Source of the DNA: a virus
Lineage: Duplodnaviria; Caudoviricetes
DNA: 45,228 bases
Virus record (IMG/VR): IMGVR_UViG_3300032305_000487
Span: 1 to 45,228 of that record
Strand: one strand, 5' to 3'
Under the pieces are notes generated by a model. That model was not told the origin of the DNA. It did not search any database and was given only the letters and a program-made list of their open reading frames with translations. Below are positions 1 to 45,228 of the stretch, in pieces (the first letter of the stretch is position 1; the number at the start of each line of letters is the position of its first letter). The translations under genes and the position numbers were made by a program.

Positions 1-455
1 ATAGTGGAAACAATTCGTTTTTCTTAGAGCCAATGGAAGCCACGTCCATATCAACTATGGATTGGGTTCAAAGAAAAGCATTTGATGTTTGGTTTGGTGG
101 GCAACCTTGTGAGATGGCAAACAAAGAGTTCACCGGTTTCATCAAGGAAATAGAAAACATGATTTTGTTGCACTACTGCAATGGGTCGGTGTTTGATACG
201 GAGTTCTGGCGTGTATCACAAGCCAAGGCAGAAGAACATTTATCTAAAGCGTTGCAACATGACGAAGCGTTAAACACGCTGATAGAAAAATCTAAGCCTA
301 CTTGGAATGACATAAAAAACAATCCTAACAACAACTTGTTTATGACGTATGGAACATGGCAGTTGTATTCGTTTAATCAAAACTTGACTAATTTAGGCAT
401 ACATAAAAAACTTGAAATGTTAAAAACCAATAGGGACGTTGATGCACTCGTTTAA
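1..455 (+). CDS. Flavin-dependent (tryptophan) halogenase-like protein, C-terminal part, 5'-truncated by the window
   Basis: Frame is open from base 3: SGNNSFFLEPMEATSI resembles the G-x-x-x-x-F-x-E-P-L-E-S/A-T motif of PrnA-like halogenases; ILLHY...DTEFWR also fits the family. Confidence 0.75.
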   Translation, partial: SGNNSFFLEPMEATSISTMDWVQRKAFDVWFGGQPCEMANKEFTGFIKEIENMILLHYCNGSVFDTEFWRVSQAKAEEHLSKALQHDEALNTLIEKSKPTWNDIKNNPNNNLFMTYGTWQLYSFNQNLTNLGIHKKLEMLKTNRDVDALV

Positions 456-1011
456 CAATCTGGGGGATTACATAATGCTTATTGAAGATGCGTTATCTTC
501 TAAGCTATGTGACGCCTTGCTTGCGGAATACGCCGAATCGCCCGATTGGGGAAATGCGCTTGTAACGGGCGGTTTAGAGAATAAAAGCATACGCCACTGC
601 CAAGTAATAAAGTCTTCACATGCGTCGTCCATAGATAAAAATAAAGAAATACGACAAGCACTAGATGCCGCTCTGTTTGAAAACAGCAACAAAGTTGTAA
701 ACCAGTACGTTCGCAAGTTTGGTCATTGCTTTATTGCTAGGGATTATGGGTATGACCTACTAAAATACAGCGCGGGCGGTTTTTACACAGAGCATGTTGA
801 TTCTTATACGGAAGGGCCAAGAACTTTGTCTTGTTCGTTCGCCTTAAACGACAACTTTGAAGGTGGAGAATTTTCTTTCTTTAACCAACAAATAAAGTAT
901 AAGATTCCAAAAGGGGGCGCATTGCTGTTCCCATCAACATTTTTGTACCCACATGCTGTGCTACCGGTGACTAAAGGTACTCGGTACGCAGCAATTACTT
1001 GGTTTCACTAA
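442..1011 (+). CDS. 2OG-Fe(II) oxygenase (prolyl-4-hydroxylase-like)
   Basis: HxD (EHVD), LNDNFEGGEF, LLFPS, distal H (YPHAV) and the 2OG-binding R (GTRY). Start uncertain (439/442/475). Confidence 0.9.
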   Translation: MHSFNNLGDYIMLIEDALSSKLCDALLAEYAESPDWGNALVTGGLENKSIRHCQVIKSSHASSIDKNKEIRQALDAALFENSNKVVNQYVRKFGHCFIARDYGYDLLKYSAGGFYTEHVDSYTEGPRTLSCSFALNDNFEGGEFSFFNQQIKYKIPKGGALLFPSTFLYPHAVLPVTKGTRYAAITWFH

Positions 1012-1013
1012 TC

Positions 1014-3140
1014 ATGCCATTACAAAAACTACAGTTCAGACCCGGTATAAACAGAGAAGGCACTACCCTCTCCAACGAGGGTGGCTGGTTTGACTGCGAC
1101 AAAATTCGTTTCCGTTCCGGCTATCCCGAAAAAGTTGGTGGTTGGCAACGAGACGGAGGGTCTATATACGAAACCGCACCTACTAGCACATTTGCCGCTA
1201 GCGGCACCACTACATCCGTAGTTCCTTCGTCTGGTGTGTTCTGGGGGATTGCTAAGTCCATGTGGAACTGGATTAACCTGACAGGCTATAACTTGCTGTC
1301 GATTGGCACCAACCTTAAATTTTATATCCAAAACTCTAGCGGCGGTGCGTTCAATGACGTCACACCAATCCGCTTAACAAATGCTGTTGTAGCCAGCGCG
1401 TTTACCACTAACACTGCGACAAACAGCGGTGGTTTTACAACTATTACAGTTACAGATGCTGGTAGCACGGTTCAGGTTGGAGATTTTGTAAACATATCTG
1501 CGGTATCAGGTCCCGTTAATGGGGTAACTGCTGCGCAGTTAACTGGCGAGTTTCAAGTTGTAAGTTACATAAGTTCTAGCCAATACACAATCCGTGTAGC
1601 AGGTACAGCATCCTCATCAGGCACACCCGCAGTTAGCGGTACGTTTAACTACCAACTCACAACAGGTAATACAACATTTACCTACGGCGTGGGTTGGGGT
1701 GCTGGTGGTTGGGGTGGTGTCACTACTGGGTACACATCTACTGGTTGGGGGCTTTCTGCGCCAGCAGGTCTTGGTGTTGGCATTCAGTTGCGTATATGGA
1801 GCCAGACTAATTATGGGGAAGACTTAATATTCAACCCACGCGGCAGTGCGATGTACTACTGGGCAAACAACGCAAGTCCTAACGTCTACGACCGTGGGCA
1901 AATTATTAAAGCGGCTACAAATGTAGTCACAAAAACAGGCACGTTTACGCCTGATGCTACCTGCCCGTCGCTTGTTAATTTTGTGTTGGTATCTGACTCG
2001 TCAAGGTTTACTTTTACATTTGGTTGTAATGACCCAACGGGCGTGTATGCGACTACTACGCTAGACCCCATGCAGGTTCGTTGGTCTGACCAAAACACAC
2101 TAGTTACTTGGACCCCCGCTATTACTAACCAAGCGGGTGGTATCCGTTTAAGCCACGGCTCCGCAATTGTTACCGCTATACAAGCACGCCAAGAGATTTT
2201 GGTGTTTTCCGATTCTTGTCTATATTCTTTCCAATACCTTGGTGCCCCGTATGTTTGGGGTAACCAGATTCTTGCCGACAACATATCTATTGCTAGCCCT
2301 AACGCTGTATCCACGGTAAACAACGTCACCTACTGGATGGGCGCGGATAAATTCTATATGTACTCTGGGCGTGTAGAAACGCTACCTTGCGCCCTACGGC
2401 AATATGTCTATAACAACATTAACTTGGCGGAATCATTTCAGATTCATTCTGGGACCAATGAAGGCTACAACGAAATTTGGTGGTTTTATCCGTCTATTAC
2501 CGGTACAACTTCAACTGGCGAAAACGGTACAGGCACGGCTGCATCTCCCAATATTTTGCTTGACCGTTACATAATCTATAACCACTTAGAGCGTACTTGG
2601 TACTACGGCACTATGAATGGCACAACTGTTCGCCCACGCACTGCTTGGTTAGACAGCCCGCTTCGTTCTGAGCCTATGGCGGCTATTGGGTACACCTCTA
2701 GCGGTGCATATACAAACGGTGGTTTGGTGTACCAAGAAACAGGTGTAGACAACAACGAGACTAGCACCCCGGTTGCTATTGATGCCTATGTTCAATCTGC
2801 GGACTTTGATATTGGTGACGGCCATAATTTTGGTTTTGTTTGGAGGCTTATTCCTGACGTCACTTTTGATGGTTCAGCCTCAGCATCGCCTGCCGTTAAC
2901 TTTACGGTTCGCCCACGCCAAAACCCCGGTGCCAACTATGGTGACTCCGACAACCCTGCCGTAACAAGTGCGCAGTCATATGCAAGCACAACAACGTACA
3001 ACGTCCAGCAATTTACACAACAAGTGTTTGTGCGGATTCGTGGGCGTCAAATGGCTTTCAAGCTTGAGTCAAATACATTAGGTACACAGTGGCAACTCGG
3101 CTCTCCTCGTATTGATGTTAGAGCAGACGGCAGGAGATAA
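1014..3140 (+). CDS. Podovirus tail structural protein (tail tubular B / stabilisation protein-like)
   Basis: About 708 aa, beta-rich, VRWSDQ motif, position upstream of ejection genes. ATG at 1014 directly follows the previous stop. Confidence 0.65.
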   Translation: MPLQKLQFRPGINREGTTLSNEGGWFDCDKIRFRSGYPEKVGGWQRDGGSIYETAPTSTFAASGTTTSVVPSSGVFWGIAKSMWNWINLTGYNLLSIGTNLKFYIQNSSGGAFNDVTPIRLTNAVVASAFTTNTATNSGGFTTITVTDAGSTVQVGDFVNISAVSGPVNGVTAAQLTGEFQVVSYISSSQYTIRVAGTASSSGTPAVSGTFNYQLTTGNTTFTYGVGWGAGGWGGVTTGYTSTGWGLSAPAGLGVGIQLRIWSQTNYGEDLIFNPRGSAMYYWANNASPNVYDRGQIIKAATNVVTKTGTFTPDATCPSLVNFVLVSDSSRFTFTFGCNDPTGVYATTTLDPMQVRWSDQNTLVTWTPAITNQAGGIRLSHGSAIVTAIQARQEILVFSDSCLYSFQYLGAPYVWGNQILADNISIASPNAVSTVNNVTYWMGADKFYMYSGRVETLPCALRQYVYNNINLAESFQIHSGTNEGYNEIWWFYPSITGTTSTGENGTGTAASPNILLDRYIIYNHLERTWYYGTMNGTTVRPRTAWLDSPLRSEPMAAIGYTSSGAYTNGGLVYQETGVDNNETSTPVAIDAYVQSADFDIGDGHNFGFVWRLIPDVTFDGSASASPAVNFTVRPRQNPGANYGDSDNPAVTSAQSYASTTTYNVQQFTQQVFVRIRGRQMAFKLESNTLGTQWQLGSPRIDVRADGRR

Positions 3141-3142
3141 GC

Positions 3143-3478
3143 ATGGCGAATAAAGGTGTAACAGCCCCTCGGCTTCCAGCCGCCCCAGTCGAATACGACC
3201 AACGATTTATGGATGCTCTGTTGAGCATTTTGCGCCAGTACTTTAATTCGTTAGACAACCCCGGCCCAATAGTGGTGGCTACACAAAGACAGCCAGCGGC
3301 TGGCACTATTCCGGCGCTGTTAGTCTCTGCGTTAAGCTGCTCACAAGCAAACTCGGCTGGTGCCACCGTAATCAGTTTGCCAACACAAGCGGATTTTGCT
3401 AATTTGCGATCAGGTGATGTCTACTACGACACATCTGGTGGAGCGGCAGCAAGTTACCCATTAAGGATCAAGGCATGA
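3143..3478 (+). CDS. Hypothetical virion-module protein
   Basis: 111-aa ORF with AGGAG RBS, tightly packed in the structural operon. Confidence 0.6.
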   Translation: MANKGVTAPRLPAAPVEYDQRFMDALLSILRQYFNSLDNPGPIVVATQRQPAAGTIPALLVSALSCSQANSAGATVISLPTQADFANLRSGDVYYDTSGGAAASYPLRIKA

Positions 3479-3512
3479 TAAACTCAATTAACCCCCCATT
3501 TACGAGGCAAAA

Positions 3513-5456
3513 ATGAGCCTACAACTTGCTGCCCAGCATCTAGCCCACAAAGGTCGTGGACCTGACGATACCCTCGTCCACATGTCTCGTAGAGAAGTCA
3601 AAAGCCTCAATGACTTGGCTATGGCGCATGGTGGTCAATTAACAATAAATCCGCAGACTGGACTGCCCGAAGCTGGGTTTTTGTCTGCTATTTTGCCTAT
3701 GGTGGCAGGTGCGGCTCTTGGCCCTGCTGGTTTTGGTTTGACTGCTATGCAAGCTGGTCTTGCTGTTGGTGCTGGTAGCTATCTATTGAACCCAAAAGCT
3801 GGCTTAATGGGTGGTTTGATGGCAGGCATGGGTGGATATGGCGGTGCTGGATTGGGCGCTGGACTATCAGGTCTTGCTACCTCTGAAGCCGGAACGACTA
3901 CGGCAAATGCGGTTACTGCCGCATCCGAAGAAGCAGCAAAAGCGGAATTAATTAAACAGCAAGCCCTACAAGAATCCGCTAAACAGGCGGTTCTGTCTTC
4001 CCCAACTACGCAAAACATTGAATTGGCTTCCAGATTTACACCCGATTACATAAACACTTCCGTGCAATCAGCGCGTGATTTTGCGGCTGATTCTTTTATT
4101 CCTAAGACTCCAATTCCTACGGGCATGGATGCCATGTATCAAGGCGCAAAGTCTATAATCACCGACCCAACAGCAGATAAATTTAAAGCGTTGGGTGGTG
4201 GAAGCTACTCTGGTCTAGCCCGAATGGGGTTATCAGCGGCAACTCCCGCAATAGGCCAACAGGCAAAATTTACAATGCCAGAGACTAAAGACACAAAGCC
4301 ACAAGTTGTACCGCATTACAAATTTACTCCGGGGATGCAAACGCCCACACCAACGCCAAGCAAAACTGGTATAGAAAACGTTTATTTCAAACCACAGTAC
4401 ACAGCACTTTCCGACGAAGAGGCTAAACAGTTGTACCCCGGTTATGGCGCGGCTGCTCCTGCCACTGCTGCAAATGGCGGGCTTATGAGTTACGCAGGTG
4501 GTGGTCCAATTGAGGCAATGTCCGACGCTAATGCTATTGGCGCTAATACAGGTTTCCCTCAAGCCTACCTGCATAGTGATGCTTACGCTACCCCGTACCA
4601 AATGCCCATCTCTCAAAATGTGTTGGCAGATGCAAGTGATGTGTCGGTTGACCCATACACGGGTGAACAAAAAATGGCAGAGGGCGGTGTGTCTTATGAC
4701 CCAAAAACCCAACGCTATACGGGTGGTATTGCAGACGCAATTAAGCCAGAAAACCGCGATGTAAATATTTACAACGACACAGGTGGCCCCGGTTCAGGCG
4801 GGGGACCGGATCAACCGTTAAGCCCACAAACTACTGCATTCTTTGACAATGAGACTAAAGCCGACAGAGATGCGCGGATGCAAGGTATCAGCAACCTTAT
4901 AGGCATGGCTGTGCCGGGTTATGGGGCCATTAATGCGTTAAGCGGCCTTCTGGGCACTGCTACTGCTGGTCAAATTGCAAATACTTTTTCTCCCCCCGGA
5001 AGTCAGCCTAACTACGGGGTTCCTGTGAGCGAAATGGGTTCTTATGCTGGCAACCCAATGGGCCAAACAAGTTACGAGTCGGGTCAGGGTAATCCCGCTG
5101 AAAGCAATACCACTAGCTCCAATACAGGTGAAGGCAACCCCGGTGAAAGCTATGCTCAAGGTGGCATCTCCCATCTTGGCGACTACTCCGACGGCGGCAG
5201 ACTTCTGCGCGGCCCCGGTGACGGCGTATCCGATTCAATCCCTGCCGTGATTGGCAAGAAGCAACCCGCTCGTCTGGCTGATGGTGAGTTTGTAGTTCCA
5301 GCCCGTATTGTTTCTGAGTTGGGCAACGGCTCAACCGAAGCTGGTGCACGCAAGCTGTACGCCATGATGGACAGAATCCAAGCGGCGCGTGGTAAGACTG
5401 TGGGTAAAGGTAGAGTGGCAAAAAATAGTCGTGCAGATAAGTATTTACCCGCATAG
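3513..5456 (+). CDS. Putative internal virion / DNA-ejection protein
   Basis: Gly/Ala-rich, hydrophobic glycine-zipper stretch near the N terminus, INPQTGLPEA and GPGDGVSDSIPA...LADGEFVVPA blocks, repeated AxGG motifs. Confidence 0.6.
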   Translation: MSLQLAAQHLAHKGRGPDDTLVHMSRREVKSLNDLAMAHGGQLTINPQTGLPEAGFLSAILPMVAGAALGPAGFGLTAMQAGLAVGAGSYLLNPKAGLMGGLMAGMGGYGGAGLGAGLSGLATSEAGTTTANAVTAASEEAAKAELIKQQALQESAKQAVLSSPTTQNIELASRFTPDYINTSVQSARDFAADSFIPKTPIPTGMDAMYQGAKSIITDPTADKFKALGGGSYSGLARMGLSAATPAIGQQAKFTMPETKDTKPQVVPHYKFTPGMQTPTPTPSKTGIENVYFKPQYTALSDEEAKQLYPGYGAAAPATAANGGLMSYAGGGPIEAMSDANAIGANTGFPQAYLHSDAYATPYQMPISQNVLADASDVSVDPYTGEQKMAEGGVSYDPKTQRYTGGIADAIKPENRDVNIYNDTGGPGSGGGPDQPLSPQTTAFFDNETKADRDARMQGISNLIGMAVPGYGAINALSGLLGTATAGQIANTFSPPGSQPNYGVPVSEMGSYAGNPMGQTSYESGQGNPAESNTTSSNTGEGNPGESYAQGGISHLGDYSDGGRLLRGPGDGVSDSIPAVIGKKQPARLADGEFVVPARIVSELGNGSTEAGARKLYAMMDRIQAARGKTVGKGRVAKNSRADKYLPA

Positions 5457-5458
5457 AC

Positions 5459-5866
5459 ATGCCACTACACCACGTCCACCCTAACTACCTGCCTAATGTA
5501 TGGCCTATTGCCCTACCCTTGCTAAAAAAAGCAATGGACTTAGAGCCCGGGTCACACAACGAACAATTTATTGAGTACAGCATCCGTACTGGTAAAACGC
5601 ATTTGATGGTGTGGGAAGAGCCCGATGAGGGCATTACTGGTGCGTGCACGATTGAATTTATTGACTATCCGATGGAGCGCATTGCGCATGTAAACCTGAT
5701 GGGTGGTAAAGGTATTGTCAGAGACTATGTGTTTGAAGAAGCTAAAAACTTCATGCGACTCAACGGTGCCAAAAAAGCTCAGTGTTGGGCAAGGGGCACA
5801 CTGGTTGATATGTACAAGAAAATGGGTATGGAAAACACCCACCAAGTAATGAGGGTTGATCTATGA
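5459..5866 (+). CDS. Hypothetical protein, possible GNAT-like fold, in the ejection module
   Basis: 135 aa; the alpha/beta pattern ending ...YKKMG resembles GNAT C termini. The fold is inference only. Confidence 0.45.
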   Translation: MPLHHVHPNYLPNVWPIALPLLKKAMDLEPGSHNEQFIEYSIRTGKTHLMVWEEPDEGITGACTIEFIDYPMERIAHVNLMGGKGIVRDYVFEEAKNFMRLNGAKKAQCWARGTLVDMYKKMGMENTHQVMRVDL

Positions 5867-8319
5867 GAACAAGTTATTCACGCCGTGAACTCTACGCATT
5901 AGGCGAGCCGCTTGGGGATAGCGCCACTTATTTAAAAGCCGATGGCGGGCTTATCCTTGGCGATGGTGGTGGGTCTTCTGCCCCTGCCCCTGCGTCATCT
6001 ACTACGCAAACCCAAGATTTACCTGATTGGGCAAAACCGTACGCCCAAGATGTACTGTCTAAGGGTAAGGCCGTAACTGACCTTGAACAAAACCCATACC
6101 AACCTTATGGCGCTAGCCGTATTGCTGGGTTTGACCCAATGCAAACACAAGCGTTCCAAGGTGCGCAAAATATGAGGGTTGCACCCCAAATTGGTCAGGC
6201 TACTGCCGCATCAGTTGGCGCAGGTCTTGGTGGGTTTGATGTAGCTGGGCAGTCTACGACTGGAGGATTCCAGAACCAAGTAGGTGGGTACATGAACCCA
6301 TACCTACAGTATTCGCTGGCCCCCCAGTTAGCAGAGGCTAACCGTCAATATGATATTGGTGCTGTAAATCAACAGTCTAAGGCTACTCAAGCGGGTGCAT
6401 TTGGTGGCTCACGTGAAGCAATTATGGCGGCTGAGAATGAACGCAACCGTAATATGGGCCTGCAAAGTATTGTTGGTCAAGGCTATAACACCGCGTTTAC
6501 AAATGCGCAGAACCAGTACAACCAGAACTTGCAGAATCAACTTGCAGGTTACGGCGTGGCTAACCAAGCCGCTGGTCAGTTGGGTAACTTAGGGCAGAGC
6601 CAGTACCAACAAGGTATGGGCATTAACGCGTTGCAAGCGCAGTATGGTGGTCAACAGCAAGCCCAAGAGCAAAGAGGTTTGGACACTGCATATCAAGACT
6701 TCCTCACACAGAAGAACTATCCATACCAACAACTCAGTTACATGTCTAACTTGGTTCGTGGTACCCCAATGGGCATGAACACGCAGTCGCAGGTCTATCA
6801 AGCGCCTCCAAGTACTATGGGTCAGCTTGCTGGTCTGGGTATGGGTGCTTATGGTCTGAGCAGAATGGCTGAAGGTGGCTTGGCGTTTGGTGAAGGTGGA
6901 GACATTTCCGACAAAATGAACGACCCTGCGGCTATGGCGGCACAGGTTGACAAGTTGTCGGATGAGCAACTGCAATCAATTATTCAGAACCCTACAACAC
7001 AGGTTGAGTTAGTAGCTGCCCAACAAGAACTTGCCATGCGTGCATCTGAGCGTGGTGGTATGGCAGGGGCGTATAACCAACTTCCACAAGGTCAGCAACA
7101 AGGTGTAGTTCAAGCCGCTGGCGGCGGCATACTTGCGTTTGCTGATAGAGGTGCTGTTGAGGACAAAGAACCAACTCAAGAAGAAATTGAAGCCGCAAAA
7201 AAACCTTATATTGGTTACAGAACACCTCCTCGGGTTGCGGGACAACCCCCCAAAGAATATTCAGAATCTAACTTTTTTAAAGGGGTAGGTGAGTTTCTTG
7301 TACCGTCTAAGTACGCTGTAGATAAACCAAAACAAGAAGCGCCAAAACCTACTCTAACCCCCCCTACGTCTGTTGATGGAGACCCGTACAACGCCGCTAC
7401 TGCAACGCGTCGCGTGGATTTTGAAACCAAAGACAAACCAAAAGTTAGCCCAGAAATTTTTTCTGGTATTACTAAGTTGTCCAAAGATAGTGGCGTGCCT
7501 GCTGTTTCTTTAATGGACGAATTTGTCAAAATGCGCGACATGCTTAAAGCCGAGAGCAAGGGCGACATGGACACGTTGAACAAACTGATGGAGAAGTCCG
7601 CCGGACGTTCAAAAGAAATTAAAGATAAAGGCTTTGGTAAAGCACTGGCTGAGTTTGGTTTTCAAATGGCAGCTAATGCCGCTGAACCCGGTCAGACTGG
7701 CAATAAAGGACTCTCTGGTGTATTGCGTAGTGCCGCAAAAGCATCTCCAACTCTTGCCGCATCAATCTCTAAAACTAACGAGTTGGCTCAAGCCGCAGAT
7801 GACAATCAGCAAAAACTTGCTATTGCTATGAGGCAGTTTGAAATGGCGCAACGTAAGGGCGACAATGCTACGGCACTGGGCTTTGCGGCTCAAATACGTC
7901 AATTCCAACAAGTGGACAAACAAATCGCAGTACAGCGCGAACAACTTGACGTACAACGCCAACAATACGCCTCACAAGCTGGTCTTGGCGCCGCACAACT
8001 GGCGCAGAAAGAACGTCAGTTTGATTCGCTCATGGATTACCGCAACAAAGCCGCAGGTGCACAAGGTCTTGCTGCTCAAGCACGTATGGCTGATGTCCGC
8101 CGTAGAGCTACGCTTGACTTTGATAACAACCCAAGAAACACGCGAAAAGAAGCGGAACTCATCCAACAGTATGGGCCTATTCAAGGTAAGTACCAATTTA
8201 ATCAAATGCGTCAATCCGCAATTGGGGATGCAATGAATGCCGCACGTGACCAACGGGGGGATATGGCTTCCGCAACAGGTGGTGATACAAAATCTGTATT
8301 TGATCTTTTGAACGATTAA
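5863..8319 (+). CDS. Putative internal virion / DNA-transfer protein
   Basis: 818 aa, Q/G/A-rich; TTQTQDLPDWAKPY and GAFGGSR motifs typical of podovirus ejection proteins; ATGA overlap with the upstream gene. Confidence 0.6.
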   Translation: MRTSYSRRELYALGEPLGDSATYLKADGGLILGDGGGSSAPAPASSTTQTQDLPDWAKPYAQDVLSKGKAVTDLEQNPYQPYGASRIAGFDPMQTQAFQGAQNMRVAPQIGQATAASVGAGLGGFDVAGQSTTGGFQNQVGGYMNPYLQYSLAPQLAEANRQYDIGAVNQQSKATQAGAFGGSREAIMAAENERNRNMGLQSIVGQGYNTAFTNAQNQYNQNLQNQLAGYGVANQAAGQLGNLGQSQYQQGMGINALQAQYGGQQQAQEQRGLDTAYQDFLTQKNYPYQQLSYMSNLVRGTPMGMNTQSQVYQAPPSTMGQLAGLGMGAYGLSRMAEGGLAFGEGGDISDKMNDPAAMAAQVDKLSDEQLQSIIQNPTTQVELVAAQQELAMRASERGGMAGAYNQLPQGQQQGVVQAAGGGILAFADRGAVEDKEPTQEEIEAAKKPYIGYRTPPRVAGQPPKEYSESNFFKGVGEFLVPSKYAVDKPKQEAPKPTLTPPTSVDGDPYNAATATRRVDFETKDKPKVSPEIFSGITKLSKDSGVPAVSLMDEFVKMRDMLKAESKGDMDTLNKLMEKSAGRSKEIKDKGFGKALAEFGFQMAANAAEPGQTGNKGLSGVLRSAAKASPTLAASISKTNELAQAADDNQQKLAIAMRQFEMAQRKGDNATALGFAAQIRQFQQVDKQIAVQREQLDVQRQQYASQAGLGAAQLAQKERQFDSLMDYRNKAAGAQGLAAQARMADVRRRATLDFDNNPRNTRKEAELIQQYGPIQGKYQFNQMRQSAIGDAMNAARDQRGDMASATGGDTKSVFDLLND

Positions 8320-8332
8320 GTAGGTAGCCAAT

Positions 8333-11300
8333 ATGATTGTCACCCTACCCAAAGTTGGAAACGTTGAGTTCCCTGACAACCTGAGCCCAGAACAATTTGA
8401 TAACTTACTTGGCAGGTTGGCTGAAAAATATGACTTCAGCATTCCCAAGCCTGATGTTGGTTTAGGGGAAATTGCCAAGCGCGGTGCTATGCGCGGTTTG
8501 GGAGAAACAAGTATCGCTCTGGGCGATACTCTGCCCGCCATGATTGGTAGCGCAGTAGGCGCTAAAGAATACTCTGAACGCCAAATGAAGGAAGCGGAAG
8601 CCAGCCGTCAGCTTCTACAGCAGAAATACCCAACGCGTTTTAAATCTTACAAAGACATCAACAGCCCGTTTGAGGCGCTTGAATACGGCGTTGAGACTTT
8701 GGGTGAACTCACACCTACTATTGCTACTTCAATAGTTCCCGGTGTAGGAGGCAGTGTGTTGGGCGGGCGTTTGGCTGGCGGCGCGGCTTTCAAGGCGGCT
8801 ACTGCCGCTGGCGTTCCTACCCGTGCAGGTCTGGCTGGTGTTGAGACTGCCGCAAAAGCTGGCGCACAAAAGGGTATGTATGGTGGTGTGTTCATGGGTT
8901 CATTTGCCCAAAACGCACCCGAAGTGTTTGAAGGTATATACAGAGAAACGGGTAAGTTTGAGCCCGGTGTTGCCGCCCTAGCAGGTGGCTTCAGTGCCAT
9001 ATTGGACTCTGTGTTGCCCGTTGGTGTTCTTAATTCACTGGGCAGTTACGGCAAACTAAAAGTCATTGAGCGGATGGCTAAAGAGTCTGGTGCCGCACCG
9101 AAAGTTTGGAAGTACCTTGGCAAAGAAGTTAGCAAATCGGCTGCTACTGAAGGTCTTACCGAGAGCGCACAAGAAGCCATCGGTGCATACGCCGAGCAAA
9201 TTGCTGGCAGTACAAAAGGTTTGCTCGACCCTGAGAACATTCAGAAGTACAAAGAAGCGTTTGTCAAAGGTGCTGTGGGTGGTGCTGGCTTTGGGGTTCC
9301 CGGTGGCATAGCCGCTGGTCGCACAGCCAAGAAAGATTACGCAAACACGCAAGAAGCTAACGAAGCACTGAAGCAACAGGCCGCACAAGAAGAAGCGGCA
9401 CGACTGCAACCCACTGGCTTGCAAAAACAAATTGAAGGGCAGTTCCCAACAGCAGGCAATACGCAAGCCGATATGGAAGCCGCCCTTGCGGAGAATGAAG
9501 CACGCAAAGCGCACGAGATAGAAATCAATGCCTTGCAAGCCCGCATGGATGAACAGCGCCCCGGTTCACGAGCCTACGCTGAATTTGAAGACGCGATTAA
9601 AAAATCTAAAGCCAAAATGGCCGACGACGATGCGGCTAAAGCATCACAAAGCGCGTTTTCTACCGCCAAGCCAACACCCGGTACGGGCGGCATGTTTATG
9701 CCCGGAGTTGAGAAGCGACGTGTTGAAAACAAAATTAGCCAAGAGCAGGGTCTACGTGGGTTTGCTTTCGGCGACATGGGTGCACAGAACGCACCAAAAG
9801 ACCCAGTAACGGAACAAGTGCTCAAAGCCTTGCGCATTCCTGCGCGTTCAAACCTTACTACTGAGTTGTTGGGTGTTGACATGGCTACGCCCGAAGGCGT
9901 GCGCAAATTTATACAGACAATGGAAAACCCGCAAAAAACGGGCACCATTAACATCAACGAAGATAACTACCAAAAAGTACTTGACAGCTTATACGCTGAT
10001 GGCCGTGGTGGTGAAATTGAAGCCGCCCGTGCGGAATTACAAACAGAGCCTACCCCTGAGAAAACACAGAAGCAACAATCAGCAACGCGTCAATTCGCCT
10101 TTGGAGACATCAATGCTGGACAACCTAACGCCCCAACAAGTGGAGCAAGCACTAGCGTGGCTCCACCACCCGATCAAGAAGGCACCGCCGCAGGAGTTGG
10201 AGCACCTACAGGAGCTCGAGTGGTTTCTCCTAAGCCGGATGCTGGACTGCCTGTTGTCGGAGAAGCTGAACAGTCCGTTGCAGTAGACCAAAATGCGGCT
10301 CCTGTTGCTACCACTACTACTGATACTGCTCCTCCTGTTGTATCTGCTAAGGGACGAAAGGCTACTCCTGTCAAGGCTACTGAAATTGCCCCTGCCGAAA
10401 CGGTGGAAGCACAGGATATTGCTAAGGTTAATAAAACTATAAAGTTTGGTGAAGACCTAAAGATTGCCGCTGAAAAGCTGGGTAGAGTTGCATCCATCAA
10501 AGGGATGACTGAAGTTGCCAAAGACGCTCACGCTTATTTCAGCAAAGTTCTACCTGAGTTGGCGCTAAAAGCAATTGCCAACGACTTGGTGTACCAGCCA
10601 ACAGCCTATCGCAATTCAAAAATGAAAGCGTTCAAAGGCGACCCAGAGATGACATTCGGCACACAAGCCGAGGCTGAGTTCTTCAAAGGACAAGGCGGTG
10701 TACATGCTAAGAACGCCGCACAGTGGGTGCGTGCAAACCTGTCTCCCGAAGCAATTGCATTCATGGACAAGCAGATTGCCCTGTACGAGAAAGAGAACGC
10801 CAGTTCTCAGGTGCACTACGCCAAGACTGAAAAACAGCAGAAGGTCAGGAAAGAGACCAAGAAGCAGTTAGCAACTGAGGCTAAAGAAGCCGCCGCAGAC
10901 AAGAAGAAAATCTCTGTACAGAAGACGATTGACGATGTGTACTTTGGCGAAGCCACTGATACGGACTTGGACAACTTTATAAACACAGGGCGCGAAGGGT
11001 ACTTCGCATCGCCTGAGACCGCCGCCCTGCATGGCGAAGCGCATCCAGTTGTCCTACACATGTTGGAGCGTGGAGATATTGCAGGTGCTCTACAAGCTCT
11101 TGCTGATTCTGGTTCTTCCGGTTTGGTACAACGTATTGCCGGTTCTTTGGTTAAGTACTTAGGTGATGTGAAATTGGCAGTGGGCGAAGCCCGCTACGAC
11201 CCAAAGACAAACACTATCTACTTGCCTGCAAACGCCAGTGAATACGAGATTTTGCATGAGGCCGCTCACGCCGCCCTGTCACATGTTTTGGCAAACCCAT

Positions 11301-14300
11301 CACACCCGATCACCCGGAAGCTAAACAAACTCTTTGAGCAAATCAAGGGCGACATTAATGGTGCGTATGGCGCTACAGACTTGCAAGAGTTTGCCGCTGA
11401 AATGTGGAGTAACGAAGTCTTCCGCACGCGCTTGAAAGAAATGCGCACTGAGTCCCCTAACCTGTCAATGTGGGACAAGATTGTTAACGTCCTGCGTAAA
11501 TTAATGGGTTACGAGCCAAAGCAAACAAGTGTGGTTGATGCAGTCGATCAGATGCTCAATGCAATTATGGGTGCACCCCCTGCCGCACGCTACGGTGAGT
11601 CCATGTATGCGCAGTCAATCCACAAGCCAAACATAGCGCAACAAGTTATGACTAGCATGGATAACACCATCATGCGTCAGCCCGTTATGAGCAGTGAACG
11701 CGCTGTGAAGTTCCTTGCCGCTACAGAACGCATGGGGATTAGTTTCCGCGAGGCTACTCAACGCTTCCTAAACTTGTCTGCTCTGGGTGAAGTTGGTGAA
11801 AAAATATTGGGTAAAGACTCAATGGACTTTGCCCGCTCTGTAGATGGCATGATTGGTTACCGTGAAGAGTTACGTGCCAAGTTAAAGCCTATTGCTGACC
11901 GGTTAAACAAATACCGTCAGAACGCTAACTATGACGCATGGTCACGCCTTGTGCATGAATCATCACGCTTGGACGTAAATCCAGAGAAACCACAGAGCGA
12001 TTACAACGGTTCGCCAGAGCGTATGGCGGCATGGACAAAATTCCACGCTGAGTTCATCAAGCTGACTGAAGAAGAAAAGCAGTTGTACCGTGACACATTC
12101 GGTGCATACCGTGGCTTGTTCAAAGAGTTGAAGGGGTCGTTGTACAGCAGTCTGAAGGAAACTTTCCCTGATGAACAAGCGGCATTAAGTGCATACAACA
12201 AGATCATTGACCAAATCACGAAGATGGGCATTGACCACTACGTGCCTTTGTACCGTCAGGGTACTTACTGGTTGACCTACACCGACAAGACTAATGACGC
12301 CGTATCTGAGTTGTATAACAGCCAAGCTGAACGTGACTTTGCACGCCGCAAGTTGGAGGCAGACGGCAATACAAACTTTGATGAGTTCTCCCGCATTGAC
12401 CAGTTCACTGTGAAAAATGTTCCACGTGGAACTATGGCGGCGCAGATTGTAAAAATCATGCGTGAGGGCAACGCCGATGATGAGGCTGTTAATAAGTTCT
12501 TGCAGTTAATCGTTGCCGCGATGCCAGAGGCTAGTTTGCTCAAGTCATTCCAAACACGTAAGGGTACGCTTGGTTACGAAAACGACGTTGCCTTGGCATT
12601 TGGCAATGTGACCCAGAACGTGACCCGCCAGTTGGCTCTGATGCGCTATGGTGACCGTATGCGTCGCTTAGTTAGCAACATGAAAGAGACTGCCGCAGGG
12701 CTAAGAGGGCAGGACCAAAACCGTGCGGTTGAATTAATTAACGAGTTTGAGGCACGTCAAGAATACGCCATGAACCCCAAGGTGGCTGACTGGGCACGCT
12801 ATGCAAGTACTGGCGCGTTCTATTTCAACTTGGCTGGTAACGCATCATCTGCCGTGGTTAATACGTTGCAAACCCCCATGATTGTTTACCCGCTTTTGGG
12901 TGGTAAGTATGGTTGGGTAGACTCAGGCCGTGCGTTAATGGCGGCGTTGAAGTTATATAGTGGTAGCGGTGCTAAACGCGAAGTAACTGATATTAATGGC
13001 AACAAGTCCATGCAAGATAGTTGGTTGGAAGTTGGCCTATCTATCGACAACGCAGTCAGTATGGGTAAAGCCCCGCAATATACCGCCTTGATGCAAAGGC
13101 TCAAGGACCTTGGGTTTCTACAAACATCAACAGCTTATGACGCGTTAGATGTAAACGACAGGCCCGGGAAAGTGGTTGATAAGAATACAAACTTAGTGCA
13201 CAAAACTGCGGTTATTTCCACATACATGTTTCACCATGCCGAGCGTATGAACCGCGAAGTTACGGCAGTTGCCGCCTATGAGTTGGAGATGGGACGCCTC
13301 AAGAAAAAAGGCATCACAGGGGACGCCGCACAAGCACAAGCAATTGAAGAAGCTGTGAAGATGGTTACCTTTGCGCATGGTGCTGGTCATACTGAATCTG
13401 GGCCCAGCATCGGTCATTCAGACATAGGTAAAGTTCTTACTGTGTTCAAGCGGTTTGGCTTTACCATGTACTACATGTTGTTCAACACTATGAATCGTGC
13501 GCTGCCAGTTCAAGGTGCCACAGGACAACAACTTGAGGAAATACAAGCCGCCCGTCGCCAGTTGTTAGGCATATACGGCACTGCCGCACTATTTGCTGGG
13601 GTTAAGGGATTACCCTTGTATTGGATTATGGAAGCCGCCTACAACGCGCTCAATGACGACGACGAGGATGACTTTGATACAGTCATGCGTAAATATCTTG
13701 GTGAGTTTGCGTTTAAGGGCCCAGTCAACTACATCACGAACCTTGGCATTGCTGACCGTGTAGGTTGGACTGACTTGATCTACCGTGAAAACAAAGGCGG
13801 CAAAGCAGACGCTAGTGCATTGAGCCAGATTACCGAGGCAATACTGGGTGCACCGTATGCCATAGTAAACAACATGTTCCGTGCGGCAGAACTTGCCAAT
13901 GATGGTCACATGGAGCGTGCTATTGAGACTGCCTTGCCTATTGCGCTACGCAACGTACTCAAGGGTGCCCGCTACGCCACCGAGGGCGTAAATACGCTAC
14001 GTGGAGACCCAGTGATGGGCGAGGTAAATGGATACAACGCAGCGTTGCAAGTCTTAGGTTTCGCACCTGCTGACTTGTTGGCACAGTATGAGATTAACGC
14101 GATTGCTAAGAAGCAAGGTGAAGAAATCACCAAGCAAGAGCAGTCCTTGCTCAAGAAATACTACGTTGCCCAGCGTGAAGGTGATTTTGAGCGTGCGGAT
14201 ATGTTGGAAGAAAAACTGTTTGAGTTGGGCGATAAGTACCCCGAACTAAAAATAACAGGCAACACTCTCAACAAGTCTGTCAAAGCACGGGACAAAATCT

Positions 14301-14383
14301 CGGAAGACATGTACCACGGGGTGCAGTTGAACAAAAAGTTGCGCCCTATCATCGAGCAGTCAATCCGCGAACTGGAAGACTAA
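8333..14383 (+). CDS. Large (2016 aa) virion/ejection protein, polyvalent-protein-like, with a zincin metallopeptidase motif and a PLxRFG-like segment
   Basis: ARYDPKTNTIYL...ILHEAAH...LQEFAAE (HExxH plus downstream E) and HYVPLYRQGTYW. Last gene of the structural operon. Confidence 0.65.
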   Translation: MIVTLPKVGNVEFPDNLSPEQFDNLLGRLAEKYDFSIPKPDVGLGEIAKRGAMRGLGETSIALGDTLPAMIGSAVGAKEYSERQMKEAEASRQLLQQKYPTRFKSYKDINSPFEALEYGVETLGELTPTIATSIVPGVGGSVLGGRLAGGAAFKAATAAGVPTRAGLAGVETAAKAGAQKGMYGGVFMGSFAQNAPEVFEGIYRETGKFEPGVAALAGGFSAILDSVLPVGVLNSLGSYGKLKVIERMAKESGAAPKVWKYLGKEVSKSAATEGLTESAQEAIGAYAEQIAGSTKGLLDPENIQKYKEAFVKGAVGGAGFGVPGGIAAGRTAKKDYANTQEANEALKQQAAQEEAARLQPTGLQKQIEGQFPTAGNTQADMEAALAENEARKAHEIEINALQARMDEQRPGSRAYAEFEDAIKKSKAKMADDDAAKASQSAFSTAKPTPGTGGMFMPGVEKRRVENKISQEQGLRGFAFGDMGAQNAPKDPVTEQVLKALRIPARSNLTTELLGVDMATPEGVRKFIQTMENPQKTGTININEDNYQKVLDSLYADGRGGEIEAARAELQTEPTPEKTQKQQSATRQFAFGDINAGQPNAPTSGASTSVAPPPDQEGTAAGVGAPTGARVVSPKPDAGLPVVGEAEQSVAVDQNAAPVATTTTDTAPPVVSAKGRKATPVKATEIAPAETVEAQDIAKVNKTIKFGEDLKIAAEKLGRVASIKGMTEVAKDAHAYFSKVLPELALKAIANDLVYQPTAYRNSKMKAFKGDPEMTFGTQAEAEFFKGQGGVHAKNAAQWVRANLSPEAIAFMDKQIALYEKENASSQVHYAKTEKQQKVRKETKKQLATEAKEAAADKKKISVQKTIDDVYFGEATDTDLDNFINTGREGYFASPETAALHGEAHPVVLHMLERGDIAGALQALADSGSSGLVQRIAGSLVKYLGDVKLAVGEARYDPKTNTIYLPANASEYEILHEAAHAALSHVLANPSHPITRKLNKLFEQIKGDINGAYGATDLQEFAAEMWSNEVFRTRLKEMRTESPNLSMWDKIVNVLRKLMGYEPKQTSVVDAVDQMLNAIMGAPPAARYGESMYAQSIHKPNIAQQVMTSMDNTIMRQPVMSSERAVKFLAATERMGISFREATQRFLNLSALGEVGEKILGKDSMDFARSVDGMIGYREELRAKLKPIADRLNKYRQNANYDAWSRLVHESSRLDVNPEKPQSDYNGSPERMAAWTKFHAEFIKLTEEEKQLYRDTFGAYRGLFKELKGSLYSSLKETFPDEQAALSAYNKIIDQITKMGIDHYVPLYRQGTYWLTYTDKTNDAVSELYNSQAERDFARRKLEADGNTNFDEFSRIDQFTVKNVPRGTMAAQIVKIMREGNADDEAVNKFLQLIVAAMPEASLLKSFQTRKGTLGYENDVALAFGNVTQNVTRQLALMRYGDRMRRLVSNMKETAAGLRGQDQNRAVELINEFEARQEYAMNPKVADWARYASTGAFYFNLAGNASSAVVNTLQTPMIVYPLLGGKYGWVDSGRALMAALKLYSGSGAKREVTDINGNKSMQDSWLEVGLSIDNAVSMGKAPQYTALMQRLKDLGFLQTSTAYDALDVNDRPGKVVDKNTNLVHKTAVISTYMFHHAERMNREVTAVAAYELEMGRLKKKGITGDAAQAQAIEEAVKMVTFAHGAGHTESGPSIGHSDIGKVLTVFKRFGFTMYYMLFNTMNRALPVQGATGQQLEEIQAARRQLLGIYGTAALFAGVKGLPLYWIMEAAYNALNDDDEDDFDTVMRKYLGEFAFKGPVNYITNLGIADRVGWTDLIYRENKGGKADASALSQITEAILGAPYAIVNNMFRAAELANDGHMERAIETALPIALRNVLKGARYATEGVNTLRGDPVMGEVNGYNAALQVLGFAPADLLAQYEINAIAKKQGEEITKQEQSLLKKYYVAQREGDFERADMLEEKLFELGDKYPELKITGNTLNKSVKARDKISEDMYHGVQLNKKLRPIIEQSIRELED

Positions 14384-14385
14384 AG

Positions 14386-14415
14386 AAAAAAACCCCCCAA
14401 CTTTTGGTCGGGGGG
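14386..14415 (-). terminator. Intrinsic terminator where the replication (-) and structural (+) operons converge
   Basis: Minus strand CCCCCCGAC-CAAAA-GTTGGGGGG followed by T7. Confidence 0.75.
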
Positions 14416-14477
14416 CTAGGAGAAGGCAACTACAAAGGAGAGAGGAGATCAGTTGCTAGGCGAACTCTAACACAAGA

Positions 14478-14681
14478 TCATTTGACACGCCAGAACCTCA
14501 CCCCATGCGTAGTGCCTTCGACACAAAAACGAAACTTGACTTTCATGCCCCGTTCCTTCGCGGCAGTGTCTATTTCATCTGATAACACGTTAGGTGTTAA
14601 CGTCGGTATATAGAACGAGCTGCCGACTACGAATTTATGCCATTCAATAACAACGGGTACGTTGCTATTATAAATCGTCAT
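14478..14681 (-). CDS. Small hypothetical protein
   Basis: 67-aa ORF overlapping the primase stop, AGGAG RBS. Confidence 0.6.
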   Translation of the reverse strand: MTIYNSNVPVVIEWHKFVVGSSFYIPTLTPNVLSDEIDTAAKERGMKVKFRFCVEGTTHGVRFWRVK

Positions 14682-17541
14682 CGCTAGGAGCGGGTACAGG
14701 AGTGGTATCTTCGGGGTCTAATGCTGTTGCTTTTGCGCAATCAATTACCAATGCACTCACGGGCGGTGTGGACATTGTAGACCCCCGAGACATGGCTTTC
14801 TTCAAAGTTCCAATGCAAGCGCCCATCTTGTACAAGTCATCCACCAGCCCTTTGTAAGAGACTTGGTTCTCACTACACCACTCGCGCAGGAGTTTCACCG
14901 TCACAAACAAGTGCTTGGTGTCAGGCTCATAGCGGGTGATAAGTTCACCACGGGGTTCTCGGATTGGCGCTTCGGTAAGTCCTGAGCGTTTGTCCACCGT
15001 GCTGTTGATAACCAGCATATTGTTGTTGTGCTCATTAAGAAATAATCCCATGTGTGCGAGCGGACCCGATATTCCCGGGCGTACTTCAACTCGCATCCTG
15101 CCAATAGTTTGTACAGCCCATGCGTAAATGTTTTCTACGGCAATGTTATGCAGACCTAGCTTCTTGGTAATCAAACCAGCAGTCAAGGCGCATGCGGCAG
15201 TAGCAGACCAAAACCGCTCCCGCTGAGTGAGGCCAGCCGCTTTGTCAAACTTACGCTGGATTTTCTCCAACAACTTCTTGACTTCGGGTAGGTTGGCAAT
15301 GACGTAGCGTATGAAGATTTCACCAGCCACGCCGTAGTTGTCGTACATAGCGTTAAACGCGCTATCGGACTCAGCCTTGGTCATGTCGTCAGTCTTGGAG
15401 ACATTGAACTCTAGTATCCGCATCAACTCGCCTTCGGGAAAGTCCTTCAAGTTGTACAACTGGTCATACAGACTCTTGTTACCCGACGTAATCGCAATCA
15501 TCGCCCACCGCAACATGTTGCTACGTTCAGCGTTAACTTGGGACATCATCCGATTGCGCCCTCTACCATGCGTAATGCCATACGCCATGTTGCTAACCTC
15601 TTCGTCAGCCATGTTGGTCAGTTCGTCAATCGTCACCGAGATGTTGCCAAGCACAGAGATACGGTGCATACGAGCCAAGTACTTATCTTCTTGGTTCATT
15701 AGGGTTTCCAATGGGCGCCCCCAAATGCTGTTGACCATGTGCTGAATGGTTGTCTTACCCACGCCTGAGCCGTTGTTGGTCAGGTGAATAATCGAGCCAC
15801 TTAGTTTGGTGAACTTGAACAGGGCAGAGCCAAAACCCGCAAACAGGGTGAACGCACGTACTTCGTTACCTACACGGGCGTAGTTGTTAGCAACTTTGGA
15901 CCACTCGTGTATCGTGCCTTTCTTCGTGTACATTGTTGCCAACTCAGCGGTTGCTTGTGATGACGGGCTGTAGTTCACGCCTGACGCAGTTATCTCACGG
16001 TTACCGACTACAAACTTCGTGTCGTCCTCACACCATCCAAATTGTTGCCTTGCTTTCTCGGCCTCCGAAAGTTGTTGCAATTCCCCTACCCAACGAGTTA
16101 CATAAGCCATAAGTCCATCCAGTTTTTTGTTGTATGCAGTCACGCCTTGGAAGGCAATAAGTTCCCTAAATCTGTCTTTTGACAGGACACTTGCTAGCGG
16201 CGCGGAGAACTCCCGTATGCCGTCCTTGGGCATATGCAAGCGCATCCATAAAGATTCACCAGCATCAGGGTCAGTTAGCCTTTTGACCACGTAGAAGTCG
16301 TACTCATAAATGAGGTGGTCGCGTTCTTCTTCTGTCTCATCGTCTTCTTTCTTCTTGGCTTTCCCAGAGGGCAAGCCACGCTTGTAGACCCCGCCGTTCT
16401 TCCCGCGAAAGTACGGGAACGGATACTCAGGAATCTCAACCGTAATGTCTTCTTCCAGCGTAGCGTTACGCATCACCACAATGTTGTCTTCTGCTGTAGC
16501 CGCCGCAATTTGTGACCCAATCTGTATGGGCGATGTAATTTTGTTGCGGTTTGGGCAGTCAGTGCATCCTGTGGAATTTAAACTGTGGAATGTCGCGCAC
16601 TTATAGGGTTTACCAAATAAGGCATCTGCCTTTACCTTAGTGTCTTGTGGGTCGTACTCCTCATGGGCATGAGAAATCTTGTGGATTGCCAACTCACCGT
16701 CTTCACAGTTAATGGCAATAGAGAGCCCCGCTCTCCACAAAGGCTCTTCAACATCTTGTTGGTTGCGGTATATATGCACTAGCTGCGCACAACCTTTACC
16801 TTCCGCGCTCTTACGCATGATTGTCCCAAAGCGAGACACGCTGTTTCCCATCAAGGCGCGAGTGGTCGCATCTATTGGTCGGCGTTGCGTGGGGACAGCA
16901 AACCCCAGTTCGTTGTTGACTTCTTCCTCAGTACCCGCGCCGACAATCGCTTGGAATCGGGAAAACTCCATAGCGCCAGAAGAAACCAACACGTCAACTC
17001 GTGACGGTGGAGAGTCTTTATGGTTGAGTGTTTCGGGGATACGTAGGATACGAGCCGCATCTGCGGTTACCGCAGGGTCAGCCTTTAGGTCGTAAGCCGC
17101 GCAGAATTTCTTGAACGCTTCAGCCGTTGGCTTCCAATCGTTGTAGAAAACTGCTTTAGTTAGTGTCCAGTAGGCGTGTACGCCACGGCCTGAGTTCACT
17201 ATTGTTGGGCGTGGTAGCCCTGTGTCCTTAACAAACTGCTTGAGTGCATCTAAAGCAACGGCTTGTGTTTCGTAAGGTTTATTCTCACCACAGTCTAAGT
17301 CAACCCAAAAGGCTTTGAACCATTTTGCGTTTTGTGCGGTACGCCCTTCTGAGGCGTTTAAATATTTAGCACACCCAAAGTACGCGTCGTACCCCTGTGC
17401 CAAAAGCCCTTCTACTACACCATCTATTTCTTCAATCGTCTCTACAAAAGTTTGCCTCGGGGCACCTTTCTTTAGTCCCACCACACAGTACATGCCTTCG
17501 TCGGCAAGTACGGAGGAGAGAAAGGGAATCCTTGAGGTCAT
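14668..17541 (-). CDS. Primase-helicase (N-terminal AEP/RepB-like primase, C-terminal DUF927/SF3-like helicase)
   Basis: WVDLD, SGRGVHAYW and RILRIPET primase motifs; Cys cluster (CATF...CTDCP); Walker A GSGVGKTT; Walker B TIDE. Confidence 0.85.
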   Translation of the reverse strand: MTSRIPFLSSVLADEGMYCVVGLKKGAPRQTFVETIEEIDGVVEGLLAQGYDAYFGCAKYLNASEGRTAQNAKWFKAFWVDLDCGENKPYETQAVALDALKQFVKDTGLPRPTIVNSGRGVHAYWTLTKAVFYNDWKPTAEAFKKFCAAYDLKADPAVTADAARILRIPETLNHKDSPPSRVDVLVSSGAMEFSRFQAIVGAGTEEEVNNELGFAVPTQRRPIDATTRALMGNSVSRFGTIMRKSAEGKGCAQLVHIYRNQQDVEEPLWRAGLSIAINCEDGELAIHKISHAHEEYDPQDTKVKADALFGKPYKCATFHSLNSTGCTDCPNRNKITSPIQIGSQIAAATAEDNIVVMRNATLEEDITVEIPEYPFPYFRGKNGGVYKRGLPSGKAKKKEDDETEEERDHLIYEYDFYVVKRLTDPDAGESLWMRLHMPKDGIREFSAPLASVLSKDRFRELIAFQGVTAYNKKLDGLMAYVTRWVGELQQLSEAEKARQQFGWCEDDTKFVVGNREITASGVNYSPSSQATAELATMYTKKGTIHEWSKVANNYARVGNEVRAFTLFAGFGSALFKFTKLSGSIIHLTNNGSGVGKTTIQHMVNSIWGRPLETLMNQEDKYLARMHRISVLGNISVTIDELTNMADEEVSNMAYGITHGRGRNRMMSQVNAERSNMLRWAMIAITSGNKSLYDQLYNLKDFPEGELMRILEFNVSKTDDMTKAESDSAFNAMYDNYGVAGEIFIRYVIANLPEVKKLLEKIQRKFDKAAGLTQRERFWSATAACALTAGLITKKLGLHNIAVENIYAWAVQTIGRMRVEVRPGISGPLAHMGLFLNEHNNNMLVINSTVDKRSGLTEAPIREPRGELITRYEPDTKHLFVTVKLLREWCSENQVSYKGLVDDLYKMGACIGTLKKAMSRGSTMSTPPVSALVIDCAKATALDPEDTTPVPAPSDDDL

Positions 17542-17587
17542 TGTTCGCTCTTTTGAAAACCGGAGTCTGCTGGCGGCAGACTGTCGG

Positions 17588-17833
17588 TCAGGGTTTTTTA
17601 GATTTGAGTGTCTTAATCAGGTCACGTATGGTGTCGCGCATAGCGGGATGGGGAAGTGACTTCCCCAAGAACCACATGTAAACAGCTTGCCGTGATACCG
17701 ATAAATACTCTGCTACGTCTTGCACAGGTATGTCTCTCAAAACGCATATGCGCCCAAGTTGTACACCAATGTGCTCGTTGTCAGCCGTTTTGTTTGCTTG
17801 TACAAACTTACGGGAGTAACCTTTGTTGTTCAT
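17588..17833 (-). CDS. Cro/XRE-like helix-turn-helix protein
   Basis: VQDVAEYLSVSRQAVYMWF HTH pattern. Confidence 0.8.
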   Translation of the reverse strand: MNNKGYSRKFVQANKTADNEHIGVQLGRICVLRDIPVQDVAEYLSVSRQAVYMWFLGKSLPHPAMRDTIRDLIKTLKSKKP

Positions 17834-18162
17834 AATTTCCCGTGGTCACGTTTCGCTCGTTTAGTTTCTCTGTATTCCCAAAGCCCAACAAGGTTTGGGT
17901 ACCTCAAGTCAAAGAGCCTTGCAAGGTACGGGCTGTAATTGTTGTTGATTTTCCAAGGTCCGGTTGACTCTACAACTGCGGAATGGTGGCGCAAAAAGTG
18001 AACGATGGTACGTGCTGAGTAGTGTTTGAATCCACGGGCGCGAACCTTAAAAGTCTCATCACAAAATGCTGTCCATACATGCAGGTTAGTCGGTAACCAA
18101 GCAACAAATTCTTTACTAAACTGTTCTTCGTTTTGTTCAGCCAAATCCACAATAGTGCTCAT
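17830..18162 (-). CDS. Hypothetical phage protein
   Basis: 110-aa ORF, AGGAGAG RBS, ATGA coupling to the next gene. Confidence 0.65.
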   Translation of the reverse strand: MSTIVDLAEQNEEQFSKEFVAWLPTNLHVWTAFCDETFKVRARGFKHYSARTIVHFLRHHSAVVESTGPWKINNNYSPYLARLFDLRYPNLVGLWEYRETKRAKRDHGKL

Positions 18163-18173
18163 ACGTCTCTCCT

Positions 18174-18198
18174 AAAAAGCGGGGGGCATGAGCCCCCC
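18174..18198 (-). terminator. Probable intrinsic terminator/attenuator after the SSB-like gene
   Basis: GGGGGGC-TCAT-GCCCCCC hairpin followed by GCTTTTT on the minus strand. Confidence 0.6.
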
Positions 18199-18206
18199 TT
18201 GGTTTT

Positions 18207-19070
18207 TTACTCAGCCCAGTCGTCCAAGATTTCGCTCACATCTTTCGGTGCGGCTTTCTTAGCGCGTTTGGTTGGTTCAACTTCTTCGGCTGGTGCGGCT
18301 TTTGCAACTAGTTCGGATGTGGCTACTGCTTTTGGTTTTGCGCCGTCCAGTGTTGCAGGGGTTGATGCAATAGCAGACTTGGCTTCTGCTGATTGACCCT
18401 TCTCTTGTGCCAATGCCATCTCGTTGGCTTCCAATGGGCGTAGTGCCTTGAACGTCAACTTAGGTGTAGCACTTGCTGTGTCAAAACGCATTTCGGTAAC
18501 AACCGCTGTAATCGGCAAACCGTGGCTACCCAAGAACTTAGCATATGCTTGCAAAGGCATTTTGCCGTTCTCAACATTACCAAAGATTGACTGCGCAGGG
18601 AGTGTCAACTGGTACACATCGCCTTTGAGGTCGTTCTCAAGGGTAACCGCCAATCGTTGGCTGTAACGGCAAGCACGTCCAGCGCCCTGAGTTGCAGAGC
18701 CAGCAATGTTTTGTGCACATGTTGCGCACTTGCCGGACTGTGGTTCGCTGACTTTGGAATCAGGTGAGACTCCATCGTTTGACCAGCATGAGGGGGCGAG
18801 GACTTGTCCTTCAACATAAGTTTCTGCATAGTAGCTACGGGATACATGCGGGTTAGCCGCGACAATAACAATCGGCATGGCGCGGTCTTCGTTTTGCGCA
18901 ATTTCTTTGCCGTCAACAACCATGCGGAATACACCGCCCTTGATTGATATACGCTTGCCTGAGCCACCACCCGAACCCATCAAGGCTTTGGTGGTTGCGT
19001 CCAGTTCAAGGTTACGCAAGTGTGCGGGTAGGGTATTGCCGCCTTCGGCAAATAAAGTCATTTCACTCAT
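18207..19070 (-). CDS. Putative single-stranded DNA-binding protein
   Basis: Replication-module position, beta-rich core with four Cys, flexible A/K/P linker, acidic-aromatic tail (EILDDWAE). Confidence 0.55.
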   Translation of the reverse strand: MSEMTLFAEGGNTLPAHLRNLELDATTKALMGSGGGSGKRISIKGGVFRMVVDGKEIAQNEDRAMPIVIVAANPHVSRSYYAETYVEGQVLAPSCWSNDGVSPDSKVSEPQSGKCATCAQNIAGSATQGAGRACRYSQRLAVTLENDLKGDVYQLTLPAQSIFGNVENGKMPLQAYAKFLGSHGLPITAVVTEMRFDTASATPKLTFKALRPLEANEMALAQEKGQSAEAKSAIASTPATLDGAKPKAVATSELVAKAAPAEEVEPTKRAKKAAPKDVSEILDDWAE

Positions 19071-19255
19071 TTAGTTTCTCCTGTGGTTGATTGGGTATTT
19101 GTCATTGCTTCGAGGTCTGCACGTTTAATGCGTACCTTTGTGCCTACTTTGAAGTGTGGGATTTTTCCCTCACGTATTAGGGTATAGACTGTTTGTCGGG
19201 AAACCCGCAAGTATTTTGCGACCTCCAAAACAGTCAGGGTTGTTTCAGCTTCCAC
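19067..19255 (-). CDS. Excisionase-like (HTH_17) DNA-binding protein
   Basis: LTVLEVAKYLRVSRQTVYTLIREGKIP..KVG..VRI pattern. Confidence 0.85.
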   Translation of the reverse strand: MEAETTLTVLEVAKYLRVSRQTVYTLIREGKIPHFKVGTKVRIKRADLEAMTNTQSTTGETK

Positions 19256-19652
19256 TTGTGCTTCTCCTTACAGTAACTGAGTATTTGCTATCTACATTGA
19301 CGCCGGGGGGCATCAGGTCTGGACTCTCCTCCAAAAGTTGTTTCAGTGTGGCTTGACTAATGCGCTTTTCCAAAAGGTCAGGCATTTGGTGTTCCAAAAT
19401 GAATTTGTGCATGGATGCCCAATCACTTGTCCAGTAACGGGTTTTGACACCACGTATAACCGTACCGTGCTTGGTCTTGAGGCTATCGGCACCGACAGTC
19501 TTGCAAAGGTCAAGTAGCTTGCCCTCTACCATTTCCATCTGTGTCTTCACCGCACCGTCTTCTTCTTCGTAACCACGTAGAAGTTCGGCTCTTTTGTCGC
19601 GCATCTTGATGTAGACGGCGACGAGTTTGTCGGCTGAAATGTCTTCAGTCAT
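19245..19652 (-). CDS. Phage replication-module protein (coiled coil plus small beta domain)
   Basis: 135-aa ORF with AAGGAGAG RBS directly downstream of a promoter; function not assignable. Confidence 0.6.
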   Translation of the reverse strand: MTEDISADKLVAVYIKMRDKRAELLRGYEEEDGAVKTQMEMVEGKLLDLCKTVGADSLKTKHGTVIRGVKTRYWTSDWASMHKFILEHQMPDLLEKRISQATLKQLLEESPDLMPPGVNVDSKYSVTVRRSTSGS

Positions 19653-19681
19653 TGTTCTCTCCTTCTCTCTTTGTGTTGTCC

Positions 19682-19709
19682 ATCATACCGCTAAATTTAA
19701 CATTGTCAA
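19682..19709 (-). promoter_or_regulatory. Sigma70-type promoter for the SSB/primase block
   Basis: TTGACA-16 nt-TATGAT on the minus strand; a second TTGACA lies 10 bp upstream (19714-19719). Confidence 0.6.
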
Positions 19710-19715
19710 GTATTG

Positions 19716-21263
19716 TCAACTCAGTATTTCCCCGTATAGGTCAATAATTTTGTGATGAATATCGACTTTGTTATTCAACATGGTGTACATGCGGCGTTCT
19801 ACACCACTACCCTGCAAGTGCACTACAACCGATGGGTTCTTCTGCCCTGCCCTATGGACTCGTGCGTTGCATTGCAAATATGTCTCTACGGACATTACCG
19901 GACTCCAATACACAATCGTGTTTGCGGCATGTAGGGTGACCCCGTGTGACGCCGCTTGCGGTTGTATGACTAACACTTGTGGGCTGTCGGTCGTTTGGAA
20001 TCTCTCAAAAATTTCTGTGCGTTTGCTTGCGGATACCCCGCCGTGAATGACTGCGGTTGCGTACCCGTGTTTCTTTAAGTCTTCTAATACAACTTCAATC
20101 GCATGTCTAAACGGAACGAACACCAGCACCTTGTGGCTGGACTCCTCAATCACTTCGCGCAAGACAGCTAGGCGGTTGCTTGCATCGAACTGCACAACTT
20201 CGCCTGTATCGGAATACACCGCGCCACCCGATAGTTGCAGTAGCTTGTTGAGGTTGGCGGCGGCGTTGACTGTAGTTATTTCCTCCCCCGCCGCTTGCAC
20301 AATTAACTGGCGGCGGAGTAGCTCGTAGTATTTCTCTTGCTGTGCAGTAAGTGGTACGTCCCGCGTTACGTAGGTCATTTCGGGCAAGTCTAAGCATTGC
20401 TCCTTTGTAAAACGTATCGCGGGCTGTAGCGCCCTGTACACCGTATCGTTAGCATTGGGCTTTGGCACCCACTTGAACTGCGTGACTTTGTTCATCACTT
20501 GGTCTCTGAACCCACCAAAAAATCGGGGAATATTATTGGGGTTCACTAACTTTGCTATGCCATACGCATCTACTGGGGACTGTGAGGCTGGCGTTCCTGT
20601 CAACATCCACAGCCACGAGTTCGGGTGTAGTAATTTACTCAGGATTTTCCAACGCTTTGTCTGAGGATTTTTGTAGGCGTTTGCCTCATCAACCACGATT
20701 AAATCAAAGCCACCCTGTGCAACGGCTTCTGCTACGATTTCTAGGCCGTCGTAGTTGATGATGACAAACTCTGCATCACCCTTAATGATTTCTCTGCGTT
20801 TCTCAGGCTTGCCATACGCAACATCTACCCTGCGGTGCATTGCAAATCTAAACAAGTCATTACGCCATGCCGAGTCCATGATGGACAAGGGGCAGATTAC
20901 AAGCACGCGCTTGATAATCTTTTGCGTCATTAGGTAGTCTGCCGACCATATAACACTAGCCGTTTTGCCTGTGCCCTGTTCGTTGAAACAGAACGCACGG
21001 CGGTGCATGGTCAGAAAAGACGATGTAATTTTTTGATGGTCAAACGGTTTATAAAGCCCCGGCCATTTGTACGTTCCATTGATAGGTGATGGTACGTTGA
21101 TACGTAAATTCTTCAGCACCAGAGCCTCTTCTAAGCCCCAGTTCACCAGCACACTCGCTGAGTTCTCGTCTTTTTCCAACACCTTGCTCTTCGGAATCAC
21201 CGTAGTGATTCTGTCGGGGTGCTTTACCTTGAGCAATATTGCTCTGTTCTCAATAATCTCCAT
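19716..21263 (-). CDS. SNF2-family (SF2) helicase
   Basis: EQGTGKT (motif I), VVDEA (II), LTGTP (III), HGVTL (V), QCNARVHRAGQ (VI). ATG at 21263 has a GGAGAG RBS. Confidence 0.9.
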   Translation of the reverse strand: MEIIENRAILLKVKHPDRITTVIPKSKVLEKDENSASVLVNWGLEEALVLKNLRINVPSPINGTYKWPGLYKPFDHQKITSSFLTMHRRAFCFNEQGTGKTASVIWSADYLMTQKIIKRVLVICPLSIMDSAWRNDLFRFAMHRRVDVAYGKPEKRREIIKGDAEFVIINYDGLEIVAEAVAQGGFDLIVVDEANAYKNPQTKRWKILSKLLHPNSWLWMLTGTPASQSPVDAYGIAKLVNPNNIPRFFGGFRDQVMNKVTQFKWVPKPNANDTVYRALQPAIRFTKEQCLDLPEMTYVTRDVPLTAQQEKYYELLRRQLIVQAAGEEITTVNAAANLNKLLQLSGGAVYSDTGEVVQFDASNRLAVLREVIEESSHKVLVFVPFRHAIEVVLEDLKKHGYATAVIHGGVSASKRTEIFERFQTTDSPQVLVIQPQAASHGVTLHAANTIVYWSPVMSVETYLQCNARVHRAGQKNPSVVVHLQGSGVERRMYTMLNNKVDIHHKIIDLYGEILS

Positions 21264-21467
21264 GCTCTCTCCGATAGTTATGCTCTCCAAACACGGTCTG
21301 TGTTTAGAGGAAATTGGCGGCACCTTGCGGGTGCCAATCGGTTAAATCACCTACCTCTAGAAAGGGGAGCGGTAGGCTTTAACTGGTGTGGTTTTCGTTT
21401 ACATGAAGGGATTGACAGCCCTCGCGCCCCTACCACTCACACCTAACCTTGGGGCGCACTAACAACT

Positions 21468-21728
21468 TTATTTCATTGACTTGTCTGAATTCCTTTTGAA
21501 CGAACGATTCTTTGCGGGGGCTTGCAAGGTGTAACCCTCTTTGTTAGTGCCACCCTTACTCAGCGCAACCTTGTGGGCAACATCTTTACCCTTGCGGTCT
21601 ACGCCCTTCTTGTCCAGCGCACGTCTAGCGCGTTGGCGTTCCATGCGTGCTTCGTGTGCACCCGCACGCTTCTTTTCCAGTTCCCACTCATGCTTGGCAT
21701 CGCGGTCTGATTTGTTTTTGTAAGTCAT
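21468..21728 (-). CDS. Small HNH-like protein
   Basis: KDVAHKVALSKGGTN...NRS resembles short phage HNH proteins; very basic. Confidence 0.55.
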   Translation of the reverse strand: MTYKNKSDRDAKHEWELEKKRAGAHEARMERQRARRALDKKGVDRKGKDVAHKVALSKGGTNKEGYTLQAPAKNRSFKRNSDKSMK

Positions 21729-22414
21729 TATTCGTTACTTCCGTTGTGTGGGCATATAAGCACGGGACACCATGCTTTGCAAGTAAAATTTTTCTTTGGG
21801 TTGAACACACCTGATTCGTATGCCGTTTCACGGGACACCAACATGTTATCCAGTTGCGCAAATATGTTAAACCCAGTAGCCGCCTTGTACTGCGCCCTGA
21901 TGAAGTCACCCACCACGACAAACAGTAGCCCACCCTTCACAGTCTCTATCTCAGGGAAATGCACAAATATGCAAGCCGCCATTAGCGCAAGTTGTTTAGG
22001 GTCAGCGTACTTACTGCTCTTGCCCGTCTTGTAGTCAACCACACGGGCTTCTTTCTTTTCTTTGTTGATGACGATTAGGTCAGCAACGCCGCGATACCAA
22101 ACATCTTTGGCAAAGAAGTCGCAAGGTACAAGGCGTCCATCTTCTTTCTTGATGCCCATCTTGAGTTCGCAATGCTTCTCGCCTTTCATGTTCTTCAACA
22201 CATCCAACATCGGCAATATGTAGTCGTACTTTGCGGGTAGTGGTTTGTCGTCCCGTATGTAGTGCTCTGCGGCAGAGTGCAAGTCTTTGCCGTACATCAT
22301 CGCGTCGCTCTCAGGTTCTTTGATGTCCTTTGCCACTCGCAAGTGGTAGTATTTTTTAGGGCATTGGTCGAACAGCGTGATGCTCGAGTAACTCCATGCA
22401 GGTGCTTTGTTCAT
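21728..22414 (-). CDS. PD-(D/E)XK (RecB/Cas4-like) exonuclease
   Basis: WSYSS...QCPKKY, GVADL, VVDYKTGK, QLALMA and C-terminal CKAWCPVLIC. Confidence 0.85.
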   Translation of the reverse strand: MNKAPAWSYSSITLFDQCPKKYYHLRVAKDIKEPESDAMMYGKDLHSAAEHYIRDDKPLPAKYDYILPMLDVLKNMKGEKHCELKMGIKKEDGRLVPCDFFAKDVWYRGVADLIVINKEKKEARVVDYKTGKSSKYADPKQLALMAACIFVHFPEIETVKGGLLFVVVGDFIRAQYKAATGFNIFAQLDNMLVSRETAYESGVFNPKKNFTCKAWCPVLICPHNGSNE

Positions 22415-22575
22415 TAGTTTGTAGCCCCTATGTGAACCCAACGCATTACGGTCTCGTCGTAAATCATTGGAGGCATGACGGGATGCTTAATGACCACTTC
22501 ATTAGCGGAAGTAAGCACCATCTCGGTCTTCTCATCGTACCCAAGCGGGAACGTGGTAATAGGTTGCGGTGTCAT
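22414..22575 (-). CDS. 53-aa hypothetical protein (not in the ORF track)
   Basis: MTPQPITTFPLGYDEK...WVHIGATN exactly fills the gap between the polymerase stop and the nuclease start (TAATG overlap). Confidence 0.65.
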   Translation of the reverse strand: MTPQPITTFPLGYDEKTEMVLTSANEVVIKHPVMPPMIYDETVMRWVHIGATN

Positions 22576-24408
22576 TTAACAATCTCCATAGCTCTCTCCA
22601 TAGCCAGCCTCACAATTTAATGGTATGCCTTTCGCCCATTCGGGTACATAGCGCATACAGTCCATCACGTATTGCTTGGCTTCTTCAGCTTCTTCTTTTG
22701 TGGCAACGCACGCCACAGCATCGTGAACAGTAAGCACGACACGGTATCTCTTTGCAATCTTCAACATCTGCTCGCCAATGATGCAACGCGCCAAGCCCTG
22801 ACAAACGTTCTCTGTCAACTTGCCGCCGTACAGTTTCACTATGCCCTTACGAGAGTCATAGACGTACTGCGTCTTGCCTTGTCTGTCCACCATTTTTCGC
22901 AAGTTTGGATACCGTTGGTACAAACCGTTAGGCATGAGGATACCATCTTTATGTATCTCAATGCAACCGTTGCCCCACTTGGTTGTTTGCCCGTTTGCTA
23001 GAGCAGTAATCGCCGTGGAGCCAGCTTGCCATAGGGCGGGGATATAGGGATAGGTCTCTCGATAGGTTTTGATAATCCCTGCGGCTTCTCCCTCAGTAAC
23101 CGTGACGTCAAACGTCTTGAGTTGCGCTTGGAACTTCGCACTGCCCATGCCATAACCCGCTCCAAGAATTGTGGTTTTACCCACAAAGCGTTCGGGGTTC
23201 GCCTTAGTATCCAAGACTTCTTCGATGGGCTTGCGGTAAATCTGCGATGCCATGATTTTGTATACGTCCTTGCCATTCTTAAACGCCTCCACTAAATCTG
23301 TTTGTCCCGCAAACCATGCAAGCACACGGGCTTCAATCTGCGATGAGTCGCAGTCAATAATCACATGCCCTTCGGGGGCTAAGATTGCGTTCTTCAATAC
23401 CCCTGCGTTCTCGCCACGTGAAGGAAAGTTTTGGAAGTTCAGTTTGTCCGACCCACCCCACCGTCCCGTGTGTGCGGCGTAGTATGAGAGGGGTACAGGT
23501 ATCAGTCCCCTTGTGGCAATCCCAATCAACCGCTCGGTGCGCGTCTCCTCAAGCGTAGTCTTATTGCCAAGCCGTGCGGCAACCAGTGCTTGCACACGTA
23601 TATCTTTGTGGTCAGCCATCGCCTTGAACTCTTCGTCGTTCTTCGCCAGTGCAAGCGTCTCCTTGCCCGTAGTTGGGCTTATCTTCATGGGCGGTTCGAC
23701 GCCTAGCTTACGTAGAACTTCTGCAAACTTCTTGTTGGACATTAAATCTTCAAGAGAACAGCCTGCTGCTGCAAGTGATTTAGCCTTCTTACCACGTACT
23801 TGCACAAGGTGTTTCTCAAGTAGCCCGGGATCGAGCCTTAAAACTGGTTCTGTAAACATCCTGATAGTTGTATCAATCAACTTCAACTCCACCATCTTGA
23901 ATGAAGGCAGTAGTGTTCGGAACAAGTCGTAGGTAAGTGCTACGTCGTTCTTACAGTAGTCACCATAGGCATCAAGCTGTCGCGTTGTGAAGTCCTCGCG
24001 CTTCAAGTCAATAGCCGTTACAACTTCTTTACCCTTGACGCCTAGCCCATAGTGCACAGCCAACTTCTCAAGACTGCCACCCACCTCAGTGCCATGCACG
24101 GCACGCGCCATGCTCAACGTGTCACCGATAGCCATAGGCTTGATGTTGTAGTGCCAACTTAGGATTGCCATATCAAACATGGCATTGTGTGCAACCGCCA
24201 TGCTGTTAGCCCAATCAAACTTCTTTAAGAACTCGTAGGTCTGCATGTAGTCACCACTGAACCACTCAGGCTTGCCACCATCCACTTGCACCGACACACC
24301 AATCACATGGAATCGCGGGTCACGCACATACTCCTCAGTGGTCTGCTTCTTAAAGCCTAAATCCCCACTGGTGTAGTACGTCTCAAAATCTACGGTCAAT
24401 ACGTTCAC
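22576..24408 (-). CDS. polA: Family A DNA polymerase with 3'-5' exonuclease domain
   Basis: ExoI VDFET, ExoII HNAMFD, ExoIII YCKND; HTGRWGG; motif A DSSQIEAR; motif B KTTILGAGYGMG; motif C TVHDAV. Confidence 0.95.
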   Translation of the reverse strand: MNVLTVDFETYYTSGDLGFKKQTTEEYVRDPRFHVIGVSVQVDGGKPEWFSGDYMQTYEFLKKFDWANSMAVAHNAMFDMAILSWHYNIKPMAIGDTLSMARAVHGTEVGGSLEKLAVHYGLGVKGKEVVTAIDLKREDFTTRQLDAYGDYCKNDVALTYDLFRTLLPSFKMVELKLIDTTIRMFTEPVLRLDPGLLEKHLVQVRGKKAKSLAAAGCSLEDLMSNKKFAEVLRKLGVEPPMKISPTTGKETLALAKNDEEFKAMADHKDIRVQALVAARLGNKTTLEETRTERLIGIATRGLIPVPLSYYAAHTGRWGGSDKLNFQNFPSRGENAGVLKNAILAPEGHVIIDCDSSQIEARVLAWFAGQTDLVEAFKNGKDVYKIMASQIYRKPIEEVLDTKANPERFVGKTTILGAGYGMGSAKFQAQLKTFDVTVTEGEAAGIIKTYRETYPYIPALWQAGSTAITALANGQTTKWGNGCIEIHKDGILMPNGLYQRYPNLRKMVDRQGKTQYVYDSRKGIVKLYGGKLTENVCQGLARCIIGEQMLKIAKRYRVVLTVHDAVACVATKEEAEEAKQYVMDCMRYVPEWAKGIPLNCEAGYGESYGDC

Positions 24409-24755
24409 GCGTTCTTCTCCTTGAGTTTGTTGTTGATGTTCTCATAGGTTGCCCGTAACGACACCTCCATGCTGCCTACATGCTTAACTCCGTCTTTGTC
24501 GATGTACGGCGGGTCATAGTCAAAGCGTTTAAACACAGTGCATTCCATAAGCTCCGCATCCGTCAGCCCCACCCACTCTTTGCGTATGAACACTACGCCC
24601 TTGGTCTCACGCTCATCGTGCATCGGGCATCCGCGCTCGGCGCATCCTTCGTCTAATATCATGTGTTCTCCCCACTTCTCGCAGTCTTTTACGCTTTTAA
24701 GCCCCATCGCGTTGGCTACGGCTCGGTCAAGTGCGGCTCCTGTCAGTTTGCTCAT
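24405..24755 (-). CDS. Hypothetical protein with WVGLT...KLKEKNA motif
   Basis: ATG at 24755 overlaps the upstream stop; motif shared with 25377-25796. Confidence 0.65.
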   Translation of the reverse strand: MSKLTGAALDRAVANAMGLKSVKDCEKWGEHMILDEGCAERGCPMHDERETKGVVFIRKEWVGLTDAELMECTVFKRFDYDPPYIDKDGVKHVGSMEVSLRATYENINNKLKEKNA

Positions 24756-25117
24756 GTCTTCTCCGGTCTTTGTTCGTAGCAATTCATCCCCATAAAGTCA
24801 TCGGGGTGGAACAGCAGCTTGGGCATCGTTTGGCATTCGCCCTGTAACATGCCATCTTTTCTTGGCTCATGCTTTACGCGAACAAGATGCTTGCAGGTAT
24901 TGCAGTTGGCCTCGCTCTCGTCAAAATTGCGCTTGGACTTCTTAAAGAATGGCAGTGCAGTCGGGTGGCACACGTATGTACCGTTGACCTGTGGTACACA
25001 TGCACCCAAAAAGATGGACTCCTCACGCGACACCTTCAACCCCGTGTACTGGCAGGTGTACAACCCTTCAGCGTCCGGTTCGTTAAGTATCGGCTTGCCG
25101 TTTGGCGCTCGTATCAT
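24752..25117 (-). CDS. Cys-rich hypothetical protein
   Basis: 121 aa, CNTCKH and other Cys residues, coupled starts and stops. Confidence 0.6.
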   Translation of the reverse strand: MIRAPNGKPILNEPDAEGLYTCQYTGLKVSREESIFLGACVPQVNGTYVCHPTALPFFKKSKRNFDESEANCNTCKHLVRVKHEPRKDGMLQGECQTMPKLLFHPDDFMGMNCYEQRPEKT

Positions 25118-25380
25118 GTGTTCTCCATAATTTTTTCAAGCAACGCAGCTTCGTTTTGTCTCCACTGCGGCACTACAGTCGGGTCGTACAGCATGTAGTG
25201 GTCGTACATCTTGAGCATGGTCTCGCGGTCAATGTAATAGTTGCGCGTCACAGCCAACTCAAAAATGTCTTTTGCAAATGCTCTCATTGCGTTTTTGTGG
25301 TGGTGATCATCAGCGTCCCAATATGGCAGCAGCTTGGCTTGCCAGTTCAGGTCGTTACCGTTTCTGCGTAGCACTTTCAT
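25114..25380 (-). CDS. Hypothetical protein
   Basis: ATG at 25380 with AAGGAG RBS, ATGA overlap. Confidence 0.6.
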   Translation of the reverse strand: MKVLRRNGNDLNWQAKLLPYWDADDHHHKNAMRAFAKDIFELAVTRNYYIDRETMLKMYDHYMLYDPTVVPQWRQNEAALLEKIMENT

Positions 25381-25796
25381 GCGTTCTTCTCCTTGAGTTT
25401 GGCTGTTGTCATTTGCACGGCTTGAACACGAGTCAATGCCAAATGGCTTATTTCTATAACTTCTTCTTCCGTCAGCCCTACCCACGGCTTCTTGTAGTCT
25501 TGGATGTCATCGTCTTCATCAACCAAGGCTTTGTTGACTGCCAGATCAATGTCTGAAGTAACCTTGGCAATATGTTCCTCGACTATTGTCTGTGGTGGTG
25601 TACATGTGTGAATGTAGTTCACATCCCCGCCCCTGCGCTTGCCGCACCTCGGGCAGAAGTTTCGATCCTCTGGCTGTGCCAAAACTTGCTTAATTGCAAT
25701 CAAAGCATCAAGCCTGCGCCGTTTAAAGTTGGAATGTTCAAGGTTTTCCAATGCTATCTGCGCCAGCTTCAGGGCTTCGTCTTTAGTCATGCTCAT
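25377..25796 (-). CDS. Hypothetical protein with CPRCG zinc knuckle and WVGLT...KLKEKNA motif
   Basis: NFCPRCGK...HTC, PWVGLTEEE, KLKEKNA; AGGAGG RBS. Confidence 0.65.
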   Translation of the reverse strand: MSMTKDEALKLAQIALENLEHSNFKRRRLDALIAIKQVLAQPEDRNFCPRCGKRRGGDVNYIHTCTPPQTIVEEHIAKVTSDIDLAVNKALVDEDDDIQDYKKPWVGLTEEEVIEISHLALTRVQAVQMTTAKLKEKNA

Positions 25797-25944
25797 CCTC
25801 CTTTGCTTCATCAATCAGTTGCTGTTTAACAAACTCCAAGCAGCCAACCACGGTTGCCAAGTGCATTGAGCCGTCATATTGGTGAATCACTTTGAGCAAT
25901 TCCTCCACAAAGCTGTCTATGAGTTTCTTTTGGTCAAAGTTCAT
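25783..25944 (-). CDS. 53-aa hypothetical protein (not in the ORF track)
   Basis: MNFDQKKLIDSFVEELL...EAKEDEHD; overlaps both neighbours. Confidence 0.6.
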   Translation of the reverse strand: MNFDQKKLIDSFVEELLKVIHQYDGSMHLATVVGCLEFVKQQLIDEAKEDEHD

Positions 25945-26096
25945 GCTTCCCCCTCTAAGATAAGTTTCTCCAGTGTCGCCATTGCCGTGACCAAATCGTT
26001 ATCAATAAAATATGGCAGTGGGTTCTTCGTGCTGTATGCCCATGACTCCAGTGCCGACAGCAGTTTAAAAATGCGTAGTGCGTCTAACTTGGTCAT
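25941..26096 (-). CDS. 51-aa hypothetical protein (not in the ORF track)
   Basis: MTKLDALRIFKLLSALESWA...LEGEA; GGAGGAG RBS, ATGA overlaps at both ends. Confidence 0.6.
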   Translation of the reverse strand: MTKLDALRIFKLLSALESWAYSTKNPLPYFIDNDLVTAMATLEKLILEGEA

Positions 26097-26392
26097 TTGC
26101 TCTCCTCCGCTTTGGTTATATCCTGCAACGCCTTGTACTGTGCTTGCAGTTCATCGTAGTTTTCTACGGTTCGTTGCAGTATGTACCGCAACTCTTTTAT
26201 TTGTTCTTCAAACGTAGCCACCGGATTCATTGCCGACGTCCATCCGCTTTGGCTGTTATACAACGCGTTAGCACCTATCTGTTGCGTGTGCGTGTGCGCG
26301 TACGGGTTCGTGGTACTGGTTACCCACAATGCGTTATTTTGAATAGTGGGCTGTTGCCCACTCCCACCAAAGATGTGGTCAAATATTCCCAT
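26093..26392 (-). CDS. Hypothetical protein with C-terminal coiled coil
   Basis: ATG at 26392 with GAGGT RBS. Confidence 0.55.
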   Translation of the reverse strand: MGIFDHIFGGSGQQPTIQNNALWVTSTTNPYAHTHTQQIGANALYNSQSGWTSAMNPVATFEEQIKELRYILQRTVENYDELQAQYKALQDITKAEESK

Positions 26393-26639
26393 AATGCACC
26401 TCGTCACCTTCACGTTTAACTTCGGGGCGTGCTAACCCACCAACACCAACTCTACTTGCACGTTTCAAATCTTCAACCGCTTTATGCTGTGCAACGATTT
26501 CGGGGTACGCCTCTTGCAACCACTTATCACGCTCGAACATAACTTCCCAACGCTTCCACATGGCTTTCATTGTTTCGTTCTGCAAACTGATACGGTCGTC
26601 AAGACGTTTTAACTCTTCTCTTGTTTCGTCTGCGTTCAT
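26379..26639 (-). CDS. Hypothetical protein
   Basis: 86-aa ORF; WLQEAYPEIVAQHKAV resembles WIAETYPDIIKQYDAI in the neighbouring gene. Confidence 0.6.
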   Translation of the reverse strand: MNADETREELKRLDDRISLQNETMKAMWKRWEVMFERDKWLQEAYPEIVAQHKAVEDLKRASRVGVGGLARPEVKREGDEVHYGNI

Positions 26640-26914
26640 TTGATTTCTCCAAAAAACGGTTCAGTGTTTTTGTCTGCCCATGCAGATTGGTCAGCCTTCT
26701 CAAGTTCACGTATGGCGTCGTACTGCTTGATGATGTCGGGGTATGTTTCTGCTATCCAATCCAACTTCCTACCCTCAAACACACTAAACAACTTCAACTC
26801 TTGTATGTCGGCTTCTAGTTTCTGTACGTGTTTACGTACGTCAGGGTGTAGGAATGGATTCTCTCGCCACTCCCCAAGTTCTTGCTCTTTCATCTTGGTC
26901 ATATCAGCCTCCAA
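26636..26914 (-). CDS. Hypothetical protein
   Basis: ORF in a tightly packed operon; the start may be the ATG at 26902. Confidence 0.6.
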   Translation of the reverse strand: MEADMTKMKEQELGEWRENPFLHPDVRKHVQKLEADIQELKLFSVFEGRKLDWIAETYPDIIKQYDAIRELEKADQSAWADKNTEPFFGEIK

Positions 26915-27506
26915 AAATTTGCTTCAGTCGGTCGTACAACCCACGTGCTTGGATAACTGACAAAGAGTTAATCACATCATCGGCTACCCACTCAACTGTC
27001 GCGGGTCTCCAAGACTTCATCGCTGTACCCATCTCCCCTACCTTCTTCTCAGGCACCAAGTCGCTAATGCCAACCTGTGTAGCCCTCGCTTCGCGCTTCG
27101 CTTCTTTTGCCGCACGTGCCATAGCCGCACGCTCGACCATACCTTTCATCTTGTCTTTCTCCGCTTTCTTGCGTGTCTTGCGTATGTCTTCGGGCACAAC
27201 AAAGTAAGTAAATGTTTGGCGCAAACCTCGTGCTGTTTTAACGGTAGCGCCATACCGGTCTAAGTAGTGTGCATCTGTCAACTGCTTGAGGATTGATGCT
27301 ATGTTCTTAAAACTAATATCGGGGTGCTTTTGCGTTATTTTGTCACGCAGTGCAACGCTCTCGATGTTTGGGTTGGCTTCGATGAAGCTCATAATTTTTG
27401 ATGTAATTGACTGTTTCTTTTCCACGGTCTTCTCCTGTATAGGTTGTTCGTCTTCTTTATCCCACTCTTGTATGACTTTAGCCATTTGTTCTCTTAAAGT
27501 TCCCAT
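26904..27506 (-). CDS. Putative winged-helix DNA-binding protein
   Basis: KIMSFIEANPNIES...NIASILKQL..AHYL.R followed by a beta hairpin and a basic helix. Confidence 0.45.
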   Translation of the reverse strand: MGTLREQMAKVIQEWDKEDEQPIQEKTVEKKQSITSKIMSFIEANPNIESVALRDKITQKHPDISFKNIASILKQLTDAHYLDRYGATVKTARGLRQTFTYFVVPEDIRKTRKKAEKDKMKGMVERAAMARAAKEAKREARATQVGISDLVPEKKVGEMGTAMKSWRPATVEWVADDVINSLSVIQARGLYDRLKQIFGG

Positions 27507-27793
27507 TACTTCTCTCCTAACATAGTGTGGACTTCGTTTATGTTGTCCTCGTTTACCACCATCACACGCCCACCAGCCTCTCTGATTTGCGCGATGTTCT
27601 TGTCTTGCAACGCAGTGGTCTTACCCTTACCCGCCTTGCACTCTATTGCAAAAAATCTTCCACAATGACAGCCAACAATGTCGGGTGTACCCGATACGCC
27701 ATAGCCACCCGACACGGGGTAGAAGTAATACATGTTGTCGTATTCCTTCAATATCTTTACAACCGCGTTCTTAACTTTCTTTTCGGGGGTCAT
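27506..27793 (-). CDS. VRR-NUC nuclease / Holliday-junction resolvase-like protein
   Basis: PE...GTPDIV...FAIECKAGKGK..ALQ......I..AGG motif. Confidence 0.85.
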   Translation of the reverse strand: MTPEKKVKNAVVKILKEYDNMYYFYPVSGGYGVSGTPDIVGCHCGRFFAIECKAGKGKTTALQDKNIAQIREAGGRVMVVNEDNINEVHTMLGEK

Positions 27794-28049
27794 TGATTAC
27801 CTCCTTTAATTTCTGCATGTAGTGCCGTGCTTTACCCGCGTCGTCACTACCCTCTTTTCGTCCCGCACGTAGGGAATATTTAATTACGTTGCCCTTGAGA
27901 AACCCAATGAACTCCTCACGAGTAAGCACCGACTCCATCACATGCCACGGTTGCACTGCCATATCTTTGTAGTGGTTACCGCTCACCTGTATATCGTCTG
28001 CTGTTGTGCCGTTGAAACCTAGTTCTTCGTGTGTCATCTTTACTTCCAA
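27771..28049 (-). CDS. DUF3310 family protein (T7 gp1.7-like)
   Basis: QVSGNHYK...GFLKGNVIKY..RAG.K...D..KA.HY signature. Confidence 0.85.
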   Translation of the reverse strand: MEVKMTHEELGFNGTTADDIQVSGNHYKDMAVQPWHVMESVLTREEFIGFLKGNVIKYSLRAGRKEGSDDAGKARHYMQKLKEVINDPRKES

Positions 28050-28267
28050 AATTGTTTAAGTGCATCAGTCGCAAAAGTCTTTTGGTATTCCGTTTGTTTG
28101 GGTGTGGTTAACCTATTCTTTTTAGGCAACACCCCTTCAAATACCTCTTCTCTACTTTTAAAATGGCAAAAACAAAGTTTGCAATACCTTCTACGATAGG
28201 TGAACTCTTCGTTCTGAATTGTTTCAACAACCGCTATCTTGTCTCCCCCGCATTTGGGGCACTTCAT
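28040..28267 (-). CDS. NrdR-like zinc-ribbon protein
   Basis: MKCPKCG...V.ET.......RRRYC..C...F.S.E. Confidence 0.7.
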   Translation of the reverse strand: MKCPKCGGDKIAVVETIQNEEFTYRRRYCKLCFCHFKSREEVFEGVLPKKNRLTTPKQTEYQKTFATDALKQFWK

Positions 28268-28464
28268 TCTTCAGCCTCGTAAATATCTTTAGGTGGGACA
28301 ACGACATTGTTAGGTACCACCCCCGCATCCATCATCTTACGAATGATCGACATTTGTGACGGGTTCACAAATATCTTTGTGGGTGATGCTTGTATGGGCG
28401 ACGGGCCAATCATGCTGTTTAACTGCGCAATAGCTTCTTCTAGTGTCATTTCTTTATCGCTCAT
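28264..28464 (-). CDS. Hypothetical protein
   Basis: 66-aa ORF coupled to its neighbours. Confidence 0.55.
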   Translation of the reverse strand: MSDKEMTLEEAIAQLNSMIGPSPIQASPTKIFVNPSQMSIIRKMMDAGVVPNNVVVPPKDIYEAEE

Positions 28465-28569
28465 TTATATATCCTCTCTACTAATCATCACGATTGCTAT
28501 ACCAACGGCAACAACAAGTATTGCGCCAAGGCACATTAGAAATACTATCCATGCGACTGTTTCTAGCAT
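28465..28569 (-). CDS. 34-aa single-pass membrane peptide (not in the ORF track)
   Basis: MLETVAWIVFLMCLGAILVVAVGIAIVMISREDI; GGAGG RBS. Confidence 0.6.
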   Translation of the reverse strand: MLETVAWIVFLMCLGAILVVAVGIAIVMISREDI

Positions 28570-28571
28570 TT

Positions 28572-28742
28572 TTACCTCCAAAAATAAACAAAAATTAATC
28601 CGCAAATAATGAGACTTGTAACCGCAATAAATAATTTATTGTGGCGTGGTTGCTCGGGTGGATACCACCACTTTTGACTCTCGAACGCTTCATTGCACGT
28701 ACGTGGGAACGTACGTGTGGTCGTGTTTAGTTCTTCATTCAT
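28572..28742 (-). CDS. 56-aa protein with C-terminal membrane anchor (not in the ORF track)
   Basis: MNEELNTTTRTFPRTCNEAF...LFIAVTSLIICGLIFVYFWR; fills the gap between neighbours. Confidence 0.6.
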   Translation of the reverse strand: MNEELNTTTRTFPRTCNEAFESQKWWYPPEQPRHNKLFIAVTSLIICGLIFVYFWR

Positions 28743-29202
28743 TGTTAGCCCTCTCTTTGATGTAATACAGCTTGTCGTGTATCTTCATGCCCAGTTCATC
28801 TACCTTCTCGTTAGCATCACTGATACGCAACATGGACACGCTCTCCATTACCCACTGCGGTACGTCTACTTGTGCTAGGTTTTTCTTTATCCTACCTTCA
28901 GAACTTGGCAATGTAAAGTCTACAATATTAAACGTCCCGTCCTCATTGATAGAAACCCTCAATACGTCTTGCGATAGGTTGTCGGCAACCATGCCATGTG
29001 TCAGCATGGTGTACACACGTACTGCGTCATACCAAACACCTGAGTACCGCATGTCTAGGCTAATGGATTGGGACAACGGTGTCGGTGGCATGTCTAGGCT
29101 AATGGATTGGGACAACGGTGTCGGTGCTTCGGGGTGGTTGACCAACCGTTCGTAGTCTTCCCAACTTGTGAACGGCGGTGCGCCGTCCTTCGGAATAATC
29201 AT
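28735..29202 (-). CDS. Hypothetical protein; C-terminal domain similar to that of 29199-30086
   Basis: 155-aa ORF with an internal 13-aa duplication. Confidence 0.65.
   Translation of the reverse strand: MIIPKDGAPPFTSWEDYERLVNHPEAPTPLSQSISLDMPPTPLSQSISLDMRYSGVWYDAVRVYTMLTHGMVADNLSQDVLRVSINEDGTFNIVDFTLPSSEGRIKKNLAQVDVPQWVMESVSMLRISDANEKVDELGMKIHDKLYYIKERANNE
29049..29126. repeat. Perfect 39-bp tandem duplication
   Basis: GCATGTCTAGGCTAATGGATTGGGACAACGGTGTCGGTG at 29049-29087 and 29088-29126. Confidence 0.95.
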
Positions 29203-30086
29203 AGGAACACCCAGTAAGTTGTGCTATCAATCTTCACACCAACGTCCATGATTGGCTTGCCTTTGTTACCGATTTGCAGAACCGATACCTTGTTCATAAT
29301 GTCCTCGGGAACATCGTGTAGGTTGTACACCACTTTGCGCTCTTCACCCTCAATCTGGTACTCAACCTTGTCTTTTTTAGCCCACACAAAACATGACTTA
29401 GGTTTGTAGTTCAAGACATTCTGAATCTCAGCATCTTCTTCCACAATGATGCGTATAGCTTCGGTGAACTCTGTTGTGATTGGCACATACCCAAGGCGCA
29501 CCATGTTGCGCACTTCGTCAATGATTGTGGTACGCCCTACGTTTGAAACCCTGTGCAACTTATCTTGAGACGGGGCGCGTAGTTCAGACATAGCACTGCT
29601 CAATTCGGAACTGTTCTTGTCCTTCATTTCTTCAAACAGCATGGGTTTCAAGAACTGCACGGCGTTCTTTACGGCATTGGTAAAGTTCTTTGTCTTCTTT
29701 GTTTTGTACCCCTTGCTATAGGACGCGAACTTATCATTGGTTATGCGCTCTGATGTAACTGTGTACATCAACTCACCCTGTGCACCACCATCGTTCTCCA
29801 ACCCAATCCTCCCTACTTGAATCTCAGGGCAGTCCTTGTAGGCAATACCTAAGTCAGCAAACACGCGATAGTCTTTGCCGTTGTAGTTACTAGCGTGCGT
29901 ATCGAACCTAACCACAATGTCAGGACGCTTGTGTTTCAACTCGTTGTAGAACTTCAATGTGTTATGTGCTACTGGAATCTCATCGTTAATCCAATGCTTG
30001 TGCCCGTTCTCGCGTGCTTCGTTCACAATGTGCACATACTTATCGTATGGCGTCTTGTCACCTACATAGTCTTCTTTCTTAATCAT
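29199..30086 (-). CDS. Hypothetical early-region protein
   Basis: 295-aa ORF, GGGGGAG RBS. Confidence 0.7.
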   Translation of the reverse strand: MIKKEDYVGDKTPYDKYVHIVNEARENGHKHWINDEIPVAHNTLKFYNELKHKRPDIVVRFDTHASNYNGKDYRVFADLGIAYKDCPEIQVGRIGLENDGGAQGELMYTVTSERITNDKFASYSKGYKTKKTKNFTNAVKNAVQFLKPMLFEEMKDKNSSELSSAMSELRAPSQDKLHRVSNVGRTTIIDEVRNMVRLGYVPITTEFTEAIRIIVEEDAEIQNVLNYKPKSCFVWAKKDKVEYQIEGEERKVVYNLHDVPEDIMNKVSVLQIGNKGKPIMDVGVKIDSTTYWVFL

Positions 30087-30285
30087 GGTTAACTCCCCCC
30101 TTAATACTGGTTATTCTTGCCTTCGTAATGACCGCTTTTGCAAGCAAGTCATACAACTTCAACGCACTACCTTCATCTAGCTCCTGCCTGTCGGCAACTG
30201 TTAACAACTCTTGGACGGTTGTTTCTATGTACGCCAGCCCGCGCCGACGTTCCTCTGAACTCATCTCCCTTAAATATCTTGCCAT
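30079..30285 (-). CDS. Hypothetical protein
   Basis: 68-aa ORF with GGGAG RBS. Confidence 0.6.
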   Translation of the reverse strand: MARYLREMSSEERRRGLAYIETTVQELLTVADRQELDEGSALKLYDLLAKAVITKARITSIKGGVNHD

Positions 30286-30288
30286 GTT

Positions 30289-31263
30289 TTACTCCCTGTA
30301 GTTATTGAAGAAAGGTGTGCCGATTGGTACACTCTCTCGTCTAAACGGACGCGCTAGTCGATACAACTTCTCATTGCGTTTGTACTTCTCACGCAATGAC
30401 TCTGCGGTAGGCACTACGTGCTTACTCGACCGTATGTTTGAGTTTGCGTCCCATTCGGTTTTGTACCAAGTATGTTTGACCAAAAGCGCATGGATACCAT
30501 CGACCCAACGCTCACCATACTCTTCACCATCTTTTCGTGAAAGCCAATCGTAGTCTTGTAAATAGTTGGTCGCGCTATCTTTCTTTTTCCATGACACAGC
30601 GCCTTCGACATCGGGGTCAAACCCAAGCAAGTCAGCCATTGGTTGAAAGTAATTTAAGAACGCTTTGAAGTCTTCACGCACTATCTTGGCTCTGTCGCGG
30701 TCTAGCACTACCTTTGATTCTTGCACTACGCCATGTGTTGGCTTGTAGTATTTAACGCCGTTGCTTTCGTACGGTACGAAAGTCATATCCAACCCGTTGT
30801 TGAAGTAATACATCGGCTCTTGCCCATCGGGTTGTGCGCACTTGTAATACATCTTAGAACCATACTTCACAAACTTAATACTCTCAGGCAATAACGCTGA
30901 AATTGTTTGGTATGTGGAGTAACTATACATATAGGTTGGCGTCAGGCGTAACGCACCATGCTCGTTAATCATTAGCAACGGCTTGACGTCATCGGTGAAC
31001 CCAGACAACTCATGCTTTTTTGTAGTTGGGTTTAATTCGTGTGCGCGGTAGATAGAACGAAACGCCATACCTACCCACCCATCTTTCTCGTACCAAGTCT
31101 CCCAAGTGCGTGCGCGTTTGCTCAATGGTCGGCAGTCAACGCCGAACTTCTTCTTAGTTCCCTGTATTGGTTTGGTTGTGTCGTACAGCTTCTTGGTAGT
31201 TGCGTAGTCCACCATGCGAATGTTGTACCCGTAAAAATGTTGTGCGTTGTATTCGTTTGCCAT
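30289..31263 (-). CDS. Hypothetical early-region protein
   Basis: 324-aa ORF with GAGGA RBS; contains one copy of the 17-bp palindrome. Confidence 0.7.
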   Translation of the reverse strand: MANEYNAQHFYGYNIRMVDYATTKKLYDTTKPIQGTKKKFGVDCRPLSKRARTWETWYEKDGWVGMAFRSIYRAHELNPTTKKHELSGFTDDVKPLLMINEHGALRLTPTYMYSYSTYQTISALLPESIKFVKYGSKMYYKCAQPDGQEPMYYFNNGLDMTFVPYESNGVKYYKPTHGVVQESKVVLDRDRAKIVREDFKAFLNYFQPMADLLGFDPDVEGAVSWKKKDSATNYLQDYDWLSRKDGEEYGERWVDGIHALLVKHTWYKTEWDANSNIRSSKHVVPTAESLREKYKRNEKLYRLARPFRRESVPIGTPFFNNYRE

Positions 31264-31290
31264 AAAGTCCTCGCTTTCTTGATACCTGTA

Positions 31291-32466
31291 TTAACTAACA
31301 TAGATTGCTTTGCCGACTGACGGCGTAGGCTTGTACCCACCTGTGATAGCCCAAAGAACGGGGTGTTCCCATGTACCCCACCCACCAACATATCCATCGG
31401 TGAGCACTACGACACACTCCGGCTTGAGTCCTTTGTCTTTGATGTATGCGGGAATACATGATGGGTCAGTACCCCCACCACCTTCGGGCTTCGTAGACTT
31501 AACCAAGTCACCCAACTTGTCGCGTCCATATATCTCATGCGATGCCACCTCTGTATCCCAATACAGCAAGTCAACTAACTCAGGTTGCACATTGATACAG
31601 ATAGCCTGTACCTCTGACAAGAACTCGTTGAGTGCTTCACCACCGATAGAACCCGATGTGTCGATAGCGATGACGATGCGCCCCATAGATTCTGATAGCG
31701 TGCTTGGCATATACATGTCGTGTTGCAACCAACGACGATTGACCTTCTGCCATGTGGATATATCTTTACCATCGGCTAGTGAGTTGATGTAGTCGCGTAA
31801 CTGCTCACGCCAATCAACCTTGGGCTCGACTAACTCACCCAATGCTCGTGACTGATTGCCACCCATCTTTCCCGCCATGAGTTGCCCCTGACGGATAGCT
31901 TGATTGACTTCCTTGATGTGCTCTTCAATTTCTTTCTGAGTCATACCCGATGGAGTCCAGTCATGCGAATCTAAACCCGCACCTTCATCACCGTCACCAC
32001 CCTCACCATGTCCTTCTTCTCTCAGTATGTCAAACACTTCTTGTGAGTTCATGTCACGGAAACGCTCATCAAGTAGTCCGACCTTGGGCAATGTCACGAA
32101 CCCACGCGATGCTTGGGATATATCGTAGATGATTAGGTTAATCACATAGTCACACGCCATGTTTGCGCATCGTGCGTTCTCTTCATACAAGTGACGCCAC
32201 AAGAATGTATGTTGGAATGTCTTGTGAAGATTCTCGTGCATGATGAGTCCACGCAAGTCGCTGTCCGATAAGTCACCTATAAACTTACTGCCATACATAC
32301 AGTCGATGCCGTTGGTACAAGCAGTAGGTACATCGTCCGACACCTTGTACTTCCCGACCATGATGATGCTTGCATACTCCATAGTATCTTTGTGTGCCAT
32401 GAGTTCAACATGGGCTCGCTCAATCCGCTTGATAGCGGGTAGTGCTTGGGTTGCTGTTACAAACAT
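31291..32466 (-). CDS. HExxH metallopeptidase-like plus vWA domain protein (DUF2201-like)
   Basis: PTACTNG, IMHENLH, NMACDYVIN; acidic Gly linker; MIDAS IDTSGS, GGGTD, LTDG. Confidence 0.88.
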   Translation of the reverse strand: MFVTATQALPAIKRIERAHVELMAHKDTMEYASIIMVGKYKVSDDVPTACTNGIDCMYGSKFIGDLSDSDLRGLIMHENLHKTFQHTFLWRHLYEENARCANMACDYVINLIIYDISQASRGFVTLPKVGLLDERFRDMNSQEVFDILREEGHGEGGDGDEGAGLDSHDWTPSGMTQKEIEEHIKEVNQAIRQGQLMAGKMGGNQSRALGELVEPKVDWREQLRDYINSLADGKDISTWQKVNRRWLQHDMYMPSTLSESMGRIVIAIDTSGSIGGEALNEFLSEVQAICINVQPELVDLLYWDTEVASHEIYGRDKLGDLVKSTKPEGGGGTDPSCIPAYIKDKGLKPECVVVLTDGYVGGWGTWEHPVLWAITGGYKPTPSVGKAIYVS

Positions 32467-32495
32467 TTGATTTCCTTTCTTTCGTACCGTACGAA

Positions 32496-33575
32496 TTACT
32501 TACGGGCAAACAGATAGTTGTTATCTGCCGCCCACTTAGCGAACATGGGGTTAGTTGCCGCGACTGCACGCTTGGGGCACATGTCACTCATCACGCTTCG
32601 TGCAAACAAACCTTGCGATTCCTTGCTCATGCGTGGTAAGAACTGCATCCATGCGTCCATCGTCACCTTCTCAATACGCTGTACCGCTTTGGCTATCAAC
32701 ATACACGCCGCCGCCGCACTCGTTGGCACAGTAGCAGTTGTTGGTGATTTGATTAGGTCGTCCCATGAAGTGAGCTGAGTATCCAATGTCACCATCGTCA
32801 ACATGTTGTGCATAGCCTTCTCACCGACCGTACCCTTCAACGCATGGCACATGATGTCGTTGCCAAGAATCATTGTGTCGTTGATAACATCTGAGGACGC
32901 TTCCAATGAGCGTGGTGTAACAACCGCCATACGAACATCTCGTGGGTCATTGATATACATGTTCTGCTCAGGCTTCTCGTAGTCCTCGAACGATGCCAAC
33001 ATCTCAGGAAACTCTTGGATAGTCGCAATGACAATCGGATTCCAGTTGTTGTTGATTGCATAGGTAATCAACTCCTCTGCGTTGGGCTTACCCACTCGTG
33101 TCTGAATCACACGGTTGCGAGCATGTGGCGGTACATTGTCACCAATACCCTCGACACTCAAGTTAGTAGTGGCGAACACAATACCGTCCAAGTCATACAC
33201 ACCAAGCGAACGCTCTTGCATAAGTCGTAGACATGCGTTCATCACGCCACCCTTAGCCTTGCCCAACTCATCGAGCATCATCACAATCTTCTTGCCCTTG
33301 AAGTGCAAGCCAAACTCTTCGTTGGGTACAAAGCGACACACCTCGTTGCCGTCAATGTCCTTAATCTTTGGCACCATGAAGTCGCCCACATCTTTCGTTG
33401 TGATGTCAACATAGCAAAAGAAGTAGTCCTTCAACTCAGGTTTGTTACGCAACATCTTGAGGATTGATGACTTACCAATACCCATCTCACCTTGCGCTAA
33501 GACAGTCCGCTTGTGACCGACCGCCAAGATTAGGTCAGCCGTTTGTTGCAGAGATAAAGATTTATATAAAGACAT
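32496..33575 (-). CDS. MoxR-type AAA+ ATPase
   Basis: Walker A GEMGIGKS, Walker B MMLDE, sensor FATTN, RNR arginine finger, TPRS sensor II. Confidence 0.88.
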   Translation of the reverse strand: MSLYKSLSLQQTADLILAVGHKRTVLAQGEMGIGKSSILKMLRNKPELKDYFFCYVDITTKDVGDFMVPKIKDIDGNEVCRFVPNEEFGLHFKGKKIVMMLDELGKAKGGVMNACLRLMQERSLGVYDLDGIVFATTNLSVEGIGDNVPPHARNRVIQTRVGKPNAEELITYAINNNWNPIVIATIQEFPEMLASFEDYEKPEQNMYINDPRDVRMAVVTPRSLEASSDVINDTMILGNDIMCHALKGTVGEKAMHNMLTMVTLDTQLTSWDDLIKSPTTATVPTSAAAACMLIAKAVQRIEKVTMDAWMQFLPRMSKESQGLFARSVMSDMCPKRAVAATNPMFAKWAADNNYLFARK

Positions 33576-33655
33576 GTGATTCCCCTTTCAAAGGATTGGA
33601 TTAAAAAACAAAAAACAAATCAACTTTCGTACGGTACGAAACCGTACGATGAAAC

Positions 33656-34525
33656 TCACATCGAAAACTTGTCAAGCATGGCGTCAACCTTCTGCTTGGT
33701 CTGCTCTCGTGTTAAGTCACTCTCACGCAATACCGATGCGTCAATGCCACGCATGGTTTCCTCCAACTCCATACGCATAGCTTCCATGCGTACATCACCA
33801 GTGATATTGAAGTGGCGCAACAACCCACAAACTTCTATAGCGTTCTCAACTAATGAGTCCCTGAATATCTTGCGCTTGCCATCTTCTGTATCAGACAGTC
33901 GCTCACTCATGCGAGTCAGCACATCGTGCAACCTATCCCACGCATCTTGCATGGCGTCATTCACACGGGTACTCAACACATCTTCGTAGTGCTGTTTCAT
34001 CTCGCGCAGTCCTTCTTCACCAATGTCTACACGGAAGTCACCCGCAGTAGGTAGTGGCGTGAACGCATAGCGAAACCCAAACTTACTAACCACTTGCTCA
34101 CGCAAGGGGTAGTCCTCACGATTAAACAAGTCACCCAGTTGGAAAGCGGCGGACGATACAAGCGTGTCGTACTCATTCAAGAACGCGTTGACAGATGTAG
34201 TGAACTGTTGCTCGTACTCAGTCAGTCGTGATTTGTAGTCAATGAATGTCACCATGTTCAACACCCTGTCACCGTTGTCACCCCAAGGTTGCGTCACCGT
34301 GTAGTGCCATGTACGCACAGCGTTTGCCACCTTGGTTATCTCCTCCAACTTGCCCGAACCCGCCAACAAGTTCTTGTGGTAGTTACCCGCCCGAGTCTTA
34401 GTCGAGTTCTGTTGGTCAACCGCTTCGCTCACCCGCTTGTCCAACTTGCGCCCCGTCCATACAGACAACGACAAGTTAACGATGAGGGCAGAGCCCGACA
34501 ATTTAGATACAACAACTTCTTCCAT
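33656..34525 (-). CDS. DUF3150-like protein
   Basis: LIVNLSLSVWTGRKLD N terminus, long helical body, DYP....V..KF.F motif; position next to AAA+ and vWA genes. ATG at 34525 follows the RBS AAAGGGA. Confidence 0.6.
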   Translation of the reverse strand: MEEVVVSKLSGSALIVNLSLSVWTGRKLDKRVSEAVDQQNSTKTRAGNYHKNLLAGSGKLEEITKVANAVRTWHYTVTQPWGDNGDRVLNMVTFIDYKSRLTEYEQQFTTSVNAFLNEYDTLVSSAAFQLGDLFNREDYPLREQVVSKFGFRYAFTPLPTAGDFRVDIGEEGLREMKQHYEDVLSTRVNDAMQDAWDRLHDVLTRMSERLSDTEDGKRKIFRDSLVENAIEVCGLLRHFNITGDVRMEAMRMELEETMRGIDASVLRESDLTREQTKQKVDAMLDKFSM

Positions 34526-34595
34526 TTGATTCCCTTTCGTACGGTACGAAACCGCGTTTGATTTACTTACACACAATACTAACTAACAAGCCTAT

Positions 34596-34624
34596 ATTAT
34601 AATAGCTTTACACAGGCTTGTCAA
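34596..34624 (-). promoter_or_regulatory. Perfect consensus sigma70 promoter
   Basis: TTGACA-AGCCTGTGTAAAGCTAT (17 nt)-TATAAT on the minus strand. Confidence 0.9.
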
Positions 34625-34636
34625 GTCCTACTATCT

Positions 34637-34861
34637 TTAATCCCTCAACATCTTTTGGTTTGTTTGTTTTAGGGTCTTGCTCGCTGCCGCTTGTGTAACG
34701 AACATGTACCCACCCTTGCCGTACTCTTGCACCACAGTCCACGACTTGCGTTCTGCCCGTGCTTGGTCTTCGCCACAAAACAGACAGCACTTGTACCCAA
34801 GTTGCCACCGTGCTTCGGGGAAGTCGTCACCACACACATTGCATTCTTTCCATTGGCTCAT
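34637..34861 (-). CDS. Small zinc-finger protein
   Basis: CNVCG...CCLFCG; AAGGAGAG RBS. Confidence 0.65.
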   Translation of the reverse strand: MSQWKECNVCGDDFPEARWQLGYKCCLFCGEDQARAERKSWTVVQEYGKGGYMFVTQAAASKTLKQTNQKMLRD

Positions 34862-35205
34862 GCGTACTCTCCTTTGTTTGCTCTTTCAACTAAACCTACA
34901 CCACCACATATGGCGAGCACATTCATGTCCTCCACACCACACTTCACAGTCGGCACACCTGTCGGTCTGCATTGGGTAAGGTGCTTGCTTGTCGTTCGGC
35001 TGAACTTGCTTGCGTTCTCGTACCATGTATCGGCGTGCTCGTCATACACAAAGAGGGGCCATGTGTATCGGTAAGAGTAGACAACATACAACTTGTTGTC
35101 GTATGCGTTCTGCCCCCACTCACCCCACACATTGCTACCTCTGAACGGACGGCGCTCGTCCACCATGTCCCTAGCCTTGCCGTTTGCAATCATCTTGATG
35201 CTCAT
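34858..35205 (-). CDS. Hypothetical early protein
   Basis: Aromatic-rich, YVVYSY...WYEN..KFSRTTSKH; start 35205 or 35232. Confidence 0.65.
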   Translation of the reverse strand: MSIKMIANGKARDMVDERRPFRGSNVWGEWGQNAYDNKLYVVYSYRYTWPLFVYDEHADTWYENASKFSRTTSKHLTQCRPTGVPTVKCGVEDMNVLAICGGVGLVERANKGEYA

Positions 35206-35222
35206 ATAGTTCCCCTGTTTAG

Positions 35223-35399
35223 TTACTTCCATTCTTGTCTTTCAAGTTTCAAGCGGTCACGCTCTGCAATCTGTGCCTTGGCTTTCGTACCGTACGAATA
35301 TTCTCGGTTGTTTTCCTTGCCCACGAACATGCCAACCCACAACATCTTGTGCTGTGTGTGTTTGCGGTTAGTCTCTTTACGCTCTAATTTATTCTGCAT
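35223..35399 (-). CDS. Small basic hypothetical protein containing a palindrome copy (SYGTK)
   Basis: ATG at 35399 with AAGGAG RBS. Confidence 0.5.
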   Translation of the reverse strand: MQNKLERKETNRKHTQHKMLWVGMFVGKENNREYSYGTKAKAQIAERDRLKLERQEWK

Positions 35400-35559
35400 C
35401 ACCATCTCCTTTTTCATTGAGGGCAACCCATGCAACTGCACCTGTGAGCGCACCCGCAAACACCAGCCCCGCTTCAAACAACCAACCACCTCTGTCGTGG
35501 CATAACACCAACATAACAAAAGCCATCATCAAGTACACCATCATTTCAACTTTGCTCAT
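35389..35559 (-). CDS. 56-aa two-helix membrane protein (not in the ORF track)
   Basis: MSKVEMMVYLMMAFVMLVLC...LFEAGLVFAGALTGAVAWVAL; AAGGAG RBS, ATGA overlap. Confidence 0.6.
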   Translation of the reverse strand: MSKVEMMVYLMMAFVMLVLCHDRGGWLFEAGLVFAGALTGAVAWVALNEKGDGDAE

Positions 35560-35804
35560 TTTGTTTCTCCTTTAATACCGCGCATGGCGGCGTAAGTTAC
35601 AGCGTCCAACTCATCGTCCCTAAAATAATCCCGTGTGTCCTCGTGCATACGCCCCGCTTTCACAATGTCATTCAAGAACATCACGCGTTTGTATAGCGCG
35701 TCCATGAACTCGGGGTGTAGCGTTTCCACGGCTTGCCAAAAGTTGTTGGTCTTGCCGAGCACCAACAAGCCCGCCATCTCGTCCATATCTAATTCGATTT
35801 TCAT
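35556..35804 (-). CDS. Hypothetical protein
   Basis: 82-aa ORF, AAGGA RBS, ATGA overlap. Confidence 0.6.
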   Translation of the reverse strand: MKIELDMDEMAGLLVLGKTNNFWQAVETLHPEFMDALYKRVMFLNDIVKAGRMHEDTRDYFRDDELDAVTYAAMRGIKGETK

Positions 35805-36076
35805 TTGATTAGTCCTTTCTCATACATTTGTTTAATCATCGTGCCGTGAATGATTGAGTACCCACGCTTGTGCCCTTCGTCACGCATCCAATGAATCTCG
35901 CCCTCGTTGGTCAGGTCAAACTCACCCGCTGAGTAGCAACAGAAATGAATGGCAATCTCAAACGAATCAGACGAATCGAACCATTTGCCCTCAGCGTCTA
36001 CGCACCCATAGAAGTCCAACTTATCAGCGTAGTACCGCTCATACTTTTTAAATTCTTCCCATGTTTTCATCGCCAT
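35801..36076 (-). CDS. Hypothetical protein
   Basis: 91-aa ORF, AAGGGAG RBS. Confidence 0.6.
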   Translation of the reverse strand: MAMKTWEEFKKYERYYADKLDFYGCVDAEGKWFDSSDSFEIAIHFCCYSAGEFDLTNEGEIHWMRDEGHKRGYSIIHGTMIKQMYEKGLIK

Positions 36077-36417
36077 ACTCCCTTCATGCTGTCTACCTTG
36101 CCCTTGGCTTTCGTACCGTACGAAAACTCAGGCACATACCAAACATACAGTCCGTTCTCATTCAGCAACATCTTGTCTGTATACACCTCATCAAGACTGT
36201 CTTTGTCCATCTTGATTATTTTGTCCGCTGAGGGTATGCGCACGATGTAATCGTTCACCCCCTTAATTACTGTCGTGCTTGGTACGCCCGACAAGTGCGC
36301 CCACTTCTTAGCCAGCATGACCATGCTCATGCGTGATGAGCGGTCAGGCAGTTTTATCGTGGTGCGTTTCACCGTGGCGTTGGTGTCGCTGTTTATCAGT
36401 TCTAAATTGAGTCGCAT
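36067..36417 (-). CDS. Hypothetical protein, first gene after the 36.5-kb promoter; contains a palindrome copy (SYGTK)
   Basis: 116-aa ORF, AAAGGGA RBS. Confidence 0.6.
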   Translation of the reverse strand: MRLNLELINSDTNATVKRTTIKLPDRSSRMSMVMLAKKWAHLSGVPSTTVIKGVNDYIVRIPSADKIIKMDKDSLDEVYTDKMLLNENGLYVWYVPEFSYGTKAKGKVDSMKGVWR

Positions 36418-36511
36418 GGTTTCCCTTTCTGTTGACCCTTACACATCGGGCTTTCGTACCGTACGAAAGTTGCCGAGTCACTCGAAACGCTTTTATTCCG
36501 AATGAGCCTTA

Positions 36512-36540
36512 ATTATAAGGGATTTACATGGTCTTGTCAA
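36512..36540 (-). promoter_or_regulatory. Perfect consensus sigma70 promoter
   Basis: TTGACA-AGACCATGTAAATCCCT (17 nt)-TATAAT on the minus strand. Confidence 0.9.
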
Positions 36541-36612
36541 GTTGTTACTAGGTGGTATAGGGGGGTATATCCTCTTAATAGTTCTTCAATGTTCTAGGGG
36601 GTGGAATAAAAT

Positions 36613-36625
36613 TAAGTCATTGATT
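36613..36625. promoter_or_regulatory. IHF consensus site
   Basis: TAAGTCATTGATT matches YAANNNNTTGATW. Confidence 0.6.
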
Positions 36626-36830
36626 GGTAAGGCTTTTTTGGGATGTTTGGGTGCATTATTCTAATATTCCGTGATTTTGGGAATTTGAGCGAGACAAAAC
36701 AAAGGAAGAGAAAATTCGCAGAAATGCTTTCGTACAGTACGAAAGTTGGTACGGTTAAGCAGATAAAAAATTTAGACTGTATATATATTTATTTTATAGA
36801 ATAATAGAATAATAGGGAATTTTGCTGTGC

Positions 36831-36843
36831 TAAGTTGTTGATT
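36831..36843. promoter_or_regulatory. IHF consensus site
   Basis: TAAGTTGTTGATT matches YAANNNNTTGATW. Confidence 0.6.
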
Positions 36844-36941
36844 TAAAAGGCTTTTGTTTTATTCTCGTATGCAGAATATTGCAGAACTAAATAGAGGATA
36901 TACCGACTTGCAACAACTTGAACCATCTTGACGCTAAACGC

Positions 36942-37057
36942 GTACGGCCAACTTCGAGGATACAGGTTTCGGGGGAGTAAGGGTTTCGTACCGTACGAAA
37001 GGTTGCAGAGTGTTTGCCATAAGTTGTTGTACGGCCAGCTTCGAGGATACAGGTTTC
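36942..37057. repeat. 29-bp direct repeat pair (28/29 identical) flanking a palindrome copy
   Basis: GTACGGCCA(A/G)CTTCGAGGATACAGGTTTC at 36942-36970 and 37029-37057. Confidence 0.9.
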
Positions 37058-37182
37058 ATAGGGTAGGGGCTCAAATGGTGAGCCTGCCAAGTCGTCTCGC
37101 TTCGGCACGCGTCAAGGTGTTGTAGTGTGTTCATAGTGGCTAAGAAGCAGGTACAGGTATCACAGCCCAAAATGTTTGGGCG

Positions 37183-37210
37183 AAAAAAAAGCCCCGATTT
37201 CTCGGGGCTT
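37183..37210 (-). terminator. Intrinsic terminator after the 37225-37746 gene
   Basis: Minus strand AAGCCCCGA-GAAA-TCGGGGC followed by T8. Confidence 0.9.
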
Positions 37211-37224
37211 AGTGGTTTAGGTGT

Positions 37225-37746
37225 TTACTCTTTGATTTCGATGCCTTCAGATTCTAGGTAGGATTTCACGCCTTCAAATAAGGTTGTGATTTCGTCATTC
37301 TCGAATGACGCTTGAAGGTCATTGATAAACCCTTCAAAATCAGCGTCACGGAAACATGTAGCAAGTTTAGCTGAAAACTCTTTGGTTGCCTTCGCGCCTT
37401 TGCTTGCACCCTTTGCCTTTGCCTTACCGCGTTGACCATTCCAATCGGTGACTGGTTTGCCTGATGCGACATGCGCTTTGAATGTAGGCAAGTAGGTTTT
37501 TTGCATGGTGCTCTGTTTCAGCCCCTTAGCAATACCGCCGTCAACAAACGCGGTGGCAATGGCACAACCCGTGCCGTCTTGCTTATAAGTGCCTACAACA
37601 ACTTTCGCCTTATGCAAGGCGAGAATGTTAGTGTTAGCCGCTTCACGCTTTGCTTCAGCCGTAAGTAACGCGCCTTGCATTTCGCCTATTGCGTTGCCAC
37701 ATTCTGTAGCAAGTTGAACATTAGAGAGAGTAGAGGATTTAGTCAT
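37225..37746 (-). CDS. Hypothetical protein, first gene of the leftward (early) arm
   Basis: 173 aa, AAAGGA RBS, own terminator; K/A-rich linker and acidic C-terminal helices. Confidence 0.75.
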   Translation of the reverse strand: MTKSSTLSNVQLATECGNAIGEMQGALLTAEAKREAANTNILALHKAKVVVGTYKQDGTGCAIATAFVDGGIAKGLKQSTMQKTYLPTFKAHVASGKPVTDWNGQRGKAKAKGASKGAKATKEFSAKLATCFRDADFEGFINDLQASFENDEITTLFEGVKSYLESEGIEIKE

Positions 37747-38226
37747 GGTGAATTCCTTTCGTATGACTGTATCTAATCAGAGCCAATCCCTGAGTCGATG
37801 GTTGAACTGTATCACACCTAGCAACATCTTGCACGGGATAGATACAAATTTACACTTTCGTACTGTACGAAAGTTTGAGCGGTATAGCGACCCCACCCCC
37901 CGCTTTTAAAATTAGGTACCATACGCGCTACTACTACTCTAATCCGCTCATTAGATAACCCATTTTTAGAAATAGGTACTCCAGCTATACATGTTCTACA
38001 CAATTTTTCAACTAGTCTTAACATACCCAAAGATGTTGTAGTAAAAGAAAACCATACAGGGCCCGCTGCTTAAAGCACCCCCCCACCCCCCTTCCTTTTC
38101 TGCCACGACTTTCTATGGTCCTTTTTTAGAAAACACCCCCCGTCACTTTTATTTTTTCGCACCCCCGGGGGGTATATATTTTTTGTGATATATTTGCCCC
38201 AACTTCGGAGTGCCAACTTTCCTCCT

Positions 38227-38862
38227 ATGATTCTTGTTACACCAGAACTAAACGTTCCTGCTCCGTTTACCATGACGGACGAAGAAATTCTCAGCATCCA
38301 TGAGAAGGCTAAACTCGCCTTCAATACAGTAGAGTTCTTGCGGGCGAATGGACTGGATGATGCAGAGACTGCTGTAACCACAGAAGACAAGAAAACTGCA
38401 CGCTCAGTTTTCATGGACAACCCCACCACAACGCTGGCAGATATAAACACGCCGGGCAAAGCACTGATGTTGAAGGCTTTGCTGGATGAGTACGATATTG
38501 ACGTGATTCGTAACGCCCAGCAAGTGCGGTCATACATTAAGCTCAAGTTGCTAGAGAAGTCCGACTGCGGGGATAACAAGGTTGAACTGAAAGCCTTGGA
38601 GATGCTGGGCAAGATGAGCGATGTGGGCGCGTTTGCCGAACGGGTGGAAATTAACGTTACACACCGAACCACGGAAGAACTTGAAACCGAGTTGGCTAAC
38701 AAGCTGTCTCAGTACTTGGGCGACATCATTGATGTGGAAGCAAAGAATGTGACGAGTATGGACGTGGTGGCTAGAGCCCCAGCAGTTCAGGTAATAGATA
38801 TAGACGCCGAGTTGGGGTTTGTGGGTGGCGAATTGGAAGAAGAACATGACAACACTGAATAG
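38227..38862 (+). CDS. terS: Putative terminase small subunit
   Basis: Directly upstream of and overlapping TerL; helical, LKALEMLGK motif typical of TerS oligomerisation regions. Start uncertain. Confidence 0.55.
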   Translation: MILVTPELNVPAPFTMTDEEILSIHEKAKLAFNTVEFLRANGLDDAETAVTTEDKKTARSVFMDNPTTTLADINTPGKALMLKALLDEYDIDVIRNAQQVRSYIKLKLLEKSDCGDNKVELKALEMLGKMSDVGAFAERVEINVTHRTTEELETELANKLSQYLGDIIDVEAKNVTSMDVVARAPAVQVIDIDAELGFVGGELEEEHDNTE

Positions 38863-40411
38863 TCTGTTCCAAAATCCAAAGGCGGTTGAGGCAATACAGA
38901 ACTTGACTACGCCACAACTGCACGCACTAATAAAGCGGTTTCCTAAAGATGAGCAGGGAGCAATCACCGACATCTTGGAAGAACTGCGGACACGGAAAGT
39001 GCGCGTAAAGGCGCAAGAAGACTTCATGGAGTTCGTTCATGCCGTCTGGCCTTCGTTTATTCATGGCAAACACCATGAGCGAATGGCAAAAGCGTTTGAG
39101 GAAGTGGCTAATGGTGAGGTCAAACGCCTGATTATTAACATGCCACCCCGCCATACGAAGTCCGAATTTGCCTCATACCTGCTTCCGGCTTGGTTTTTGG
39201 GTAAATATCCGCAGAAAAAAGTGATTCAGACGTCCCATACAGCGGAATTAGCCACTGGGTTTGGTCGAAAAGTCCGAAATTTGGTGGATTCGGACGTTTA
39301 TAAGCGGATTTTTCCCCAAATTGAGCTACAAACGGACTCAAAAGCGGCTGGACGGTGGAATACCAACTTTGGCGGCGACTATTTTGCGATTGGTGTGGGG
39401 GGCGCGGTCACTGGTAAGGGCGCGGACGTACTAATAATAGATGACCCGCACTCAGAACAGGAAGCCGCCATCGGTGCGTACAACCCAGAGGTGTACGACA
39501 AGGTGTATGAGTGGTACACGTCAGGTCCACGTCAGCGTCTCCAGCCGGGTGGGGCGATTGTGATTGTGATGACGCGTTGGTCGCTACGGGATTTGACCGC
39601 TCAAGTGTTGAAGTCCGCCGCCCAGCGGGGTGGGGAAGAGTGGAAGGTGATTGAGTTACCTGCAATCTTGCCTAGCGACAAACCGCTGTGGCCGGAGTTC
39701 TGGTCTGAGAAAGAATTGAAGGCGCTTCGGGAAGAACTGCCTACGGGCAAGTGGATGGCGCAGTACCAGCAGCAGCCCACCTCAGATACAAACGCTATTA
39801 TTAAGAGAGACTGGTGGAAGTGGTGGGAAGACGACCGTCCACCGTCCTGCGAGTTCATTATTCAGTCTTGGGATACGGCGCATGAGGTCAAGAAAGTAAA
39901 TGACTACTCTGCTGTTACGACATGGGGTGTGTTCTACAACGAGGAAGACCGAGGTCTACCCAATATTATTTTGCTTAACGCAGGGAAGAAACGGTTGGAG
40001 TTTCCTGAGTTAAAGAAGTGGGCGTATGAAGAATGGGAAGAATGGAATCCAGACTCATTCCTTGTTGAAAAGAAAGCGGCGGGTGCACCTCTCATTCAAG
40101 AATTCCGTGCGATGGGTATCCCAGTCCAAGAATACAGCCCGGGAAAAGGACAAGACAAAATCACCCGACTAAACAGTGTTGCGGATTTATTTGCATCAGG
40201 TAAAGTATGGGCACCGCAGACGCGCTGGGCGGAAGAACTCGTGGACGAAGTTGCGTCCTTTCCATCCGGGGAGCATGATGACTTGGTTGACTCAATGACA
40301 CTTGCGCTGATGCGATTCCGTTCAGGTGGTTACTTGCGTCTACCTAATGATGAACAAGAAGACACCAAATATTTCAAAGGCTACAGCCGTGACAAGTACT
40401 ACACCGTTTAA
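38846..40411 (+). CDS. terL: Terminase large subunit
   Basis: INMPPRHTKS (Walker A), LIIDDP (Walker B), VMTRW, QSWDTA and HDDLVDS nuclease motifs. Confidence 0.95.
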   Translation: MTTLNSLFQNPKAVEAIQNLTTPQLHALIKRFPKDEQGAITDILEELRTRKVRVKAQEDFMEFVHAVWPSFIHGKHHERMAKAFEEVANGEVKRLIINMPPRHTKSEFASYLLPAWFLGKYPQKKVIQTSHTAELATGFGRKVRNLVDSDVYKRIFPQIELQTDSKAAGRWNTNFGGDYFAIGVGGAVTGKGADVLIIDDPHSEQEAAIGAYNPEVYDKVYEWYTSGPRQRLQPGGAIVIVMTRWSLRDLTAQVLKSAAQRGGEEWKVIELPAILPSDKPLWPEFWSEKELKALREELPTGKWMAQYQQQPTSDTNAIIKRDWWKWWEDDRPPSCEFIIQSWDTAHEVKKVNDYSAVTTWGVFYNEEDRGLPNIILLNAGKKRLEFPELKKWAYEEWEEWNPDSFLVEKKAAGAPLIQEFRAMGIPVQEYSPGKGQDKITRLNSVADLFASGKVWAPQTRWAEELVDEVASFPSGEHDDLVDSMTLALMRFRSGGYLRLPNDEQEDTKYFKGYSRDKYYTV

Positions 40412-40419
40412 GGATTAAT

Positions 40420-42915
40420 ATGGCAACAGGCATGATGGACAAAGGTTTATACCAAGCTCCTATGGGTCTCTCCGACCTCGCAGAGCAACCAGACTTGGAG
40501 ATTGAGATTGAAGACCCCGAAGAAGTAACTATCGGGGTGGGGGGTTTAGAAATTAACCTCAAGCCCGAGAAAGAAACGGCAGAGACTTTTGATGCCAATC
40601 TTGCTGAGTACATGGACGACAATGACTTGCAGTCATTGGCAGAAGATTTGGTTGAGGACTTTGATAAAGACATCATGGACCGCCGGGATTGGATCAAGAC
40701 ATATGTTGATGGCCTAAAACTCTTGGGTTTGAACTACGAAGACAGAACAGAACCTTGGCAGGGCGCGTGCGGGGTCTTCCACCCCATGCTTGCAGAAAGT
40801 GTGGTCAGATTCCAGTCCGAAGGAATTACAGAAACATTTCCAGCAATGGGGCCTGTAAAGACCGTCGTCATTGGCAAAGATACACCTGAGATTGAAGAAG
40901 CCGCTGCCCGCGTGCGCGACGACATGAACTATCAGTTGACTGAAGTAATGTATGAGTACCGCCCAGAGCACGAGAAAATGCTGTGGAACTTGCCCATCAC
41001 TGGTTCAGCTTTCAAGAAAGTGTACTACGACCCAAGCAAGGGTCGCCAGATGGCAGTGTTTATACCTGCTGAAGACATTGTTGTTCCCTACGGAGCAAGT
41101 AACCTTGAGACAGCCGAGCGGGTAACGCACGTGATGCGTAAGACGGAGAATGAGATTCTTCGTTTGCAAGAAGCGGGTTTCTACATGGATGTAGACATCG
41201 GTGAACCTACTTTTGAATTGGACGACATTGAGAAGCAGAAAGCCGAAGAGACTGGCCTGTCTGCGACTGACGATGAGCGTTACCGCATACTTGAGATGCA
41301 CATTGACTTAGACCTCAAGGGGTTTGAACACAAGAACAAAAAGGGCGAGGAGACTGGCATTGGCCTGCCTTATGTTGTAACAATTGAAAAAGGCACACGT
41401 AAAGTGTTAGCCATAAGGAGAAACTGGTATGAAGGAGATAAACTCCATCTCAAGCGACAGCACTTTGTCCACTACCAGTACATCCCCGGTTTTGGTTTTT
41501 ATGGATATGGTCTCATCCACCTTATCGGGGGCTACGCCAAGTCCGCCACCATGCTCATTCGACAGTTGGTGGACGCGGGAACTTTGTCGAACCTCCCCGG
41601 GGGCCTCAAGTCAAGAGGACTTCGGATTAAGGGTGATGACACACCGATTCAACCCGGAGAGTTCCGCGACGTAGACGTCCCAAGCGGTTCAATCCGCGAC
41701 AACATACTCCCACTGCCGTACAAGGAGCCAAGCCAAACTTTGTTTGCGCTGTTCCAGCAGATCGTAGAAGAAGGTCGTGCGTTTGCATCAAGCGGGGACA
41801 TGAACGTGTCCGACATGAGTGCACAGGCCCCTGTAGGAACTACGTTGGCGCTATTAGAACGCCAGCTAAAAGTGATGGGCGCTGTGCAAGCACGTATGCA
41901 CTTTACGATGAGACAAGAGTTCAAACTCTTGAAGGTCATCATTGCTGACTACACACCAGAAGAATATGACTACGAGCCAGTTGACGGTAGCCGCAAAGCC
42001 AAAAAGTCCGACTACGACAAAGTAGACGTTATTCCAGTGAGCGACCCTAACGCGTCAACAATGGCGCAGAAAATCGTTCAGTATCAGGCTGTATTACAGC
42101 TTGCTCAGGGCGCTCCACAGTTGTATGACTTATCCCTCCTACATCGTCAGATGTTGGAGGTGTTGGGTATCAAGAACGCAAACAAACTCATCCCAACCGA
42201 AGATGACGTCAAACCTATTGACCCTGTGCAAGAGAACATGAATTTGCTGACTATAAAGCCAGTCAAGGCGTTCCTTGAGCAGAACCACCAAGCACACATT
42301 GCTGTGCACATGTCTGCAATTCAAGACCCCAAGATTCAGATGATGATGCAAGGCAACCCACAGGCGCAAGCAATCATGGCGTCCGCGATGGCTCATATAA
42401 ATGAGCACATTGCGTTTGAGTACCGTTTGCAGCTTGAAAAACAAATGGGCTTCTCGTTGCCGCCGGTAGAAGACAAACACGAAGAGCATCAACCAGTACC
42501 AAAGGACATGGCAGACCAGATTGCTATTGCCGCCGCGCAAGCGTCACAACAGTTGTTACAGCAGAACAAACAAGAAGCCGCCCAACAATCAGCGCAGCAG
42601 AAAGCTATGGACCCAATCGTCCAGATGCAACAGCAAGAGTTGCAGTTGAAAATGCAAGAGTTCCAGTTGAAACAGCAGAAGCAACAAATTGATGCCGCAG
42701 CTAAAGCTGACCAGTTGGAGATTGAGAAATCCCGCATTGATGCCCAGATGCAAATTGCGGCTATGCAAGTGGGGGCCCAATCCGCCGCCAAACGCGATCA
42801 AATGCAGAAACAACAGCAGACTGAAGGTGTACGCATAGGGCTTGACGCTGCAAAACATAGAGCCCAGATGGCTGTGCAGGCGGCTCAACGTGCGACAAAG
42901 AAGGAGAATAGATGA
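40420..42915 (+). CDS. Portal protein with long Q-rich C-terminal coiled coil
   Basis: 831 aa directly after TerL; GFYGYGL motif; Q/A-rich helical tail like the barrel of P22-type portals. Confidence 0.85.
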   Translation: MATGMMDKGLYQAPMGLSDLAEQPDLEIEIEDPEEVTIGVGGLEINLKPEKETAETFDANLAEYMDDNDLQSLAEDLVEDFDKDIMDRRDWIKTYVDGLKLLGLNYEDRTEPWQGACGVFHPMLAESVVRFQSEGITETFPAMGPVKTVVIGKDTPEIEEAAARVRDDMNYQLTEVMYEYRPEHEKMLWNLPITGSAFKKVYYDPSKGRQMAVFIPAEDIVVPYGASNLETAERVTHVMRKTENEILRLQEAGFYMDVDIGEPTFELDDIEKQKAEETGLSATDDERYRILEMHIDLDLKGFEHKNKKGEETGIGLPYVVTIEKGTRKVLAIRRNWYEGDKLHLKRQHFVHYQYIPGFGFYGYGLIHLIGGYAKSATMLIRQLVDAGTLSNLPGGLKSRGLRIKGDDTPIQPGEFRDVDVPSGSIRDNILPLPYKEPSQTLFALFQQIVEEGRAFASSGDMNVSDMSAQAPVGTTLALLERQLKVMGAVQARMHFTMRQEFKLLKVIIADYTPEEYDYEPVDGSRKAKKSDYDKVDVIPVSDPNASTMAQKIVQYQAVLQLAQGAPQLYDLSLLHRQMLEVLGIKNANKLIPTEDDVKPIDPVQENMNLLTIKPVKAFLEQNHQAHIAVHMSAIQDPKIQMMMQGNPQAQAIMASAMAHINEHIAFEYRLQLEKQMGFSLPPVEDKHEEHQPVPKDMADQIAIAAAQASQQLLQQNKQEAAQQSAQQKAMDPIVQMQQQELQLKMQEFQLKQQKQQIDAAAKADQLEIEKSRIDAQMQIAAMQVGAQSAAKRDQMQKQQQTEGVRIGLDAAKHRAQMAVQAAQRATKKENR

Positions 42916-43106
42916 GCAACCAAGCGTTTCAATACTTAGCCAAGGAGATTGACAAGCTCCGTGGCGATCAAGTTTCCTTCCTCGCAGGAGGAGGTGCAAA
43001 AGACTTCGCCGAGTATCGGCACGTCTGCGGTGTCATCCGGGGTCTGACACATGCGGAACAACTTGTAATCGACCTCGTGCAAAAAATGGAGTATTCCGAT
43101 GAGTGA
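42912..43106 (+). CDS. Small head-module protein
   Basis: 64-aa ORF, AAGGAG RBS, ATGA overlap. Confidence 0.65.
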   Translation: MSNQAFQYLAKEIDKLRGDQVSFLAGGGAKDFAEYRHVCGVIRGLTHAEQLVIDLVQKMEYSDE

Positions 43107-43509
43107 GTTTGATGTTTCCGCTGTGGACCTCTCTGGCATCCTTAACACGACCGCCGAAGATAAAGCTAAACAGTTGCCCGATCCTTCTGGTTTTATGTTG
43201 CTTTGCGTAGTACCAGAGGCAATGGAGGAATATGCTGATAGTGATAGTGGTATTGTTAAATCAAGTCAAGCTATGTACTACGAAGAAGTATTGACCCCAG
43301 TGCTATTTGTAGTGAAGTTAGGCCCAGACGCATATCAAGACAAAACGCGGTTCCCTAGTGGTGCCCGCTGCAAGCAAGGTGATTTCGTCATCGTGCGCCC
43401 CAATTCAGGCACCCGCTTGAAGATTCACGGTAGAGAATTTCGCATCATTAACGATGATTCGGTCGAAGCCGTTGTTGAAGACCCGCGTGGAATTACCCGC
43501 GCTGCATAA
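43099..43509 (+). CDS. groES: GroES-like co-chaperonin
   Basis: P.G..LL.V, mobile-loop-like SGIV, VVKLGPDAY, CKQGDFVI, G.EFRIINDDSVEAVV. Confidence 0.75.
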   Translation: MSEFDVSAVDLSGILNTTAEDKAKQLPDPSGFMLLCVVPEAMEEYADSDSGIVKSSQAMYYEEVLTPVLFVVKLGPDAYQDKTRFPSGARCKQGDFVIVRPNSGTRLKIHGREFRIINDDSVEAVVEDPRGITRAA

Positions 43510-43519
43510 GGAGTAAATC

Positions 43520-44515
43520 ATGGCATTACCAAAATTTGACGATGAGTCCTACGAGTTACCCGATCCCGATAAATCGAAAGCTGAAGGTAAAAAGGACGAC
43601 GATTTTCAATTAGAGATCGAAGACGACACGCCACCCGAAGACCGTGGACGTAAACCTGCTTCTACGCCACCCGAAGACCCAACGGAAGACGAGTTATCCT
43701 CGTATGATGAAAAGGTACAGGCGCGTATTAAGAAGTTCACACGTGGTTACCACGATGAACGACGCGCCAAAGAAGCCGCTGAACGTGAGCGCCAAGCGGC
43801 GGAAGATTTTGCACGGCAAGTGTTTGAAGAAAATAAACGTTTGCAACAGCAGTTGTCTAATGGTAGTAAAGCGTACATTGAAACGTCTAAAGGTGCAGCC
43901 CAAGGAGAACTTGATGCCGCTGAGAAACGCTACCGCGATGCGTATGAGGCTGGCAACGCCGATGAACTTGTAGCCGCGCAAAAGGATATTGCCAAAGCAA
44001 CATTGAGAATTGACAAGGCCGAAGGGCTAAGACCCATCGAAGTCGAAGATCGACAGTTCACACCCGCTACTCAACCCGCAGAACCTAAAATAAGCCCAAA
44101 AACCAAACGGTGGCTAGAAAACAACAGTGATTGGTTTGGTGCTGATGATGAAATGACTATGGCTGCTATGGGGCTTGACAAGCGCCTGCAAAAAGAGTAT
44201 GGTGCAGACTATATTGGTACAGATGATTACTTCAAGCGAATCAACAGCACCATGCGTAAAAGATTTCCTGAGTATTTTGATACCCAGAGCAACGAGGAAG
44301 ATGACGAGCCTCCGAAAAGGTCATCAGAACCGGTAGATGAGGAAACTCCCCGCCGTGCACAAAAACCAAGTTCTTCGCCAGTGGCCCCGGCCTCACGAAG
44401 CACACCGCCAAGTCGTATAAGACTGAAGCAGTCCCAAGTTACGCTAGCCCGTAAACTAGGGATTACCCCAGAACAATACGCTAAACAGGTTGCATTACTT
44501 ACACGAGGTGAATGA
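43520..44515 (+). CDS. Putative capsid scaffolding protein
   Basis: Acidic N terminus, long coiled coil, C-terminal ARKLGITPEQYAK helix pair; position between portal and capsid genes. Confidence 0.7.
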   Translation: MALPKFDDESYELPDPDKSKAEGKKDDDFQLEIEDDTPPEDRGRKPASTPPEDPTEDELSSYDEKVQARIKKFTRGYHDERRAKEAAERERQAAEDFARQVFEENKRLQQQLSNGSKAYIETSKGAAQGELDAAEKRYRDAYEAGNADELVAAQKDIAKATLRIDKAEGLRPIEVEDRQFTPATQPAEPKISPKTKRWLENNSDWFGADDEMTMAAMGLDKRLQKEYGADYIGTDDYFKRINSTMRKRFPEYFDTQSNEEDDEPPKRSSEPVDEETPRRAQKPSSSPVAPASRSTPPSRIRLKQSQVTLARKLGITPEQYAKQVALLTRGE

Positions 44516-44973
44516 TTATGGATAAAGCACAGAACAGATTAAGCCGCGAGTTGGAAAACCGCGTTGTAACTAACCGTCCTACATCATGGCAGGCTCCCGA
44601 AACCCTACCATCGCCTAATCCACGTCCGGGTATCTCTCACCGCTGGGTAAGAACCAGTATGGTAGGGCACTCCGATGTACAAAACATCTCTAGTAAGTTA
44701 AGAGAAGGATATGAACCCTGTAAAGCAGAAGATTATCCTGAAATGATGATGCACGCTTCTACTGAAGGTCGCTTTAAAGGCAACATTGAGGTGGGAGGTT
44801 TGGTTCTCTGTAGTATTCCGTCGGAGTTTTTGGTACAGCGCGATGCACACTTCGCAAATATCAATAAACAAACTATGGAATCTGTAGATAACAATTACAT
44901 GAAAGACAACGACCCACGTATGTCGAAGTTCTCTGAGCGTTCGACAAAAGTGACGTTTGGTTCCGGTTCTTAA
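44512..44973 (+). CDS. Head-module hypothetical protein
   Basis: 153-aa ORF in the head operon, GAGGTG RBS. Confidence 0.65.
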   Translation: MIMDKAQNRLSRELENRVVTNRPTSWQAPETLPSPNPRPGISHRWVRTSMVGHSDVQNISSKLREGYEPCKAEDYPEMMMHASTEGRFKGNIEVGGLVLCSIPSEFLVQRDAHFANINKQTMESVDNNYMKDNDPRMSKFSERSTKVTFGSGS

Positions 44974-44992
44974 CTTTTTAAAGGAGTCTTAA

Positions 44993-45228
44993 ATGGCTTA
45001 TCCTGCTGTCAACGCGCCTTACGGGCTGTTGCCGCAGAACCTAATTGGTGGTCAAGTATTTGCGGGTTCTACCCGTATGTACAACATCCAGTATGGTTAT
45101 GCGACCGACATCTTTTACGGTGATTTCGTCGTACTATCGCGTGGTAATGTAACTCGTGCCTCAGTTTCTACTGGCACTGGTTTAAACCAAACGGTTGGTA
45201 TTTTCTTGGGATGTACTTATACAAACCC
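44993..45228 (+). CDS. Head structural protein (capsid or decoration protein), 3'-truncated
   Basis: AAGGAG RBS; MAYPAVNAPYGLLP...IFYGDFV...VGIFLGCTYTNP is open to the window end. Confidence 0.6.
   Translation, partial: MAYPAVNAPYGLLPQNLIGGQVFAGSTRMYNIQYGYATDIFYGDFVVLSRGNVTRASVSTGTGLNQTVGIFLGCTYTN

Follow-up and report, generated by a model that had tools for sequence, protein, structure and literature searches.

A dispersed palindrome and a covarying first early protein in the early arm of related phages: a candidate autoregulated operator network

The early arm of this phage carries ten copies of a 17-base palindrome that are very probably double-stranded DNA elements read by a phage protein, and the reader is in all likelihood gp1, the product of the first early gene. 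On balance, we favor an account of the whole in which gp1 dimers bind the sites as duplex-DNA operators and act as an autoregulated silencer of the early arm; the net effect of gp1 is probably repression. The system is best read as working like the stoperators of mycobacteriophages or MrpR of SPbeta, while being neither.

The window (the whole 45-kb stretch of DNA that was analyzed) is a partial genome, the end of which falls inside a gene; five relatives classed as 100% complete measure 60,860–74,238 bases. A motif scan of the window recovered all ten copies at the coordinates given in the first-pass annotation (Table 1), eight exact and two (32480 and 35283) with one mismatch, the final A being T in both. 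No additional copy was found at up to three mismatches anywhere in the 45 kb, and 100 shuffles of the window gave a mean of 0.00 exact copies and at most two copies at three mismatches. Palindrome positions 2–8 and 10–16 are constant across the ten copies and the centers are G, C, G, G, C, C, C, A, C, and T, exactly as had been claimed. The reported narrowing of the spacing is present as an overall trend (1715, 1145, 910, 748, 826, 343, 276, 256, and 872 between successive sites), but is not monotonic (826 follows 748, and 872 comes last). The window being a fragment, the statement that there are no copies elsewhere covers 45 kb only; it holds there, but two relatives (G001 and G002) carry one extra site in the homolog of 26904–27506. 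Complete relatives have 5–16 sites each, and in one of them (G003) all nine lie within 46.8–54.8 kb. Leaders, gene junctions, ORF interiors and non-coding DNA all hold sites, as first described, except that the site at 34535 is reassigned to a leader (ATG 34525 follows). The position of site 1 is kept at codon 160–173 in 10 of 10 distinct homologs. A single 8.9-kb contig from an independent run (X11) matches 31270–38991 piecewise with the order preserved, and there were no Rfam matches in 28000–39000.

Table 1. Coordinates of the palindromic sites, promoters, and gp1 features in the early arm of the window.
Feature	Position	Strand	Context or basis
gp1, first early gene, 173 aa	37225..37746	-	likely site reader
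gp1 helix 78–95, candidate recognition helix	37462..37515	-	structure model and covariation
gp1 codon 84, ACC (Thr)	37495..37497	-	Thr with G-type, Val/Asn with A-type sites
Site 10	37856..37872	.	21 nt upstream of putative gp1 -35 box; 109 nt upstream of gp1 ATG
Putative gp1 promoter GTGCAA-17-TACAGT	37806..37834	-	from relatives' alignment; below consensus-scan threshold
Intrinsic-terminator-like hairpin 3' of gp1	37189..37210	-	
Site 9	36984..37000	.	beyond gp1 terminator; flanked by two short direct repeat copies
Site 8	36728..36744	.	non-coding, AT-rich DNA
Perfect sigma-70 consensus TTGACA-17-TATAAT	36512..36540	-	consensus scan
Site 7	36452..36468	.	43 nt past -10 box of promoter at 36540
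Site 6	36109..36125	.	codon 98 of ORF 36067-36417
Site 5, one mismatch	35283..35299	.	close to 3' end within ORF 35223-35519
Perfect sigma-70 consensus TTGACA-17-TATAAT	34596..34624	-	consensus scan
Site 4	34535..34551	.	44 nt past -10 box of promoter at 34624; adjoins RBS of DUF3150-like gene (ATG 34525)
Site 3	33625..33641	.	DUF3150-like gene/ATPase gene junction; additional partial half-site adjoining
Site 2, one mismatch	32480..32496	.	ATPase stop / DUF2201/VWA-like gene leader junction
Site 1	30765..30781	.	codon 161 of ORF 30289-31263

Relatives share this layout, with the palindrome in three versions: TTCGTAC-N-GTACGAA (G-type), TTCATAC-N-GTATGAA (A-type), and TTCCTAC-N2/3-GTAGGAA (C-type), the last with 2-nt (129) and 3-nt (24) spacers mixed inside single genomes. 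At positions 5/13, 324 of the 332 distinct sites agree with the type of their own locus; the exceptions among T84 loci are one locus with a full A-type site and one with a hybrid, and hybrid sites are present in two siblings. Sites within genes also switch type, at the cost of amino acid changes (V to I, T to M). Near-identical siblings can differ at the same site solely at positions 5/13, with their gp1 proteins differing in a short patch of helix 78–84. Such siblings count against the idea that the sites belong to a host regulator, with site type and gp1 residue both tracking the host, as does the distribution of the exact motif: 17 of the 21 viral contigs that carry it are relatives and the remaining four have one site each, while 400 sampled genomes of the G016 phylum held seven sites (in six genomes) versus 11 for the reversed control. 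The early promoters are of the host sigma-70 type, which speaks for a host regulator, but we regard this explanation as barely credible.

The identity of the reader is indicated by covariation. Residue 84 of gp1 is Thr in 43/43 G-type and Val (20) or Asn (9) in 29/29 A-type distinct gp1 loci, although other states of this residue are under-sampled because the loci were collected by the motif or by peptide patterns with [TV]; the next best gp1 column predicts site type with 90% accuracy. On a gp1 tree from which columns 74–90 were left out, site type changes at least nine times and residue 84 follows it in 6/6 independent pairs (p 0.031), a covariation that is partly linkage, given that gp1 is physically linked to its nearest sites and that many loci have one or two sites. 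The terminase tree (38 rows) has six type changes, with three supported pairs (p 0.25), and the ATPase tree has two such pairs (p 0.5). Among the 24 genes with at least four rows per type, gp1 is alone in having a column that separates the types at large n; seven other genes have separating columns at n ≤ 17, including E49 of the HTH protein at 19067 (5 vs. 8 rows). The A-type site goes with two residues (V and N), one of which, Asn, is likewise seen with C-type sites. That one palindrome base pair tracks one gp1 residue makes it likely that gp1 binds the sites. Of the binders put forward in the first-pass annotation, 37225–37746 is thus the one singled out by covariation with the motif across relatives, and its product is predicted to dimerize, whereas the HTH proteins at 17588 and 19067 have an identical recognition helix in both site types (G and A), which argues against either being the reader; for 17588 this comparison leaves out the G012 row (a mis-hit on the other HTH protein), and the 17830 control, with two rows, is uninformative. 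An origin of the motif in gp1 codon 84 itself was rejected from the sibling alignment and the codon position.

Covariation between genomes also bears on whether the element is read as duplex DNA or as a hairpin, in mRNA or in extruded single-stranded DNA, recognized by gp1 or a nuclease. The earlier claim that there are no compensatory changes stands inside the window, but between genomes both arms change jointly; as every copy in a given genome carries the change, a changed reader is indicated and not stem folding. C8 and G10 are invariant though unable to pair around a 1-nt loop, G-U is not preferred (G-U vs. A-C counts of 4:1, 0:5, and 8:22), and compensated pairs are absent from the T and V sets, while the C set has six where 13 are expected. 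The first site, moreover, lies upstream of its own promoter and is phased to it. A hairpin is consistent with the 2- or 3-nt spacer of C-type genomes, with the several copies that adjoin ribosome-binding sites, and with the Asn/A set, in which 8 compensated outer pairs were counted from three genomes against 2.3 expected (maximum 7 in 500 shuffles), but we consider it very unlikely. The proposal of sequence recognition on double-stranded DNA by a symmetric phage protein is instead supported.

The gp1 model comprises a long helix (9–46), helices 62–73 and 78–95, a Lys-rich linker (110–121) of low confidence, and three C-terminal helices. The homodimer prediction scored 0.80, with the best control at 0.00 (among calibration cases, 20 of the 30 solved pairs and one of the 23 single chains attained the mark); the dimer runs agreed in at least 75% of contacts, with pLDDT of at least 79. 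Thus modeled, gp1 is a predicted antiparallel coiled-coil homodimer that presents two copies of helix 78–95. The protein has no match in PHROG, Pfam, or NCBIfam, and the Atlas gave low leads (PF25746 and DUF3102; 0.78, 0.80–0.82). Foldseek searches of PDB and BFVD returned nothing at E 0.001, and the best VIA-align hits, both chorismate-mutase folds, had Z-scores of 5.2 (rmsd 3.4, 84 aligned) and 4.6 (rmsd 3.1, 63 aligned); for the model, these values fall in the range that common helical arrangements give and demonstrate neither that the fold is new nor that it is shared. The gp1 family forms 140 clusters at 50% identity, with no homolog in the cultured-phage collection. A gp1 scan of genome contigs gave one locus, on a 9-kb phage contig within a MAG, which we did not count as evidence for a host.

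The placement of the sites relative to promoters is regular. In 59 contexts the distance from the first site to the gp1 promoter downstream of it is 12–15 (20), 21–25 (30), 28 (2), or 31–35 nt (7), with a Rayleigh p of 0.013 on 14 distinct values; for C-type loci the distance is 11–13 nt in 14 of 17 called, among 30 loci. Among 331 sites, 54 promoter–site pairs are 32–46 nt apart. Under the favored reading, gp1 would be made first, from a sigma-70 promoter, and would occupy the site upstream of its own promoter in helical phase. Bound dimers would act as roadblocks to the host polymerase, both 32–46 nt behind the strong promoters of the early arm and at gene junctions or within genes, and would damp transcription of the arm, the gp1 gene included, so that it would be turned down with rising gp1.

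Sites flank the sigma-70 promoters and never overlap a -35 or -10 box, which is an unusual geometry for a repressor, and an activator would account equally well for phased binding upstream. Class I activators bind upstream of their promoters in helical-turn steps. Accordingly, gp1 might read the sites to activate its own weak promoter and aid the polymerase through the early arm, as the -35 box of that promoter departs from consensus and has the first site 12, 22, or 32 nt upstream, in helical-turn steps, and promoter cores are free of sites. However, the remaining early promoters are perfect consensus sequences with the site downstream, the sites inside genes have no place in activation, and the first promoters of C-type loci are frequently already TTGACA, so that we judge activation improbable. 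Alternatively, gp1 could be a DNA-organizing, entry, or protection protein, the dimers of which compact, anchor, or pull a putative first-entering arm, with secondary effects on transcription. Over 17 long loci, sites are densest immediately after gp1 and thin out with distance (57, 30, 19, 15, 14, and 9 in kilobase bins 1–6, and none in the bins that lie over 1 kb away on the terminase side), sites also occur in non-coding DNA and within genes, and the Lys-rich linker and additional C-terminal domain of gp1 would suit such a role. It would nevertheless leave both the fixed promoter distances and the repeated specificity changes unexplained, and neighboring sites show no phasing (p > 0.17 at seven periods; p 0.056 for a post hoc subset below 150 bp); we consider it doubtful.

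As a silencer gp1 would act in trans, and its effect would then extend to the early arm of any phage of matching site type that enters later; this would favor repeated type switching. We tentatively suggest that an unnamed family of coiled-coil dimers provides apparently lytic phages that lack integrase with a self/non-self code via silencing, from which lineages would escape by a one-residue toggle; a short helix patch exchanged by recombination would carry the toggle, and all 5–16 sites would follow, those in genes included.

Integrase and serine recombinase (PF00589, PF00239) and the ParA/ParB families (PF13614, PF02195) were found in 0 of 5 complete relatives (controls matched in 10–14 of 14), and none of the 59 window proteins has a ParB N-terminal domain or is a ParA. 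The lysogeny behind known immunity repressors is therefore missing from all five complete relatives, and a partition role of the ParAB kind, raised in the earlier annotation, is not borne out. The inverted repeats of phiC31 repressor c, KorB operators, and parS/ParB are dispersed palindromes read by dimers, some far from promoter cores, and the parS/ParB and KorB systems have a ParB N-terminal domain and a partner ParA. In contrast, gp1 and its homologs have no Pfam match to the phiC31 repressor c, KorB, or ParB families, and ParA and ParB are absent from the five complete relatives.

Dispersed repressor sites have precedent (PMC9283540; PMC6550527; PMC10516654). Cluster A mycobacteriophages (L5 gp71, the TipsytheTRex repressor) likewise have many near-identical dispersed sites and one phage protein as reader, and the motif varies with the repressor among kin, as here (PMC9283540; PMC6550527). 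Cluster A stoperators are asymmetric 13-mers oriented with transcription (PMC9283540), unlike the perfect palindrome in this study, and their repressor, which belongs to temperate phages that carry integrase or parABS, is monomeric and has two HTH-type domains (PMC9283540; PMC6550527), whereas gp1 is a predicted homodimer lacking a Pfam HTH or family match, integrase and ParAB were not found in the five complete relatives, and one gp1 residue tracks one site base pair. By analogy, gp1 could be a true immunity repressor of a non-integrated carrier state, with G, A, and C as immunity groups of a temperate phage: specificity variants in close kin mark cluster A immunity systems (PMC6550527), and sites cover the whole early arm. 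The absence of the four families from the complete relatives and the single locus in the scan of genome contigs argue otherwise, as does the position of gp1 as the first gene of a lytic early arm with which it is co-directional, and we regard this possibility as unlikely. In Bacillus phage SPbeta, the repeated element SPBRE was also first found in silico, and was subsequently identified as the target of a master repressor with a non-standard fold, MrpR (YopR/SroF), a protein of ~320 aa with a full tyrosine-recombinase fold (CB and CAT domains) that maintains lysogeny (PMC10516654). In contrast, gp1 has 173 aa and lacks PF00589; the likeness of its helix to the core-binding domain of lambda integrase is weak (profile A6 to 2oxo residues 15–33, E 0.7) and absent from the fold-search lists.

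Among the accessible papers listed on dispersed phage palindromes, HTVC023P, Pag-Yong1/MinM2/Pra-JY27, and phiC31, no description of the motif or of gp1 was found; the term "palindrom" is absent from PMC9599517, and PMC4909266 has no bearing on the matter. The suggestion of an undescribed system applies to the parts, whereas dispersed phage operator networks are an already known kind. It is an old question how the specificity of a regulator can shift jointly with that of a dozen sites, and it has mostly been studied in deeply diverged systems; here, a one-residue/one-base-pair switch recurs among close kin. If correct, our reading would add a DNA-binding protein family lacking Pfam or fold matches and show that operator-based control or exclusion also occurs in phages that give no indication of lysogeny, and small orthogonal repressor–operator pairs would have practical use.

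The cultured phage Pag-Yong1 (OL906435) has the same genome plan, with a terminase 46% identical and a divergent early arm that also has DUF3150-like, ATPase, and VWA-like genes; MinM2 and Pra-JY27 equal it in length and terminase score. Its first early protein was rejected as a gp1 homolog (scores ≤ 2 bits), and the 34 kb of DSL-LC04 that were examined contain no repeated palindrome. Pag-Yong1 has a dispersed palindrome of its own, GTTCAG-N-CTGAAC, with 19 matches in 41.6 kb, which differs in sequence from the one described here and has 6 of its 19 matches outside the early arm.

A scan of the window for the 17-base palindrome recovered eight exact copies and two with a terminal mismatch, all within the early arm, and no further copies with up to three mismatches were found in its 45,228 bases (shuffled sequences reach at most two), which upholds the ten copies confined to this arm in the first-pass annotation. 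The site-bearing arm lies on the minus strand, which encodes PolA, an SNF2 helicase and a DUF927 primase, and begins with the gene for gp1, the first early protein, divergent from the terminase genes; the plus strand encodes terminase, portal and GroES. The nearest cultured terminases are those of DSL-LC04 (57%), 023Pt_psg01 (56%) and HTVC027P (52%). The window is a genome fragment, because relatives classed as complete measure 60.9–74.2 kb.

Positions of the palindrome array, genes and associated features in the window
Feature	Position	Strand	Remarks
Site array	30765-37872
gp1 gene	37225-37746	minus	173 aa; arm starts at 37746
ORF with in-gene site	30289-31263
HTH proteins	17588; 19067
Sites behind perfect sigma-70 promoters	36452; 34535	minus	promoters 43 and 44 nt ahead, respectively
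Small early ORFs	36067-36417; 35223-35519		same-frame site near 3' end (EFSYGTKAK; EYSYGTKAK); unalike otherwise
Direct repeat	36940-36970; 37029-37058		about 28 bases, on both sides of site 36984
CTATCCC	37835-37841		abuts putative gp1 -35 box
G-rich run (GGGGGGTGGGG)	37885-37905	minus	just beyond first site
Indel limits in related contigs	32468-32496; 33588-33610; 35806-36108		at or beside sites
2016-aa protein	8333-14383		PLxRFG domain; DarB-like C-terminal part

The palindrome is a trait of the phage lineage: of 21 viral contigs with an exact match, 17 have at least six proteins in common with the window, and the remaining four carry one site each. A protein-based instead of a motif-based search uncovered kin with the same layout and different palindromes: a phage with an ATPase 86% identical to that of the window carries TTTCATAC-N-GTATGAAA, and a clade at 48% identity in the terminase carries TTCCTAC-NN-GTAGGAA. 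Loci were assembled from scans for site types (G-, A- or C-type, after the base at site position 5, paired with position 13) and for gp1 homologues, and this sampling is biased, having motif scans or peptide patterns with T or V at the key gp1 position as its source. An A1-type gp1 match was present in 188 sources including the window; collapsed on the last 120 residues, these gave 74 distinct proteins (43 G-type, 29 A-type and two C-type), and 31 C-type loci, each longer than 3 kb, were analyzed separately. The 332 distinct sites comprise 164 with G..C in G-type loci, 160 with A..T in A-type loci and eight that are discordant; the last group includes a full A-type site and a clean hybrid, each in a locus where gp1 residue 84 is Thr. 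Most C-type loci (e.g., L431, L432 and L445) have a site 1–5 nt past the gp1 stop codon, and a variable number of GACAA repeats lies between their first site and the promoter.

There is strong comparative evidence for gp1 as the reader of the sites. All 43 G-type proteins have Thr at residue 84, and the 29 A-type proteins all have Val (20) or Asn (9) there. This is the only gp1 column that splits the site types fully (the runner-up is 90% accurate); it falls within helix 78–95 of the predicted model (mean pLDDT 84). A gp1 tree built without columns 74–90 has at least nine changes of site type, and residue 84 tracks type in each of the six independent pairs that fall on supported branches (p 0.031); a 38-row terminase tree has six type changes (shuffled mean 13) and just three supported pairs (p 0.25), and a 20-row ATPase tree has four changes and two pairs. 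Four sibling contigs are near-identical across gp1 except for a short patch coding residues 78–84, which looks like a recombined patch, and their shared downstream site differs solely at positions 5 and 13. Linkage accounts for the nearest site but not for the site 6.5 kb away in the ORF at 30289, which lies at codon 160–173 in 10/10 distinct homologues (33–77% identity); a type switch there costs Val to Ile, and two further in-gene sites cost Thr to Met. Contact of Val with a thymine methyl would suit a G-C to A-T change. The residue–base code is not one-to-one, since Asn accompanies both A-type and C-type sites.

In a control across 24 genes of the window with at least four rows per site type, 16 had no separating column and gp1 had one (43 versus 23 filled rows); seven other genes had such columns at 17 or fewer rows each, including E49 of the HTH protein at 19067. 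Co-variation with the motif favors gp1, one of the binders proposed from the sequence. The HTH proteins at 17588 and 19067, also proposed, were not borne out, as their predicted recognition helices do not vary with type: the former reads VSRQAVY or VSRQAAY, and 13 of 14 rows of the latter read VSRQTVY.

Homologues of gp1 number 260 at 90% clustering, and a search with the central domain gave 140 clusters (50% identity), almost all between 80 and 270 aa, with a conserved T-x-x-N-Y-L helix. Family and structure searches returned no family or fold match for gp1, and a Pfam scan of 40 distant homologues left 39 without a match; the other, P0347, has a CM_2 (chorismate mutase) match below cut-off (E 1.2e-4). 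Chorismate mutases also rank first in both fold searches (Z 4–5, gp1 residues 5–98), and an AroQ-like scaffold is a weak lead. Two gp1 copies are predicted to form a symmetric dimer with a score of 0.80 (best control 0.00), a mark that 20 of 30 solved pairs reach, as does one of 23 single chains; runs share at least 75% of contacts (pLDDT at least 79), and the best contacts (26-26, 19-37 and 13-44) describe an antiparallel coiled coil. The predicted interface names only residues 81, 85 and 89 of helix 78–95, the status of unnamed residues being uncertain. The model supports the idea of a two-fold symmetric protein on a two-fold symmetric site but is not proof of it.

An mRNA hairpin would be expected to accept G-U and to preserve pairs through compensation. 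The 174 T-type and 105 V-type sites (sets named by residue 84) contain no compensated pairs, and 153 C-type sites have six versus 13 expected; G-U to A-C counts are 4:1, 0:5 and 8:22 in the T-, V- and C-type sites, respectively, and C8 and G10 are invariant though unable to close a 1-nt loop. In favor of a hairpin, 63 Asn/A sites have eight compensated outermost pairs versus 2.3 expected, all from three genomes, and C-type genomes mix 2-nt (129) and 3-nt (24) spacers, which a flexible dimer can also tolerate, as bZIP proteins do. We give the hairpin reading low odds; the element matched no Rfam family. In 57 of 59 contexts the first site precedes the putative gp1 promoter by 12–15, 21–25 or 31–35 nt (p 0.013, taken over 14 distinct distances, kin not being independent), and in 14 of the 17 C-type loci with a called promoter, among 30 loci, it does so by 11–13 nt. 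These one-helical-turn steps point to a site that acts as duplex DNA.

Relatives of the window have 54 promoter–site pairs at 32–46 nt among 331 sites, none of which overlaps a promoter core; the remaining sites are at gene junctions, next to ribosome-binding sites or within genes, and density peaks right after gp1. We infer that gp1 would be produced first and then throttle its own early arm, acting as a roadblock downstream of strong promoters and throughout the operon, with an additional phased contact at its own promoter; the site upstream of that promoter could instead be activating. A DNA-organizing role would also suit the density gradient. That the site belongs to a host regulator seems unlikely, with seven sites in six of 400 sampled genomes versus 11 control sites. 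Tyrosine recombinase, serine recombinase, ParA and ParB turned up in none of five complete relatives, and a genome scan for gp1 found no prophage form, which removes the customary explanation for immunity variants; silencing of later-arriving kin would give a reason for the variant site types. The site system is real, conserved and explained in part.

Other systems for comparison are the phiC31 repeats, KorB and parS. The gp1 system would operate like the cluster A mycobacteriophage repressors and SPbeta MrpR, yet without their defining features. The former are monomers on more than 20 asymmetric 13-mers, proposed to stop elongation (PMC9283540), with motifs that differ among kin and yield graded immunity (PMC6550527), and MrpR has a recombinase fold and binds the repeated SPBRE (PMC10516654). 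A search of the openly accessible literature gave no account of this motif or protein. The cultured phage Pag-Yong1 (OL906435, L449) shares the genome plan of the window but has another palindrome, GTTCAG-N-CTGAAC, with 19 matches at 4386–35447, many directly ahead of ribosome-binding sites and six outside the early arm.

Several features surround the sites. The G-rich run is conserved in nearly all relatives and may mark a genome end or packaging region, and CTATCCC, kept in G and A types at a variable gap to the site, is possibly a second element. The related locus L209 carries a site where its siblings show only a terminator tail and ribosome-binding site, and indels of related contigs stop at or beside sites; sites may arise from, or border, exchanged cassettes. 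Elsewhere in the window, GATC (25 versus 114 expected), GGCC (48 versus 149) and numerous 6-base palindromes are strongly underrepresented, unlike GTAC, which suggests restriction pressure, and the PLxRFG/DarB-like protein is probably ejected from the virion.
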